Counted from the first letter of the stretch, positions 1 to 57,175 are shown. The stretch: DNA of 57,175 nucleotides from a bacterium (GCA_030654225.1 JAURXY010000017.1:1-57175), one strand, 5' to 3'. The notes: generated by a model not told the origin, from the letters alone. Numbers and translations are program-made.

Positions 1-97
1 AACATACAAATCTAATGAACATTTTTGGTGCTGCATAGTGATAATGATAATTTTTAATTTTTGTTTTTACCCCCTTGGGTACATTATCTCATTATCA

Positions 98-1681
98 CTA
101 AACAGAATCAAATTTAAGCAAACGCGTAAGTCCTAATTTTATTAAAGTTTCTTTTTCCATCACCTTAGGTTTTTCAATATTCATTATATCCAAAATTGTC
201 GGTGCGATGTTACCCAAGATTCCGCCGTCTTTTAGCTTAGCATTCTTAAATTTATCTGAAACCAAAAGAAATGGCACTGGATTTTTGGTGTGATAGGTGT
301 AGGCTTGATTGGCTTTTTCATCAAACATTTTTTCTGCGTTGCCGTGATCAGCAGTGATAATCAAATTTCCACCTCGCCGTAAAACTTCTTTGGAAAGAAT
401 TTCGATTTGCTGATCCAAAATTTCACAAGCCTTTACTGTCGCGCCAAGATCCCCCGTGTGCCCTACCATATCAGCATTGGCAAAATTAACCGTATAAAAA
501 TCATACTTTTCTTTGCGCATTTTCTCTAAAAGGCATTCAGTAATTTTTGGTGCTGACATTTGTGGCATTTTGGCATAAGAATCAATTTTCGGCGAAGGAA
601 CCATAATTCGATTTTCGTCATCAACTGGATCCGCATAACCGCCGTTGAAAAAATATGTCACATGCGCGAATTTTTCTGTTTCTGCAATATATAATTGTCG
701 CGTATCCTTGAAAGCCATCGGCAAAGTTCCAACTAGCGGTTGATCATCCCAAATAGTATGCACATCGAGATCCGGTCCAAAATTTGTGAGCGCTACAAAA
801 TATAAATTTTTGATATGATCTATAATTGGCATATCATCATTAATGATAGAAGTCTTATTAGAAGCGATAAATAATTTGGAGAACTGTCGAGCTCGGTCTG
901 AGCGTAAATTGAAAAATACAATACTGTCATTTTCTTTTAGTCTTGTGATTGGAACATTATTATCCAAAATTACTGTTGGCAAAATATATTCATCGCTAAG
1001 TCCAGCCATATAAGCTTTTTCAACGGCCTCCTCGGGACTCTCCGCTTTTTCTCCCCGTGAAAAAACAATAGCTTCAAAGGCCTTTGCCAATCGATCCCAA
1101 TTTTTGGCTCGATCCATCGCATAAAATCTGCCTGAAAGCGTGGCAATTTTTCCAATGCCTTCTTCTTTCATTATTTGTTGAAAATTTTCCAGATGCGTGA
1201 GAGCACTTTTCGGATAAGAGTCTCTTCCATCAGAAAAAAGATGGCAATAAACTTCGGCTATTCCATTAGTTTTAGCTAGCTGCAAAATTGCGCGAAAATG
1301 TTCTGGGTCACTATGCGGGCTATCACTATCTCCCATCAGTCCCATTAAATGAAAATTCCCGCCGTTTTCTTTGATATGCCGAACTGAACCCATTAGCGCC
1401 GGGTTCATAAAAAAACTTCCGTCCGCAATACTTTGCGTGATATAAAAATTATCTTGCAGAGCAATTCGACCAGCGCCAATGTTCATATGTCCCGCCTCCG
1501 AGCCACTCATTTTGTGATCTGGAAGTCCCACATCTTGCCCAGTTGCACCAAGCAGAGTATTTGGATAAAGTTCAAACAACCGATCGAGTGTCGGTCGCTT
1601 GGACAAAGTTATAGCATTATATTTGCTCGCTTGAGCAACGCCATAACCATCAAGAATAATAAGTATTGTTGGTTTTTTCAT
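98..1681 (-). CDS. gpmI: 2,3-bisphosphoglycerate-independent phosphoglycerate mutase
   Basis: ILDGYG, SEAGHMNIGAGR, GRFYAMDR, NADMVGHTG, TADHGNAE motifs. Confidence 0.96.
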   Translation of the reverse strand: MKKPTILIILDGYGVAQASKYNAITLSKRPTLDRLFELYPNTLLGATGQDVGLPDHKMSGSEAGHMNIGAGRIALQDNFYITQSIADGSFFMNPALMGSVRHIKENGGNFHLMGLMGDSDSPHSDPEHFRAILQLAKTNGIAEVYCHLFSDGRDSYPKSALTHLENFQQIMKEEGIGKIATLSGRFYAMDRAKNWDRLAKAFEAIVFSRGEKAESPEEAVEKAYMAGLSDEYILPTVILDNNVPITRLKENDSIVFFNLRSDRARQFSKLFIASNKTSIINDDMPIIDHIKNLYFVALTNFGPDLDVHTIWDDQPLVGTLPMAFKDTRQLYIAETEKFAHVTYFFNGGYADPVDDENRIMVPSPKIDSYAKMPQMSAPKITECLLEKMRKEKYDFYTVNFANADMVGHTGDLGATVKACEILDQQIEILSKEVLRRGGNLIITADHGNAEKMFDEKANQAYTYHTKNPVPFLLVSDKFKNAKLKDGGILGNIAPTILDIMNIEKPKVMEKETLIKLGLTRLLKFDSV

Positions 1682-1686
1682 ATAAA

Positions 1687-2964
1687 TTAAATTTCTTCTT
1701 CGATTCTAAGTAGTCGATTATATTTACAAATTCTTTCTCCGCGAGACAGTGATCCAGATTTCATATATTCCGCACCTGTGCCCACCGCCAAATCAGAAAT
1801 AAAATCATCAGTGGTTTCTCCACTGCGATGAGAAATAACTGTTTTCATCTTATTCTTCTTAGCCAATTTTATGCATTCAATAGTTTCACTAAGTGTTCCA
1901 ATTTGATTGACTTTGATGAGCACGGCGTTACAAGACTTTTCTTCTATAGCTTTTTTGAGACGCGCAACATTTGTCACAAGCAAATCGTCGCCGATAAGCA
2001 TCACCCCTGCCTCACCGGCAGACAAGTTCCCTCCAATTTTTTCATTCATTGTTCGCCAACCTGAAAAATCATTTTCATTGAGTCCATCTTCTACAGAAAT
2101 TACATTGTATTTTTCAATCCATTCATTATAAATATTCACCAGCATTTCGCGCGTGAGCGTGGAATTTTCTGGTTTGAAAATATATTTTTCTTCTTTTTCG
2201 TCATAAAAAGAATTAGCTGCCGCGTCTATTCCGATACTCGCCTGCTTGCCTTCAATGTATCCTGCCTTAGCAATTGCCGTGTTGATAAGTTCCAATGCCT
2301 GGGCATTGCTTTCTAGTTTTGGCGCAAAACCACCCTCATCTCCCACGGCAGTGCTATAACCTTCACTACCTAAAATTTCCATCAGTGCATGAAAAATTTC
2401 ACTCCCGGCGCGCAGTTGTTCTTTGAAAGTTTTTATTCCATTTGGCACTAATTTATATTCCTGAATTGAAAGTCCGCTGTCGCTATGCTTTCCGCCGTTT
2501 ATGATATTAAACATTGGCATTGGCAATTTATATTTTTTTGTGGGAAATTTATATGTCTTAGCAATATACGCATAAAGCGGTAACTTATTTTCCAAAGCCG
2601 ACGCCCGACAAACAGCCAAGGAAACTCCCAAAATTGCATTGGCACCAAGATTAGTCTTGTTTTCCGTCGCGTCCAGTGCCAGCATTTTTTCATCAATTTC
2701 TTTTTGATTTCCTGCTTCCATTCCAATCAGAATTTTGGAAATTTTTTCATTTACATTTTCCACGGCCTTCAATACTCCTTGCCCCCGATATCTTTTTGGA
2801 TCCTTATCGCGAAGCTCCAAGGCTTCGTAAGCTCCAGTGGACGCGCCACTTGGCACCGCCGCACTCGCTTTCACTCCCGATTCCAATTCAACTTCAACTT
2901 CCACTGTTGGATTCCCCCTCGAATCCAAAATCTCCCGCGCAAATATTTTTTTTATTTTACTCAT
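1687..2964 (-). CDS. eno: Enolase (with short palindrome-derived insert)
   Basis: REILDSRGNPTVE, VPSGASTG, VGDEGGFAP, SHRSGET. Confidence 0.98.
   Translation of the reverse strand: MSKIKKIFAREILDSRGNPTVEVEVELESGVKASAAVPSGASTGAYEALELRDKDPKRYRGQGVLKAVENVNEKISKILIGMEAGNQKEIDEKMLALDATENKTNLGANAILGVSLAVCRASALENKLPLYAYIAKTYKFPTKKYKLPMPMFNIINGGKHSDSGLSIQEYKLVPNGIKTFKEQLRAGSEIFHALMEILGSEGYSTAVGDEGGFAPKLESNAQALELINTAIAKAGYIEGKQASIGIDAAANSFYDEKEEKYIFKPENSTLTREMLVNIYNEWIEKYNVISVEDGLNENDFSGWRTMNEKIGGNLSAGEAGVMLIGDDLLVTNVARLKKAIEEKSCNAVLIKVNQIGTLSETIECIKLAKKNKMKTVISHRSGETTDDFISDLAVGTGAEYMKSGSLSRGERICKYNRLLRIEEEI
2006..2026. repeat. Degenerate 21-bp CCTGCC...GGCAGG-type palindrome, in frame inside eno
   Basis: cctgcctcaccggcagacaag encodes extra LSAGEAG before VMLIGDD; resembles 13757-13780 and 38654-38674. 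Confidence 0.6.
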
Positions 2965-3034
2965 ATTTTTATATATTTATATAATGTTAAAATTTTTATG
3001 ATATTGTATTTTCATTCAGTGTAATCATGTGAGC

Positions 3035-4102
3035 TCACGTGTTAATCAGTGGTTCTGATAGCGCTTCTATCCCCGGCATTTCTCCTCCTCCCAAATAATC
3101 CAGCATGGCTCCGCCACCTGTAGACACAAAATCTATTTTATTCGTAGCATTATTTTTTTCCAAAATTTCCAGTGTTTCTCCGCCACCAACTACGGTGTAC
3201 GCACCTGAGCGCAAAACTGCTTTCAGGATTTCATTGGAACTCACGGCATATTTTTCCTCTTCAAATTTTCCGGTCGGTCCGTTCCAAGCAATTGTCTTGG
3301 CATTGGAAATTATTTCTTTGAATTTTTCCAAAGACTTTGGTCCAATATCAAGTCGGTCATCTACAAAATCAAACGGCAAAATTACTTTTTCACTAAACTG
3401 AGTTTTTTGATCCAAAGCCTCATTGGCAATCTTCCCACCTACCAAAATATTGTCATATTTTTCTTCGAAGAATTTAATCACTGGCAACTTTGTTTCAATT
3501 TTGGCTCCACCAATAATTGCCACCGCCGGACGCGCAAAATCATTTTTTATCTTTTCCATTTCCTCAATTTCTTTTTGTAATAAAATTCCAGCATAGCCAG
3601 GAATAAATTTAGGAATGCCAGAGATTGATGCTTGACTTCTATGTGATTGGCTAAAAGCGTCATTTACAAAAATATCGAAATTTTCTGCTAACTTTTTTGC
3701 AAATTCGGCGTCATATTCTTCACCAGTCTTAACACTTCCCTCACCGGGATAAAATCTAACATTTTCCAGCATGGCCATCTCGCCTTCTTTCAGCTTATCC
3801 ATTGCATTTTTCACTTCTTCGCCAATGCAATCGGAAACAAAAATTATTTTGTATCCCAAAATTTCTTCAATATCGTTTTTTATTTGATATAAAGAAAAAT
3901 TCATATCTTTTTTCCCATCTGGCCGACCAAGATATGTCATAATTGCCACTTTCGCTCCTTTTTCCATTAGATAATCCGCCGCTTTTTTTATTGCTTTAAT
4001 TTTAAACTTTTCTTTCGCATGTCCATTTTCAATCGAAACATCAATACCTACCCGAAATATTACTTTTTTATTTTTAATATCAACTTCTTGTATTTTTCTC
4101 AT
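3035..4102 (-). CDS. pgk: Phosphoglycerate kinase
   Basis: LGRPDG, LENVRF, IIGGAK, WNGPTG, STGGGA; start moved to MRKIQ. Confidence 0.95.
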   Translation of the reverse strand: MRKIQEVDIKNKKVIFRVGIDVSIENGHAKEKFKIKAIKKAADYLMEKGAKVAIMTYLGRPDGKKDMNFSLYQIKNDIEEILGYKIIFVSDCIGEEVKNAMDKLKEGEMAMLENVRFYPGEGSVKTGEEYDAEFAKKLAENFDIFVNDAFSQSHRSQASISGIPKFIPGYAGILLQKEIEEMEKIKNDFARPAVAIIGGAKIETKLPVIKFFEEKYDNILVGGKIANEALDQKTQFSEKVILPFDFVDDRLDIGPKSLEKFKEIISNAKTIAWNGPTGKFEEEKYAVSSNEILKAVLRSGAYTVVGGGETLEILEKNNATNKIDFVSTGGGAMLDYLGGGEMPGIEALSEPLINT

Positions 4103-4106
4103 AAAT

Positions 4107-5213
4107 TTAGTGAAAATGTTTACCAGCACCTAAGATTCCAATTATTATTCCAATCATAGCAGTAATAGCCGTAAATATCCAAGCACGCATTGTCACTTTT
4201 GTTTCCGGCCAACCCAAAGCTTCAAAATGATGGTGAATAGGAGCAGCTAAAAAAACTTTTCTTTTAAAAAACTTTTTACTAGTAAGTTGAATTGCGACTG
4301 ATCCAGATTCAAGAATATAAATAAAAACGATTATAAGTAGCACTAGAGCAGAATTTGTGAGCATTGCCACCACGCCCAGTGTTATCCCAAGAGACATTGC
4401 TCCTGTATCGCCCATAAAAAATCTAGCTGGATAGATGTTAAACCACAAAAAAGCTAGAAGCGCTCCGGAAATTGCAGCGCAAAAAGAAGCCAAATCCATT
4501 TTATTTTGTGAAAAAGAAATCAAAGCGAATGAACCAAATGCCATCAGTAATATTCCTCCGTTTAGTCCATCCAGTCCATCAGTTTCATTAGAAGAAATAG
4601 CAGTAAAAAGAATGATAAAAATAAAAAGTGGGATATACCAAAGACCAATGGAAAAATCGCCCATAGCCGGAACATGAATTTTGTCCCAACCAAGTTTATA
4701 GTAGAACCACCAGGCGCCAAGAATTGAAATAATAATTAACCAACCAAAACGTGCCAAAAATCTCATCCCGCCACCTTTGTTTTTTCCGATTCCTCTAACA
4801 CTCATATAATCATCAAATAGTCCTAGGATTCCCGCGGAAACCAAAGCAAAAAGCGGTAGCCATGTTTGCGCGCGACTCAAAAAATCAAGACGAGCAATGA
4901 AAGTAGTTTGAAAAAACTCCGCTACATAAGAAAAAAGGTAGTGCGAAGCGAACATCAAAATCGCCACCGTAAACCATACTAACACTCCACCCATAATCGG
5001 CGTACCAGCTTTGTGTTTGTGCATCTCACTCACATAAGTGAGTTTTTTTCCATCTACTGAGTTTTCTTTTATTTTTACTCCAATTTTATATTTATACAAA
5101 ATGTGCGTCCAAAGAGGAGTGAGGACAAAAGCTAAAACAAAAGCTAAGAAACCTGTAGCTAAAATCTTTATCACATTCATAACATCAGGAATGTTTTGTA
5201 TTTGAGAAATCAT
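4107..5213 (-). CDS. mraY: Phospho-N-acetylmuramoyl-pentapeptide transferase
   Basis: GTPIMGG, NETDGLDGL, FMGDTG, APIHHHFE, multiple TM helices. Confidence 0.95.
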   Translation of the reverse strand: MISQIQNIPDVMNVIKILATGFLAFVLAFVLTPLWTHILYKYKIGVKIKENSVDGKKLTYVSEMHKHKAGTPIMGGVLVWFTVAILMFASHYLFSYVAEFFQTTFIARLDFLSRAQTWLPLFALVSAGILGLFDDYMSVRGIGKNKGGGMRFLARFGWLIIISILGAWWFYYKLGWDKIHVPAMGDFSIGLWYIPLFIFIILFTAISSNETDGLDGLNGGILLMAFGSFALISFSQNKMDLASFCAAISGALLAFLWFNIYPARFFMGDTGAMSLGITLGVVAMLTNSALVLLIIVFIYILESGSVAIQLTSKKFFKRKVFLAAPIHHHFEALGWPETKVTMRAWIFTAITAMIGIIIGILGAGKHFH

Positions 5214-5300
5214 ATAATTCACAGAGCTACACAGAACTTTTCAGAACGACACAGAAACTTTTCTGCGTTATTCTGTTATTTTCTGTGTTTTTTCTGTATT

Positions 5301-6344
5301 TTATCTCCATTCATAATTAGCAAAAGTCCAATCAACTAATTTTTTCATATCTTCCCAACGATTTTCATCATTTAGAATTACTGAGATTATTTTATGTTCC
5401 CCAGTCGGATCAGCTGCTACTGTTAAAAGTGATTTTCCCGCCAGTGGAGTGAATCCAGTTTTGCCACCCAAACAATTTGGCATCTCGCGAAGAAGCATAT
5501 CGGTGTTTTTTAGTTGATGCATATATTTTCCGTCAACCGAATAAATCTGTTCCTCCTCCACTCTCATTATATCCCAAATCAGCTTATATTGTAAGGAATG
5601 GGAAGCAATGCGCGCAATATCATAAGCCGAAGAATAACACTCCGATTCCCTCCCATCAATTTCTAATCCTGAAGGCGTGCAAAAATTAGTATCTTTCAAT
5701 CCTAATTCTTTTGTTTTCATATTCATTAGTTTTACAAAATCTTCTGGAGTTTTAGCCACATGAATTGACAAGGCAGTCGCCGCATCGTTGGCACTATTTA
5801 GTAGCATAGCCTTCAAAAGATTTCGCACTGTTATTTTTTCTCCCGCAAACATTTGATTAGCATTGCAAAAAACACTCGTTGGACAACCCACTACTGTGCC
5901 GTCAACGGTCAGGGCAGTTTTTGTAATAGTCGCAACTTCATCTAAATTTTCCACATTTTCCACGACCAAAATTGCCGTCATAATTTTGGTAAGCGAGGCA
6001 ATTTGTGTTTGCTTCCTGCCTTCTGCATAATGCAAAATTGTCCCGCTATCCGCATCAATTGCCACCGATGCTCCCGACCAAATTTTCACATCAGTATAAT
6101 CAATTCTTCTTTTGGGTATGATATTAGACGGAACTTTTTCCTTTAAAGGAAAAAGATCGCGAGAAACAATATTTTGACTTGCATCAACTTGGCAAGAATT
6201 CACTTGCCCTTTTTGACTTTCTTCACCCAAAACTTGGTTTTGCACTGGTATATTTTTCACCTCATTTTTAATTGTCACTAAATCACCATACATAAATATG
6301 GGCACAAAAGGGACTATTAAAATTGCAAAAATAATATTAAGCAT
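5301..6344 (-). CDS. D-alanyl-D-alanine carboxypeptidase (peptidase S11)
   Basis: SxxK (ASLTK), SxN (SAN), KTG; N-terminal hydrophobic anchor. Confidence 0.9.
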   Translation of the reverse strand: MLNIIFAILIVPFVPIFMYGDLVTIKNEVKNIPVQNQVLGEESQKGQVNSCQVDASQNIVSRDLFPLKEKVPSNIIPKRRIDYTDVKIWSGASVAIDADSGTILHYAEGRKQTQIASLTKIMTAILVVENVENLDEVATITKTALTVDGTVVGCPTSVFCNANQMFAGEKITVRNLLKAMLLNSANDAATALSIHVAKTPEDFVKLMNMKTKELGLKDTNFCTPSGLEIDGRESECYSSAYDIARIASHSLQYKLIWDIMRVEEEQIYSVDGKYMHQLKNTDMLLREMPNCLGGKTGFTPLAGKSLLTVAADPTGEHKIISVILNDENRWEDMKKLVDWTFANYEWR

Positions 6345-6358
6345 AAATAAAAAATATT

Positions 6359-6901
6359 CTAACTTTCAACCACATTTTCTATCCGAGGATCTTGCGATAG
6401 CGTTTCAAAATCTGGCAATTTGGAAATACTGTCAATTCCGAGTTTTTTCAAAAAATCAAAAGATATTTTATAGAGATATGACCTATTGTCCGACGGGTTG
6501 TCCACTCTTTCCAGGAGTCCGCGCATCATCATATTTCGTAAGGTGAATGTGCAGTTGACTCCGCGAATTGCTTCGATATTAATGCGAGAGATTGGTCCAC
6601 GATACGCCACAATCGAAAGCACTTCTAGCGCCGCCTTGCTCAGATTTTCTTGAATTTCACTTTTTACTAATTCGGAAATAATTTCAGAATTTTCCGGTGC
6701 CGTCGCCATTTGAATTTGATCTTCTTTTTTAATGATAATTATTCCACGATTGACTGAATATTCACCTTGCAAAACCATGACGGCATTTTCCACTTCTGAA
6801 ATTTCCACGCCAGTAATTTTGGCAATCCGAGAAATTTTCACCGGCTCACCACTGATAAACAACATGCTTTCAATTATTGATTTTATTTTTTCAAGTTCCA
6901 T
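6359..6901 (-). CDS. scpB: Segregation and condensation protein B
   Basis: LSKAALEVLSIVAYRGPISR...IRGV. Confidence 0.95.
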   Translation of the reverse strand: MELEKIKSIIESMLFISGEPVKISRIAKITGVEISEVENAVMVLQGEYSVNRGIIIIKKEDQIQMATAPENSEIISELVKSEIQENLSKAALEVLSIVAYRGPISRINIEAIRGVNCTFTLRNMMMRGLLERVDNPSDNRSYLYKISFDFLKKLGIDSISKLPDFETLSQDPRIENVVES

Positions 6902-6910
6902 TTTTATAAA

Positions 6911-7615
6911 TTAATTATTTTTTAGGCTTAATTTTATATCTTCAAATAAATCAGTTTGCTCCACTTCGATTAGCCTTTGCTTTATCATTTCAAGCATTGC
7001 CAGAAATGACACAATTACTTCCACCTTATCTGTGGATTTTTCCACTAAATCAGAAAATGACGACTGAATTTTGCTACGCAAAAAATTTTCCAGTTCATTT
7101 ATTTTTTCTTCCAACGTCACCACTTCATTCACAATCTCCTCGGACAGTTTTTCTATGATCGGAATTTCACTTAAAATTGCCAAAAAATGTTTCTTGAAAT
7201 CATAAATATTGAAATCTTCTGGCGGATAGAAAATCGATTTTACGGCGGAGAAACCTTCCCGAGAATAGCAAATTTTTCTACTCTCTGCAATCTTTCCGAG
7301 CCTTATTGAAATTTCCTTGAATTTTCGATACTCTTCTAATTGTTTTGTGAGGTCTTTGATTTCCGCTTCTTCCTCTTCGCTGAATTTTAGCATTGGCAAA
7401 AGCGCCCGCGATTTAATGAGAATGAGACGCGACGCCACCGACAAAAAATCTGCCAAATGTTCCAGATTGATGCTTTGATTGTCTTTGATATGATCCAAAT
7501 ATTCACTGGCCACCCGAGACAAACTGAGTTCCGTTATTTCCAATTTTTCTTTTTGAATAAGCTCCAAAAGCAAATCCATCGGGCCTTCAAATTTTTCCGT
7601 TTTTACTTGATACAT
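6911..7615 (-). CDS. scpA: Segregation and condensation protein A (kleisin)
   Basis: FEGPMDLLL, IKSRALLP, FLAMLEM. Confidence 0.95.
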   Translation of the reverse strand: MYQVKTEKFEGPMDLLLELIQKEKLEITELSLSRVASEYLDHIKDNQSINLEHLADFLSVASRLILIKSRALLPMLKFSEEEEAEIKDLTKQLEEYRKFKEISIRLGKIAESRKICYSREGFSAVKSIFYPPEDFNIYDFKKHFLAILSEIPIIEKLSEEIVNEVVTLEEKINELENFLRSKIQSSFSDLVEKSTDKVEVIVSFLAMLEMIKQRLIEVEQTDLFEDIKLSLKNN

Positions 7616-7617
7616 TT

Positions 7618-8115
7618 TTATTTCTTCTTACTAAAACTTCCTTTAATTATTGTTTCTTTTTTTATATATTCACTGACATTTATCAAAAATGACTGAGTAT
7701 ATTCTCCTGATCCGACATATATTTTCTTGTTTTTGAGTAGCAAGCTATCCACAAAAATTTCCATTTTGAGAAGCTCTGAAAACGGCGGTGTCGCTCCAAC
7801 TTTTCCCAAGAGATTTTTCTTCATCCAAGCTTCCTTAGCGAAATCAATTTTCTTGGAATTTTTCAAACCCTGCTTTTTTCTTTGGACATTTATGACTTTC
7901 AAAAGCTTTTGCTTGTCGAGATTTTTGTTTCCAGGGATTAGTGCCAAAAGATAGTCCTTGTCCGCTCTCATCACCAAAGCCTTCACTACAGTTTTTGGAT
8001 CAACTTTTTCCGTCTGCGCTGTGTCCCAAGCCGTGAAGGTAGTCTTATGCTCGATAATATTAAATTTATACTTTTTATCCTCCAGATATTTTATAATTTT
8101 CTTTGAAATAGGCAT
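7618..8115 (-). CDS. YbaK/ProX-family aminoacyl-tRNA deacylase-like protein
   Basis: H..TFTA..TA, VVKALV, GATPPF pattern. Confidence 0.75.
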   Translation of the reverse strand: MPISKKIIKYLEDKKYKFNIIEHKTTFTAWDTAQTEKVDPKTVVKALVMRADKDYLLALIPGNKNLDKQKLLKVINVQRKKQGLKNSKKIDFAKEAWMKKNLLGKVGATPPFSELLKMEIFVDSLLLKNKKIYVGSGEYTQSFLINVSEYIKKETIIKGSFSKKK

Positions 8116-8198
8116 AAATTTTGATTATTTCTTTACTTATCCACTATATCACAAAAGAAAAATTCAGGAAAATCCTGAATTTGATATTAACCTCTCGT

Positions 8199-10580
8199 CT
8201 ATTTAGCTATAATCTTCCCTCCTTGCCCGATTTGGTCTAATTTTACTGAGAGAAGTTTTGAAATACCTTCTTCGCCCATTGTGACGCCGTATAGAAGTGA
8301 CGCTTGGCGCATAGTTTCGCGATTATGAGTGATTGTGACGAATTGAGTACTTCCGGAAAGCTCGGTAAGAATGCGACCAAAACGGCGGGAGTTTGCTTCG
8401 TCTAGGGCAGCCTCAACTTCGTCCAAAATAGCAAATGGTGGTGGGTTATGAGAAATTATAGCAAACAAAAGTGCCAAGGATGTGAGTGATCTTTCGCCTC
8501 CGGAAAGCATAGAAAGATTGGCAATTCTTTTGCCTGGGGGACAAGCAGAGATATCAATGCCGACATCATTTCTTTCTTCTTCTTTGTTTTCTTCCTCTAT
8601 TATCTCATCCTTTTCACCTTTATTTTCAGCTTCCCCTTCTGCTAATTCGGCCTCTTCTTTGGCTTTACGTTTCGAACTTTGAATTTTAAACTTAGTTAGA
8701 TGGGCAGTTCCTCCGCCAAAAATTATACGGAAATATTTAGAAAATTCTTTGTTTATTTCCTCAAAAGTAGCAGCAAATTTTCCCTCAATTTTTTGATCCA
8801 TTTCTTTCACTACTTCTCGCAGAGACACAATCGCCTCTTCCAAGTCTCTTGATTCACCATCCAAAAATTCAAATCGTTTTTGGGTTTCGTTATATTCATC
8901 AATCACCATCGGATCAATTCCACCGATTTGCTCCATTTTTATTTTTAGCTTATGTATTTCTTGTTCCAAATTTTCTCGATTTATTTCTCCCTCAATAGGA
9001 GCCAACTCCTCAGCTTCTTTTCTTAGTTCGGTCTTTATCTGATTTTTCAAATCTTCCTCTCGCACTTCCACTCTAGCTAAGACAATCTTAGAATCATTAA
9101 ATTTATCCTTAAGCTTATTTAATTCATCCTGTCTTATTCGAAGCTTGCCTTCAATTTCAAAGAATTTCCTACGCTTTTCGCGATCTAAAAGAATTTCCTG
9201 TTGCATTTCTTGATCAGCCAACAATAATTCTTCCTGCGCTTTTCCAATATCCTCTCTAATTTTAATTATTCTTTCTTGAAGTTCAATGAGAACTTTTGAT
9301 TCAATCTTTTCAACTGCTTTCTTTTCTACTGCAACCGGCTTTGGAGCGACCACTGGCACAATTTCTTTTTTGCCTTTTTCAATTTCAACTTTGAGATCAT
9401 AAAGTTGTTGTCCAACCACTCGGGCAAATTCTTTGATATCTTGCAAATCCTCCATCTTTTCTGCTCTTTCAATTTTTTCAATAAGTTTTTCCTGTTCTTT
9501 TTTGATCTCTTCCAGTTTTTCTTTTATATAAGCTCTGTCAACTAATTGCTCTTTGGGCAAACTAATTTCTGTTTCTCTGATCATCTCAACATTTTTTTGT
9601 TTTTCTTTTTCAATTTCAATCCGACCTTCAGTTATGATAAGCTCTCTTTCTAGCTGGTTCAATTTATTTCTTTGCTCTCTTTGCTTGTTTTCTAACTCAA
9701 GATGTTTAGCTTCATTAGTTTGATTTTTTTCTTCTTTTGACTGATCACCAATTTCATCAGTGAGTTTGTCCACTTCCCGTTGCATATTGATGAGAATCCT
9801 GCCGGATTGTTCTTTTTCTTCGTTTAATCGATTTCTCTCCTGCTGAAAATTATGCCATAGGTGAGAAAAAAGTTTTGTTTGTTTTTCTGCCAGTTCTCTC
9901 ATCACACCTTCACTTTCAGCAGCCTTATCAGCTTGACGCTTTAGCATTCGCAAATGCGGTTTTATCTCCTCTATGAGTTCCTTGGCTCTTTCAAGATTTT
10001 GACGAGTAGAATCAAGTTTTCGCAGAGATCTTTCTTTTTTGATTTGATATTGTTTGACGCCAGCAGCATCTTCAATCACTGATCTTCGTTCAAAGGGCGT
10101 AGCATTGAGTACAGCATCAGCCATACCTTGATTAACCACAGCATAACTTTCTTTGCCTACTCCCGCCTTAGCCAAAATATCCACAATGTCTTGCAGACGA
10201 ACTCGCGAACCATTGATCAAATATTCGCTTTCCCCAGAGCGAAAAATTTTTCTCGTCACTGAGACTTCTTCAAACTCCAGTGGAATTCTTTTGTCGCTAT
10301 TGTCTAAATATAGGGTCACATAAGCGCTCCCAAGTCTAGCTTTTTTTCCTGATCCCGCAAAAATAATATCTTCGGATTTTTTCCCCCGCAAATTTTTCAT
10401 TGACTGTTCCCCCATTACCCAGCGAAGCGCATCCGCAATATTTGATTTACCACTACCATTTGGACCAACAATCGCCGTAATACCTTGATTGGTTCCATTT
10501 TTAGAGTCAATTAAAAAGTCGAGGGTAGTTTTCGACGCAAAAGATTTAAAACCTGAAATTTCGAGTTTTTTTAGATACAC
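8199..10580 (-). CDS. smc: Chromosome partition protein SMC (short form)
   Basis: GPNGSGKSN Walker A, LSGGE signature, LDEVEAALD; coiled coils; near scpAB; GTG start. Confidence 0.92.
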   Translation of the reverse strand: MYLKKLEISGFKSFASKTTLDFLIDSKNGTNQGITAIVGPNGSGKSNIADALRWVMGEQSMKNLRGKKSEDIIFAGSGKKARLGSAYVTLYLDNSDKRIPLEFEEVSVTRKIFRSGESEYLINGSRVRLQDIVDILAKAGVGKESYAVVNQGMADAVLNATPFERRSVIEDAAGVKQYQIKKERSLRKLDSTRQNLERAKELIEEIKPHLRMLKRQADKAAESEGVMRELAEKQTKLFSHLWHNFQQERNRLNEEKEQSGRILINMQREVDKLTDEIGDQSKEEKNQTNEAKHLELENKQREQRNKLNQLERELIITEGRIEIEKEKQKNVEMIRETEISLPKEQLVDRAYIKEKLEEIKKEQEKLIEKIERAEKMEDLQDIKEFARVVGQQLYDLKVEIEKGKKEIVPVVAPKPVAVEKKAVEKIESKVLIELQERIIKIREDIGKAQEELLLADQEMQQEILLDREKRRKFFEIEGKLRIRQDELNKLKDKFNDSKIVLARVEVREEDLKNQIKTELRKEAEELAPIEGEINRENLEQEIHKLKIKMEQIGGIDPMVIDEYNETQKRFEFLDGESRDLEEAIVSLREVVKEMDQKIEGKFAATFEEINKEFSKYFRIIFGGGTAHLTKFKIQSSKRKAKEEAELAEGEAENKGEKDEIIEEENKEEERNDVGIDISACPPGKRIANLSMLSGGERSLTSLALLFAIISHNPPPFAILDEVEAALDEANSRRFGRILTELSGSTQFVTITHNRETMRQASLLYGVTMGEEGISKLLSVKLDQIGQGGKIIAK

Positions 10581-10611
10581 AGTTTTTTTATTTTTATTCT
10601 ATGAAAAATAT

Positions 10612-11301
10612 TTACCAGCCTTTTTCTTCTAAACCTTTTTCGGCGGCATTTCTTTGCGCTTCTTGCTTGGATTGTCCTTCACCTTTGGCAATCAGTTCAT
10701 TCACTAGGTATACCCCAACTATAAATTTTTTGTCATGGTCAGGACCAGATTCAGAAATCACGCGATATGATGGAGTGACGCCTGCCTTATCTTGAGATTC
10801 TTCTTGAAAACGAGATTTCGGATCCATGTATAATTTATTTTCAATGATATTTGGCAATTCACACACCACATTTTTCATGATAAATTCTTGACATTTGGCG
10901 TAACCTTTTTCTTTTTGATCTAAATAAATTGCGCCTGTAATTGCTTCGAAAGCATTAGCCAAGAGATATTGGCGCGCGCGTCCTGTGTCTTTGGTTTCTC
11001 CGCGACTCATCAAAAGATATTCTTCGATGCCTAATCTTTTGGAAATTTTCGCCAGCATTTCACCATTAACCAAGGCTGCTCGCCAGTTAGTGAGCTCACC
11101 TTCTTGATTGGAATAATTTTTATATAAATATTCAGTCACAACAATTTCCAGGACCGCATCTCCCAAAAATTCCAACCGTTCATTATGTTCCAAGTTGTGA
11201 CTTCGATGTTCGTTAAGATAGGAACGATGTGTCATCGCTTGTTTCAAAAGATCAATATTATTAAATTTAACCCCGATTTTTTTAGCTAATTCTTCAATCA
11301 T
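10612..11301 (-). CDS. rnc: Ribonuclease III
   Basis: [12 protein letters not shown]; C-terminal dsRBD. Confidence 0.97.
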
Positions 11302-11777
11302 ACTTTTTCTTTATTCTTAGTTGCTTTATCTTTTTTCGAAATATCATCTTTCAAAGGTTCGCCCAATTCGCGGTATATTGTGCCGAGCACGCCATTGACA
11401 AATCGTCCGGAAGATTCTCCGCCGAAAGATTTGGCCAATTCAATCGATTCATTAATCGCTACTTTGGGTGGCACCTCTTCATAACTGCCAAAAAGAAGTT
11501 CATAAATTCCCAAGCGCAAAATATTGCGATCAACTATCGTCACTTGATCCAGTGGCCACTCTGGGGCGCATTTTTCGATCAGCGGATCAATCTTGTCCAC
11601 ATTTTTTATTATATTTTCCACCAAAGAATGCAAAAAATCAGTTTCGTCCATACCAGGTCCGAACTCTTTGATATTTTTTGAAATTATCTCCTCTACTTTG
11701 GAATTGTCTTTTTTGTTGAAATCCCATTCATAGAGACATTGCATCGCAATTGATCTCGAAAGATGACGATTAGCCAT
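11298..11777 (-). CDS. nusB: Transcription antitermination factor NusB
   Basis: [25 protein letters not shown]. Confidence 0.95.
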
Positions 11778-11779
11778 TT

Positions 11780-11980
11780 TTATTTTTTCTTTTTATTAAC
11801 CTTTTTCATTGTATTTATCACTTCCTTGCCTTTGTAATATCCACATTTTGGACAAGCGATATGTCCTTCTATTTTGGCTTTGCAGTTAGGACAAGCAATC
11901 AAATCCTTTGATTTAAGCTTGTAGTGAACTCTAGCTCTGTCTCTTCGGGCTTTTGTGTGTCTTTGTCTTGCTACTGGCAT
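11780..11980 (-). CDS. rpmF: 50S ribosomal protein L32
   Basis: basic N-terminus; CPNC...[10 protein letters not shown]. Confidence 0.93.
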
Positions 11981-12136
11981 ATGATTTTATTTAATAAATA
12001 ATTATTATACAAATTAATTCGCATCATTCGCATATAGTTCGCATTGTTCGCATCGCTACTTATATATAACTTATCATTTAATTAGCCGTTTGGCAAGAAA
12101 TATTTTTTTATACTTATTTGTACATTATAATTAAAC

Positions 12137-12174
12137 AAAGCCCGGACTATAATATGTTTAGTCTCGGGCTTTTT
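12137..12174. terminator. Intrinsic terminator-like hairpin
   Basis: aaagcccg...cgggcttt with A/T tails, downstream of 12199-12753. Confidence 0.55.
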
Positions 12175-12198
12175 ATTGCAATTTTTGTAGCTTTTGTT

Positions 12199-12753
12199 CT
12201 ACATAGGTTCTGCAACAGGTTCCATTTTTTTTAAGAGAGCCTTCCATTCATACTTCATTCGTTCACATCGATCGGACAATTCTTTGAGCTGTTCGAAGTT
12301 GTTGACTTCGAAATCAATTGGTGTTTTCAAAGAAAGTACAGCGATTATTTCCTCTATTTTTTCGAATATTGGAGATGATTTTTCGAAATCTGTATTATCA
12401 CAAAAATGCGATAGCGCTTTAGAGAAGATAATCCCCTTTTCAAATAAAACAGCTAGATCATTTTTATATTTGTTAACAAAATGATTATAATCCGCTTTCA
12501 ACCCACAAAATCTAAATGTTTCATGAAGATTATCATGAATATTTTCATAAATATTATTCATAATCACTTGGAAGCAATAATTGAAATCTGCAACTACGTT
12601 ATCGACCATCTCATTTTTAATAGAGAGAACTTCCTGTGATAATTTATCCTTCCTTTTTTTTAGCTTGTAACCAAGAATAAGAATCATCACAAAGAAAACC
12701 GCATTTACCAAAACTGACATAACTAAATAAGACTGCATCTCTTGAATAGTCAT
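12199..12753 (-). CDS. Hypothetical protein with N-terminal TM helix
   Basis: 184-aa ORF, hydrophobic N-terminus, no recognised motif. Confidence 0.6.
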   Translation of the reverse strand: MTIQEMQSYLVMSVLVNAVFFVMILILGYKLKKRKDKLSQEVLSIKNEMVDNVVADFNYCFQVIMNNIYENIHDNLHETFRFCGLKADYNHFVNKYKNDLAVLFEKGIIFSKALSHFCDNTDFEKSSPIFEKIEEIIAVLSLKTPIDFEVNNFEQLKELSDRCERMKYEWKALLKKMEPVAEPM

Positions 12754-12875
12754 ATTCGTTTCTCCATATAAAATTGTTAAAGAAAATTCTCCTTATCGTT
12801 TGATTATTAACATAGTAGTCTTACTATTATTGCTCTGTCAATCACTTTATCACTTTATTGCTTTAGATAAGCCTT

Positions 12876-13733
12876 TTAAAAACTAATTTGGCATAAATTT
12901 TCCATATTTTTGCAAATATATTCGATATCGCCTTTTTCATCTGTTCGCAAAACCTTTATTTTTTTGGCTTTGAGACGCTCTAAGAGTTCTGACGCTGGGT
13001 GGCCATAGGTATTGTTTTTTCCAGAAGATATAATCGCATCAACTGGACCAACTTTGTTCAAAAATTCTGCACTAGTAGCATTTTTTGAACCATGGTGAGA
13101 AATTTTCAGCACTTTTGAGCTTAAATCAAATTTATCACTAAACAAAGCGCTCTCCTTTTCCAATGGGAAATCCCCCGTAAAAAGAAAAGAATTTTGGCCA
13201 TAAGTCAGCTTTGCCACGATGCTGTCAGCGTTGGTATCCTTCGGTTTATTTACTAGAATAGAATTGGGATAAATAATTGCCAAATTAGCATCTTTGATTT
13301 TTATATTCATCCCCTCCTTACCTTTCAATCTTTCAATTTTTTTATTTTCAATTATTTCTAGATAATTTTTATACACTTGTGAATCGTTCTCAGCGCTATT
13401 GTCAATCACTTTACCAATCTTATAATTTTTCATCACATCAATGAGTCCGCCGATATGGTCTTGATCAGGGTGAGTCGCTATAACTATTTCAATTTTTCTG
13501 TCCCAAAATGGAATATATTTTCCCAATTTCTCCATTTCCTTTTGTCCGCTCGGTCCACCATCAATCAAGATTTGATTTTGACCAAGTGAGATCATAATGG
13601 CGTCACCTTGCCCAACATCAAAAAAAATAATCTTTAGTTTTTGATTTTGAGAATGCCAAATAACACCAGCTAAAATAAGGCTGATAAGCAATAAAAATAA
13701 TAAAATATAATAAAAATATTTTTTAGAAAACAT
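12876..13733 (-). CDS. ComEC-like metallo-beta-lactamase-fold hydrolase
   Basis: FDVGQGDA, THPDQDHIGG, LFTGD, HHGS, YGHP. Confidence 0.92.
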   Translation of the reverse strand: MFSKKYFYYILLFLLLISLILAGVIWHSQNQKLKIIFFDVGQGDAIMISLGQNQILIDGGPSGQKEMEKLGKYIPFWDRKIEIVIATHPDQDHIGGLIDVMKNYKIGKVIDNSAENDSQVYKNYLEIIENKKIERLKGKEGMNIKIKDANLAIIYPNSILVNKPKDTNADSIVAKLTYGQNSFLFTGDFPLEKESALFSDKFDLSSKVLKISHHGSKNATSAEFLNKVGPVDAIISSGKNNTYGHPASELLERLKAKKIKVLRTDEKGDIEYICKNMENLCQISF

Positions 13734-13740
13734 ATCAACT

Positions 13741-13830
13741 TTGTCATGCTGAATTTACCGTGCCTCGCCGGCAGGCGGGTTTCAGCATCTATTTTAGAAT
13801 AGAGATCCTGAAACAAGTTCAGGATGACAA
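13741..13830. repeat. REP-like palindromic element with nested palindrome
   Basis: terminal IR ttgtcatgctgaa / ttcaggatgacaa (12 of 13 bp); nested accgtgcctcgccggcaggcgggt at 13757-13780; overlaps comEC stop. Confidence 0.7.
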
Positions 13831-15288
13831 TTCATTATTCTTTTTTAAAAAATAGATTGTCCCTGTTAAAATTATATACCAAATCACCACTCCCCACCAC
13901 GCAATTTTCATTTCAACTGAAGCATATTTCAAACTAGCCAGATAATTTATGGTGATTGTTTCATATTTTAACGGCAGATAAGTCAACCAAGAAAAAATGA
14001 TTGCGATTGGTTCGAAAACAAAACTAAACATAATTGCCACAAAACCCAAAAGCATTGTGAGTGGGATAATAGGCAAAATTAGGATATTCGCCAAAAGTGA
14101 AATAAGCGACAGCGTTCCAAAATTAAACATAATAATTGGCAAAACAAAAATCTGCGCGGAAAGTGAAAGGAAAAGAATTTCTGCAACTGTAGAGACGAGG
14201 CAGTGCCTCGTCTCTACAAGATGCAAAAAATAATTTTCAAAAAATGGATAGAGATAAACTATGCCGATTGTCGCTAGAAAAGAAAGTTGAAAACCGATGT
14301 CGAAGCGCAAAAGGAGTGGATTAGCAAGAAGCATCACGCAAGCAGAAAACAAAATCGCATTCTGAGCATTTGCCAATCTTCCATTTTTTATCGCCCAAAT
14401 CAAAAGTACGCCCATCAGTCCCGCTCGCACTGCCGAAGCACTGAGCCCTGTGAGAATCACAAAAAGAATAATGCCAGTCACTGCAAACCAAAAAGCTTGC
14501 CGTCGCCACAGTCCTAAAAATATTCCGAGCATCATTAGGTACTCTGCAATGATCGTCACATTATAGCCAGACACTGCTACAATGTGCGTCATCCCCGTGC
14601 GTGAAAAATTATTTTTCACCTCTTTTGACAATTGGTTACTTCCACCCAAAAGAAGACCCGAGAGAAGTCCGGACTCTGGCGCGGGAATCAACTGCTTTAT
14701 ATTTTCATTAAATTTATTTTTGATTTTAATGAGAATCGCCAAAAATCTATTTCCCTTATTTTCATTTAATTTTTCTATTTTTTGATTTTTGCATTCATAA
14801 AAAATTCCATCTTTCGCCAAATACATTTGATAGTCAAAACTGTCATCAAAATTTTTCGGCCTTTCCAGCTGGCAATTTATTTTTAGCCTATCGCCATAAT
14901 TGTATTTTTCATAAATACTAGCATTAAGCAAAAATTTTTCCGTCCTGTTGTCAGCCGGAACAAGAATTAGTTGCTGAATTTTTTCTTTAAGCACCGGCTC
15001 TTTGGAAATCATAACTACGCCCGAAAAATTCTGCTTGTCTGCATTTATATTTTTTATTTTTTCTAATCTCAAGTTTGTGAGCCAAAAACCACAAACAAAA
15101 AATCCCAAAACAAAACCAAAAAGAACGACTTTTTTATTTTCCCAAAATACTGCCACAATAGAAAGCGTGAAAACAAAAGAAAAATAAAATAAACTAGCAC
15201 TTAATATCTGCGGATAATAAAAAGAAGCCGTCATCACGCCTCCGATAAAAGACAAGGAAAGGATAAAAAATATGCGAGATTTTTCCAT
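13819..15288 (-). CDS. comEC: ComEC/Rec2 competence channel domain protein
   Basis: GMTHIVAVSGYN, SAVRA, GFQLSF; many TM helices. Confidence 0.92.
   Translation of the reverse strand: MEKSRIFFILSLSFIGGVMTASFYYPQILSASLFYFSFVFTLSIVAVFWENKKVVLFGFVLGFFVCGFWLTNLRLEKIKNINADKQNFSGVVMISKEPVLKEKIQQLILVPADNRTEKFLLNASIYEKYNYGDRLKINCQLERPKNFDDSFDYQMYLAKDGIFYECKNQKIEKLNENKGNRFLAILIKIKNKFNENIKQLIPAPESGLLSGLLLGGSNQLSKEVKNNFSRTGMTHIVAVSGYNVTIIAEYLMMLGIFLGLWRRQAFWFAVTGIILFVILTGLSASAVRAGLMGVLLIWAIKNGRLANAQNAILFSACVMLLANPLLLRFDIGFQLSFLATIGIVYLYPFFENYFLHLVETRHCLVSTVAEILFLSLSAQIFVLPIIMFNFGTLSLISLLANILILPIIPLTMLLGFVAIMFSFVFEPIAIIFSWLTYLPLKYETITINYLASLKYASVEMKIAWWGVVIWYIILTGTIYFLKKNNELSS
14188..14218. repeat. GTAG-type REP palindrome in frame within comEC
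   Basis: perfect 15-bp arms tgtagagacgaggca-g-tgcctcgtctctaca; near-identical copy at 37684-37712. Confidence 0.85.
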
Positions 15289-15291
15289 TTT

Positions 15292-15513
15292 TTATTTCAA
15301 TATTTCCACCAGTTTTTTCCGCGTAGATTTGCCACCAATAATCGACACTAAGCTTTTCGACACATCAAAATGCTTTGCCAAAATTTCAATGAGCATTTTG
15401 TTAGCCTCACCAGAAACCGGTGGCGCGGTAAGTTTCACCCGGTACTCCCCTTCAGAGATTTTAACTATTTCGTTTTTGGAAGAACGAGGAATGACTTTTG
15501 CATAAATTCTCAT
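15292..15513 (-). CDS. DUF167/YggU family protein
   Basis: KVIPRSS, APPVSGEAN, GGKSTRKK. Confidence 0.85.
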   Translation of the reverse strand: MRIYAKVIPRSSKNEIVKISEGEYRVKLTAPPVSGEANKMLIEILAKHFDVSKSLVSIIGGKSTRKKLVEILK

Positions 15514-15599
15514 AAAAGATTAATTTTAATTTTATTACCGTATACTATAATACGGTAGTATTTTATAATTTTCCTAACATTGGATGTTAGGAAGGTATT

Positions 15600-16298
15600 T
15601 CATCTAATGCCGACTTTTCCAAAAAAATTTTCAATTGATTTTTTGATTTTTTCCAAATCAATCGTTTTATTTTTTGTTTTCTTTTTCAAATTTTGATCCA
15701 AAATTTTTGTTTCTTCATATTTTTGGAGCCAATAGACATGAGCTCCTTTGATCCACTTAGCAATTTCCAAAAAATCTTTCGGAGTATGAATCCCCGGAAC
15801 GACCGTAGTTCGAAATTCATAAGCAATCTTACTATTCATTATCAAATCAACACTCAGCTTGATTCTCTCTTCGTCTATTTTAACTCCGGCCGTTTCGCTA
15901 TATCGCTTGATTTGGTTTTTAATATCCATCGCGATATAATCAACTAATTTCAAGTCAATAATTTTCTTGAGCACATCTGGTCGACTACCATTAGTATCGA
16001 GCTTTACCAAAAATCCCAACTTCTTAACCTTTTTTATAAATTCAATAATATCCGCCTGAATGGTTGGTTCGCCTCCTGTGATACAAACGCCCTGCAATTT
16101 ATCTTTCCTTTTTTTCAAAAATTCAAAAAATTCTTTTTCTGAATTATTTTGCGAAGAAGCAAAATTTGTCGTACCTACGACTAATTCTGGATTATGGCAA
16201 AATGGACAACGAAAAGAACAGCCGATAGTAAAAACCGTCACAGCTAATTTGCCAGGATAATCAATAAGTGTCAATTTTTGAAAGCCACCAATAATCAT
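15600..16298 (-). CDS. nrdG: Anaerobic ribonucleotide reductase activating radical SAM enzyme
   Basis: CSFRCPFCHN, ITGGEPT, LDTNG; downstream of nrdD; start moved to MIIGG. Confidence 0.9.
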   Translation of the reverse strand: MIIGGFQKLTLIDYPGKLAVTVFTIGCSFRCPFCHNPELVVGTTNFASSQNNSEKEFFEFLKKRKDKLQGVCITGGEPTIQADIIEFIKKVKKLGFLVKLDTNGSRPDVLKKIIDLKLVDYIAMDIKNQIKRYSETAGVKIDEERIKLSVDLIMNSKIAYEFRTTVVPGIHTPKDFLEIAKWIKGAHVYWLQKYEETKILDQNLKKKTKNKTIDLEKIKKSIENFFGKVGIR

Positions 16299-16410
16299 AA
16301 AGCATGAAACATAAAACATGAAACATTTTCACGCTGTACGTTATATGAATATTAAGGGCAATACTTCCCCGAAAGAAAATATTGCCCCACTATCTTTTGC
16401 CTTTATTCTA

Positions 16411-16662
16411 TTAACAATAAACTGCCTTATATTCTTTTCTGTCCTTATATTCCTCAGCTTTACCAGCATTCCACTGTGATACTGGACGGATATAACCTAC
16501 GATACGAGAATAAACCTCTGTTTCTTGAAAATTTCGCAGTACCGAATCAGCCGTATGACATTTTCGGCATTTGAAAAATTCTCCACTGTTTGTTTCATAT
16601 CTCGCCACTTCATCATTGTTTTCCAATTCTTTTTTGCAATCATGACATATTTGTTTTTTCAT
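16411..16662 (-). CDS. Small stand-alone NrdD C-terminal glycyl-radical domain protein
   Basis: CHDC...CRKC then EVYSRIVGYIRPVSQWNAGKAEEYKDRKE, near-identical to the C-terminus of the adjacent NrdD. Confidence 0.85.
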   Translation of the reverse strand: MKKQICHDCKKELENNDEVARYETNSGEFFKCRKCHTADSVLRNFQETEVYSRIVGYIRPVSQWNAGKAEEYKDRKEYKAVYC

Positions 16663-16671
16663 ATATTTTTT

Positions 16672-18930
16672 TTAATTTTTTACTACTACAAACTCCTTGC
16701 GATCTTTATACTCTTCGCTTTTGCCGGCGTTCCATTGCTCCACTGGCCGGATATAGCCCACGATTCGAGAATAAACTTCGCATTTTTGTTCAATCACGCA
16801 TTTTGGACAAGTCTTATGTTCCCCTTCAATGTATCCGTGATGAGGACAAACACTGAAAGTCGGCGAAAGGGTGAAGTATGGCAGGTGATATTTACTAGCT
16901 ATGGTTCTCACCAAATTTTTAGTGGTTTCAATGTCATAAATTCTTTCTCCTAAAAATCCATGAAGCACTGTCCCTCCGGTATATTTAGTTTGCAAACTAT
17001 CTTGCAAATCCAGCGCTTCAAAAATATCATCGGTGTGTCCTACGGGCAATTGTGAAGAATTAGTGTAATATGGCTGGGCTCCTTTTTCTACTGCGCCATT
17101 ATTGGCAAAAATCATTTTTGGAAAACGTTTTTGATCTTTGAGTGCCAAACGATATGACGTACCTTCCGCAGGAGTAGCTTCCAAATTATATAGATTGCCA
17201 GTTTCCTCTTGATATTTGATCATTTTTTCTCGCATATGAATCAAAATTTCTTCGGCAAATTTCAAACCTTTCTTGCTAGATGTTTTTTCTCCCATAAAAT
17301 TTACCAACGATTCATTCATTCCTACAAGACCAATGGTGGAAAAATGATTACCCCAATATGATCCACGTCGCTTGAAAATATTTTCTAAATAAAATTTAGA
17401 ATATGGATAGAGTCCTTTTAAAGTAAAAGCCTCCACTATTTTTCTTTTTGTTTCCAAGCTTTCTTTGGCCGTATCCATAAGTGCATCCAGTCTTTTGAAA
17501 TAATCTTTTTTGTCCTTAGCAAGATACCCTATGCGCGGAAGATTAATCGTCACCACCCCGACTGATCCAGTCAAAGGCGCCGCACCAAAAAGCCCACCCA
17601 TTCTTTTGTGAAGTTCGCGATTGTCTAGTCGCAATCGACAACACATTGAACGAGCATCTTCTGGATTCATATCAGAATTCACAAAATTGGCAAAATATGG
17701 AATGCCGTATTTGGCTGTCATTTCCCAGATTGGATCAAAGCGCTTGTCATTCCAATCGAAATTTTTGTCGATGTTATAAGTTGGAATCGGAAAAGTAAAA
17801 ATTCTTCCACTAGCGTCTCCCTCTGTCATCACTTCTGCAAAAGTACGGTTGATCAAATTCATCTCTTCTTGAAATTCATCATATTTTTCTTTTTGTGGCA
17901 CTCCGCCGATTATCACATTTTGATCTTTGTAGGTTGAATGACAAGTCATATCCATCGTTAGATTGGTGAATGGTGTTTGAAAACCAACGCGAGTCGGCAC
18001 ATTGAGATTAAAAATAAATTCTTGCATTGATTGTTTTACTGCCTCATAGTCCAATTTGTCATAACGAATAAACGGCGCCATTAGTGTGTCAAAATTGGAA
18101 AAAGCTTGCGCGCCAGCAGTTTCACCTTGCGTGGTATAGAAAAAATTCACCATTTGTCCTAGAGCCGCTTTGAAATGTTTCGGCGGTTTGCAAGAAATTT
18201 TTCCAGAAACTCCAGTAAAACCCTTAGTCAAGAGATCTTGTAAATCCCAACCACAACAATAAGCCGCAATTTTGTCTAAATCGTGAATATGAAAATCTCC
18301 TTCTTCATGAGCACGCTTAATTGACTTTGGATAAACTCGATCCATCCAATATTTACTAGAAACGATGGAAGAAACATAATTATTCAGTCCTTGCAAAGAA
18401 TAGGCCATATTAGCATTTTCTTTGACCTGCCAGTCGATTTCTTTGATATAACTTTCAATCAAATCCACCGCTTCAGAAAGAGAACTTTCTGTGTCGCGAA
18501 GTTTGCCTCGCTTGTCACGATAGATGATGTAGGCCTTGGCCGTTTCATCAAAATCCAAAATCATCAAAACTTTTTCCACCAAATCTTGAATTTCTTCAAT
18601 TTGCGGAATGTAGCCTGGTTTGAAATTTTTATTGAGCAGTTGAACTAACTTATCCGAAACTTGCTTAGCTTCTTTTTTGCCAGCTTCTCTAGTTTCGCAA
18701 AAAGCTTTGTAAACAGCTTCGGTTATTTTTTTCTGATTAAACGGCACTACTTCCCCGCTCCTTTTGACAACTTTTCTGATTTTGCTTTTTACCTTAGCTT
18801 TTTTCTCCTTCCCCCTCGCTCCCTTTGCCCCCCCGCCTGCAACGCTATGCCAGTCCGCATCGCTACGCGAAGCGTTGCTGGCGGGCGTAGCATTGCGGGC
18901 AGGTTTTTTGATTTTTGTTTTTACCATCAT
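16672..18930 (-). CDS. nrdD: Class III ribonucleoside-triphosphate reductase with ATP cone
   Basis: VVKRSG ATP cone, HIHDL, SMCCRL, ATPAEG, CPHHG/CPKC, YSRIVGYIRP. Confidence 0.96.
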   Translation of the reverse strand: MMVKTKIKKPARNATPASNASRSDADWHSVAGGGAKGARGKEKKAKVKSKIRKVVKRSGEVVPFNQKKITEAVYKAFCETREAGKKEAKQVSDKLVQLLNKNFKPGYIPQIEEIQDLVEKVLMILDFDETAKAYIIYRDKRGKLRDTESSLSEAVDLIESYIKEIDWQVKENANMAYSLQGLNNYVSSIVSSKYWMDRVYPKSIKRAHEEGDFHIHDLDKIAAYCCGWDLQDLLTKGFTGVSGKISCKPPKHFKAALGQMVNFFYTTQGETAGAQAFSNFDTLMAPFIRYDKLDYEAVKQSMQEFIFNLNVPTRVGFQTPFTNLTMDMTCHSTYKDQNVIIGGVPQKEKYDEFQEEMNLINRTFAEVMTEGDASGRIFTFPIPTYNIDKNFDWNDKRFDPIWEMTAKYGIPYFANFVNSDMNPEDARSMCCRLRLDNRELHKRMGGLFGAAPLTGSVGVVTINLPRIGYLAKDKKDYFKRLDALMDTAKESLETKRKIVEAFTLKGLYPYSKFYLENIFKRRGSYWGNHFSTIGLVGMNESLVNFMGEKTSSKKGLKFAEEILIHMREKMIKYQEETGNLYNLEATPAEGTSYRLALKDQKRFPKMIFANNGAVEKGAQPYYTNSSQLPVGHTDDIFEALDLQDSLQTKYTGGTVLHGFLGERIYDIETTKNLVRTIASKYHLPYFTLSPTFSVCPHHGYIEGEHKTCPKCVIEQKCEVYSRIVGYIRPVEQWNAGKSEEYKDRKEFVVVKN
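18832..18903. repeat. Nested GC-rich palindrome (72 bp), in frame in the nrdD N-terminus
   Basis: outer cccgcctgcaacgctatgc / gcgtagcattgcgggcagg around a related ~36-bp inner palindrome; encodes PARNATPASNASRSDADWHSVAGG. Confidence 0.8.
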
Positions 18931-18956
18931 AATGATTAAAGTATTAAAAAAATTAT

Positions 18957-19406
18957 TTATTTATCAAACGAATCTAACTCTTTTTTGAAACTCTCCACAC
19001 TTCCAAATGATTTGTAGACGCTGGCGAATCGGACATAGGCCACTTCATCTAATTCTCGGAGTTTTTTGAGAACTATCTTTCCGATTTCGCGCGTGGTAAT
19101 TTCTGGTTTTTCATTTGATCCAATTTCATATTCAATGTCTCCCAAAAGTTTCGCAACCTTTTCTTCTGACACTGGCCTTTTAGTGAGCGCTCGACGCACG
19201 CCCACTTCAATTTTGTTTTTATCATAATCCACCTTGGAGTTATCTCTTTTTACAACGGCTAGGCGAAGAAGTTCCACTTCCTCATAAGTGCTAAAACGCG
19301 CCAAACATTTCAAACATTCCCTTCTTCTTCGAGTTATTTTCCCATCGTTAGTGTCACGCGAATCTACGACCTTAGTATCATTGTGATTACAGAATGGACA
19401 AATCAT
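18957..19406 (-). CDS. nrdR: Transcriptional repressor NrdR
   Basis: MICPFC, RRRRECLKC, ATP cone, AYVRFASVY. Confidence 0.97.
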   Translation of the reverse strand: MICPFCNHNDTKVVDSRDTNDGKITRRRRECLKCLARFSTYEEVELLRLAVVKRDNSKVDYDKNKIEVGVRRALTKRPVSEEKVAKLLGDIEYEIGSNEKPEITTREIGKIVLKKLRELDEVAYVRFASVYKSFGSVESFKKELDSFDK

Positions 19407-19432
19407 GATTTTTATTGATAAATTTAACTTTT

Positions 19433-19448
19433 ACCCTATATATTGTAT
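19433..19448. promoter_or_regulatory. Putative NrdR box
   Basis: accctatatattgtat resembles acaCwAtATaTwGtg; directly upstream of nrdR-nrdD. Confidence 0.45.
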
Positions 19449-19492
19449 ATAGTAATATCATTATACCACAAGCGAAAAATCTGCCAAGCACC

Positions 19493-19521
19493 AAAAAACA
19501 GCCTATTTTTGGCTGTTTTTT
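19493..19521. terminator. Intrinsic terminator hairpin
   Basis: aaaaaacagcc...ggctgtttttt downstream of 19546-22296. Confidence 0.6.
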
Positions 19522-19545
19522 GTGGGCTGTGGATAACTTTTAAAA

Positions 19546-22296
19546 TTAAAACCAGTTAGAAGGATTAAGTTTGCTGTCTCTAACATCATCCAATAGCGAA
19601 CCACCTGGTCCTCCAAATAAAATCATTCCTCCTGCTTCTTCATATATAGCCTTTTGATTATCATTAAAAAGATCTTCAATTTTTCCGACAACTCTATTGT
19701 TAAGATCTTCAATTTTTCCAACAAACTCACCTATCTTTTCGCCACGCGATCCAAATAACGCATTATTTGCCATACTTATTGATTCATCTTTATGCTCGGC
19801 TATAAAATCCTTAATATCCTTATTCATCGCCCCAACATTTTGCGCTACTTCACTTACGCTTCCTACAAGCTTACCTGCTTTTGCACCATTTATCAATATG
19901 GTTGCATCTTCAGTAAGCTGAACTACGGATACATTCGCAGACTCACCAACCCAAGCCTTACAAAATGCATTATTTTCTGACTGAGGATAATTGCCAGTCG
20001 AAGCACCACCAATACATGTCCATTGCATTGTCGTTGCTGGTTGATCAGTAGCTATTAATTTAAGAAAAGAAGTGACACCGTTAAGATGCCAGTCCTGACC
20101 AGCTCCATATTTGTACAATTCCGATTCGAATAATTCAACTTTTCCCACCTGACAAAATGGTTGCCTAAATGCGACTGCACTAGAAGAATAAGCTCCCCTA
20201 GCATCTCCACACTTTCCTTCCACATCATCTGCAGGATTATTAGGATTATTAGTGGTGATAACAGTTTCCGTATTAGCAGGACTATTGTTTACCATAGTTG
20301 TTGTATTTCTATGTGCATAGCATCGTTGTGTTTCGGATGTCGTAATATTTTTACAAATCCAAGTTGCATCACCATCCATTTCTGGAAAGGGTGGTTCCAC
20401 TCCTTCGATAGTACTTCCGGTCTGACAAAAATCTCCACGAAAATCTGCAGGATTTACATTTGCATTATAATATGCATCCGTAGCAATTTCATCTTTTGAT
20501 CCAGCTGGTCCGCAAAGATTAGGAGAATCTAATGTAATAGTAGCTTCTTCTTCGGCCGTCATTCGGTTAGCGACACAATTTATTGTTTCACTAGGTTTTT
20601 TTGGATTTATACAATTCCAAGTAGCTTCATTAGGCCTTTCTGGATCAACACCAAATTTAGGTGGTTCTGAAACTCCATGCAATCCATTTACACAAAGACC
20701 ATCCGCGATTGGGACATTAAGCTGAGTTGAAGAATAATCTCTTTTTGAAGCATTTCCACAACTAACACTGCCAACAGAACCAGCTGGTTCAGCGAGAACA
20801 ACCGCATTCGAACAATCCTCTCTATTGTTAGCCATCCAACTAAATATATTTATAAGCCACGAAGTCGATTTGCATTTCCAAGTTGTATTTTGTTCAACAG
20901 TAGAAGTTTGTCCATCAATTTCATAGCCTTGAGAGCAACTTCCGGTAGTTATCCCACAAGATGAATCGATTTTTTTATGTGCTACGCAAGATTTCATTCC
21001 ATTTCCCTGTCCGCAACTCCAGTTAGCATCTTTTACTACTCCTTGTTGATTTGTTACCCACGCAAGCGAAATAGGATTAGAATTTCCTAAAGAACATAGT
21101 GTATCGGTGCCAACTCCTTCTACATTTTTTTCATAAATTTTTCCGTTAGCACTTCCACAATCACTTACTGTATTGTCAACAATACCATGTGAAGCTGTGC
21201 ATATAGGACTTTCCCCGCCATTATATCCTTGGCAAGTCCAACTCACAGCTTTTCCAATCTCGGGAAAATTTATTGTTGAATAATCTGGCATTATCTTTCC
21301 TCTTGCACAAAATTTTTGCACTTCAGAACAAAAAGTTTCAGGAGAACGAAAAGCAATTTCTTCGTTTGCATAACTTCCATTAGCCTCTCCGCAAGCTCCA
21401 TCTATTTTTTCAGTATTTCTTATTCTAGACACTCCACAATACACCTCTTCTATACTTCCGTTTCCACCGCAAGACCATTCCACATCATACGAATCATTCG
21501 GAAAAAATGGAGGTCTTGTGCCACTATTTGCTATATTTTCAACCGTAATTTTTCCTATTTCTCCAGATTTGCAAAAATCTTCTGTTTCAAAATCTTTTCC
21601 AGTTATATCATAATCATATACTTTTCCATTTTCATCTCCACAGATACCCACCATGGAAGCGGTTGGTCTGACTTCTAATGTATCTGAACAAGTAGTGGTT
21701 CCTGCCGAATTTTTTGCATCAAATGTGCAGGTTTCTGTCCCAGCACCAATCCAAGTATTGCTAACGCTTGATCCATCCCCCCAGTTGGAAGTTATGGGAG
21801 AACTTAGGAGAAAATTCTCTCCATATTGCGTCCGACCATTAGGATTAAGTGTACAGACATTATTATTACACACATAGTTAGAGCAAGTGAAAGTCACAGT
21901 TTCTGCTCCCGTAAAATTCCAATGAACAAAAGCGCCACCACCTGAAGGTATACTTGCCGCTCCATATGTGAAACTGCACTTTGGTTTAGCGATAGTGGCT
22001 ATTGAATTGGAAGCAGGCGCTGCTTGCCTAGAGCCGGTACAAGACGCATCATCAGTAGTTATGGAATTATCAGAACCTAAACAATTCCAAGATACTGAAC
22101 CCCCAACAGGTGGAAAAACTCCAGCATCAGACCTTCCCATTTCACACATTCCATTTGTACTTGGCCATGTTGATTGATCATAAGGCATGTTTGTAATGTT
22201 ATTGCCACATTTTCCACTATAAGCAGCTTTTGTTTTGTTTACCAACAAGAAAAATGTAACCAACATAACCAAAGAAACAACAATTTTTTTTCTCAT
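19546..22296 (-). CDS. Large secreted Cys-rich repeat protein
   Basis: signal peptide; repeated CG.A.G..Y...C..G...FP...W.C...C.A module. Confidence 0.8.
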   Translation of the reverse strand: MRKKIVVSLVMLVTFFLLVNKTKAAYSGKCGNNITNMPYDQSTWPSTNGMCEMGRSDAGVFPPVGGSVSWNCLGSDNSITTDDASCTGSRQAAPASNSIATIAKPKCSFTYGAASIPSGGGAFVHWNFTGAETVTFTCSNYVCNNNVCTLNPNGRTQYGENFLLSSPITSNWGDGSSVSNTWIGAGTETCTFDAKNSAGTTTCSDTLEVRPTASMVGICGDENGKVYDYDITGKDFETEDFCKSGEIGKITVENIANSGTRPPFFPNDSYDVEWSCGGNGSIEEVYCGVSRIRNTEKIDGACGEANGSYANEEIAFRSPETFCSEVQKFCARGKIMPDYSTINFPEIGKAVSWTCQGYNGGESPICTASHGIVDNTVSDCGSANGKIYEKNVEGVGTDTLCSLGNSNPISLAWVTNQQGVVKDANWSCGQGNGMKSCVAHKKIDSSCGITTGSCSQGYEIDGQTSTVEQNTTWKCKSTSWLINIFSWMANNREDCSNAVVLAEPAGSVGSVSCGNASKRDYSSTQLNVPIADGLCVNGLHGVSEPPKFGVDPERPNEATWNCINPKKPSETINCVANRMTAEEEATITLDSPNLCGPAGSKDEIATDAYYNANVNPADFRGDFCQTGSTIEGVEPPFPEMDGDATWICKNITTSETQRCYAHRNTTTMVNNSPANTETVITTNNPNNPADDVEGKCGDARGAYSSSAVAFRQPFCQVGKVELFESELYKYGAGQDWHLNGVTSFLKLIATDQPATTMQWTCIGGASTGNYPQSENNAFCKAWVGESANVSVVQLTEDATILINGAKAGKLVGSVSEVAQNVGAMNKDIKDFIAEHKDESISMANNALFGSRGEKIGEFVGKIEDLNNRVVGKIEDLFNDNQKAIYEEAGGMILFGGPGGSLLDDVRDSKLNPSNWF

Positions 22297-22390
22297 AGAT
22301 TTATTTTTTATATTTTTTTATATTAAAAATTTACTACTTTTATTATACTGCATTTTAGTTTTTTTGTATATAACCAAATTATTACAAAAA

Positions 22391-22418
22391 AATAACCCCC
22401 TTGAAATTGGGGGTTATT
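22391..22418. terminator. Intrinsic terminator hairpin
   Basis: aataaccccc...gggggttatt with T tail on the minus strand. Confidence 0.6.
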
Positions 22419-22456
22419 CTTGAAAGTTTTTTGAAATTAGAAGATTATGCTCCTTG

Positions 22457-22834
22457 CTATTTCACCACTATCATCATCAGTTCATTGGTTTCGCTATTAT
22501 ACTGAATGTCTATATCCTGATTTTTAGGAATATCGAACAAGGCAATTCTTTCATTGAGATAGCTTCCGTCTTCCAGTATTTTTTGCTTCACAAAAGAAAC
22601 TCCGCTGGATGGAATAGCCAAAACCAAAGCATCCCCACTCTCAGTAGCTATGCTAACTCTGTTGACATTGATGTCGGTAATTTTTCCAATAATATTTTCA
22701 ACCGGAGGAGCAATGAATTTTTCTGTTGTTGTTGTTTTACCTTTCCTAATGCCAACAACTACTGCTAATACAACAATCAAAACAACCAATGCTATCCCAC
22801 TAATTATTATAATTTTCTTTTTTTGTTCGTCCAT
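22457..22834 (-). CDS. Hypothetical membrane-anchored protein
   Basis: N-terminal TM helix followed by a beta-rich domain. Confidence 0.7.
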   Translation of the reverse strand: MDEQKKKIIIISGIALVVLIVVLAVVVGIRKGKTTTTEKFIAPPVENIIGKITDINVNRVSIATESGDALVLAIPSSGVSFVKQKILEDGSYLNERIALFDIPKNQDIDIQYNSETNELMMIVVK

Positions 22835-22859
22835 TTTTTTGTTTTTAAATTTTTAACAA

Positions 22860-25800
22860 TTAATTGCTATAGAGTTGGGTTTGTGGAATTATTTCTTTGC
22901 TTTGCTTAGCATTAGACCACGCTAATTTTGCCACTGCTCCTCCTTTATTCTCATAATATTCCATCTTGATATTATATTTTTGCCCAGCCGTCAAACTTAT
23001 CATTCCGGTGTGTTCTGTGGGTCTTTGTTCAATCCATCCATCCACCACAATCTGATCGTTTACCCAAAGACGAATGCCGTCATCGCCAGTCACATGGAAA
23101 TTCCAACTACCAGTATATCTTGGTTGCACTTTTCCAGTCCAACGAACGCTGAAAGTATCTGACTCTAAAGCACCAACTGGTCTGCCATCTCCCCAATCGA
23201 AATTAATTGTAGGATTTATTTGAGTCACTTTCTTTGCTGTGAAATCAATATTGTCAAAATATTCACCCAATAGTCCGTCACCATTTCCAATGGAAGCTAC
23301 CTCTTCTGTTGGGGTTGGGGTTGGGGTTGGGGTTGGGGTTGTGTCTGTGTCTGGTGTTGAGGATTGAGAACCTTTCGTCGCACTACAAACTACTGGTTTT
23401 TTATTGGTAAAAATAGTACCCAATAAGCTTGGACGACAAACCCAATCCGTCGATCCTCCGACAATTGTTGGAAATATTGGAGTTCCAGAAGAAAGATTAA
23501 GCCCGCTTGCGCAAAAATTAGTTGATCTAAAATTCATAGCTGTTCCAGAATAACTTCCAGATGCATCTCCACAACCGGCAGTAATTTCAGAATTTTTCCT
23601 AGCAGCCGCACAAAAAGCTACTTTTCTCGGAAGAATTGTATCTGTTATCCAATTGCCGGATTCACTACATTTCCATTCTACTATTTTTCCTTCATCAGGA
23701 AATACTGGTTCAAGCGGGCTGGCTATTCCTTTGGCACAAAGAGTGTCCTCCCCAAAATCAACATCCGTTACTTCATAAAACTTTTTATTGGCTGTTCCGC
23801 ATTTAGGGTCGGAATTATTGGTTGTGTTATTATCATCTGCCACGCAAATTTTTCCTTTTTTGCGAAAGCCTGTATTGCAAGTATATTCACATTTTTTAGT
23901 GCCACAGGATTTTCCAGGAACTAGTATTGAATTGTTGGTTGCAGAAGTTAGCCCCGTATCATCACCAGCACAGAGATTGGCATTTTCAGGAACAGCCCCT
24001 CCGCAAGTTAATGCCGTGCTTTCCTCCTCTTCATCAGGTGTCGTATCTATGTTTCCATTGGAATTTCTCCTAGCATAACATTTTTGTGAAGTTGTTTTTG
24101 CTTCATCATAACAAATCCAATTCACTCGTCTTCCCATTTTCAAAACAACATTTATTGGATTAGACTCTCCGTTAACACAAAGTTTTTCAGTAAATTCGGA
24201 CACACTCCAGTCATAAGTCTTAGGCTGTGTTTTATCAAATGATCCAGCTGGACCACAAAGACCAAGATCAACTACATCTGGCGTTGTATCCACATTTTCT
24301 TCTTCATCTAACTCATTGCTATCATCGTTATCATCATTATCATCCGCATCGCTTGAACAAACCACTGTTGGAACTGGATCTTGAGTCTTGGTCCAAAAAT
24401 CATTTTCCCCATTTTCCTTGACTGCATGCATCCAATAATAATAAGTTTTTCCAATTTCTCCCTGCCAAGTATAGCTTGTTGTGGTTTTGCTTATATTATC
24501 TTCCGTAAGAGGATGGAAAGGAGGCGCAGCAGCAGGCTGAGTGTCAGTATCAATTCGCAAAGCATACCTATCTGCTCCAGTTACGCTTGACCAAGTAACT
24601 GTTACTAGACCACTTGAATTGCAAGTAGCACTAAAATTAGTCGGGGCGGATATCGAAGAAAGATCATCTGTAGTTGTGTCCTTTGCTGTCGTTGTGATAT
24701 ATTGACAGCTTTTATTAGGATCGCAACCATTTTCCCAAGCATTTACCCAACTACTACCTGGAATTAATGCCAATTCGTCTTTTGAAGCAGGACATTTTTC
24801 AGTGTTCCATGTTTCAGAGACATATGAACCTAAACATGGAAGCTTTATACCTGCAGGCACAGCTACCTCCTCAGAAACACAAGTTGACCAATTATTCGCA
24901 TTATCCATGACCTTAAACCAAATAGTAGTATTTTCAGAAAAATTCATAGATTGAGGATTTGTAATACCCACAGTGGAGTTAAAACCTTTAGCAATCATAG
25001 TGCCAGCACAACTCAAACCACTAAACCATTTATATTCAACAATACTTCCATCAGTATCAGTTCCTGTTCCAGTAAAATCAGTTTTATCCGTATTGGTCGT
25101 TTGGGTTTTAGTAATGTCAATTTTCGCAGTTGGTGGTATATTGCCAGTTGGAATCTTAGGCTTAATTGTCACTTTCACTGTTGATTCAACTATTGTTCCC
25201 GTACTACTTACACATCTCAACACATATGGTTGCTCTATCTCAATATTTCCTTCATTTTCAACAGAATAACCAAGGTTTTCGGATATTCCAGAAGAAACTA
25301 CCACAGACGCGCCATTAATCCTACAAACAGCAACATCGCCAGTAACAAAATATTTCAGACTAAAATCAGCTCCGCTTTCAACTATAGGAGATGGAGCAAA
25401 AAAGCTTCTAATAACCGGAGCTACTGAAGTTGTTGCTCCATTATCAACTGCTGTTAACACACAAGCACTACTATTCCATCTATAATCATCTGTACATTTA
25501 AAATTACATTCTCCTACTGCCGTACTAAAAGTTTTACTTTTAGTTTCGCTCCAAGTACTACTACTAGCACTCCATGTTTGATTATATGTTCCATTTTGCT
25601 GATCTCCATCATTCCACATTTCACCAGTTTTTAAAGATGCAATTCCACAAGGCATTAGCTTACTATTCACAACACAATTATTCCCTTCTAAATGATGATC
25701 CGTAAGATCACAATTCGTAGTTGAAGCCGAAACTGTCTTCGTCGCTGTGCAAGATACTGGACCCATACCATAGATATTAGCAATTGTATAATTACATATC

Positions 25801-26453
25801 CAATCAGTAGTTGGCTTGTTACTATTTGGAAATTCAGGCGTTACTCCAGATAAAACATAACCATTTTGACAAAATCCATTCCCATCAGAATTTGAAGGCC
25901 AAACAGTTTCAGTAGTAAATGTTCTTCCATCAAAAGAACCACAATATTTTATTGGTGCTGCTGGTATAAAATACTCACATTTTGCATCTGAACAATCTCC
26001 TGTTCTATTAGTCACATCTGTCCAACTGTTGACTGGGCTTGTTATAAAATTCTCATCATCACCCCCATATTGCTCACTACATTTTTTAGCAGTAGGATGT
26101 GCAGATTTAATACTATCAAAACTCGGGCAAACATAATATTTTCTACTCATATTACAAGAAAATAAAGTAGGAGCAGTCCAATTATTTCCAGTGCCATTCT
26201 GTGAACATTGCCATGATGCAGAACCCCCAACAGTTGGAAAATAAAAGCCATAGCCAGAAGAATCATAATGTGTATAGCCGTTTGCGCAAAGAGTATCCCC
26301 ACTAGGAAGAATATCAATATTAGCATCATAGTTTTTTCCAGCTGCCGTACCACATTTCCCAACTTCATTAATTGCCTCCGCGAAATTAACTTTCAATCCT
26401 CCCGCCAGAAGAAATCCAGCGAAAACTAAAAACACAAGTATCTTTTTTTTCAT
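22860..26453 (-). CDS. Large secreted Cys-rich protein with PKD/FN3-like segments, PT linker and C-terminal PA14 domain
   Basis: signal peptide; DTDGSIVEYKW; APTNFSA...VTWSSV; TPTPTP; GLLGEYF...INFDWG...FSVRWTG...DDGIRLWV...YYENKG. Confidence 0.85.
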   Translation of the reverse strand: MKKKILVFLVFAGFLLAGGLKVNFAEAINEVGKCGTAAGKNYDANIDILPSGDTLCANGYTHYDSSGYGFYFPTVGGSASWQCSQNGTGNNWTAPTLFSCNMSRKYYVCPSFDSIKSAHPTAKKCSEQYGGDDENFITSPVNSWTDVTNRTGDCSDAKCEYFIPAAPIKYCGSFDGRTFTTETVWPSNSDGNGFCQNGYVLSGVTPEFPNSNKPTTDWICNYTIANIYGMGPVSCTATKTVSASTTNCDLTDHHLEGNNCVVNSKLMPCGIASLKTGEMWNDGDQQNGTYNQTWSASSSTWSETKSKTFSTAVGECNFKCTDDYRWNSSACVLTAVDNGATTSVAPVIRSFFAPSPIVESGADFSLKYFVTGDVAVCRINGASVVVSSGISENLGYSVENEGNIEIEQPYVLRCVSSTGTIVESTVKVTIKPKIPTGNIPPTAKIDITKTQTTNTDKTDFTGTGTDTDGSIVEYKWFSGLSCAGTMIAKGFNSTVGITNPQSMNFSENTTIWFKVMDNANNWSTCVSEEVAVPAGIKLPCLGSYVSETWNTEKCPASKDELALIPGSSWVNAWENGCDPNKSCQYITTTAKDTTTDDLSSISAPTNFSATCNSSGLVTVTWSSVTGADRYALRIDTDTQPAAAPPFHPLTEDNISKTTTSYTWQGEIGKTYYYWMHAVKENGENDFWTKTQDPVPTVVCSSDADDNDDNDDSNELDEEENVDTTPDVVDLGLCGPAGSFDKTQPKTYDWSVSEFTEKLCVNGESNPINVVLKMGRRVNWICYDEAKTTSQKCYARRNSNGNIDTTPDEEEESTALTCGGAVPENANLCAGDDTGLTSATNNSILVPGKSCGTKKCEYTCNTGFRKKGKICVADDNNTTNNSDPKCGTANKKFYEVTDVDFGEDTLCAKGIASPLEPVFPDEGKIVEWKCSESGNWITDTILPRKVAFCAAARKNSEITAGCGDASGSYSGTAMNFRSTNFCASGLNLSSGTPIFPTIVGGSTDWVCRPSLLGTIFTNKKPVVCSATKGSQSSTPDTDTTPTPTPTPTPTEEVASIGNGDGLLGEYFDNIDFTAKKVTQINPTINFDWGDGRPVGALESDTFSVRWTGKVQPRYTGSWNFHVTGDDGIRLWVNDQIVVDGWIEQRPTEHTGMISLTAGQKYNIKMEYYENKGGAVAKLAWSNAKQSKEIIPQTQLYSN

Positions 26454-26610
26454 TTCTTTTTTTATAATTTATTATTTATTTGAAAAAATTAACTAACTAG
26501 AATTATTGCTCTAATTATACCTCATTTATTTTTCTCCAACAAGTTGTTTTTTTAATGGAGCTGTGGATAACTTTACCCTGTTGAATAATTTTGCTTTAGT
26601 AAAATAAAAA

Positions 26611-26634
26611 ATAATCCCGAGCACTCGGGACTAT
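26611..26634. terminator. Intrinsic terminator after ftsZ
   Basis: tcccgag-ca-ctcggga hairpin with A/T flanks. Confidence 0.6.
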
Positions 26635-26671
26635 TTTATAAAAATTTTATTGAATTTTATGAGGGGGGGGG

Positions 26672-27883
26672 TTATTTCCCCATCTTTCGACGAATGAAAG
26701 CTGGAATTTCCAACTCGTCATCTTCATCTTCCAACTCTTTGTTTTTTTGGGTTTGCAAGATATTTCTTTGTGGCTTTGGTGGAATTTTTTCTTCAATTAT
26801 CATTCTAGATTCAAAATTTTCTGGAAAAGTGATGCGCGGTTTTTCCTCTGTCACTATTTCTTCTTCTTTTCTGACTTTTTCGATAGTAATGCGAGACATC
26901 TTTTCTATCGGAGATTCATTTACCCTATCAGCATCAAAGCCAGTTGCCACCACCGTGATTTGCACTTCGCCTTTTTTCATAGTTTCATCCACTACCGCTC
27001 CAAAGATAACCTTGGCATTTGGATCAATTGATTCAGTGATAATGTTGGCAGCTTCGTTGATTTCCAACATAGTAAGATCAGTTGAACCGCTCACATTAAA
27101 CAAAACTCCCTTGGCACCGTCAATAGAAAGCTCCAAAAGTGGACTGCTAATCGCTGCTTTGGCTGCTTCAGCTGATCGATTTTCTCCTGTGCCGATTCCA
27201 ATACCCATAAGAGCGCTACCGCTATTTGACATAATGGCTTTCACATCAGCAAAGTCAACGTTCACTATCCCAGGTTTAGTGATCAAATCAGAAATTCCTT
27301 GCACGCCTTGTCGGAGCACATCATCAACAATCTTGAAAGAATTGATGAGGGTAGTTTTTTTGTCGATAATTTGCAAAAGTTTGTCGTTAGGAATGGTGAT
27401 GAGTGTGTCCACCCGTTCTCGCAAATTTTCCAAAGCTTCTTCAGCAATAGCTCGTCTTTGTGCGCCTTCAAAACTAAATGGTTTGGTGATAACTGCTACA
27501 GTCAAAATTCCAAGTTCTTTGGCAGTCTCCGCCACAATTGGCGCTGCGCCTGATCCAGTTCCGCCACCCAATCCGCAAGTGACAAAAATCATATCCGCTC
27601 CTTTCAAAACTTCTTGAATTTCATCGCGATTTTCTTCGGCGGCTTGGCGTCCTACATCCGGATTCATTCCTGCGCCCAAACCTTTGGTCAAATTTTTTCC
27701 AATATGAACTTTTTCTGAAGCTTTGTTGTGATGCAAATCTTGGGCATCCGTGTTGATTGCCACAAATTCCACGCCTTTTAGTTTAGCGTCAATCATTCGG
27801 CTGATTGCGTGTCCGCCAGAGCCTCCTACTCCAACTACTTTTATCCTTGCAAAGGTTTCTACAGGCGGTTTTATTTCTGCCAT
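26672..27883 (-). CDS. ftsZ: Cell division protein FtsZ
   Basis: GGGTGSG, NVDFADV, C-terminal LEIPAFIRR. Confidence 0.99.
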   Translation of the reverse strand: MAEIKPPVETFARIKVVGVGGSGGHAISRMIDAKLKGVEFVAINTDAQDLHHNKASEKVHIGKNLTKGLGAGMNPDVGRQAAEENRDEIQEVLKGADMIFVTCGLGGGTGSGAAPIVAETAKELGILTVAVITKPFSFEGAQRRAIAEEALENLRERVDTLITIPNDKLLQIIDKKTTLINSFKIVDDVLRQGVQGISDLITKPGIVNVDFADVKAIMSNSGSALMGIGIGTGENRSAEAAKAAISSPLLELSIDGAKGVLFNVSGSTDLTMLEINEAANIITESIDPNAKVIFGAVVDETMKKGEVQITVVATGFDADRVNESPIEKMSRITIEKVRKEEEIVTEEKPRITFPENFESRMIIEEKIPPKPQRNILQTQKNKELEDEDDELEIPAFIRRKMGK

Positions 27884-28003
27884 ATGTTTATAAATTTAGT
27901 TATTTTATCAGTAGCTAAATATAGCACATCAAATTAGTGTGTGTCAAATAATCTATTCCCCTTGTATTTTTATTTGTTTTTCGCCTTTTATAAGCTTATC
28001 TGC

Positions 28004-28032
28004 ATTATACCTGTTTCAGAAAAATGCGTCAA
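28004..28032 (-). promoter_or_regulatory. Sigma70-type promoter for ftsZ
   Basis: minus strand TTGACG-N17-TATAAT; a second TTGACA-N18-TATATT at 27918-27947. Confidence 0.6.
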
Positions 28033-28037
28033 TATTG

Positions 28038-28730
28038 CTAAAAGGGGTCAAGTACCTTTTTTAGAGGTCTGCCCCTTGGGATTAGCGTGGAAACTAAATT
28101 TAATTTTTTCGCTATTTTTCCAATCCAATCTTCTTTTCCATAAGGGCAACCTCTTTTAATAGCATATCTGATTTTTTGTAGTTTATCTTCCTCATCCTTC
28201 TCTGTCATATTCACCCATTCTAAAAAAGCAATAGGCTTTTCAACCGGCCAATCCGACAATAAACTTTTTTGTTTTTTTGTTCCATTTTCTCTTATCCATA
28301 GACTAGACCATTTCCAATTTTGAGCTTTTTTGACTAATTTTGCTCTTAATGGGTTTCTTTCAATATAACGGCAAACTTGCAAAAAATGATTGTCCTTTTC
28401 TATGGGAAATGATTTATATCTGCCTTGGTAAATATGACCATACCCAATAGATTTATAATGCGAGTGATAACGCTGGGTATGAGTGTGAGTTATCCAACGC
28501 ATAAAATTAGACAGATCTTCTCCTGCTTTCGGGTATAAAACAAAATGCCAGTGATTTGGCATTATACAAAAAGACAAAATCCGCATTGGATATTTTTCCT
28601 TAGCCTCCGTGAGTATTTTCATAAAAGCCTCGTAATCTTTTTCTTTTTTGAATATTTTTTCTCGACCGTTAGCTCTATTGAGAATATGATAAACCACATC
28701 ACCAACGGCATTGCGCGGTATTCTAGCCAT
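28038..28730 (-). mobile_element. REP-associated tyrosine (HUH, Y1) transposase, RAYT
   Basis: YHILNR, FCIMPNHWH (HUH), QGRYKS, YIERNP, WKWSS; flanked by 21-bp inverted repeats. Confidence 0.9.
28041..28061. repeat. RAYT-flanking repeat, copy 1
   Basis: aaaggggtcaagtaccttttt; perfect inverse at 28761-28781. Confidence 0.85.
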
Positions 28731-28760
28731 GATTGAAATATAACTTATTTTTTGCTTATT

Positions 28761-28781
28761 AAAAAGGTACTTGACCCCTTT
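28761..28781. repeat. RAYT-flanking repeat, copy 2 (inverted)
   Basis: aaaaaggtacttgaccccttt. Confidence 0.85.
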
Positions 28782-28793
28782 ATCTTCCTATCT

Positions 28794-29615
28794 TCAGTTT
28801 GTAAGTTTGAATGTACTAACAATTTCTTTCATTTGGCTTTCCATTAGCCCACCTTTATCAGCGACACCTGTTATTTCGTAAGTTTTTCCATTCATTAGAA
28901 TAACAAGAGATGCCATAGCTTTTGGACTTGGTCGCCCACCGCCACCGCCTGGCATAGCAAGTGGCTTTTCGATATAGTAATTATACTGCGCAAATATTTG
29001 ACCATCTATGTTTATTTCTTCAATACTAAGTGCCGTTCCTAATGGAGGCACCCTGAGAATGTCATAGACCTTTCCATCATATATATAAACTACAACGTTA
29101 CATAAGGCACCACTTGCATTTCTTAAATCAAACTCCCCAAGAGAATATTTATTCGTATCTGAATCAGGTTTAACACGATACTGTGAATGATTAAAATTAT
29201 TAGGAAATTTAATTTCAAAACCGAAGTCTGAATCTTTATATGATTGCCAATCTTGAGAAATAGCTAAATTTTTTTCATACGCTTCAGTTTTTGTATTGAT
29301 GATTATTTGCTTATTTAATTCTGGGAAATCCTCGTAATTAAAATTAAATACTTCCTCCCCCTTTAAAGTTAGGTCGCTGTTATCATCATTGATAGAGCAA
29401 GTAATTGCTTTATTCCAATATGAACTCAGTATAAAAAATTCCGAATTACTTTCAATGCATTTATTTTTCCATTCAGCATAACTATTAAATTCTTCCCGAC
29501 TTATTGGTTTATAATTTCGTGTTTTATTACTCGTATGAGAATAAAACATTAGCAAAACAACAAAAAATATAATTGCAAAAAAAATAGCCAAAAGTTTTAT
29601 TTTTTTATTCATCAT
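28794..29615 (-). CDS. Hypothetical membrane-anchored protein (PsbP-like C-terminal part possible)
   Basis: start moved to MMNKKIK; TM helix; WQSYKDSDFGFEIKFP...IVSTFKL pattern. Confidence 0.65.
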   Translation of the reverse strand: MMNKKIKLLAIFFAIIFFVVLLMFYSHTSNKTRNYKPISREEFNSYAEWKNKCIESNSEFFILSSYWNKAITCSINDDNSDLTLKGEEVFNFNYEDFPELNKQIIINTKTEAYEKNLAISQDWQSYKDSDFGFEIKFPNNFNHSQYRVKPDSDTNKYSLGEFDLRNASGALCNVVVYIYDGKVYDILRVPPLGTALSIEEINIDGQIFAQYNYYIEKPLAMPGGGGGRPSPKAMASLVILMNGKTYEITGVADKGGLMESQMKEIVSTFKLTN

Positions 29616-29635
29616 AAAAGGGTCAAGTACTTTTT
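29616..29635. repeat. RAYT-flanking repeat, copy 3
   Basis: aaaagggtcaagtacttttt, slightly diverged. Confidence 0.7.
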
Positions 29636-29658
29636 TTTTAGAAAGTAGATTAACAGCC

Positions 29659-30918
29659 TTACGGTAAAAACTTTTCCACCCATCTTTTGATATCCCCTGC
29701 TTTACCACCAAAACCACTGGTAAGATTGCCCATAAATCGACTGGATGATTTCAGCATACCGCCGGATTCGTTAGCTTCGATTCCCCAAAGGACAAGACCG
29801 ATAACTGTCGCAAAAGATGGATCATCCACCTTATCCACCAGCCCACCTAGCGGAGATGGAAAACCAGTTTGTGCTGGTAGTCCTAAAACTTCTTTGGCCA
29901 GATCCACGGCCCCCGGAAGTTTGGAAGTTCCACCCACCAGCACTGCGCCTGCGGGAAGCAATTTTTCTTTGCCAATTAATTTTAATTCCTTGTTCACTAA
30001 GGTGAAAATTTCTTCTAGTCGCGCTTCAATTATTTCTGCCACATGATGGCGAGAAACTATACCCTCTTCGCTAGAGTCAATTTCAGCTAAATTTATGTCT
30101 TCCTTTTTGCCAATTTCGCGTGGAATAGCACTGCCAAATTCAATTTTTACTCTTTCTGCAACATCAATAGAAGTGCGAAGACCAATAGCGATGTCATTAG
30201 TGATATGATTTCCGCCGACAGGAATGATCACGCTCGCAATCAAATCATCTTCTTCAAAAACAGCCACCGAAGTTGTTCCGCCACCAATGTCAACCAGCAC
30301 TACGCCCAATTCTTTTTGCCTTTTGGTGAGTGTTGCTTTAGCTCCAGCCAAAGGGGCCAACACAAAATTTTCCACTTCTATTTTGGCTTGATCAAAACAT
30401 TTAGAAAGATTTTTGATGTACGGCGTTGCACCTTCAATGATCAGAGTGTCCACTTCCAAACGAACCCCGTTCATTCCCAGTGGATCTTTGATGTTTTTTT
30501 GATCGTCTAATGAATAATTTTTCGGAATAATATGAATTATTTCACGATTTGGCGGAATAGAAATTGCTTGCGCCGCGCCAATTACTCTTTCAATGTCATC
30601 CTGTGTCACTTCTCCATCTGCTCGGCCGACGGCGATCACGCCTTTGGAATATTGCGAAGAAATGTGATTGCCACCGATGCTCACAATCGCTCGATCAATT
30701 GTTATCCCAGCCGTTCTTTCCGCTTTTTCCAAAGATTCATTGACGGCTTGCAAAGTTTCTTCGATGTTGACTATGACACCTTTTCGCACACCCAAAGAAT
30801 CGGCCGTACCCACGCCAATAATTCTGGGTTTTTCTTCCGGAGAAATTATTTGAGTGATGACTGTTCTAATACTAGAAGAGCCGACATCAATTCCACAAAT
30901 TATATTCTTTCTCGACAT
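29659..30918 (-). CDS. ftsA: Cell division protein FtsA
   Basis: GIDVGSS, VDIGGGTT, GGNHITNDI, IIEARLEEI. Confidence 0.96.
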   Translation of the reverse strand: MSRKNIICGIDVGSSSIRTVITQIISPEEKPRIIGVGTADSLGVRKGVIVNIEETLQAVNESLEKAERTAGITIDRAIVSIGGNHISSQYSKGVIAVGRADGEVTQDDIERVIGAAQAISIPPNREIIHIIPKNYSLDDQKNIKDPLGMNGVRLEVDTLIIEGATPYIKNLSKCFDQAKIEVENFVLAPLAGAKATLTKRQKELGVVLVDIGGGTTSVAVFEEDDLIASVIIPVGGNHITNDIAIGLRTSIDVAERVKIEFGSAIPREIGKKEDINLAEIDSSEEGIVSRHHVAEIIEARLEEIFTLVNKELKLIGKEKLLPAGAVLVGGTSKLPGAVDLAKEVLGLPAQTGFPSPLGGLVDKVDDPSFATVIGLVLWGIEANESGGMLKSSSRFMGNLTSGFGGKAGDIKRWVEKFLP

Positions 30919-31002
30919 GATAAAAAGACTAATTGATTATACTTTATTATACAATAAAACAAAACTAACCGCAAAGCTCCCCCGGTTAAATTTATTTTTA
31001 TT

Positions 31003-31359
31003 TTAAAAAATATGCGGAATAAATATCGCTAAACCGATGATGAGAGCCAGGATAGAAGTCAGAAGAACACTGGCCGCCATCAAGTCTTTTATCAATCTTG
31101 CATAGGGATGCACTCCTGGTTTCAAAATATCAATGATTCTTTCTATAATCGTATTTAACATTTCCATAATGAGTACCGCCATAATCATTGTAGTAATCAC
31201 AATCATTTCCAGTCGTGTCACGCGATAATAAAACATAAAACTAACCGCTATAATTGCCACGATCAGTTCGTTTTGAAAATTTTTTTCGTTTTTTATAGCA
31301 TATCTCAAGCCGCGAAAAGCATGACTGAAACTTTTGAAAAATTCTTTTACTCTGGTCAT
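31003..31359 (-). CDS. dgkA: DgkA-family diacylglycerol/undecaprenol kinase
   Basis: SFSHAFRG, EMLNTIIE, KDLMAA; adjacent to ybeY. Confidence 0.85.
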   Translation of the reverse strand: MTRVKEFFKSFSHAFRGLRYAIKNEKNFQNELIVAIIAVSFMFYYRVTRLEMIVITTMIMAVLIMEMLNTIIERIIDILKPGVHPYARLIKDLMAASVLLTSILALIIGLAIFIPHIF

Positions 31360-31366
31360 AGATTTT

Positions 31367-31822
31367 TTATTTTATGAATTGATTGGCAACCTCTTTTTGA
31401 ATCGCAAACATTTTTTGCGAGTGACGAAGACCCAACAAATGAAGCACGCCGTGAGAAATTATTTCGGCCAATTCTTGCTTGGCATTTTTCTTTTCCTCTT
31501 TGGCATATTTGGCAATATAAGTATAGCACACAATTATCTCTCCGAGATATATATTTTTATCCACAGCCGTTTGCAAATCTTCTTGCTTTTTATATTCACA
31601 AAAAGAAAGCACGTCAGTGGCTGTTTTTTTCTTGCGATAAATCGCGTTCATCTTGGCAATTTCTCCTTCAGGAACTGAAGCAAAACTCAGGGAAATATTT
31701 TTTTTTTCTAAATATTGAAAATTCTCATGCGCTAATGTTTTTTTCGCAACTTGAAACAAGAATGCTTTTTTGATTCCGCTTTTTTCCTGATCGTTAAAAT
31801 CAATTTCAATTTTCATATACAA
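31367..31822 (-). CDS. ybeY: rRNA maturation RNase YbeY
   Basis: TDVLSF, LGEI, HGVLHLLGLRH. Confidence 0.93.
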   Translation of the reverse strand: MYMKIEIDFNDQEKSGIKKAFLFQVAKKTLAHENFQYLEKKNISLSFASVPEGEIAKMNAIYRKKKTATDVLSFCEYKKQEDLQTAVDKNIYLGEIIVCYTYIAKYAKEEKKNAKQELAEIISHGVLHLLGLRHSQKMFAIQKEVANQFIK

Positions 31823-31825
31823 GAA

Positions 31826-31851
31826 GAAGCGCCCACTCTAGGGGGCGCTTC
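31826..31851. terminator. Hairpin between yqeY and ybeY
   Basis: gaagcgccc...gggcgcttc. Confidence 0.45.
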
Positions 31852-31858
31852 AAAGAAA

Positions 31859-32308
31859 CTATTGCAATTCTTCTTCGACAATTTTTTTGACTAAATTACC
31901 ATCGACTTTTCCCTTAAGAACAGTCATCGCTTTTCCCATCACCTTGCCAATCTCCGATTTGGAAACTGCGCCAACTTCGGCGATTATTTTCAAAACTTCT
32001 ACTCTCGCTTCTTCATCGCTTAGTTGCGCTGGCATATAGACAGAAAGGATTTCTATCTCAGTATTTTCTTTTTGCGCCAAATCTTCTCGACCACCACTGG
32101 CATATTGAGAAGCACTGTCTTTTCTTTGTTTGATCGCTCGTGCTATAACTTCTTGCGTTTCTTCGTCGCTCAAACCTTCCTCTCTTTTCTTTTTTTCAAT
32201 TTCCGAGTTTTTGACCATCGAGTCGAGCATTCGAAGCGTATCGCGCTTGGCGGTGTCCCCCGCCTTCATAGCTAACTTCAAATCTTCTAAAATTTTTTGT
32301 TTCAACAT
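31859..32308 (-). CDS. GatB/YqeY domain protein
   Basis: LKLAMKAGD, KQRKDS, YMPAQLS, GKVMG. Confidence 0.9.
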   Translation of the reverse strand: MLKQKILEDLKLAMKAGDTAKRDTLRMLDSMVKNSEIEKKKREEGLSDEETQEVIARAIKQRKDSASQYASGGREDLAQKENTEIEILSVYMPAQLSDEEARVEVLKIIAEVGAVSKSEIGKVMGKAMTVLKGKVDGNLVKKIVEEELQ

Positions 32309-32313
32309 AATGA

Positions 32314-32568
32314 CTATTTTATTAGTTTCTTTTTGACGTTTTTGAAAGTTGATTCATCAAACTTTCCCATTTTCTTGAGACGACTGACAACTTTTCTGAC
32401 TTTTTCTTTGTATATCGCGCCAGAAATTTTTTCTCGTTTAGTTTTTTCATCCGCACGAAAACGCGATCTTCTGGCCTTTACCAAAACACCGCTTTGCTGA
32501 ACACGACGGCTAAATCTGCGAATCAGACTTTCTGATGACTCACGGTCTTTCTTTTTTACTTCAATCAT
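32314..32568 (-). CDS. rpsU: 30S ribosomal protein S21
   Basis: ESSESLIRRFSRRVQQSG; synteny with HIT and yqeY. Confidence 0.8.
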   Translation of the reverse strand: MIEVKKKDRESSESLIRRFSRRVQQSGVLVKARRSRFRADEKTKREKISGAIYKEKVRKVVSRLKKMGKFDESTFKNVKKKLIK

Positions 32569-32599
32569 AAATTACCTCCTCTCTAAATTTAAAATTATC

Positions 32600-32947
32600 C
32601 TAAATAATCGGCCGAATATCTTCAGAAAGCTTAGCACCTCCGATAAGATGTAAGTGAATATGTGGCACTTCTTGCCCACCCCACTCTCCGGTTCGAATTA
32701 ATAGTTTATACCCTTTCTCAAAAATGTCAAAACTTTTAGCAATTTCTTTGGCTCGAAATATCATTTTTCCAACCAATTCGATATCTCTTTCTTCTAAATC
32801 ATTAATGCTATCAATATGCTTTTTTGGAATAATTAGGATGTGAATTGGTGCAATTGGATGAATATCTTTGAAAGCTAAAACATCCTTGTCTTCAAAAACA
32901 ATCTCTGCTGGAATTTCCTTGTTGATGATTTTGCAAAAAATACACAT
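32600..32947 (-). CDS. HIT family nucleotide-binding protein
   Basis: CIFCKI, HIHLH triad. Confidence 0.95.
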   Translation of the reverse strand: MCIFCKIINKEIPAEIVFEDKDVLAFKDIHPIAPIHILIIPKKHIDSINDLEERDIELVGKMIFRAKEIAKSFDIFEKGYKLLIRTGEWGGQEVPHIHLHLIGGAKLSEDIRPII

Positions 32948-34296
32948 TAGTTATGATACACCACTACATTATCCGCTTTTAATTTTTTCTTGATAAGTTC
33001 CACTAGTTTGTCCATACTCACTGTTTCTTGCGCGCCGGTTGTCATATTTTTCACAATCACCGTGCCATCCAACGATTCCTTTTGACCCAGAATCAAAGTG
33101 AATTCTACGCCTAATTTATTGGCAATTCTAAGTTGTGATTTCAAGCTTCCTCGTCCAAAACTTTCGGCTGTGAGAATACCATTTTTTTCCAATTCAGAAA
33201 ACAATCGCAAACTTTTCTTTTTGGCCAGATTTCCCAGTTGAGCTAAAAATACTTTCGGCTTGGGAAGTTTATATGGCTTAGCTTGCACTCTTTTCATTTC
33301 AGCAATCACTCTTTCTACTCCAAAAGCAAAACCAATGGCTGGGGTGTCTTCTCCGCCCATCATTTTGATCAATTTATCATATCTGCCTCCGCCACCCAAA
33401 GACAATTTCTTACCTTCTTCGGCGCTAGACCAAATTTCAAAAACTGTTTTTGTATAATAGTCCAAACCACGAACTAAATGTGGATTAATAATATATGGCA
33501 AATCCAACTCATCCAAATATTCTAGCAAAGTTTTGAAATGTGTTCGACATTCTTCACAAAGATGATCAACTGATTGCGGGGCTAGTGCTGCCACTTGTGA
33601 ACATTTGTCTTCTTTGCAATCCAAAACTCGCAAAGGGTTAGTGTCCATTCTTCGTTTGCAATCCTGACAAAGTTTTGATTTTTTTGATTCTAAATAGTTG
33701 ACCAAAAGTTCTTTATAGTCTTTGCGACAAACCTGACAACCAATAGAGTTAACTTGCATTTGGACTGATTTTATTCCTAGAGTTTGGATAATGCGATGAG
33801 CGATTTGAATCATTTGTGCATCCAAAATTGGATCTTGTTCGCCATAGGCATCAAAATTAACTTGGAAATGCTCTCGGTATCGTCCTTCTTGTGGTCGGTC
33901 ATAACGATAAACCGGACCAGTTGAAAAAATTTTGACTGGTTTTGAAAAAACATTCATTCCATTTTGAATGAAACTGCGACAATTGCCAGCGGTCAGTTCC
34001 GGACGAAGCGCTACTTTGTCACCTCCACGCGTAACAAAAGAATACATTTCTTTTTCCACAATATCTGTACCTTCGCCAATACTTCGAGTGAACAAATTAG
34101 AAAATTCTAAAATTGGAGTATCCAATCGCAAAAAACCATAGTCCCGTGACAATCTTTCCGAAATGCGCCTCACCTGTTCCCAGTATGGCTGATCGCCAGG
34201 CAAAATATCTTTCATTCCACGCAAAGTATGCAACACAAGTGGTTCTTCTTTGACTTTTTCAGTTTTAACTTTTTTAGTGATTTTTTTTAGAGGCAT
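32947..34296 (-). CDS. hisS: Histidine--tRNA ligase
   Basis: LRPELTA, RPQEGRYREH, LVRGLDYY, GGGRYD; start moved to MPLKK. Confidence 0.96.
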   Translation of the reverse strand: MPLKKITKKVKTEKVKEEPLVLHTLRGMKDILPGDQPYWEQVRRISERLSRDYGFLRLDTPILEFSNLFTRSIGEGTDIVEKEMYSFVTRGGDKVALRPELTAGNCRSFIQNGMNVFSKPVKIFSTGPVYRYDRPQEGRYREHFQVNFDAYGEQDPILDAQMIQIAHRIIQTLGIKSVQMQVNSIGCQVCRKDYKELLVNYLESKKSKLCQDCKRRMDTNPLRVLDCKEDKCSQVAALAPQSVDHLCEECRTHFKTLLEYLDELDLPYIINPHLVRGLDYYTKTVFEIWSSAEEGKKLSLGGGGRYDKLIKMMGGEDTPAIGFAFGVERVIAEMKRVQAKPYKLPKPKVFLAQLGNLAKKKSLRLFSELEKNGILTAESFGRGSLKSQLRIANKLGVEFTLILGQKESLDGTVIVKNMTTGAQETVSMDKLVELIKKKLKADNVVVYHN

Positions 34297-34309
34297 AAAA
34301 GTAAATAAA

Positions 34310-34906
34310 TTAATAAATAGAAATCTTATCGAGTGGCCAAGCACGCACCAGCACTTCGCCGATGATATCATTTTTTGGCACTGGTCCCCAAACCCTAGAA
34401 TCACTACTAAATTGTCGATTGTCGCCCAGAACAAAATATTGATTGTCTTTCAGTGTTATCGCGATGTCTCCTTTTGTTGATGTGCCCAATGGGATATATT
34501 CTTTTTCATCTAAAACAAATCCGTTCGGATTTTCAGAATTAAAAATAGTGATCTCATTATTTTTTATCTGCACTTTTTCTCCCGGTAAGCCAATGACGCG
34601 TTTGATGAAAAATTTCTTTGGATCAAGTGGGTAACGAAAAACTATTGGATGCTGACGGTCAAGCTCTTTGAATGAATTTATATTTACGGCCTTAAGATCA
34701 GTTTCCTTGAAACCAAATTCATTAATGATCAAATATTGCCCGTCTTCAAAATTAGGCTCCATTGAAGCCCCTTGCACAAAAAATGGCTGAAACAAAAAAA
34801 CTCGTATCGGCACAATCACAATAAAAGCCAGCGCCACGATCTTTATTATCTCCAATATGAATTCTCCTACTCCCTGATAGGAATAGTCTGTATTTTTTTC
34901 TTTCAT
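34310..34906 (-). CDS. lepB: Signal peptidase I
   Basis: GASMEP, IKRVIGLPG, GDNR..SSDSR.WG. Confidence 0.95.
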   Translation of the reverse strand: MKEKNTDYSYQGVGEFILEIIKIVALAFIVIVPIRVFLFQPFFVQGASMEPNFEDGQYLIINEFGFKETDLKAVNINSFKELDRQHPIVFRYPLDPKKFFIKRVIGLPGEKVQIKNNEITIFNSENPNGFVLDEKEYIPLGTSTKGDIAITLKDNQYFVLGDNRQFSSDSRVWGPVPKNDIIGEVLVRAWPLDKISIY

Positions 34907-35007
34907 TGCTTTATCTTAACAGATAAAAGCCCTTTTGGCAAGGGCAACTTTAGGCTTAAATTAGCCAAAGATTGACTAATCATCTTTTGCAGTTTATTAT
35001 TAAAATA

Positions 35008-36432
35008 ATGAGAAGAAAAAATATTTTCATAAAACTTATTTTAGGACTAGCAGTCCTCATTATTCTCCTTGGTATTGTACACGGCGCCTTTTTTATTTGG
35101 AAAATAGCTAATACTGAAAATAGGATAAGCATAAAAGATGAAAATAATGCTTCTTTTTTTGGCACATTCAAGGATATTGTGGCTCCTAGCCAAATCAAAC
35201 TCAAGGGAATGAGTGACAACAGAATCAATATTTTGCTTTTGGGCATTGCAGGCAAGGGAAAACCAGGCAACAATCTTACTGACACCATTATGATTGCCAG
35301 TGTCAATACCAAAACTGGCAAAGTCGCCCTGCTTTCTATCCCGCGCGATCTTTATGTGGAAATTCCCGAGATGAACTATCAAAACAAAATAAATTCTGTT
35401 TATGAGCATGGTTTGCAAAATTTTCCCACTGACGCCGAAAATTCCATGGAACCGATGAAAAAAGTAATCAAAAATATCACTTCGCTCGACATTGATTATT
35501 GGGCAGTAATTAATTTTGATGGTTTTCAAAAAGCCGTTGATGCTATCGGTGGGATAAATATAACTAACGAACGAGATATTCTTGATACTCGCTACCCAGG
35601 ACCAAATTATAGTTATGAAACTTTTGAACTTTCCAAGGGTTTTCATCATTTAGACGGCGCCACGGCTTTGAAATATGCCCGAATGCGTCACAATGATCCG
35701 GAAAGTGATTTTGGCCGAGCCAAAAGACAACAGCAAGTTATGCAAGCTGTCAAAAACAAAATTTTTTCTACGGGTACACTGCTCAATGCCATAGCAATCA
35801 ATCAATTTATGAATGCGCTGGGAGAAAATGTCAAAACCAATATCTCCAGTTCGGAGTTTGGAAATTTTCTCACCCTAATCAAAAATTTAGACACCAATAA
35901 TATCAATAATGTCGTGCTCGATGCTTGGAAAAAAGATAGCTTGCTTCGAGGTTCACATATGGCAGGAATTTCTGCCCTTATCCCTCGCGTTGGTAATTGG
36001 AGTGAAATTCAAGACTTAGCACAAAATATTTTTGATACTAATCAAATCACGCGTACACGAGAAGAAATTGCCAAAGAAAATGCCTCGGTGGTTGTGATCA
36101 ATAGAAGTGGCAGTAGTGTCGTTATGAACCAGATTAATAAACTTTTGAAAGACAGTTTTGAATATAAAAATGTTGTCATTCTTTCTGATTCGGGAAAAAA
36201 TGTGAATGGCGAAACTTTGATTTATGATTTGACCGGAAAAAACAAACCCTTCACTCAAAATGAACTCTTGAAAAAATTGCCCGCCAAAAATGGCACAATT
36301 TTGAACGCCAAAGACAAAAATATCATCAGCAATGTGAGCGCTGATCTAGTTTTGATTATCGGTCAAGATCTTGTCCCTAACTTCTCTATGGCGGAAGTGA
36401 GCTTTAAGGATTATAATGAAGATGAAAATTAA
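35008..36432 (+). CDS. LCP (LytR-CpsA-Psr) family protein
   Basis: TM helix, NILLLG, TDTIMI, SIPRD, SDFGRAKRQQ. Confidence 0.92.
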   Translation: MRRKNIFIKLILGLAVLIILLGIVHGAFFIWKIANTENRISIKDENNASFFGTFKDIVAPSQIKLKGMSDNRINILLLGIAGKGKPGNNLTDTIMIASVNTKTGKVALLSIPRDLYVEIPEMNYQNKINSVYEHGLQNFPTDAENSMEPMKKVIKNITSLDIDYWAVINFDGFQKAVDAIGGINITNERDILDTRYPGPNYSYETFELSKGFHHLDGATALKYARMRHNDPESDFGRAKRQQQVMQAVKNKIFSTGTLLNAIAINQFMNALGENVKTNISSSEFGNFLTLIKNLDTNNINNVVLDAWKKDSLLRGSHMAGISALIPRVGNWSEIQDLAQNIFDTNQITRTREEIAKENASVVVINRSGSSVVMNQINKLLKDSFEYKNVVILSDSGKNVNGETLIYDLTGKNKPFTQNELLKKLPAKNGTILNAKDKNIISNVSADLVLIIGQDLVPNFSMAEVSFKDYNEDEN

Positions 36433-36525
36433 TCACGCAGCATGAAACATGAAACATGCAACAAATTTTTATATTTAGCGCTTTAATTTTTTGTTTATTG
36501 TTTCATGCTTCATGTTATATGTTAT

Positions 36526-37068
36526 ATGAATATAATTATCGGCCTCGGCAATCCAGAAAAAAAATATGAACTCACCCGCCACAACGCTGGGTTTATGTTC
36601 TTGGATAAATTACAAAGCCAATGGGAATTTCCAATTTTCGAATTCAACAAGAAATTCAACACCGAAATTTCCAGAAATAATTTAGAAGAAAAAGAAATCC
36701 TCCTCGCCAAACCCCAAACATATATGAATCTTTCTGGGGTCTCCGTCAAAGCAATTTTGGATTTCTATAAACTTTCTCCTGATGACATCATTATTATTCA
36801 CGATGACATCGACATTCCACTGGGAAAATATAAAATTGCCACCGATTCATCTTCCGCCGGCCACAACGGCGTCCAAAACATAATCGACCAACTCGGCACG
36901 CAAAAATTCCGCCGTGTTAGAATTGGTGTCGGCCAATCAGTCGGAGAAGCTCTAGTCTGTCGTTTAAATGCACATGAATATGTTTTAGAAAAATTCACCC
37001 CCGAAGAACTCGAAACAACAAAAAAAATATCCGAGGATATTTTGGACGAAATCAAAAAGCTTTTATAA
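36526..37068 (+). CDS. pth: Peptidyl-tRNA hydrolase
   Basis: GLGNP, TRHNAG, KPQTYMN, HDD, GHNG. Confidence 0.96.
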   Translation: MNIIIGLGNPEKKYELTRHNAGFMFLDKLQSQWEFPIFEFNKKFNTEISRNNLEEKEILLAKPQTYMNLSGVSVKAILDFYKLSPDDIIIIHDDIDIPLGKYKIATDSSSAGHNGVQNIIDQLGTQKFRRVRIGVGQSVGEALVCRLNAHEYVLEKFTPEELETTKKISEDILDEIKKLL

Positions 37069-37123
37069 AAGCCGAGCTTTAATGAAGAGCCTAAGCAGTT
37101 CAAAAAGCTTGGCTTTAAAATCT

Positions 37124-37220
37124 TGCAAGTTCAGGCGTCTCGCCTGAACTTTTTATTTCTGGCAAAACTAATTATCTACCACCAGAAATGTGCGGTTCAA
37201 TCGAGACGATTGAACCTGCA
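37124..37220. repeat. Inverted pair of related REP-like hairpins
   Basis: tgcaagttcaggcg-tct-cgcctgaact and tgcggttcaatcg-aga-cgattgaacctgca share a core in opposite orientation. Confidence 0.6.
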
Positions 37221-37432
37221 CCAAAGACATTCCCTTGCGAAATGTATATTTTTAGTTTTTAATCCACCCCATAAAATAAAGAATTATAAATTGAGATTTT
37301 AGAGCGTTAAAAATTTACTCATTCTGCGCCTAAGGGGAGTTAGTAAATTTAGCGATAAAATCGAAAATTTATTTCTTTATTTTATTTGGGTGGCCTTTTT
37401 CTTTTTTGCCACTTTTCTTTTGGGAAAAGAAA

Positions 37433-37630
37433 AATGGCGAAAAGTCTTGCCTTCCACAATTCCACGTACAAGCGTGTATCTTTCTGAAAATTATTCCAAA
37501 AAAATATGTTTTACCTACCGGCAAAAACTAAGGAGGGTGTTTTTGCTTTGGAACTTGCACATGGAATTTTGGAAGCCAAAAGGCTTATTCTCGCCAAAAT
37601 CCCGCTTTTTTATACTTTTTAGGTACGATA
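37433..37630 (-). ncRNA. Candidate structured non-coding RNA (6S-like?)
   Basis: consensus promoter upstream with no ORF; 22-bp stem (37451-37472 / 37554-37575) with two G-U pairs on the minus strand; inner hairpins. Confidence 0.45.
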
Positions 37631-37634
37631 TACA

Positions 37635-37663
37635 AGTATAGCAGGTTTTGGGGTTTTTGTCAA
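37635..37663 (-). promoter_or_regulatory. Strong sigma70 promoter with extended -10
   Basis: TTGACA-N17-TATACT with TG at the extended -10 position. Confidence 0.7.
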
Positions 37664-37683
37664 GAAAAAAAGCCCATGCAACA

Positions 37684-37712
37684 GTAGGGACGAGGCAGTG
37701 CCTCGTCTCTAC
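37684..37712. repeat. GTAG-type REP palindrome (intergenic copy)
   Basis: gtagggacgaggcagtgcctcgtctctac; one mismatch to the comEC copy. Confidence 0.8.
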
Positions 37713-37746
37713 AAAAATTTTATGGGAATAAAAATAAGAAAACGCA

Positions 37747-38958
37747 TTATAAATATTTACGCTCTCTTAATTCGTCGGGTAAGTATTCTTGCGTTGAACT
37801 ATCCTCTTTTGGCGTGTATTTATAATTTTTGGAATAACCTAAGTCTTTCATTAGTTTTGTCGGAGCATTACGAATGTGAAACGGGACAGGAAGATTGCCA
37901 AATTTTTCCACATCACTTTTAGCTTTGGTATAAGCTTCATAGGCTGTGATATCTTTTTTGCTTTTGGATAGATAGATGACGCATTGCGCCAAATGCACAT
38001 TACATTCCGGCGCGCCCAATTTGTGGCAAGCGTCATATACTGCGTTAGCCAAAATCAAAGCAGTATTATTGGCCAGTCCCACATCCTCTGAGGCAAAACG
38101 CACTAAGCGACGGGCGATATAGATTGGGTCTTCCCCGCCTTCAAGCATCCGTGCCATCCAATAAACAGCCGCATTCGCATCCCCTCCTCGCATTGATTTG
38201 TGCAGAGCGGAAATAATATTGTAGTGTTCTTCGCCATTTTTGTCATAGAGTAAATGTGTTTTTTGAAAAACTTCTTTGATTTTTTCTACTGAAATTTCTT
38301 TGTTTTTTTGATTTTGTAATATATCCAAAACATTCAAGGCTGTTCGAGCGTCACCGTTGGCCATCCGCGCCAAAAAAGCAATTGACTCCTTGTTTATTTT
38401 TATTTTTATAATCTTAACCGCCCGAGAAATTATTTTTTCCAAACTTTCCTCAGATAATTTTTCCAAAACAAACACGCGAGTGCGCGAAAGCAAAGCACCG
38501 TTGACCTCAAAGCTAGGATTTTCCGTAGTAGCACCAATGAGCGTTATCACACCTTTCTCCACGCTCGGCAAAAGTGCATCTTGCTGACTTTTGTTCCAGC
38601 GATGAATCTCGTCTATGAACAAAATAGTTTTTTTGTTTTTTCCGCCAAAGGCGCCTGCCTGTCCGGTAGGCAGGGATCCGCCTTTGGCGGAGGCCCTAGA
38701 AATAACTTCCATCAAATCTTTTTTTCCGCTGGAGGTAGCGCTTAGGATTATAAATTCTGAATTAGTATTTTTGGCAATGATATGTGCGAGCGTTGTTTTG
38801 CCCGATCCCGGCGGTCCCCAAAGAATCATTGACGGCACACTATCATTTCCAATTGCCTCTGAAAGAAAAGATTTATCCCCTATCAGTTTTTCCTGCCCAA
38901 AAAAATCCTCCAGATTTTCTGGACGAATTCGATCAGCAAGTGGAATATCACAATCCAT
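37747..38958 (-). CDS. rarA: Replication-associated recombination protein A
   Basis: PLADRIRP, GPPGSGKTT, DEIHR, GATTENP, SALHKSMRG. Confidence 0.96.
   Translation of the reverse strand: MDCDIPLADRIRPENLEDFFGQEKLIGDKSFLSEAIGNDSVPSMILWGPPGSGKTTLAHIIAKNTNSEFIILSATSSGKKDLMEVISRASAKGGSLPTGQAGAFGGKNKKTILFIDEIHRWNKSQQDALLPSVEKGVITLIGATTENPSFEVNGALLSRTRVFVLEKLSEESLEKIISRAVKIIKIKINKESIAFLARMANGDARTALNVLDILQNQKNKEISVEKIKEVFQKTHLLYDKNGEEHYNIISALHKSMRGGDANAAVYWMARMLEGGEDPIYIARRLVRFASEDVGLANNTALILANAVYDACHKLGAPECNVHLAQCVIYLSKSKKDITAYEAYTKAKSDVEKFGNLPVPFHIRNAPTKLMKDLGYSKNYKYTPKEDSSTQEYLPDELRERKYL
38641..38691. repeat. Nested palindromes (30-bp outer, 21-bp inner), in frame in rarA
   Basis: tccgccaaaggcg[cctgcctgtccggtaggcagg]gatccgcctttggcgga; encodes SAKGGSLPTGQAGAFGG. 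Confidence 0.85.
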
Positions 38959-39964
38959 ATTTTTTTCGATTAGCTTTGTGTTCATCGAAAGTTGCAGAAA
39001 AAATAACTTCTTTTTTTTCATCAATAGTGACAGTGAGAAAAAAATTATATTTTGAAGCGGTTGGATAAATAGCTCCGTTTATCGCGCTGAGCCCTGGATT
39101 AGAAATTGGAGTTGGTGGGAGTCCAATATTTCTATACGTGTTATAGGGCGAATCAAGCGTCAAATCTTTTCCACTATGCTGATCGTTGTTGTCTTGCAAA
39201 ATATATGAGAGTGGTGCGTCGCTTTCCAATCTTTGTCCGCTTGCAATTCTTTTCCAAAAAATTCCACTGGCTGTTTTCATATCCTCCGCCGTTTGCACTT
39301 CTTTTTCAATGATACTAGCCATTATCACAATTTCGCCCACGGATTTATTTTGATTCAAAATATCTTTTTTCATTTGATCAGTCAATTTTTGATCAAAAGT
39401 ATCCAGTAGTCTGCCAACAATATCCTTGGCCAAAGTATCTTTTTTGAAAAAATAAGTATCAGGAAAAAGAAAGCCTTCTAGGGTTTTGATTTTTTCCGGC
39501 GTCAAATAGCTATAACGTTTTTTCAATTCTCCGGGATTATTCACAATTGCCAAAAATTCCTGCCCCGGTAGTCCACTAGCTGTTAATTTTTCGGCCATTT
39601 GACGCGCGGTAAAACCTTCCGGAAAAGTAATTTTGATAAATTTTTCTTCGCTGTTGGTGATAGTTTGAACAATTTCCGGGATTGTCATATTACCAGAAAG
39701 TTCATAGGTGTCCGGCATTATTTTGCTCAAAAGTTTTTGTGATTTTATATAATAATAAAAATAGATTTCTCCGGAAATCAAATTCGCTTCTTTCAATTTT
39801 ACGGCCACCTCTTTGTTTCCATCGCCCTTGGCAATTTCCAAAGTTTTTGTTCCGACAAATTTTGCGTGTGAATAATAGACTTGGTATCTAAAATAAAAAA
39901 GCCCTGCCATAAATAGCAGAAGGAATGCGAAAATTATTATAATTATTTTATTTTTTTTATTCAT
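38948..39964 (-). CDS. mltG: Endolytic transglycosylase MltG
   Basis: TFPEG, LEGFLFPDTY, ASIIEKE, SPYNTY..GLPPTPI. Confidence 0.95.
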   Translation of the reverse strand: MNKKNKIIIIIFAFLLLFMAGLFYFRYQVYYSHAKFVGTKTLEIAKGDGNKEVAVKLKEANLISGEIYFYYYIKSQKLLSKIMPDTYELSGNMTIPEIVQTITNSEEKFIKITFPEGFTARQMAEKLTASGLPGQEFLAIVNNPGELKKRYSYLTPEKIKTLEGFLFPDTYFFKKDTLAKDIVGRLLDTFDQKLTDQMKKDILNQNKSVGEIVIMASIIEKEVQTAEDMKTASGIFWKRIASGQRLESDAPLSYILQDNNDQHSGKDLTLDSPYNTYRNIGLPPTPISNPGLSAINGAIYPTASKYNFFLTVTIDEKKEVIFSATFDEHKANRKKYGL

Positions 39965-39967
39965 GCT

Positions 39968-40591
39968 TTATATTAACGGCACAAAATTATATCCAGGGTA
40001 TTCTTCTTTATAAAAATTATTCTCGTCTCTTTTTTCAAGATAAACCAAACTATTTTTGACAGGGATAACCATTTTTCCTCCAACCTTAAGCTGATTTTTC
40101 AACTCTTCCGGAATGACATTGGCCGAAGCGCTAACTAAAATCCTGTCGTAAGGTGCATTGGCTGAAAATCCTTCTTTTCCATCAACTAAATAAAATTCAG
40201 CGATTCCCTCCTCTCCATCTTTTACATAATTTCTATATTTTTTAACATTATTTTTACCCCATTCCATTAATTCCTCAATTCTTTCTAAGGCTATCACATG
40301 ACCTTTCTTTCCAACAATATAACACAGGAGCGCCGTTGTCCAACCAGAGCCAGAGCCAATATCCAACACATTTTGTCCACGCTGAGAATCTAGCAGCTCA
40401 AGTATGGTGGCTATTGTTTTTGGCTGAGAAATTGTTTGTCCATGTCCAATCGGCAAGGCTACATCCGCCATAAATTCTTGTTCCAAATCTTGAGGTAAAA
40501 ATTCCACGCGACTTATTTCTGAAAAAGCATCAATAATCAAATCGGTTTTGAGATATCCGTTTTTGATTAAATTATTGATTAGATTATCCAT
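39968..40591 (-). CDS. pcm: Protein-L-isoaspartate O-methyltransferase
   Basis: GQTISQP, VLDIGSGSGW, APYDRI, FVPLI. Confidence 0.93.
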   Translation of the reverse strand: MDNLINNLIKNGYLKTDLIIDAFSEISRVEFLPQDLEQEFMADVALPIGHGQTISQPKTIATILELLDSQRGQNVLDIGSGSGWTTALLCYIVGKKGHVIALERIEELMEWGKNNVKKYRNYVKDGEEGIAEFYLVDGKEGFSANAPYDRILVSASANVIPEELKNQLKVGGKMVIPVKNSLVYLEKRDENNFYKEEYPGYNFVPLI

Positions 40592-40599
40592 TTGAGTTT

Positions 40600-41040
40600 T
40601 TATAACCCTATAACCTGCACGATATAATCTCTTTTCCTTGAACCATCCATTTCTACAAAAAAAATACTTTGTTTTTGTGAAAGATCCATTTTGCCTTTTT
40701 CAATTGGCACTGTTTGACTAGCGCCCAAAAGAATTGCCTTGCAATGAGAATGTCCGTTGGAACGTCCATCTGAAGATGTGGCACGATTAAGTTCGAAGAG
40801 ATCATGCGAATAGCGATCAGACACTGGCACAATGCGGTATAAGGTTCGCATAAAATCTTGGATGAGCATTGATTCGTTGTGATTGATCACAATACCAGAA
40901 GTAGTATGTTGAGAAAAAATCAGAACCTGTCCTTCTCGAATACCAGATGCCGAAATCACATCTTCGACTTTTTGGGTGATGTCGATAAATTCAATTTGGG
41001 TAGAAGTTTCCAACTCAATTTTTTGTTTGTAAACGCGCAT
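40600..41040 (-). CDS. YjbQ/UPF0047 family protein
   Basis: FIDIT, HTT, NGHSH, EMDG.R. Confidence 0.88.
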   Translation of the reverse strand: MRVYKQKIELETSTQIEFIDITQKVEDVISASGIREGQVLIFSQHTTSGIVINHNESMLIQDFMRTLYRIVPVSDRYSHDLFELNRATSSDGRSNGHSHCKAILLGASQTVPIEKGKMDLSQKQSIFFVEMDGSRKRDYIVQVIGL

Positions 41041-41049
41041 ACGCTTTAT

Positions 41050-41146
41050 CCGATGCGAAACTACGAATTAAATGCGAATCTACGAAAAAATATTCCTATT
41101 TTATACATGTTCGTAGATTCGTTCTTGTTTCGTTGTTTCGTATCGG
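41050..41146. repeat. 97-bp dispersed imperfect inverted-repeat element, copy 1
   Basis: ccgatgcgaaactacgaattaaatgcgaatctacgaa...ttcgtagattcgttcttgtttcgttgtttcgtatcgg; copy at 55614-55710. Confidence 0.85.
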
Positions 41147-41149
41147 TTA

Positions 41150-42319
41150 TTATTTTTTAAAAACGCTGGCAACTTTTTTAGCGACTTTTTTATCCAACGC
41201 TTCTGGTATTATTTTACCACTAGTTGGTTTTTTTATCAAACTGGCAATTGCATAGGCTACTCTTATTTTATGCTCATCCGTAATCACTTTTATATTATTA
41301 TCCAACGCTCCACGGAAAATACCAGGAAAAACCAAAACATTATTGATTTGATTGGGATAATCTGAGCGCCCCGTCGCCACAACACGCGCTCCACCCGCCT
41401 TGGCTCGTTCTGGCATAATTTCCGGAATCGGATTAGCCATCGCAAAAACAATTGAATTTTTATTCATCTGAGAAATATCTTCTTCTGTGAGAATGTTTGG
41501 CGCTGAAACTCCGATAAAAACATCCGCCTTTGTGAGAGCATCTCGTACATTGCCTTTCAAATTATGAGGATTAGTAATGTACGCGATTTCCATTTTCGAA
41601 CCATTGAGTCCTCCACTTCTTTCTTTGTAGATTATTCCTATGCGATCCAGCATAACAATATGTTTGGCACCGGCCTTGATTAAAAGTTTGGCAATCGCCA
41701 CACCGGCCGCACCTGTGCCAGAAATAGCAATTTTTATTTTTGCTAAATCCTTTTTGACAACCTTGAGTGCATTGATTAGCCCCGCCAAAACCACAATCGC
41801 CGTGCCATGTTGGTCATCGTGAAAAACCGGAATGTCTAATTCTTTTTTCAATCGCTCTTCAATTTCAAAACACCTTGGCGCTGAAATGTCTTCCAAATTT
41901 ATTCCACCAAAAGTTGGAGCTAGATATTTTATGGTCTTGATTAATTCTTGCGTATCCTGCGTCGCCAATACAATCGGGATAGCATCCACTCCGCCCAATT
42001 CTTTGAAAAGTAAAGCCTTACCTTCCATTACGGGAAGTCCCGCTTCCGGTCCAATATTACCCAATCCCAAAACCGCTGATCCATCCGAAATCACCGCTAC
42101 CGTATTTTTCCGCATAGTATAAATCTTGGAAAGTTTTTTGTCCTTGGCAATCGCTTTTGACACTTCCGCCACCCCCGGAGTATACAAAATCGGCAAAGTT
42201 TTTTTTGTGAGTTTTACTTTGCTTCTAATTTCGATTTTCCCGCCTCGACTCGCGACGAAGGTCGCTCCTCGACGCGAGGCGGGTCCACCAAGTTTTTTTG
42301 AGAGTTGGATTGAATTCAT
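41150..42319 (-). CDS. NAD(P)-dependent malic enzyme
   Basis: YTPGVA, VLGLGNIGP, INLEDI, HDDQHGTA, ATGRSDYPNQINN. Confidence 0.95.
   Translation of the reverse strand: MNSIQLSKKLGGPASRRGATFVASRGGKIEIRSKVKLTKKTLPILYTPGVAEVSKAIAKDKKLSKIYTMRKNTVAVISDGSAVLGLGNIGPEAGLPVMEGKALLFKELGGVDAIPIVLATQDTQELIKTIKYLAPTFGGINLEDISAPRCFEIEERLKKELDIPVFHDDQHGTAIVVLAGLINALKVVKKDLAKIKIAISGTGAAGVAIAKLLIKAGAKHIVMLDRIGIIYKERSGGLNGSKMEIAYITNPHNLKGNVRDALTKADVFIGVSAPNILTEEDISQMNKNSIVFAMANPIPEIMPERAKAGGARVVATGRSDYPNQINNVLVFPGIFRGALDNNIKVITDEHKIRVAYAIASLIKKPTSGKIIPEALDKKVAKKVASVFKK
42239..42283. repeat. 45-bp palindrome, in frame in the malic enzyme N-terminus
   Basis: cccgcctcg...cgaggcggg with inner gcgac/gtcgc; encodes PASRRGATFVASRGG. 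Confidence 0.75.
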
Positions 42320-42330
42320 AAAAATTTTAA

Positions 42331-44286
42331 CTATGTTTGTTCTGCCACGCAAACTTCTTTGATTTCATTTTTCAGATCTCCCATTTCTTTTTTCAAAAAA
42401 CCATTCCATTCTTCCATTTCCATTATTTCCGGATTGATAATATTTTCCTCTTCCATTTCAACTGCACTTGAAACTTCTGGCCATTTAGTTCTCTCAGGAG
42501 CTTTGCCAAAAGCCATTTCAACCGTTTCGCGTGGACCAAAAAATTCTCGCTTGGCTGATTTGTTTTTTGGAGCGGAAATTTCAAATGAATTAACCACACC
42601 CTCATTTCCATAATCAAGATTTTTGTCCCAGCCATCGCTTTGAAAAAAACCGAATTGATCTTTCAAAATTTGATAGAGATAGGCTCGATCAGTTGCTACT
42701 GTGCTTTCTTTGATGAAATTATTCCAAATATAATAATCCAATTCTTTTTCATAGCCTTCCATTTTCCATTGCGAAATTACATTTTCCAAAGCTCGAATAG
42801 AAAGAACATTTTCTTGGAGAAAATATTTTGTCGAACGACCACCAGCTTCTTTGAAATAATAAGCCCCGTCGATTTCTTTGCCGGCAAAAACATTTTGAAT
42901 TAGCCGAGCTGATTTTGCCAAATTCCAGAGTTTTTGTTCACTGCCCTTGGGAATTTCCATATTCCCATTTTTGTCCATAATATCCGCTAAAATAAGATGA
43001 AATAATTCATTTTCCTTGCCTGCTGAGTCTTCTAAGCTACCCTCCGTTTCTTGTGGCAAATAATCATATTCAATTTTGTGAAGTCGAGAAAGAAAAGCTG
43101 GATCCATATCTTGCCGATCAACATATTTTTCTTGACCTTGATTCAAATTTCCCGTCATCATTATTCCAAAACCTTCCTTGATTTCAATTTCTCTTCCGCT
43201 ATCTTGTTGAATGTTTATCTTATCCCCAACTTTTCTGGTTAGAATATGATTTAAACTGATAAGTACTTCGTGCGGAATCGCATTGACTTCATCGATAATG
43301 ATTATTCTGCCTTCTTCCATCGCTTGATAGATTGGACCCATAAAAAAATCTGACACGGTTGAACCGGTTTTTTCATCTACTGTCAAAACCTGATGTCCAT
43401 AAAATTCCGCCTGCGAAATGTTTTTTGAACCGGAAATAATCAAAGCGCTTCCTTTCAATTCACATAATTTTTGTAATTCTAATTCTTTTACAGCTATTAA
43501 ATTATTCAAAGAACCGTCATCATATTTTTTTTCTTTCTTTTGCTTTATTAAAATGTCTTCTAGCTCTTGTTTTTTTTCTAATATATCCGGATTATTCTCT
43601 GAAATATATTTTTTTGCCGTATGCATAGCGAGTTCCGATTTTCCACTTCCAAGATGACCATAAATCAAAATTGGTTTGTTAGCTTGCAAATGGACTTCAA
43701 TATCTTCCATTTGCTCTTTGACATAATCAGTTTCCACAATTTTTCCATCCTCCAATTCTTTTTTATATTCTTCTAATTGCTTCAAGTGCAATCCGAAATA
43801 ACTTTCCGGGCTAAGTTCCAGTGATTTTTCTCGCAAATTTTGATTTTCACCCAATTCATCACGAACTTCATCCAACGCTTCCAGTTCTTCTCCACTAGGC
43901 GCTCCGTCAAAGCCTTTCAAAATTTCCACTTTTTCCAAAAGCAATCCTTTTCTTTCCATTTGAATAGCTTTTTCATAGCGAAGGGCTTTGATTAAATTTT
44001 CTTTTCGCAGTTCAACCAATTCTCGCTCCGGCGAATTTTCTTCACCCAAAATTTTCTCTGCTTCTGTTTCAAAAACATTTTCTCTTTCCAGCGCTTTTTT
44101 GGCGACTCGCCCTCTTTTGGATTTTTCCAAAATTTCTTCTTCGGATTTTTCTTGCCTTTCTTCTTTGGGAATTTTTGTTTCGCGATACATCATCTGTGAG
44201 GCTTTTTGGGCTTGCCGTTTGTTTTTTTCCGCCTCATTGACATTTTCTTCCACTTTTTTCCATTGTTCAAAATTTTGTGATTCCAT
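42331..44286 (-). CDS. MoxR/CbbQ/dynein-related AAA+ ATPase with coiled-coil N-terminus
   Basis: Walker A GHLGSGKS, Walker B IIIIDEVN, MTGNLN, MDPAFLSRL. Confidence 0.85.
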   Translation of the reverse strand: MESQNFEQWKKVEENVNEAEKNKRQAQKASQMMYRETKIPKEERQEKSEEEILEKSKRGRVAKKALERENVFETEAEKILGEENSPERELVELRKENLIKALRYEKAIQMERKGLLLEKVEILKGFDGAPSGEELEALDEVRDELGENQNLREKSLELSPESYFGLHLKQLEEYKKELEDGKIVETDYVKEQMEDIEVHLQANKPILIYGHLGSGKSELAMHTAKKYISENNPDILEKKQELEDILIKQKKEKKYDDGSLNNLIAVKELELQKLCELKGSALIISGSKNISQAEFYGHQVLTVDEKTGSTVSDFFMGPIYQAMEEGRIIIIDEVNAIPHEVLISLNHILTRKVGDKINIQQDSGREIEIKEGFGIMMTGNLNQGQEKYVDRQDMDPAFLSRLHKIEYDYLPQETEGSLEDSAGKENELFHLILADIMDKNGNMEIPKGSEQKLWNLAKSARLIQNVFAGKEIDGAYYFKEAGGRSTKYFLQENVLSIRALENVISQWKMEGYEKELDYYIWNNFIKESTVATDRAYLYQILKDQFGFFQSDGWDKNLDYGNEGVVNSFEISAPKNKSAKREFFGPRETVEMAFGKAPERTKWPEVSSAVEMEEENIINPEIMEMEEWNGFLKKEMGDLKNEIKEVCVAEQT

Positions 44287-44346
44287 ATATTTTTTCAAAA
44301 AAAATTAAAAGATTTAATTCAAAATAAATTCTCAAACTCCCAAAGC

Positions 44347-45306
44347 CTAAGTTAATTCAAAACTACGGGAGAGACGGCACCCAAGGAAGACATCGGAAAG
44401 GCCGAGAGCATGCGCATCCACACAGAGCTGGCGAGCAACCGGATCCCAGTCAGCATCGACGACCCGAGAAGCAGAGCACGATTTTGGTAGCCAAGTCCAG
44501 CTTTTTTCATCTAAATGATTATTAGTTTTCTGAAAATATTGTCGTTGTAAAATTAAATATTCATTTAGAGATAGTCCCTCAGTTTTGATTTGATTTCCGC
44601 TTAACTCGAAATTAATTGGAATAGGCTGATTGTTTTCAACTCTTTCTTGGATTTGTTCTTCGCTTAAGCCAGAAAGTTGCATGATGTTTTTGCCGAGAGT
44701 TTGTTTGAGATATGGATTGGTGTTTTCATCTTTAAGAATATTTTGATCGGAATGTGTGAGAATGATTTTTGTTTTTTTACTTTCAGATGTTTTAGCTCCA
44801 GTAAAACCTCCGCCGTTTTTAAAATTATTTGATTGCCAAGTAGTAACATAGCCATCACCATCAGTCATTTTTTCATTGAGTTCTTCGCTGGTTGGCAGTT
44901 TTTTTGGAATAATGAGAATTTGGTCATAACCATACAGTGCCATTTCTTTTTGAATTTCAAGTTTGTGAAGTCTCAAAATTTGCTTGACTTCTTGTTCGTT
45001 GAATTCTGGAATTTTATGCTCTTTGTAGAATTTTTTTTGCCATTGGATTTCTTTTTCCAAATCAATTTCAATATCCTTGTCTTTGTTAGTTTCATTGGTT
45101 GTTTCGGGATTGATAAACTTTGCAGTGATCTTTTTGGGAGTGATTTTTTCTTTGAGAGCTTGCAATTTTTCTTCAATTTCTTTTCGAAGTTCTTTGGTTT
45201 TTTCGAGATTGCCTGATTTGATGGATTTTTCCAATTCAAATTCAAACTTTTGTTGGAGTTTTTCAAGTTCTTGGTATTCAGTTTTGAGGAGTTGACACTC
45301 AGACAT
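44347..45306 (-). CDS. DGR target protein 1 (coiled-coil N-terminus, C-terminal CLec-type variable domain)
   Basis: contains VR1; ends WTWL...LGCRLSRSF; paralog of 49217-50191. Confidence 0.9.
   Translation of the reverse strand: MSECQLLKTEYQELEKLQQKFEFELEKSIKSGNLEKTKELRKEIEEKLQALKEKITPKKITAKFINPETTNETNKDKDIEIDLEKEIQWQKKFYKEHKIPEFNEQEVKQILRLHKLEIQKEMALYGYDQILIIPKKLPTSEELNEKMTDGDGYVTTWQSNNFKNGGGFTGAKTSESKKTKIILTHSDQNILKDENTNPYLKQTLGKNIMQLSGLSEEQIQERVENNQPIPINFELSGNQIKTEGLSLNEYLILQRQYFQKTNNHLDEKSWTWLPKSCSASRVVDADWDPVARQLCVDAHALGLSDVFLGCRLSRSFELT
44359..44479 (-). repeat. DGR variable repeat VR1
   Basis: 121 bp, ungapped match to TR; 17 mismatches, all at TR adenines. Confidence 0.97.
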
Positions 45307-45307
45307 A

Positions 45308-47452
45308 TTATAATCTTACACCAGATAAGTATTTTTTCAAAGCTTGGGTTATGGCGGGAATCAAGTTGGCTATTTCCTCACCAATCACTTCTCCCTGTTT
45401 TTCTTTTCGCCCAGCATTCCACACTTCATCAAAAATCTTCTTATCTTCATCGCTAACTGCACCTATCTGAAAGGCTCTCTCTATCACTCCCGACTCAATC
45501 AATTTATCCACTGCCTTTTTTGAAGCCTCAGAATCAGAAGATCCGCCATCAGTTATTTCAAAAACAATTTCCATGGTCTTTTTCTGTGAAATTTTTTGCA
45601 AGTCTTCAGCTGAAAAAGATTTTTGAATTTCTCCCAACGCCTTATCGTCATAAGTATACCCAATAGTATTGTCCAGTTTTTCAAAAAGTTTAATCGTCTC
45701 TATTCGTTCATCACTTATCCTAGATTCTTTTCGCAATTTTTTTATCTTCTGGGCATCATCTCCAAAAATCCATACCTCCGTATCAACTTCCAACTTGGAT
45801 TTTGTTTGTGATCTCGTTCGATTGAGTTGAGTGTTGAATTCACGAAGTGATGACAAAATCAAAACTACACATTGTTGCAAAATATGCCGTTTTTTTTCAT
45901 CCATCGATCCAGACATATCGCCCACCAGTCTGATGTTGATTCTTTCCGGCATTTGCACCAGTTTTTCTTTGGAAACTATTCGTTCCATCACTCGAACATC
46001 TTCAAATTTTTTCTCTTGAATTTTCGGCCACTCCTCAATCACTTTTTGAACATTCATTTCCGTTCCGGTTTTGAAATATCCTTCTTTTTCTCTTTTCATT
46101 TCTCGACTGGAACCAAAAATAATTTTTTGCCAAAGTTTGGAAAGTTGTTGCAAGTATGGCTCGACTTGGGCTTCAATTTTTTTGAAATTTATAAACTTAT
46201 TTTGATCAATGCCATTTTTTTCGCACCAAGATTTGTCTATCTCTGCTTGTGCTTCATCAGCTTTTTCCTGTGGTGTTTTGTTTTCTTGCGCCTGCGCTTT
46301 GGCTTTTCTGGCCTCTGCCTCTTTTTTGTCATCTTCGTTTTTGTCCATCCAATTTTTGATATCCTCCTCGGAAATCTGATCAGGATTATTTTTGTCATAA
46401 TCTTGATACTCCTCATCAAACGGATTACCTGACTCTCCCTCGCCTTCTCCTTTTTGCGGTTGACCCTCTTGTTTCTCCGGTTTTTTCGGCTCCCATTCAT
46501 TCAAATCTTTGGCCAAAAGTTCTGCAAAAATCGGCTCCAATGTTTTTTGCAACACAAAATGTCTTTGACTAGCAAGAGTATCACGATTTTTTTTCGGCTT
46601 GATGAAACTATCCACAATTTCTTTGGGCGAATATTGCCTGCCTTGAAATTCAATTTTTCGCTTCATTATTTCTGCCACTTCTTCATTCAACACAACACTT
46701 TCATCTTTTACCATTTCTTCCCGCAATAATTTATAGACAAACTGAAGATGTCTTGGCAATGCGGAATAATCAGTTTTAGCAAAAAGTTTTTCTTGATATA
46801 GTCTTTTTGTTTCTTGCCCGCCATTGGCTTTTTCTTCAAAGGCGGGAGCTTTTCTGGCAACATTATTATTGTCATTTATATCATCAAAAATATTGTAGAA
46901 AGTATGGTGAATTTTATAAGCCGAGCGTTCCACCGCATTCATTGTTTTGCCATCTGGTTTTTTTGGATTGAGCGGTTTTTGTTTTTTCAAATTTTCCACA
47001 AATTCAGGATCACTTTGTCCATATTTCTCTTCCCATTTCTTCAAAATAATTCCACCAGTTTTTTTAGCTTGACTTCTGATATATTCAAAATTTTTCATTA
47101 CTCCACTCGCGTCTGCATCCAAATCACGAAAATGTTCCAATTCATGCAAACATCCCCATAATATCTGCTCTTTGGAAAAACCTTTTTCCGAAAACCACTT
47201 GCCATCCAAATTCACTTCACCTTTTTCCAAATCAATATAAAATCCATCAGAAATTTTAAAGTTTAGAGAAACATCTTTAGCAAAAGTCGTAAAAAATCTT
47301 CGATGCGAATCGACAAATTCTTGGGCTTCTTGGCGATATCTTTCTGCTTCCTGATTCATTTTCTCTTTTTCTTTTTCCGTTTCACCAAAAGATTCGTCTT
47401 TTTGCGTATCAATTTTTTTTATCGCTGGCAAATTTTCAATAAATTGTTTCAT
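45308..47452 (-). CDS. vWA (MIDAS) protein with N-terminal HExxH metallopeptidase-like domain
   Basis: LHELEH; charged linker; DMSGSM and ITDGGS. Confidence 0.8.
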   Translation of the reverse strand: MKQFIENLPAIKKIDTQKDESFGETEKEKEKMNQEAERYRQEAQEFVDSHRRFFTTFAKDVSLNFKISDGFYIDLEKGEVNLDGKWFSEKGFSKEQILWGCLHELEHFRDLDADASGVMKNFEYIRSQAKKTGGIILKKWEEKYGQSDPEFVENLKKQKPLNPKKPDGKTMNAVERSAYKIHHTFYNIFDDINDNNNVARKAPAFEEKANGGQETKRLYQEKLFAKTDYSALPRHLQFVYKLLREEMVKDESVVLNEEVAEIMKRKIEFQGRQYSPKEIVDSFIKPKKNRDTLASQRHFVLQKTLEPIFAELLAKDLNEWEPKKPEKQEGQPQKGEGEGESGNPFDEEYQDYDKNNPDQISEEDIKNWMDKNEDDKKEAEARKAKAQAQENKTPQEKADEAQAEIDKSWCEKNGIDQNKFINFKKIEAQVEPYLQQLSKLWQKIIFGSSREMKREKEGYFKTGTEMNVQKVIEEWPKIQEKKFEDVRVMERIVSKEKLVQMPERINIRLVGDMSGSMDEKKRHILQQCVVLILSSLREFNTQLNRTRSQTKSKLEVDTEVWIFGDDAQKIKKLRKESRISDERIETIKLFEKLDNTIGYTYDDKALGEIQKSFSAEDLQKISQKKTMEIVFEITDGGSSDSEASKKAVDKLIESGVIERAFQIGAVSDEDKKIFDEVWNAGRKEKQGEVIGEEIANLIPAITQALKKYLSGVRL

Positions 47453-48464
47453 ATAAACATTCGCTTATTAGTTTGTTCTTCAAATTATACGAATTGCAAT
47501 GCTTGAGTAATCCGCAATATGAATTGAACACTTTGGAAAAATCTCGACTGGCAATTTCGCCCTTTTCAAATCTCTCCGCTGTATGAAAAATATTTTTCAA
47601 CATTCTTCTTTTTGTTTTCCGGCGAAGCAAAATCGCATCAGACAAAACGATATACCCGCAAAAATCAATCCCCCACTTCAATTTTCGGAAAGTTATTTTT
47701 TCTTTGGGAATTTTCAATAATAGTTTATTCTCCACGAATATTTTTGCTTTTCTGGCAAACTCAACCATCCTCTCTTTATTATAGTCTAAAATAACAAAAT
47801 CGTCATTATATCTCACATAGTGTCTAACTTTCAGCTTTTTTGCGACAAAATGATCCAGTTCATTGAGATAAATGTTAGCAAAAATCTGGCTGGTAATATT
47901 TCCCAGCGGAATGCTTTTGCTTGGCTTGCAATGAAAACTATCGATAATTTCCCAAATAATTTTTCTGATTCTTTCGTCGCAAATATTTTTGCAAATGATA
48001 TCGAAAAGAATGTTATGATCAATATTTTCAAAATATTTTCTCACATCCAGTTTCGCGCCGTAGCATCGACCAAAATTTCTTTTCGCAATATCTTGCGAAA
48101 AAATCTGCAGTTGCTTCACTGCGAGGTGTGATCCTTTCCCAACTCGCGAAGAATAGGAGTATTCTATGAAAATTGGCTCGAATGAGTCTGAAAGATAATC
48201 ATAAATAATTTGATGCACTATCCTATCCCTAATATCCGCTTTGTGAATATCGCGTTTTTTCGGATCTGAAATTCTAAAAAATTCATATGCCAGATGACGA
48301 TAATTTCCAGTACTCAAATCTCTATGCAACAAAAATAGATTGTCTTCAATATTTCTTTCAAAAAAAATCACTTCCTGCTTTTTCTCCTTACCCACCTTGA
48401 AAACCCGCCACGCGCGAAAGATGTTCTCGATATTAATTAATTTATCAAAATCATTATGAACCAT
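47436..48464 (-). CDS. DGR reverse transcriptase
   Basis: RDRIVHQ, GKGSH, IPLGNITSQIFANIYL (SQ motif), YVRYNDDF, GIDFCGY; no maturase or endonuclease domain. Confidence 0.96.
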   Translation of the reverse strand: MVHNDFDKLINIENIFRAWRVFKVGKEKKQEVIFFERNIEDNLFLLHRDLSTGNYRHLAYEFFRISDPKKRDIHKADIRDRIVHQIIYDYLSDSFEPIFIEYSYSSRVGKGSHLAVKQLQIFSQDIAKRNFGRCYGAKLDVRKYFENIDHNILFDIICKNICDERIRKIIWEIIDSFHCKPSKSIPLGNITSQIFANIYLNELDHFVAKKLKVRHYVRYNDDFVILDYNKERMVEFARKAKIFVENKLLLKIPKEKITFRKLKWGIDFCGYIVLSDAILLRRKTKRRMLKNIFHTAERFEKGEIASRDFSKVFNSYCGLLKHCNSYNLKNKLISECLYETIY

Positions 48465-48827
48465 AAAAATTATGAGCAAATAGAAATTCCAGTTATCAAA
48501 AAACTCTACGAATTATATAGACTGACACATTCTGTGATAATGAAATTTCCTAAACATGAAAAATACAGCTTGGGAGAAAAATTGGAATGTATTATCTTGG
48601 ATTCGCTGGAACTCATTATTTTTGGAAACTACCAGCCAAAAAATTTCAAAGAAGGATATATTCTCAAGGCTAATGCAAAAATAGAAATTTTGAAAATTCT
48701 ATTTCGCCTTGCTTTTTCAATCAAAGCTCTGGATGATCCGTCCTATCTCAAAACCCAACAAGCCTTGCAAGAAATCGGCAAAATGCTGGGTGGCTGGTTG
48801 AAATATTTGAAATCTGAGCAGAAATGA
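48456..48827 (+). CDS. avd: DGR accessory variability determinant (bAvd-like four-helix bundle)
   Basis: 123 aa; FPKHEKYSLG and EIGKMLGGW; lies between RT and TR. Confidence 0.9.
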   Translation: MNHKNYEQIEIPVIKKLYELYRLTHSVIMKFPKHEKYSLGEKLECIILDSLELIIFGNYQPKNFKEGYILKANAKIEILKILFRLAFSIKALDDPSYLKTQQALQEIGKMLGGWLKYLKSEQK

Positions 48828-48947
48828 AAACTACGGGAGAGACGGCACCCAAGGTTGTCATTGGAATTGTCGAGATCATTCGCATTCACATTGAGCTGGC
48901 GATCATCCGGATTCCAGTTAGCATTGACGACCCGAGAAGCAGAGCAC
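48827..48947 (-). ncRNA. DGR template repeat (TR)
   Basis: 121 bp; VR-frame translation CSASRVVNANWNPDDRQLNVNANDLDNSNDNLGCRLSRSF, rich in AAY codons. Confidence 0.96.
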
Positions 48948-49216
48948 CGCCTCTAGAAAAATTTTTCTTTTTCAATTTCGAGCGTAGAAGTTTTTCCAAA
49001 TTTATCAGGACAACACCATTTGTCCGAAAGAAAAATTGTAGTTTTACATTAATGATTTTTCACTCACTCTCACACAATTTTTCGTTGTATGACTCTGGAA
49101 AAATAAAAAATCTGTTTCGGCAAACCACTGCTGAAAACTTTTTTCAACTGATTATACGAGCCGAGGGATAAAAAAATAAAAATTAATTTAAAAATAAATT
49201 CTCAAGCTCCCAAAGC

Positions 49217-50191
49217 CTAAGTTAATTCAAAACTACGGGAGAGACGGCACCCAAGGTTGCCATCGGAATGGCCGAGACCATACGCAGACACATCGAGCCG
49301 GCGAGCATCCGGATACCAGTGAGCAACGACGACCCGAGAAGCAGAGCACGATTTCGGAAGCCAAGTCCATCCGTTTTCATCTAAATGTTTTTGCTGATTG
49401 TTTTTTTCAAAATATTGCCGTTGGAAAATAAGATATTCATTGAGAGAAAGTCCTTCAGCTTGGATTTTTTTAGTTTGGTTATTGATTCGAGTTTCAAAAT
49501 TAATTGGGATCGGCTGGTTTGTTCGAATTTTTTCTTGGATTTCATCTTCAATTAAGTTGGAAAGTTGCATAATGTTTTTTCCAAGAGTTTGTTTGGCAAA
49601 AAAGTTAGCGTCTGGATTTTCATAAATATTTTGATCGGAATGTGTGAGAATGATTTTGGTTTTTCGGCTTTCGGTTGTGGCTCCGGCGAAACCTCCGCCT
49701 GTTTTGAAATCATTTGATTGATAAGTAGCGGTCGTATTTGGCATTGATTCAATCAGTGTCTGATTGAGGTTTTCCGTTATTGGCAAGTTTTCTGGAATAA
49801 TGAGAATTTGGTCATAACCATACATTGCCATTTCTTTTTGGATTTCAAACTTGTGAAGTCTCAAAATTTGCTTGACTTCTTGTTCGTTGAAACTTAACTT
49901 ATGTTCTTTATAGAAAGCTTTCTGCCATTGGATTTCTTTTTCCAAATCAATTTCAATATCCTTATCTTTGTTTTCAGTTTTGGTTGTTTCGGGATTGCTG
50001 AATTTTGCAATGATCTTTTTGGGAGTGATTTTTTCTTTGAGAGTCTGAAGCTTTTCTTCAATTTCTTGTTTCAATTCTTTGGTTTTTTCGAGATTGCCGG
50101 ATTTGATGGATTTCTCCAATTCCAACTCAAACTCTTGTTGGAGTTTTTCGAGTTCTTTGTATTCAGTTTTGAGGATGAGGCATCCGGACAT
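49217..50191 (-). CDS. DGR target protein 2 (paralog of target 1)
   Basis: contains VR2; start moved to MSGCLILK by alignment to MSECQLLK. Confidence 0.9.
   Translation of the reverse strand: MSGCLILKTEYKELEKLQQEFELELEKSIKSGNLEKTKELKQEIEEKLQTLKEKITPKKIIAKFSNPETTKTENKDKDIEIDLEKEIQWQKAFYKEHKLSFNEQEVKQILRLHKFEIQKEMAMYGYDQILIIPENLPITENLNQTLIESMPNTTATYQSNDFKTGGGFAGATTESRKTKIILTHSDQNIYENPDANFFAKQTLGKNIMQLSNLIEDEIQEKIRTNQPIPINFETRINNQTKKIQAEGLSLNEYLIFQRQYFEKNNQQKHLDENGWTWLPKSCSASRVVVAHWYPDARRLDVSAYGLGHSDGNLGCRLSRSFELT
49229..49349 (-). repeat. DGR variable repeat VR2
   Basis: 121 bp, ungapped match to TR; 15 mismatches, all at TR adenines. Confidence 0.97.
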
Positions 50192-50195
50192 AAGA

Positions 50196-50276
50196 TTATT
50201 TCTCCAAACTAAATTCAATCAAGGATTTTTTGATGACTTCGTCATCTACTTCAAATCCTGGCAGATATTCAACTTT
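50196..50276 (-). pseudogene. Probable C-terminal remnant of an AbiEii-like nucleotidyltransferase
   Basis: start-less frame KVEYLPGFEVDDEVIKKSLIEFSLEK* right after the 87-aa antitoxin-like gene; family match is from recollection. Confidence 0.45.
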
Positions 50277-50289
50277 TTAGTTATATTTT

Positions 50290-50553
50290 TTAGGCGTATT
50301 TATCAAAATATAATGTGAAGTAATGGCTGGTTCTTTTACTATAATTATGTCTGCCAATTTTCGGCAGTTTGGATTTTTCGCGAAAAATTCGGGCCACTTC
50401 TTTGATGCCCATAATTTTGATGAGGGTTTGCACATCATCCCAATCGCCATAATTCAAAGTCGCCTCCACGATTGATTCTGGCTTGAGACTGTCATAATCC
50501 TTCACCCACCAAATCAAATCTTTTCTTTTTTTGATAAAATCATGAATTGTCAT
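50290..50553 (-). CDS. Small DUF6922-like protein (putative antitoxin partner of AbiEii-like toxins)
   Basis: LIWWVKD...IVEATLNYGDWDD pattern. Confidence 0.6.
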   Translation of the reverse strand: MTIHDFIKKRKDLIWWVKDYDSLKPESIVEATLNYGDWDDVQTLIKIMGIKEVARIFREKSKLPKIGRHNYSKRTSHYFTLYFDKYA

Positions 50554-50595
50554 ATGCTTTTATTTTAGCATAAAATAGCCAAAAAATCAACTTTT

Positions 50596-51555
50596 TCACT
50601 GCTTCAACTTCAACATTTTATACGCACTATTAGCAGAAATTGCGCCCTCAGAACTTGCCGTGAGGATTTGGCGAAATTTGCTGGATCCCGTAGTGATATC
50701 TCCCGCAGCAAAAACTCCCGGCACATTGGTGCTCATATCTTCTTTTACTTTTATATAATTTTTTTCATCCGTCATCACGCCAATTTTTTGCGCCAGTTCT
50801 ACTCCTGGCTCAGTGCCCACTTCAATGAACACGCCGTCCACTTCCAAATTATTTTTGTCATTATAGGCTTTATCCAAAACTACTTTCTCTACTTTGTTTT
50901 CACCCTCGGGACGTGAATCCGCAGGATTTTTACGTCCTTTAATCTCAATCACTCCCGTGCCCTTGACCAATTCTATTTTGGAATTTTGCACAATCTTTTC
51001 CAGCCACGCCGGCTCAGCTGACATTTTTTCTTCTTTAGTGATAAGATATACTTTTTTCGCAAAATCAGTAAGCTCCAAAGCCACTACTGCCGCGCTGTTT
51101 CCTCCGCCAATGACACATACGGTTTTTTCACGAAAAAACATCGCGTCACAAGTGGCACAATAGGAAACGCCACGTCCAGTAAATTCTTTTTCTCCGGGAA
51201 TATTCATTTTGCGGTAGTGCGCGCCCATAGCCAGAATGATTGCTCGAGTTTTATAAACATTTTTTGCGCAATTTATCTCAAAAGTTCCGTCCTCTAATTT
51301 GGAAATTCCAGCCACCGATTCTCTGTTTATTTTTGCGCCAAAACCCTCAACATGTTCCACAAATTTAGAAATTAAATCAGCCCCAGAAATTTTTTTCTCT
51401 CCCGGCCAATTCTCCAAATCATAAATTTCATTCATTTGCCCTCCTTGTTCTACGCCAAAAACAAGATGCTCCAGTTTATATCGTGAAGCATAAATTGAAG
51501 CACTGAGGCCGGCTGGGCCGGCGCCAATAATTATAAGATCGTAAATATTATCCAT
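50596..51555 (-). CDS. trxB: Thioredoxin reductase
   Basis: IIGAGPAG, CATCD, GGGNSA, FAAGD; next to trxA. Confidence 0.95.
   Translation of the reverse strand: MDNIYDLIIIGAGPAGLSASIYASRYKLEHLVFGVEQGGQMNEIYDLENWPGEKKISGADLISKFVEHVEGFGAKINRESVAGISKLEDGTFEINCAKNVYKTRAIILAMGAHYRKMNIPGEKEFTGRGVSYCATCDAMFFREKTVCVIGGGNSAAVVALELTDFAKKVYLITKEEKMSAEPAWLEKIVQNSKIELVKGTGVIEIKGRKNPADSRPEGENKVEKVVLDKAYNDKNNLEVDGVFIEVGTEPGVELAQKIGVMTDEKNYIKVKEDMSTNVPGVFAAGDITTGSSKFRQILTASSEGAISANSAYKMLKLKQ
50909..50937. repeat. Imperfect palindrome, in frame in trxB
   Basis: ggacgtgaatcc-gca-ggatttttacgtcc; extra RKNPADSRPEG within EIKG...ENKV. Confidence 0.55.
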
Positions 51556-51636
51556 ATGCCAAAGAACAATGAACAATGAACAGTAAAATAATAAAAAATA
51601 TTATTGATCGTTGTTCCTTGATCATTGATTATTGTT

Positions 51637-51951
51637 TTAAACTTTTTCTAATTCCTCCTTCAAAGCTTCCTTTGATTGCACACCCACTAGTTGTTTGACC
51701 ATTTTGCCACCCTTGAAAATCATAATGGTTGGGATAGACATAATGGAAAATGTTTGCGCCACTTGCGAATTTTCATCCACATTCAATTTTCCAATTTTAG
51801 CTTTGCCCTCCATTTCTTTAGCTAATTCTTCCACGATTGGTCCCATCATTTGACATGGCCCACACCACGGTGCCCAAAAATCAACCAGTGTCGGCATTTC
51901 ACTTTTCAACACTTCTTGATCAAAATTTTGATCGGTAAAGACTATTTCCAT
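51637..51951 (-). CDS. trxA: Thioredoxin
   Basis: WCGPC. Confidence 0.97.
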   Translation of the reverse strand: MEIVFTDQNFDQEVLKSEMPTLVDFWAPWCGPCQMMGPIVEELAKEMEGKAKIGKLNVDENSQVAQTFSIMSIPTIMIFKGGKMVKQLVGVQSKEALKEELEKV

Positions 51952-52008
51952 AGTTTTTATTTATTTTAAAAATTACAAAGATACTACACTAAAGTATAAA
52001 ATAAATTT

Positions 52009-52722
52009 CTATTCCCCAAATCTCCTGCCTCTTTTTGCATATTCTTCCAAAGCTTCTTCAAATTTTTCTTCATTAAAATCAGGAAAATTTTCCGTGGAAA
52101 AATAAAGTTGCGAATCGGCACTATCCCACATCATAAATCCATTGGAATTATGCGGTTCTCCACCCGTTCGAATCATAAAGTCCACCGGCGGAAATTCAGC
52201 TGTCATCAAATTAGCTTTCAAAATTTCTGGGGTAATTTTTGTGCCTTTTTCTGACTTTGCGATAATTTTTTCAATAGCTTGCAACATATCATCCGTGCCA
52301 GAATAAGCCAGCATAAAATTCAACATTCTTTTTTTATAATGTTTGGTTTTTTCAATCACTTCTTTGATTATGCTTTTCAAAGATTCTGGAAATTGTTCTT
52401 CCCATCGTCCGATAAAATTAACTCTGGCTTCATTCTCATAAATTTCTTTGCCCTCCAAGAGTCTTTTAAAATATCTTTTATAAATATCTAAAAGAGCTTT
52501 TTTTTCCGCAATCGGACGCTTCAAAAGATTGTCCATTGAAGAACCCCAAAGAGAAAGACAGCTTATTTCTTTCTTAAGTGCAAATTGCGTCAATTTTTCC
52601 AAATTTATCGCTCCCGCCTCATGTCCCTCCCAAGGCTTGAGACCCTTAGCTCTAGCCCAACGCCGATTGCCATCAGGGATTATAGCCACGTGACGCGGAA
52701 TGAATTTCGAATTGTTTTCCAT
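52009..52722 (-). CDS. uppS: Undecaprenyl diphosphate synthase
   Basis: HVAIIPDGNRRWA, IRTGGE, RRFG. Confidence 0.93.
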   Translation of the reverse strand: MENNSKFIPRHVAIIPDGNRRWARAKGLKPWEGHEAGAINLEKLTQFALKKEISCLSLWGSSMDNLLKRPIAEKKALLDIYKRYFKRLLEGKEIYENEARVNFIGRWEEQFPESLKSIIKEVIEKTKHYKKRMLNFMLAYSGTDDMLQAIEKIIAKSEKGTKITPEILKANLMTAEFPPVDFMIRTGGEPHNSNGFMMWDSADSQLYFSTENFPDFNEEKFEEALEEYAKRGRRFGE

Positions 52723-52754
52723 AATTAAAATAATAGCTTAAAAAAATTATAAAA

Positions 52755-53834
52755 TCAAACTTCTCTTTTGATAATATATTCAGCCAATCCTTCCATAAAA
52801 AACTTGGCTTCCTGATTTTTAAATTCAATTTTTTTGAGCGCCTCGAGTGACTGCACCACAAAATTTTGGGCTAAATTTTGACTATATTCCAATGAGCCAG
52901 TTTCTTTGATGATTTGTCTAAATTCTTCCAGTTCATTTTTGGTCAAATCTTTTTTGCCTAAATATTTTTCCAAAATTGTTTTTTGCTTTTCATTTCCTTT
53001 TTCCAAGGCCTTTAGCAAAAGCAATGTTTGTTTTCCTTCAGACACATCTGATCCAACTGGCTTGCCAGTTTTCTTTTCGTCACCAAAAATTCCCAGGATG
53101 TCATCTCTGATTTGAAAAGCTTTTCCCAACGGCAAAGAATAGGCACTGAAGGCATCCAGACTTTTTTCATTTGAATTACCGCTCAAAATACTGCCGAAAT
53201 GAAGAGGTCCTTCAAAAGTATAGCGTGATGTTTTTCCTTCAAACATATGAAGAATTTCTTTTTCATTAGTTCGTCCACGATTTTCCATCACTACATCCAG
53301 CATTTCTCCGGCGCAAGTGATATACACAATGTTTTGCATCTTGTCCAGCGCTTTAATAATTATTTCTGGAGAAAATTTTGAGTTAAAAATTATTTCATTA
53401 GCCATCGCATAAGCAATGTCACCCGTGATAATCGCCATTGAATTTCCAAAATGCGCACTGTCTTCCTTGGACTTGGAAATTATCCTTTGTCCGATTTTTT
53501 TGTATTTTTCGTGTACTGTGGTGATGCCATGTCTTTTTTCATCGCGGTCGATAATGTCATCGTGAATCAAAAGAAAACTGTGAATTATCTCCAAACTCAT
53601 AGAAACTTCCAAAATTCTTTCGTTGTCTTGCCCACCACTAGCCAAATAGCCAAAATAGACCAACGCCGGTCGAATTCTTTTTCCGCCCGCCAGCGTAAAA
53701 TCCGCAATCATCTTGATCGCTTGACTCGCCAAAAAATCAACCTCCTTGGCTTTTTCAATTTTTTGATCAAAATATTTTTCCAAACAGGGATCAAATCGTC
53801 CCTTATACTTTTTCAAAATTTCAATTGCGTCCAT
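52755..53834 (-). CDS. Polyprenyl diphosphate synthase
   Basis: GGKRIRP, LIHDDIID, AFQIRDD, GKPVGSD. Confidence 0.93.
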   Translation of the reverse strand: MDAIEILKKYKGRFDPCLEKYFDQKIEKAKEVDFLASQAIKMIADFTLAGGKRIRPALVYFGYLASGGQDNERILEVSMSLEIIHSFLLIHDDIIDRDEKRHGITTVHEKYKKIGQRIISKSKEDSAHFGNSMAIITGDIAYAMANEIIFNSKFSPEIIIKALDKMQNIVYITCAGEMLDVVMENRGRTNEKEILHMFEGKTSRYTFEGPLHFGSILSGNSNEKSLDAFSAYSLPLGKAFQIRDDILGIFGDEKKTGKPVGSDVSEGKQTLLLLKALEKGNEKQKTILEKYLGKKDLTKNELEEFRQIIKETGSLEYSQNLAQNFVVQSLEALKKIEFKNQEAKFFMEGLAEYIIKREV

Positions 53835-53900
53835 AACAATATTTTTATTCAAATAACAACTAAAATAAGCCTATCAAAAAATAGCATCTTTAGCAAGAAA

Positions 53901-53939
53901 AAAAATCAGGCGCTTTCATAAAGATAACGCCCGATTTTT
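53901..53939. terminator. Intrinsic terminator after groL
   Basis: aaaaatcaggcg...cgcccgattttt. Confidence 0.5.
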
Positions 53940-53951
53940 ATTAAGCTTTTT

Positions 53952-55710
<1,759 letters not shown>

Positions 55711-55720
55711 GATTATTTAA

Positions 55721-56011
55721 TTATTCTAATATCCCCAAAATATCTCCTTCGCTAATCAACAAATATTTTTCTTCATCAATTTTTATCTCATCTGGAGAAT
55801 ATTTTTTGAACATTACTTTGTCGCCAACTTTCACACCCATTGGTTTTAATTGTCCATTATCCATAATTTTCCCCGGACCCACTGCCAACACTTCTCCCTT
55901 TTCCGGTTTTTCCTTATTAGCATTGTCAGGTAAAAAAATTCCTGACGCAGTAGTTTCTTCCGCGCTCATTGGCTTCACGACTACATTGTCATGCAACGGT
56001 TTCAATTTCAT
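55721..56011 (-). CDS. groS: Co-chaperonin GroES
   Basis: LKPLHD, TASGI, AVGPG, VKVGD. Confidence 0.98.
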   Translation of the reverse strand: MKLKPLHDNVVVKPMSAEETTASGIFLPDNANKEKPEKGEVLAVGPGKIMDNGQLKPMGVKVGDKVMFKKYSPDEIKIDEEKYLLISEGDILGILE

Positions 56012-56033
56012 ATTTTTAAAAAATTAATAATTA

Positions 56034-56060
56034 TTAGCACTCGCATCATTCGACTGCTAA
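56034..56060. promoter_or_regulatory. CIRCE element (HrcA operator)
   Basis: TTAGCACTC-N9-GACTGCTAA, one mismatch to consensus, upstream of groS. Confidence 0.92.
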
Positions 56061-56065
56061 TTTAT

Positions 56066-56093
56066 ATTGTATAGAAAAATTGGAGAGTGTCAA
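56066..56093 (-). promoter_or_regulatory. groESL sigma70 promoter
   Basis: TTGACA-N16-TACAAT just upstream of CIRCE. Confidence 0.6.
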
Positions 56094-56105
56094 GGCACTT
56101 TAAAT

Positions 56106-56987
56106 TTAATGATTTTTATAATATTTTATATAATTATCTTTAAATGGATAATTATCCCACAAGAAATTAATGTTTTCTTGTAATATATTACCAACTATTT
56201 TTGCATGATTTTTGTCATTAAAGCTAGGTACTCCGACAACATTACCGTCCGGAAGAATTAACACGCATTGCCCTTCGAGAGACCAATCTATTACATTCAT
56301 ACCTAAATTCCACGATTCTCTTTGGGCAATATTAGATATCTTATCAAAACTATTTTTTATATTTATGAATGGTTCGTATTCTTTGTCATATATAGGGTGA
56401 GCTCGTCCTCTGGAAATTAATGAGAAAAAATAAAGTTTTTCAACCTTATGTTTCTCGCATATTTTAGCAATATCAAGCATTGTAGAATAATTTTTAACAA
56501 ATATAGACGCAACTACTGAGACTGGCACGCCTAATTTTGTTGCTATATTAATACTTTCCACTACTCTTTTAAAGCCATCTTTATTTTGAACGATTTCATT
56601 GTGAATGTTTTCCGTCCCATGTAAACTAAATCTTATATTATCAATATATGGTTTTATTTCTATTAATTTTTCCTCATTAAGAATAAATCCATTCGTTGAA
56701 AGAGTGACAAGCATTTTTTTATTATGAGCATACTGCATTATTTCAACAATATCATTCCTGAGCAAAGGCTCCCCTCCCGTAATGCAAATTTTATTTAAAC
56801 CTCCTCCTGATAGTTTATCAATTATTTTTTTTATCACATCCAAAGACAATTCTTGTATTTTTTCAGACTCACAACAGTGCACACAGTGCAAATTGCAATT
56901 GCGAGTGACTCGCAATGCAATGTTTATAAAAGAATTGACTTTTTTTTCAGAAAATTTATAGGAATCTTTTTTAATATTATATTTCAT
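56106..56987 (-). CDS. Radical SAM protein of unknown specificity
   Basis: CNLHCVHC, ITGGEPLLR, STNG; no Cys-rich SPASM tail; start moved to MKYNI. Confidence 0.85.
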   Translation of the reverse strand: MKYNIKKDSYKFSEKKVNSFINIALRVTRNCNLHCVHCCESEKIQELSLDVIKKIIDKLSGGGLNKICITGGEPLLRNDIVEIMQYAHNKKMLVTLSTNGFILNEEKLIEIKPYIDNIRFSLHGTENIHNEIVQNKDGFKRVVESINIATKLGVPVSVVASIFVKNYSTMLDIAKICEKHKVEKLYFFSLISRGRAHPIYDKEYEPFINIKNSFDKISNIAQRESWNLGMNVIDWSLEGQCVLILPDGNVVGVPSFNDKNHAKIVGNILQENINFLWDNYPFKDNYIKYYKNH

Positions 56988-57175
56988 CTTTTTTCCCTTA
57001 AATAAAGCGTTTTTTAGAGTTATCCACCAGCCCGCAGTATATTCCAATCCTAAGATAAGACTGAACGAGGGTCATTTTCAAAAATGGACTCACTGAGTTA
57101 ATTTGTTAATTTATGACTAATTTTTTTAAATAATTTATCCTTGGCATCCATCATCTTTTTACCAAAACTGTTATC

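Follow-up and report, generated by a model that had tools for sequence, protein, structure and literature searches.

Organization of the locus

The window analysed here is a stretch of 57,175 nt (GCA_030654225.1 JAURXY010000017.1:1-57175) belonging to a Patescibacteria-like genome of 1.0 Mb. The locus described below has the layout target 2 (VR2), TR, avd on the opposite strand, RT, a vWA/HExxH gene, target 1 (VR1) and an AAA_5 ATPase gene, and its features are collected in Table 1. The cassette is flanked by housekeeping genes (malic enzyme, YceG, PCMT, MgsA, a thioredoxin-reductase-like protein, UppS, polyprenyl synthetase and GroEL), no tRNA was found at the locus, and the 18 proteins scanned around the DGR gave 0 matches to phage families of Pfam. 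A second DGR is present on another contig of the same genome.

Table 1 Features of the DGR locus (positions counted from the first letter of the window)
Feature	Position	Strand	Remarks
TR	48827..48947	-	121 nt, 25 adenines; in the targets' frame encodes ..RVVNANWNPDDRQLNVNANDLDNSNDNLGCRLSRSF
VR1	44359..44479	-	Final 40 codons of target 1
VR2	49229..49349	-	Final 40 codons of target 2
Target gene 1	44347..45306	-	319 aa
Target gene 2	49217..50191	-	324 aa from ATG 50191; ORF listing begins at TTG 50218
DGR reverse transcriptase	47436..48479	-	347 aa from TTG 48479; first ATG 48464
Avd	48456..48827	+	123 aa; strand opposite to TR and RT
vWA/HExxH protein	45308..47452	-	714 aa, between RT and target 1
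AAA_5 (MoxR-like) ATPase	42331..44298	-	655 aa, directly 3' of target 1; linked, not a DGR component
Stem-loop at target 1	44331..44351	-	Overlaps the stop codon, just 3' of VR1; no TR counterpart
Stem-loop at target 2	49201..49221	-	Overlaps the stop codon; 9 pairs, 3 G-C, then a T-rich tail

The RT was matched by Pfam RVT_1 (E 3.9e-17) and by the PADLOC 'RT' model (2.1e-41), and carries the motifs IPLGNITSQIFAN and YNDD. In RTs of the DGR lineage, [ILV]GxxxSQ replaces the QGxxxSP of group II introns and is accompanied by YxDD. The best solved match was 8ub7_A, a Bordetella phage RT (E 3.4e-33; group II intron RTs reached 6e-17); IPLGNITSQ and YNDD of the window protein align with its IPIGSLTSQ and YMDD. 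Avd was recognized by Pfam bAvd PF22296 (60 bits, cut-off 40) and reached 77.9 bits with NCBIfam DivGenRetAVD, just below the cut-off of 80; a phmmer search returned no solved-structure match for it. The avd gene fills the entire gap between TR and RT, its 5' end overlapping that of RT, and both the RT and Avd reading frames are intact.

Differences between TR and the VRs are confined to adenines

To compare the three repeats, TR was aligned with the VRs on the - strand in the same frames, at offsets of -4468 (VR1) and +402 (VR2). Over 121 nt and with 0 gaps, VR1 differed from TR at 17 positions and VR2 at 15, and 17/17 and 15/15 of these were TR adenines, exactly as the initial annotation had claimed for all 32 differences. 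Its statement that other bases show no mismatch also held, with 0 found within the 121 nt; the sole non-A difference in the compared stretch was the 122nd base (48826), which lies outside the repeat. With 25 adenines in 121 nt, mismatches confined to A sites have a hypergeometric probability of 4.9e-15 (VR1) and 6.1e-13 (VR2). A separate repeat search recovered the same three copies as one family, the similarity among which ends abruptly at both repeat edges. Across the 1.0-Mb assembly, a search for remote VRs found none.

The adenines lie on the coding strand of RT and both targets (the - strand; thymines on the + strand), and their distribution over the codons is uneven. Read in the targets' frame, TR contains 9 AAY, 5 GAY and 1 CAG codons, which hold the 24 adenines of the variable core, and the 25th adenine belongs to an AGT codon further 3', where the repeat is invariant. 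By codon position, 10 adenines are first, 15 second and 0 third. The peptide repertoire is 15^9 x 4^6 = 1.57e14, and no stop codon can be reached because NNY and CNG codons cannot turn into stops; recount and arithmetic thus bear out the earlier figures for the adenines, the codons and the repertoire (about 1.6e14), as well as the absence of stops. TR itself is in no long - strand ORF, and a 115-aa + strand ORF overlapping it (48824-49171) had no family match.

The non-adenine positions were informative in a different way. All of them (96/96) were equal to TR in both VRs, whereas the target genes upstream of the VR share only 673 of 816 aligned nt (82.5%), with 97/120 identical nt immediately before the VR and 51/59 after it. 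This disparity indicates that the VRs were overwritten from TR after the paralogues had diverged. A direct comparison of VR1 with VR2 shows 15 differences, and the translations of the targets confirmed that the two peptides are different as previously described. Of the 25 A sites, 12 are altered in both VRs, and 5 of these 12 show the same base in the two; about 4 such agreements would be expected by chance, which fits independent rounds of diversification. The proposal of one template with two independently diversified targets is therefore upheld, RT, Avd, TR and the two VRs all being present.

TR, VR1 and VR2 share the final 28 nt of the repeat without a difference, so that a distinction between IMH and IMH* is not visible inside the repeat. 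Cases of identical IMH/IMH* among DGRs are reported in the portions of Wu et al. 2018 (PMC5758913) used here, which also give a GC-rich inverted repeat downstream of VR for 127 of 372 DGRs. Beyond the repeat, the two VR flanks are alike (the 51/59 nt given above) and both are unlike the TR flank. The weak stem found 3' of both VRs is of the same sequence class at the two targets. No comparable stem-loop was predicted at most of the relatives' VR flanks; the mean folding energy was -4.8 kcal/mol for 28 relatives' VR flanks, mostly weak, versus -6.7 for 16 TR flanks.

The same pattern occurs in related loci

We then screened related loci for TR/VR pairs, demanding that at least 75% of the mismatches be at A. 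Together with the window, the 48 related public loci yielded 16 with such adenine-biased pairs, 15 of them among the 48 relatives (Patescibacteria); two or three VRs per TR were present in 9 of the 16. The order TR, reverse-strand avd, RT was found in 15/16 related loci with an RT match. A relative of ~93% identity was represented by contigs from two wastewater runs, and six VR1 differences among those listed (44412, 44423, 44429, 44435, 44438 and 44445) were all on TR-adenine positions. In a Logan contig of a relative from run X3, position 47453 is joined to 49192 with 46 other letters between them; the 1.74-kb TR-avd-RT core is missing there, and this core can evidently be lost.

The targets have a predicted C-type-lectin fold

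Targets 1 and 2 are paralogues with 72% identical proteins. Target 1 begins with an N-terminal helical hairpin (residues 1-57) that is followed by a globular part, and for residues ~117-319 an FGE-like C-type-lectin fold is predicted (pLDDT 94.7 for the model of residues 117-319). When this model was compared in an unbiased structure search with 48,161 chains, the top rows were mostly FGE-like or C-type-lectin folds, with middling Z scores of 5.0-7.3. Three solved DGR variable proteins were among the matches: TvpA (2y3c; Z 6.8, 148 aligned, rmsd 4.0), Mtd (1yu0; Z 6.1, 120 aligned, rmsd 3.5) and TaqVP (5vf4; Z 5.0, 134 aligned, rmsd 4.0). Foldseek gave no match at E <= 0.001, and no Pfam domain was found in the targets. 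In the alignment of the target family the VR columns are hypervariable. Judged by eye, the two sequences have no signal peptide or membrane segment, and target 1 shows no hydrophobic stretch at its N-terminus.

A linked ATPase and a putative vWA/HExxH protein

The 655-aa protein matched Pfam AAA_5 (E 1.7e-11), the Walker-type GxxGxGK and DE columns are invariant in its family, and its homologues are labelled 'MoxR-like ATPase' by JGI. In the family of the 714-aa protein, an N-terminal HExxH is invariant, as is a MIDAS-like DxSxS..T..D within a C-terminal domain of vWA-like type. Homologues are named 'vWA domain-containing' in the source records and the family profile matches TRAP vWA domains (E 1.2e-5); Pfam VWA (PF00092) matched 4 of 25 members, the window protein not being one of them.

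Several observations link these proteins with the targets. In 8/8 relatives examined, the ATPase and the target domain form one in-frame ORF, and the vWA gene follows RT in 11 of 16 related loci with RT. In genome G086, the vWA and AAA genes are flanked by eight paralogues with the target's N-terminal hairpin, and the 19 kb around them yielded neither an RT nor an Avd match. Counting against such a machine, only the window's own genome among 201 sampled from Patescibacteria had both profiles, the target profile being detected in 5 and the vWA profile in 6. Complex prediction gave a score of 0.46 (best control 0.00), a mark reached by 58/80 solved complexes and 2/110 mismatched pairs, and weakly supports an intracellular machine; of the pairs that reached this mark, 7 of the 80 solved complexes and both mismatches scored at or under 0.60. 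At least 78% of contacts were common to the runs, and the partner pLDDT was at least 82. Also against this reading, no effector was identified for the ATPase/vWA/target set.

In Roux et al. 2021, as far as the portion used here goes, the role of CPR targets that are signal-less and domain-less is an open question. The predicted C-type-lectin fold, the fusion or adjacency to a MoxR-like ATPase and a vWA/HExxH protein, and the G086 paralogue array without an RT or Avd match suggest a role of the targets in intracellular sensing rather than in host attachment, and make this question more testable. A bolder and rather doubtful extension is that the two variable proteins are exchangeable recognition subunits of an intracellular MoxR-like AAA+ ATPase and vWA/HExxH machine, not surface adhesins, and that this machine occurs widely among CPR bacteria and DPANN archaea, its subunit being diversified by a DGR in some lineages and by germ-line paralogue arrays in others. 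If true, it would constitute an immune-receptor-like module in organisms considered poor in defence systems.

Proposed mechanism and alternative explanations

By analogy with the Bordetella phage DGR, from which we infer the RNA, cDNA and homing steps, a - strand RNA would be made across TR, probably continuing antisense through avd into the RT gene. RT and Avd would copy this RNA to cDNA, placing random bases opposite template adenines, and the cDNA would replace the final ~120 nt of either target gene, the stretches at which the repeat does not vary (the first 22 nt and the last 28 nt) presumably directing the homing. [quoted passage not shown]

All in all, we consider that the locus is very probably a genuine and complete DGR, chromosomal, of the Patescibacteria/CPR type and with two targets per TR. 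Could the repeats instead be ordinary paralogous or gene-conversion copies whose adenine pattern arose by chance? The targets are paralogues and conversion could keep parts of them alike, but the hypergeometric probabilities given above, the location of the third copy outside any gene and beside RT and Avd, and the recurrence of the same adenine pattern in 15 related loci make this reading next to impossible. It is also very unlikely that the element is that of a phage or prophage, serving like the DGR of Bordetella phage BPP-1 to switch a tail protein that binds receptors. Phages are where DGRs were first found and the nearest solved relative of the RT is 8ub7, a Bordetella phage enzyme; on the other hand, the flanks are housekeeping genes with no tRNA, the 18 scanned proteins yielded 0 phage families, the targets have by eye no signal peptide or membrane segment, and the linked genes encode an AAA_5 ATPase and a putative vWA protein.

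A further alternative concerns present activity. Both targets could have been diversified in the past, the VRs now being frozen alleles of a fossil DGR; the comparison of VRs was confined to assembled contigs of relatives, and the run X3 relative lacks the TR-avd-RT core. However, a long-dead element would be expected to gather ordinary substitutions in TR or the VRs, and we found 0 non-A differences in 2 x 96 positions as against a paralogue divergence of 17.5% elsewhere, with open RT and Avd frames and intact motifs, so that we consider a fossil improbable. The identity at non-A positions and the intact frames lend indirect support, at the level of sequence, to recent or ongoing activity of the DGR, and we infer that the element is active today.

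Comparison with known systems

Like the DGR of Bordetella phage BPP-1 (mtd-avd-TR-brt), the window DGR comprises an RT, Avd and TR, and its VRs end a domain of C-type-lectin fold (predicted here), together with an AAY-rich TR and adenine-specific changes. It differs in being chromosomal with two targets, in having avd on the opposite strand between TR and RT, in the identical 3' ends of TR and VRs with no distinct IMH* visible inside the repeat, in showing a weak stem-loop and no evident GC-rich inverted repeat, and in targets that look cytoplasmic. With Treponema denticola it shares several targets per TR and, according to the model, the FGE-like C-type-lectin variable domain of TvpA (the 2y3c match above). 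However, the window targets are without the lipoprotein or secretion signal of TvpA/FGE-type variable proteins, there is no HRDC accessory gene and no Pfam-detectable similarity, and the targets are adjacent, in contrast with the remote DGR targets of Treponema cited in the portions of Wu et al. 2018 (PMC5758913) used here.

VMAP-ternary MoxR-vWA conflict systems linked to DGRs are described from cyanobacteria and Thiohalocapsa in the available portions of Kaur et al. 2020 (PMC7159879) and Dore et al. 2024 (PMC10907252). As in these accounts, the window locus encodes a DGR-diversified protein, here of predicted FGE/CLec type, next to a MoxR-like AAA+ ATPase and a putative vWA protein. The RT lineage appears to differ, most CPR RTs falling in a separate clade in the relevant portion of Dore et al. 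2024; moreover, the vWA-like domain of the window is not fused to the variable domain, and the vWA protein carries HExxH. We did not classify the locus as a VMAP-ternary system: no VMAP protein was recognized among the genes neighbouring the DGR, and no peptidase, TIR or adaptor families were reported for them.

The closest resemblance is to the B3 DGRs of CPR bacteria; the CPR-set DGRs are reportedly the subject of Paul et al. 2017. The order TR, reverse-strand avd, RT is common to both, as are a small-genome candidate-phyla host, more than one target and targets with no Pfam domain. In the excerpts of Wu et al. 2018 (PMC5758913) on which this comparison draws, architecture B3 'TR-(avd)-RT' makes up 90% of the CPR set, two targets are recorded for 50 of 372 DGRs, and one of the CPR VR classes, UVR4, is found in proteins that contain a Midasin/AAA motif; the fold of the CPR VR classes is left open in those excerpts. 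Nothing essential separates the window DGR from this group, its VR domain modelling as an FGE-like C-type-lectin fold. Thus the layout and the two targets are, on the published portions cited, already described for CPR DGRs, and the window locus adds one member. It is a clean and complete example of a class that is abundant in candidate-phyla bacteria; with its enzymes intact, two targets and not one non-adenine mismatch, it would serve well as a reference for reconstitution.

Template, variable repeats and the rewriting of both targets

Computed alignment of the template repeat (TR) with the two variable repeats (VRs) reproduced the gapless match described in the initial annotation, with 17 differences to VR1 and 15 to VR2, and all 32 of the 32 differences were at TR adenines (thymines on the printed + strand, as the adenines are those of the − strand). 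The TR contains 25 adenines in 121 nt, and the probability that every difference would fall on an adenine by chance is 4.9e-15 (VR1) and 6.1e-13 (VR2). The likeness of the TR to the VRs ends abruptly on either side, and the same three copies were recovered by a separate repeat search of the window. Translations of both VRs match the peptides reported earlier, and the codon make-up was confirmed as 9 AAY, 5 GAY and 1 CAG codons; because the adenines of these codons lie at codon positions 1 and 2 (in the TR, ten at position 1, 15 at position 2 and none at position 3), 1.57e14 peptides are possible and no stop codon is reachable, in agreement with the original estimate. The reading of the locus as a diversity-generating retroelement (DGR) with one template and two diversified targets was thus correct.

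Features of the DGR locus, of the second DGR in the same genome (G000) and of the related locus in genome G086
Feature	Position	Strand	Remark
Target 2	50191..49217	−	VR2 at 3′ end
VR2	49349..49229	−	3′ end of target 2; 24 core TR-adenine positions at 49257-49327
Spacer between target 2 and TR			269 nt
TR	48947..48827	−	gapless alignment to both VRs
avd	48456-48827	+	spans entire TR-RT interval
RT	48479..47436	−	
714-aa gene	47452..45308	−	
Target 1	45306..44347	−	VR1 at 3′ end
VR1	44479..44359	−	3′ end of target 1; 24 core TR-adenine positions at 44387-44457
AAA_5 ATPase gene	44298..42331	−	655 aa
Post-stop motif sites	44331-44358, 49201-49228	−	also VR flanks in fetched loci L010-L054
Second DGR	G000 C15:4945-6880 = L004:1056-2991		
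Second DGR, VR	L004:1056-1169		
Second DGR, TR	L004:1446-1559		
Second DGR, avd	L004:1566-1907		antisense
Second DGR, RT	L004:2053-2991		43.5% identical to window RT
G086 ORFs	L057 (G086:C2:1-19000), 2741-8664 and 12984-15073		

Outside the VRs the two target genes have diverged as paralogues, with 82.5% identity upstream of the VR (673 of 816 aligned nt, plus 37 gap columns), 97 of 120 nt identical directly before it and 51 of 59 nt identical after it. Ordinary divergence would predict approximately 17 differences in the 96 non-adenine positions of the VR; none was observed, all 96 being identical to the TR in both genes. This complete match despite the divergence of the paralogues argues that the VRs of both targets were overwritten from the TR after the genes had diverged. 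At least one VR is altered at 20 of the 25 TR adenines and both are altered at 12, where they share the same base in five cases (chance expectation ~4), a pattern of shared and unshared changes that fits independent diversification events in VR1 and VR2.

Reverse transcriptase, Avd and related loci

On the − strand the genes follow the order target 2, TR, avd, RT, 714-aa gene, target 1 and ATPase, with avd alone encoded on the + strand. The RT matches RVT_1 (E 3.9e-17), and its best solved relative is 8ub7_A (E 3.4e-33), which we take to be the RT of a Bordetella phage DGR, compared with only 6e-17 for group II intron RTs; the motifs IPLGNITSQ and YNDD align with IPIGSLTSQ and YMDD of 8ub7_A. 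Avd passed the Pfam bAvd model (60 bits, cut-off 40) and narrowly missed the NCBIfam Avd model (77.9 bits, cut-off 80), and had no PDB sequence match by phmmer. The divergent avd (+) and RT (−) frames overlap at their 5′ ends by 9-24 nt (48456-48479), and therefore any TR-RT transcript crosses the entire avd antisense.

We fetched 48 related loci, all from Patescibacteria genomes, 16 of which had an RT match. The divergent arrangement, with avd directly before the RT on the opposite strand, is also present in 15 of these 16, and a homologue of the 714-aa gene follows the RT in 11. The window and 15 of the 48 loci contain TR/VR pairs with an adenine bias (28 VRs in total); 395 of 418 mismatches are at adenines, a share biased upward by the screen, in which a pair was retained only when at least 75% of its mismatches were at A. 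Of the 16 sequences with such pairs, nine carry two or three VRs for a single TR, and therefore one TR serving two or three targets is the norm in the clade.

The VR flanks of the relatives were examined for a conserved hairpin, which was ruled out as these flanks fold no better than the TR flanks. Genes with a VR can carry a motif, TAG(G)CTTTG..AGCTTG, directly after their stop codon; 14 of 28 VR flanks have it, against 0 of 16 TR flanks, with a pattern defined post hoc from the same data. The post-stop motif may mark the recipient site.

Activity and relatives in sequencing runs

The DGR may, we infer, be active at the present day. Public sequencing runs were compared as assembled contigs, and stretches without contig cover carry no information; no run contained half or more of the sampled words of the window (best two, 0.21 and 0.20). 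Two wastewater runs hold a ~93%-identical relative, and among the differences listed for it six are inside VR1, all on TR-adenine positions. In a groundwater run (X3), a Logan contig joins 47453 to 49192 with 46 other letters between, giving the order target, vWA gene, target without the 1.74-kb TR-avd-RT core; this contig aligned at 85% likeness and may come from another organism.

Fold of the target proteins

The targets matched no Pfam or NCBIfam family above cut-off. A 36-sequence family alignment revealed a conserved scaffold (W287, L294, V296, A298 and LGCRLSRSF), and its hypervariable columns are exactly the TR-adenine codons (284, 286, 288, 290, 291, 293, 295, 297, 299, 300, 302, 303, 305, 306 and 307). 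The AlphaFold model of the target (pLDDT 90.8) has a helical hairpin at the N-terminus (residues 1-57), followed by a globular body. Because this hairpin dominated the matches in the structural search with the whole-protein model, residues 117-319 were modelled alone (pLDDT 94.7) and compared with 48,161 PDB representatives. Most of the best 50 matches were FGE-like or C-type-lectin folds, the highest Z among them being 7.3, for the Bd2740 C-terminal domain (107 residues aligned, rmsd 3.2), and they included EgtB (Z 6.9, 133 aligned, rmsd 3.7), CarF (Z 6.9, 137, 4.0), TvpA (Z 6.8, 148, 4.0), Mtd (Z 6.1, 120, 3.5) and TaqVP (Z 5.0, 134, 4.0). Foldseek gave no match against the PDB at E <= 0.001 with either the whole-protein or the domain model. 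We assign the C-terminal domain of the target, as predicted, to the FGE-like C-type-lectin fold, an assignment with middling Z values that draws on the make-up of the match list and on full-domain coverage. In the model, the variable codons alternate along two predicted strands and then fill the following loop, as would be expected of a diversified binding face. Inspection of the target sequences by eye revealed neither a signal peptide nor a membrane segment.

Linked ATPase and vWA/HExxH genes

The family of the 714-aa protein has an invariant HExxH near the N-terminus (H103, E104 and H107) and a MIDAS-like DxSxS..T..D near the C-terminus (invariant D512, S514, S516, T600 and D635). Its profile matched TRAP vWA domains (E 1.2e-5), four of 25 members had a Pfam VWA match, and sources label its homologues vWA proteins; in the window protein, Pfam detects neither an HExxH-region nor a vWA-like domain. 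These motifs raise the possibility of a metallopeptidase-vWA fusion. The 655-aa protein belongs to the AAA_5 ATPases, and JGI names its homologues MoxR-like; it had no PDB sequence match by phmmer. No PADLOC model matched the target, the vWA protein or Avd, and the ATPase matches only 'mad8' (1.4e-5).

The ATPase of the window is encoded by its own gene, beside target 1. In-frame fusion of the AAA_5 ATPase and the target domain as one DGR target was found in all eight relatives examined (loci L017, L019, L021, L023, L025, L027, L037 and L042), with fusion ORFs of 811-977 aa, stop to stop. Complex prediction for the ATPase with target 1 weakly supported an interaction, with a score of 0.46 and a best control of 0.00; the runs agreed in at least 78% of contacts, with partner pLDDT of at least 82. 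Among 80 solved complexes, 58 reached the mark for this score, as did two among 110 mismatched pairs; at <=0.60 it was reached by only seven of the 80 solved complexes and both passing mismatches.

Strong homologues of the two linked genes, vWA/HExxH and AAA_5, are present in genome G086, where the 19 kb examined, searched for RT and Avd rather than TR, gave no match to either. The linked genes are flanked there by eight paralogues sharing the N-terminal helical hairpin of the target, six of which are ~310-321 aa with homologous bodies and divergent C-terminal ends; one of these six aligns with target 1 over 211 residues at 26.5% identity (E 6e-5). Judged by these genes, the locus resembles an array of germ-line paralogues in the place of the DGR used by other lineages. 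Among 201 sampled Patescibacteria genomes, the target profile was found in five and the vWA profile in six, both only in the window's genome, which speaks against an obligatory target-vWA link. The link to the MoxR-like ATPase and the vWA/HExxH protein hints, as a lead only, at a role of the targets in intracellular sensing, which we regard as doubtful.

Genomic setting and a second DGR

The locus is flanked by housekeeping genes, namely those for malic enzyme, YceG, PCMT, MgsA, a thioredoxin-reductase-like enzyme, UppS, polyprenyl synthetase and GroEL. The genome comprises 1.006 Mb in 34 contigs (95.5% complete), and the target homologues are from Moranbacteria and other Patescibacteria. No tRNA or Rfam family was detected within the window. 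The DGR is cellular and belongs to a candidate-phyla bacterium rather than to a phage. When the entire assembly was searched with the TR, the check for remote VRs proposed earlier, the only matches were VR1, VR2 and a weaker one on contig C15, and a profile search found no further copy of the target domain in the genome. The C15 match marks a second DGR of the 1.0-Mb genome, separate from that of the window, and is its TR; the one VR of this second DGR differs from that TR at 15 positions, 14 of them TR adenines. The target of the second DGR has no BLAST similarity to those of the window.

Comparison with published DGRs

In Wu et al. [quoted passage not shown] Roux et al. 2021 place Patescibacteria DGRs in a clade of their own and describe the targets as having no membrane domain, or any other, that can be recognised. 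Kaur et al. 2020 (PMC7159879) and Dore et al. 2024 (PMC10907252) report FGE/CLec proteins diversified by DGRs within MoxR-vWA conflict systems, the hosts being cyanobacteria and Thiohalocapsa, and the latter study notes that CPR targets are often CLec-AAA fusions. Our literature search found no paper linking a DGR and MoxR in Patescibacteria, or on Moranbacteria DGRs; the vWA/MoxR linkage in CPR may already stand in Paul et al. 2017 or in supplements. Taken together, the locus is a real DGR of an already known kind, to which the present analysis makes modest additions, namely a C-type-lectin fold for the target family and the connection, through gene fusion and gene neighbourhood, with a MoxR-like ATPase and a vWA/HExxH protein.
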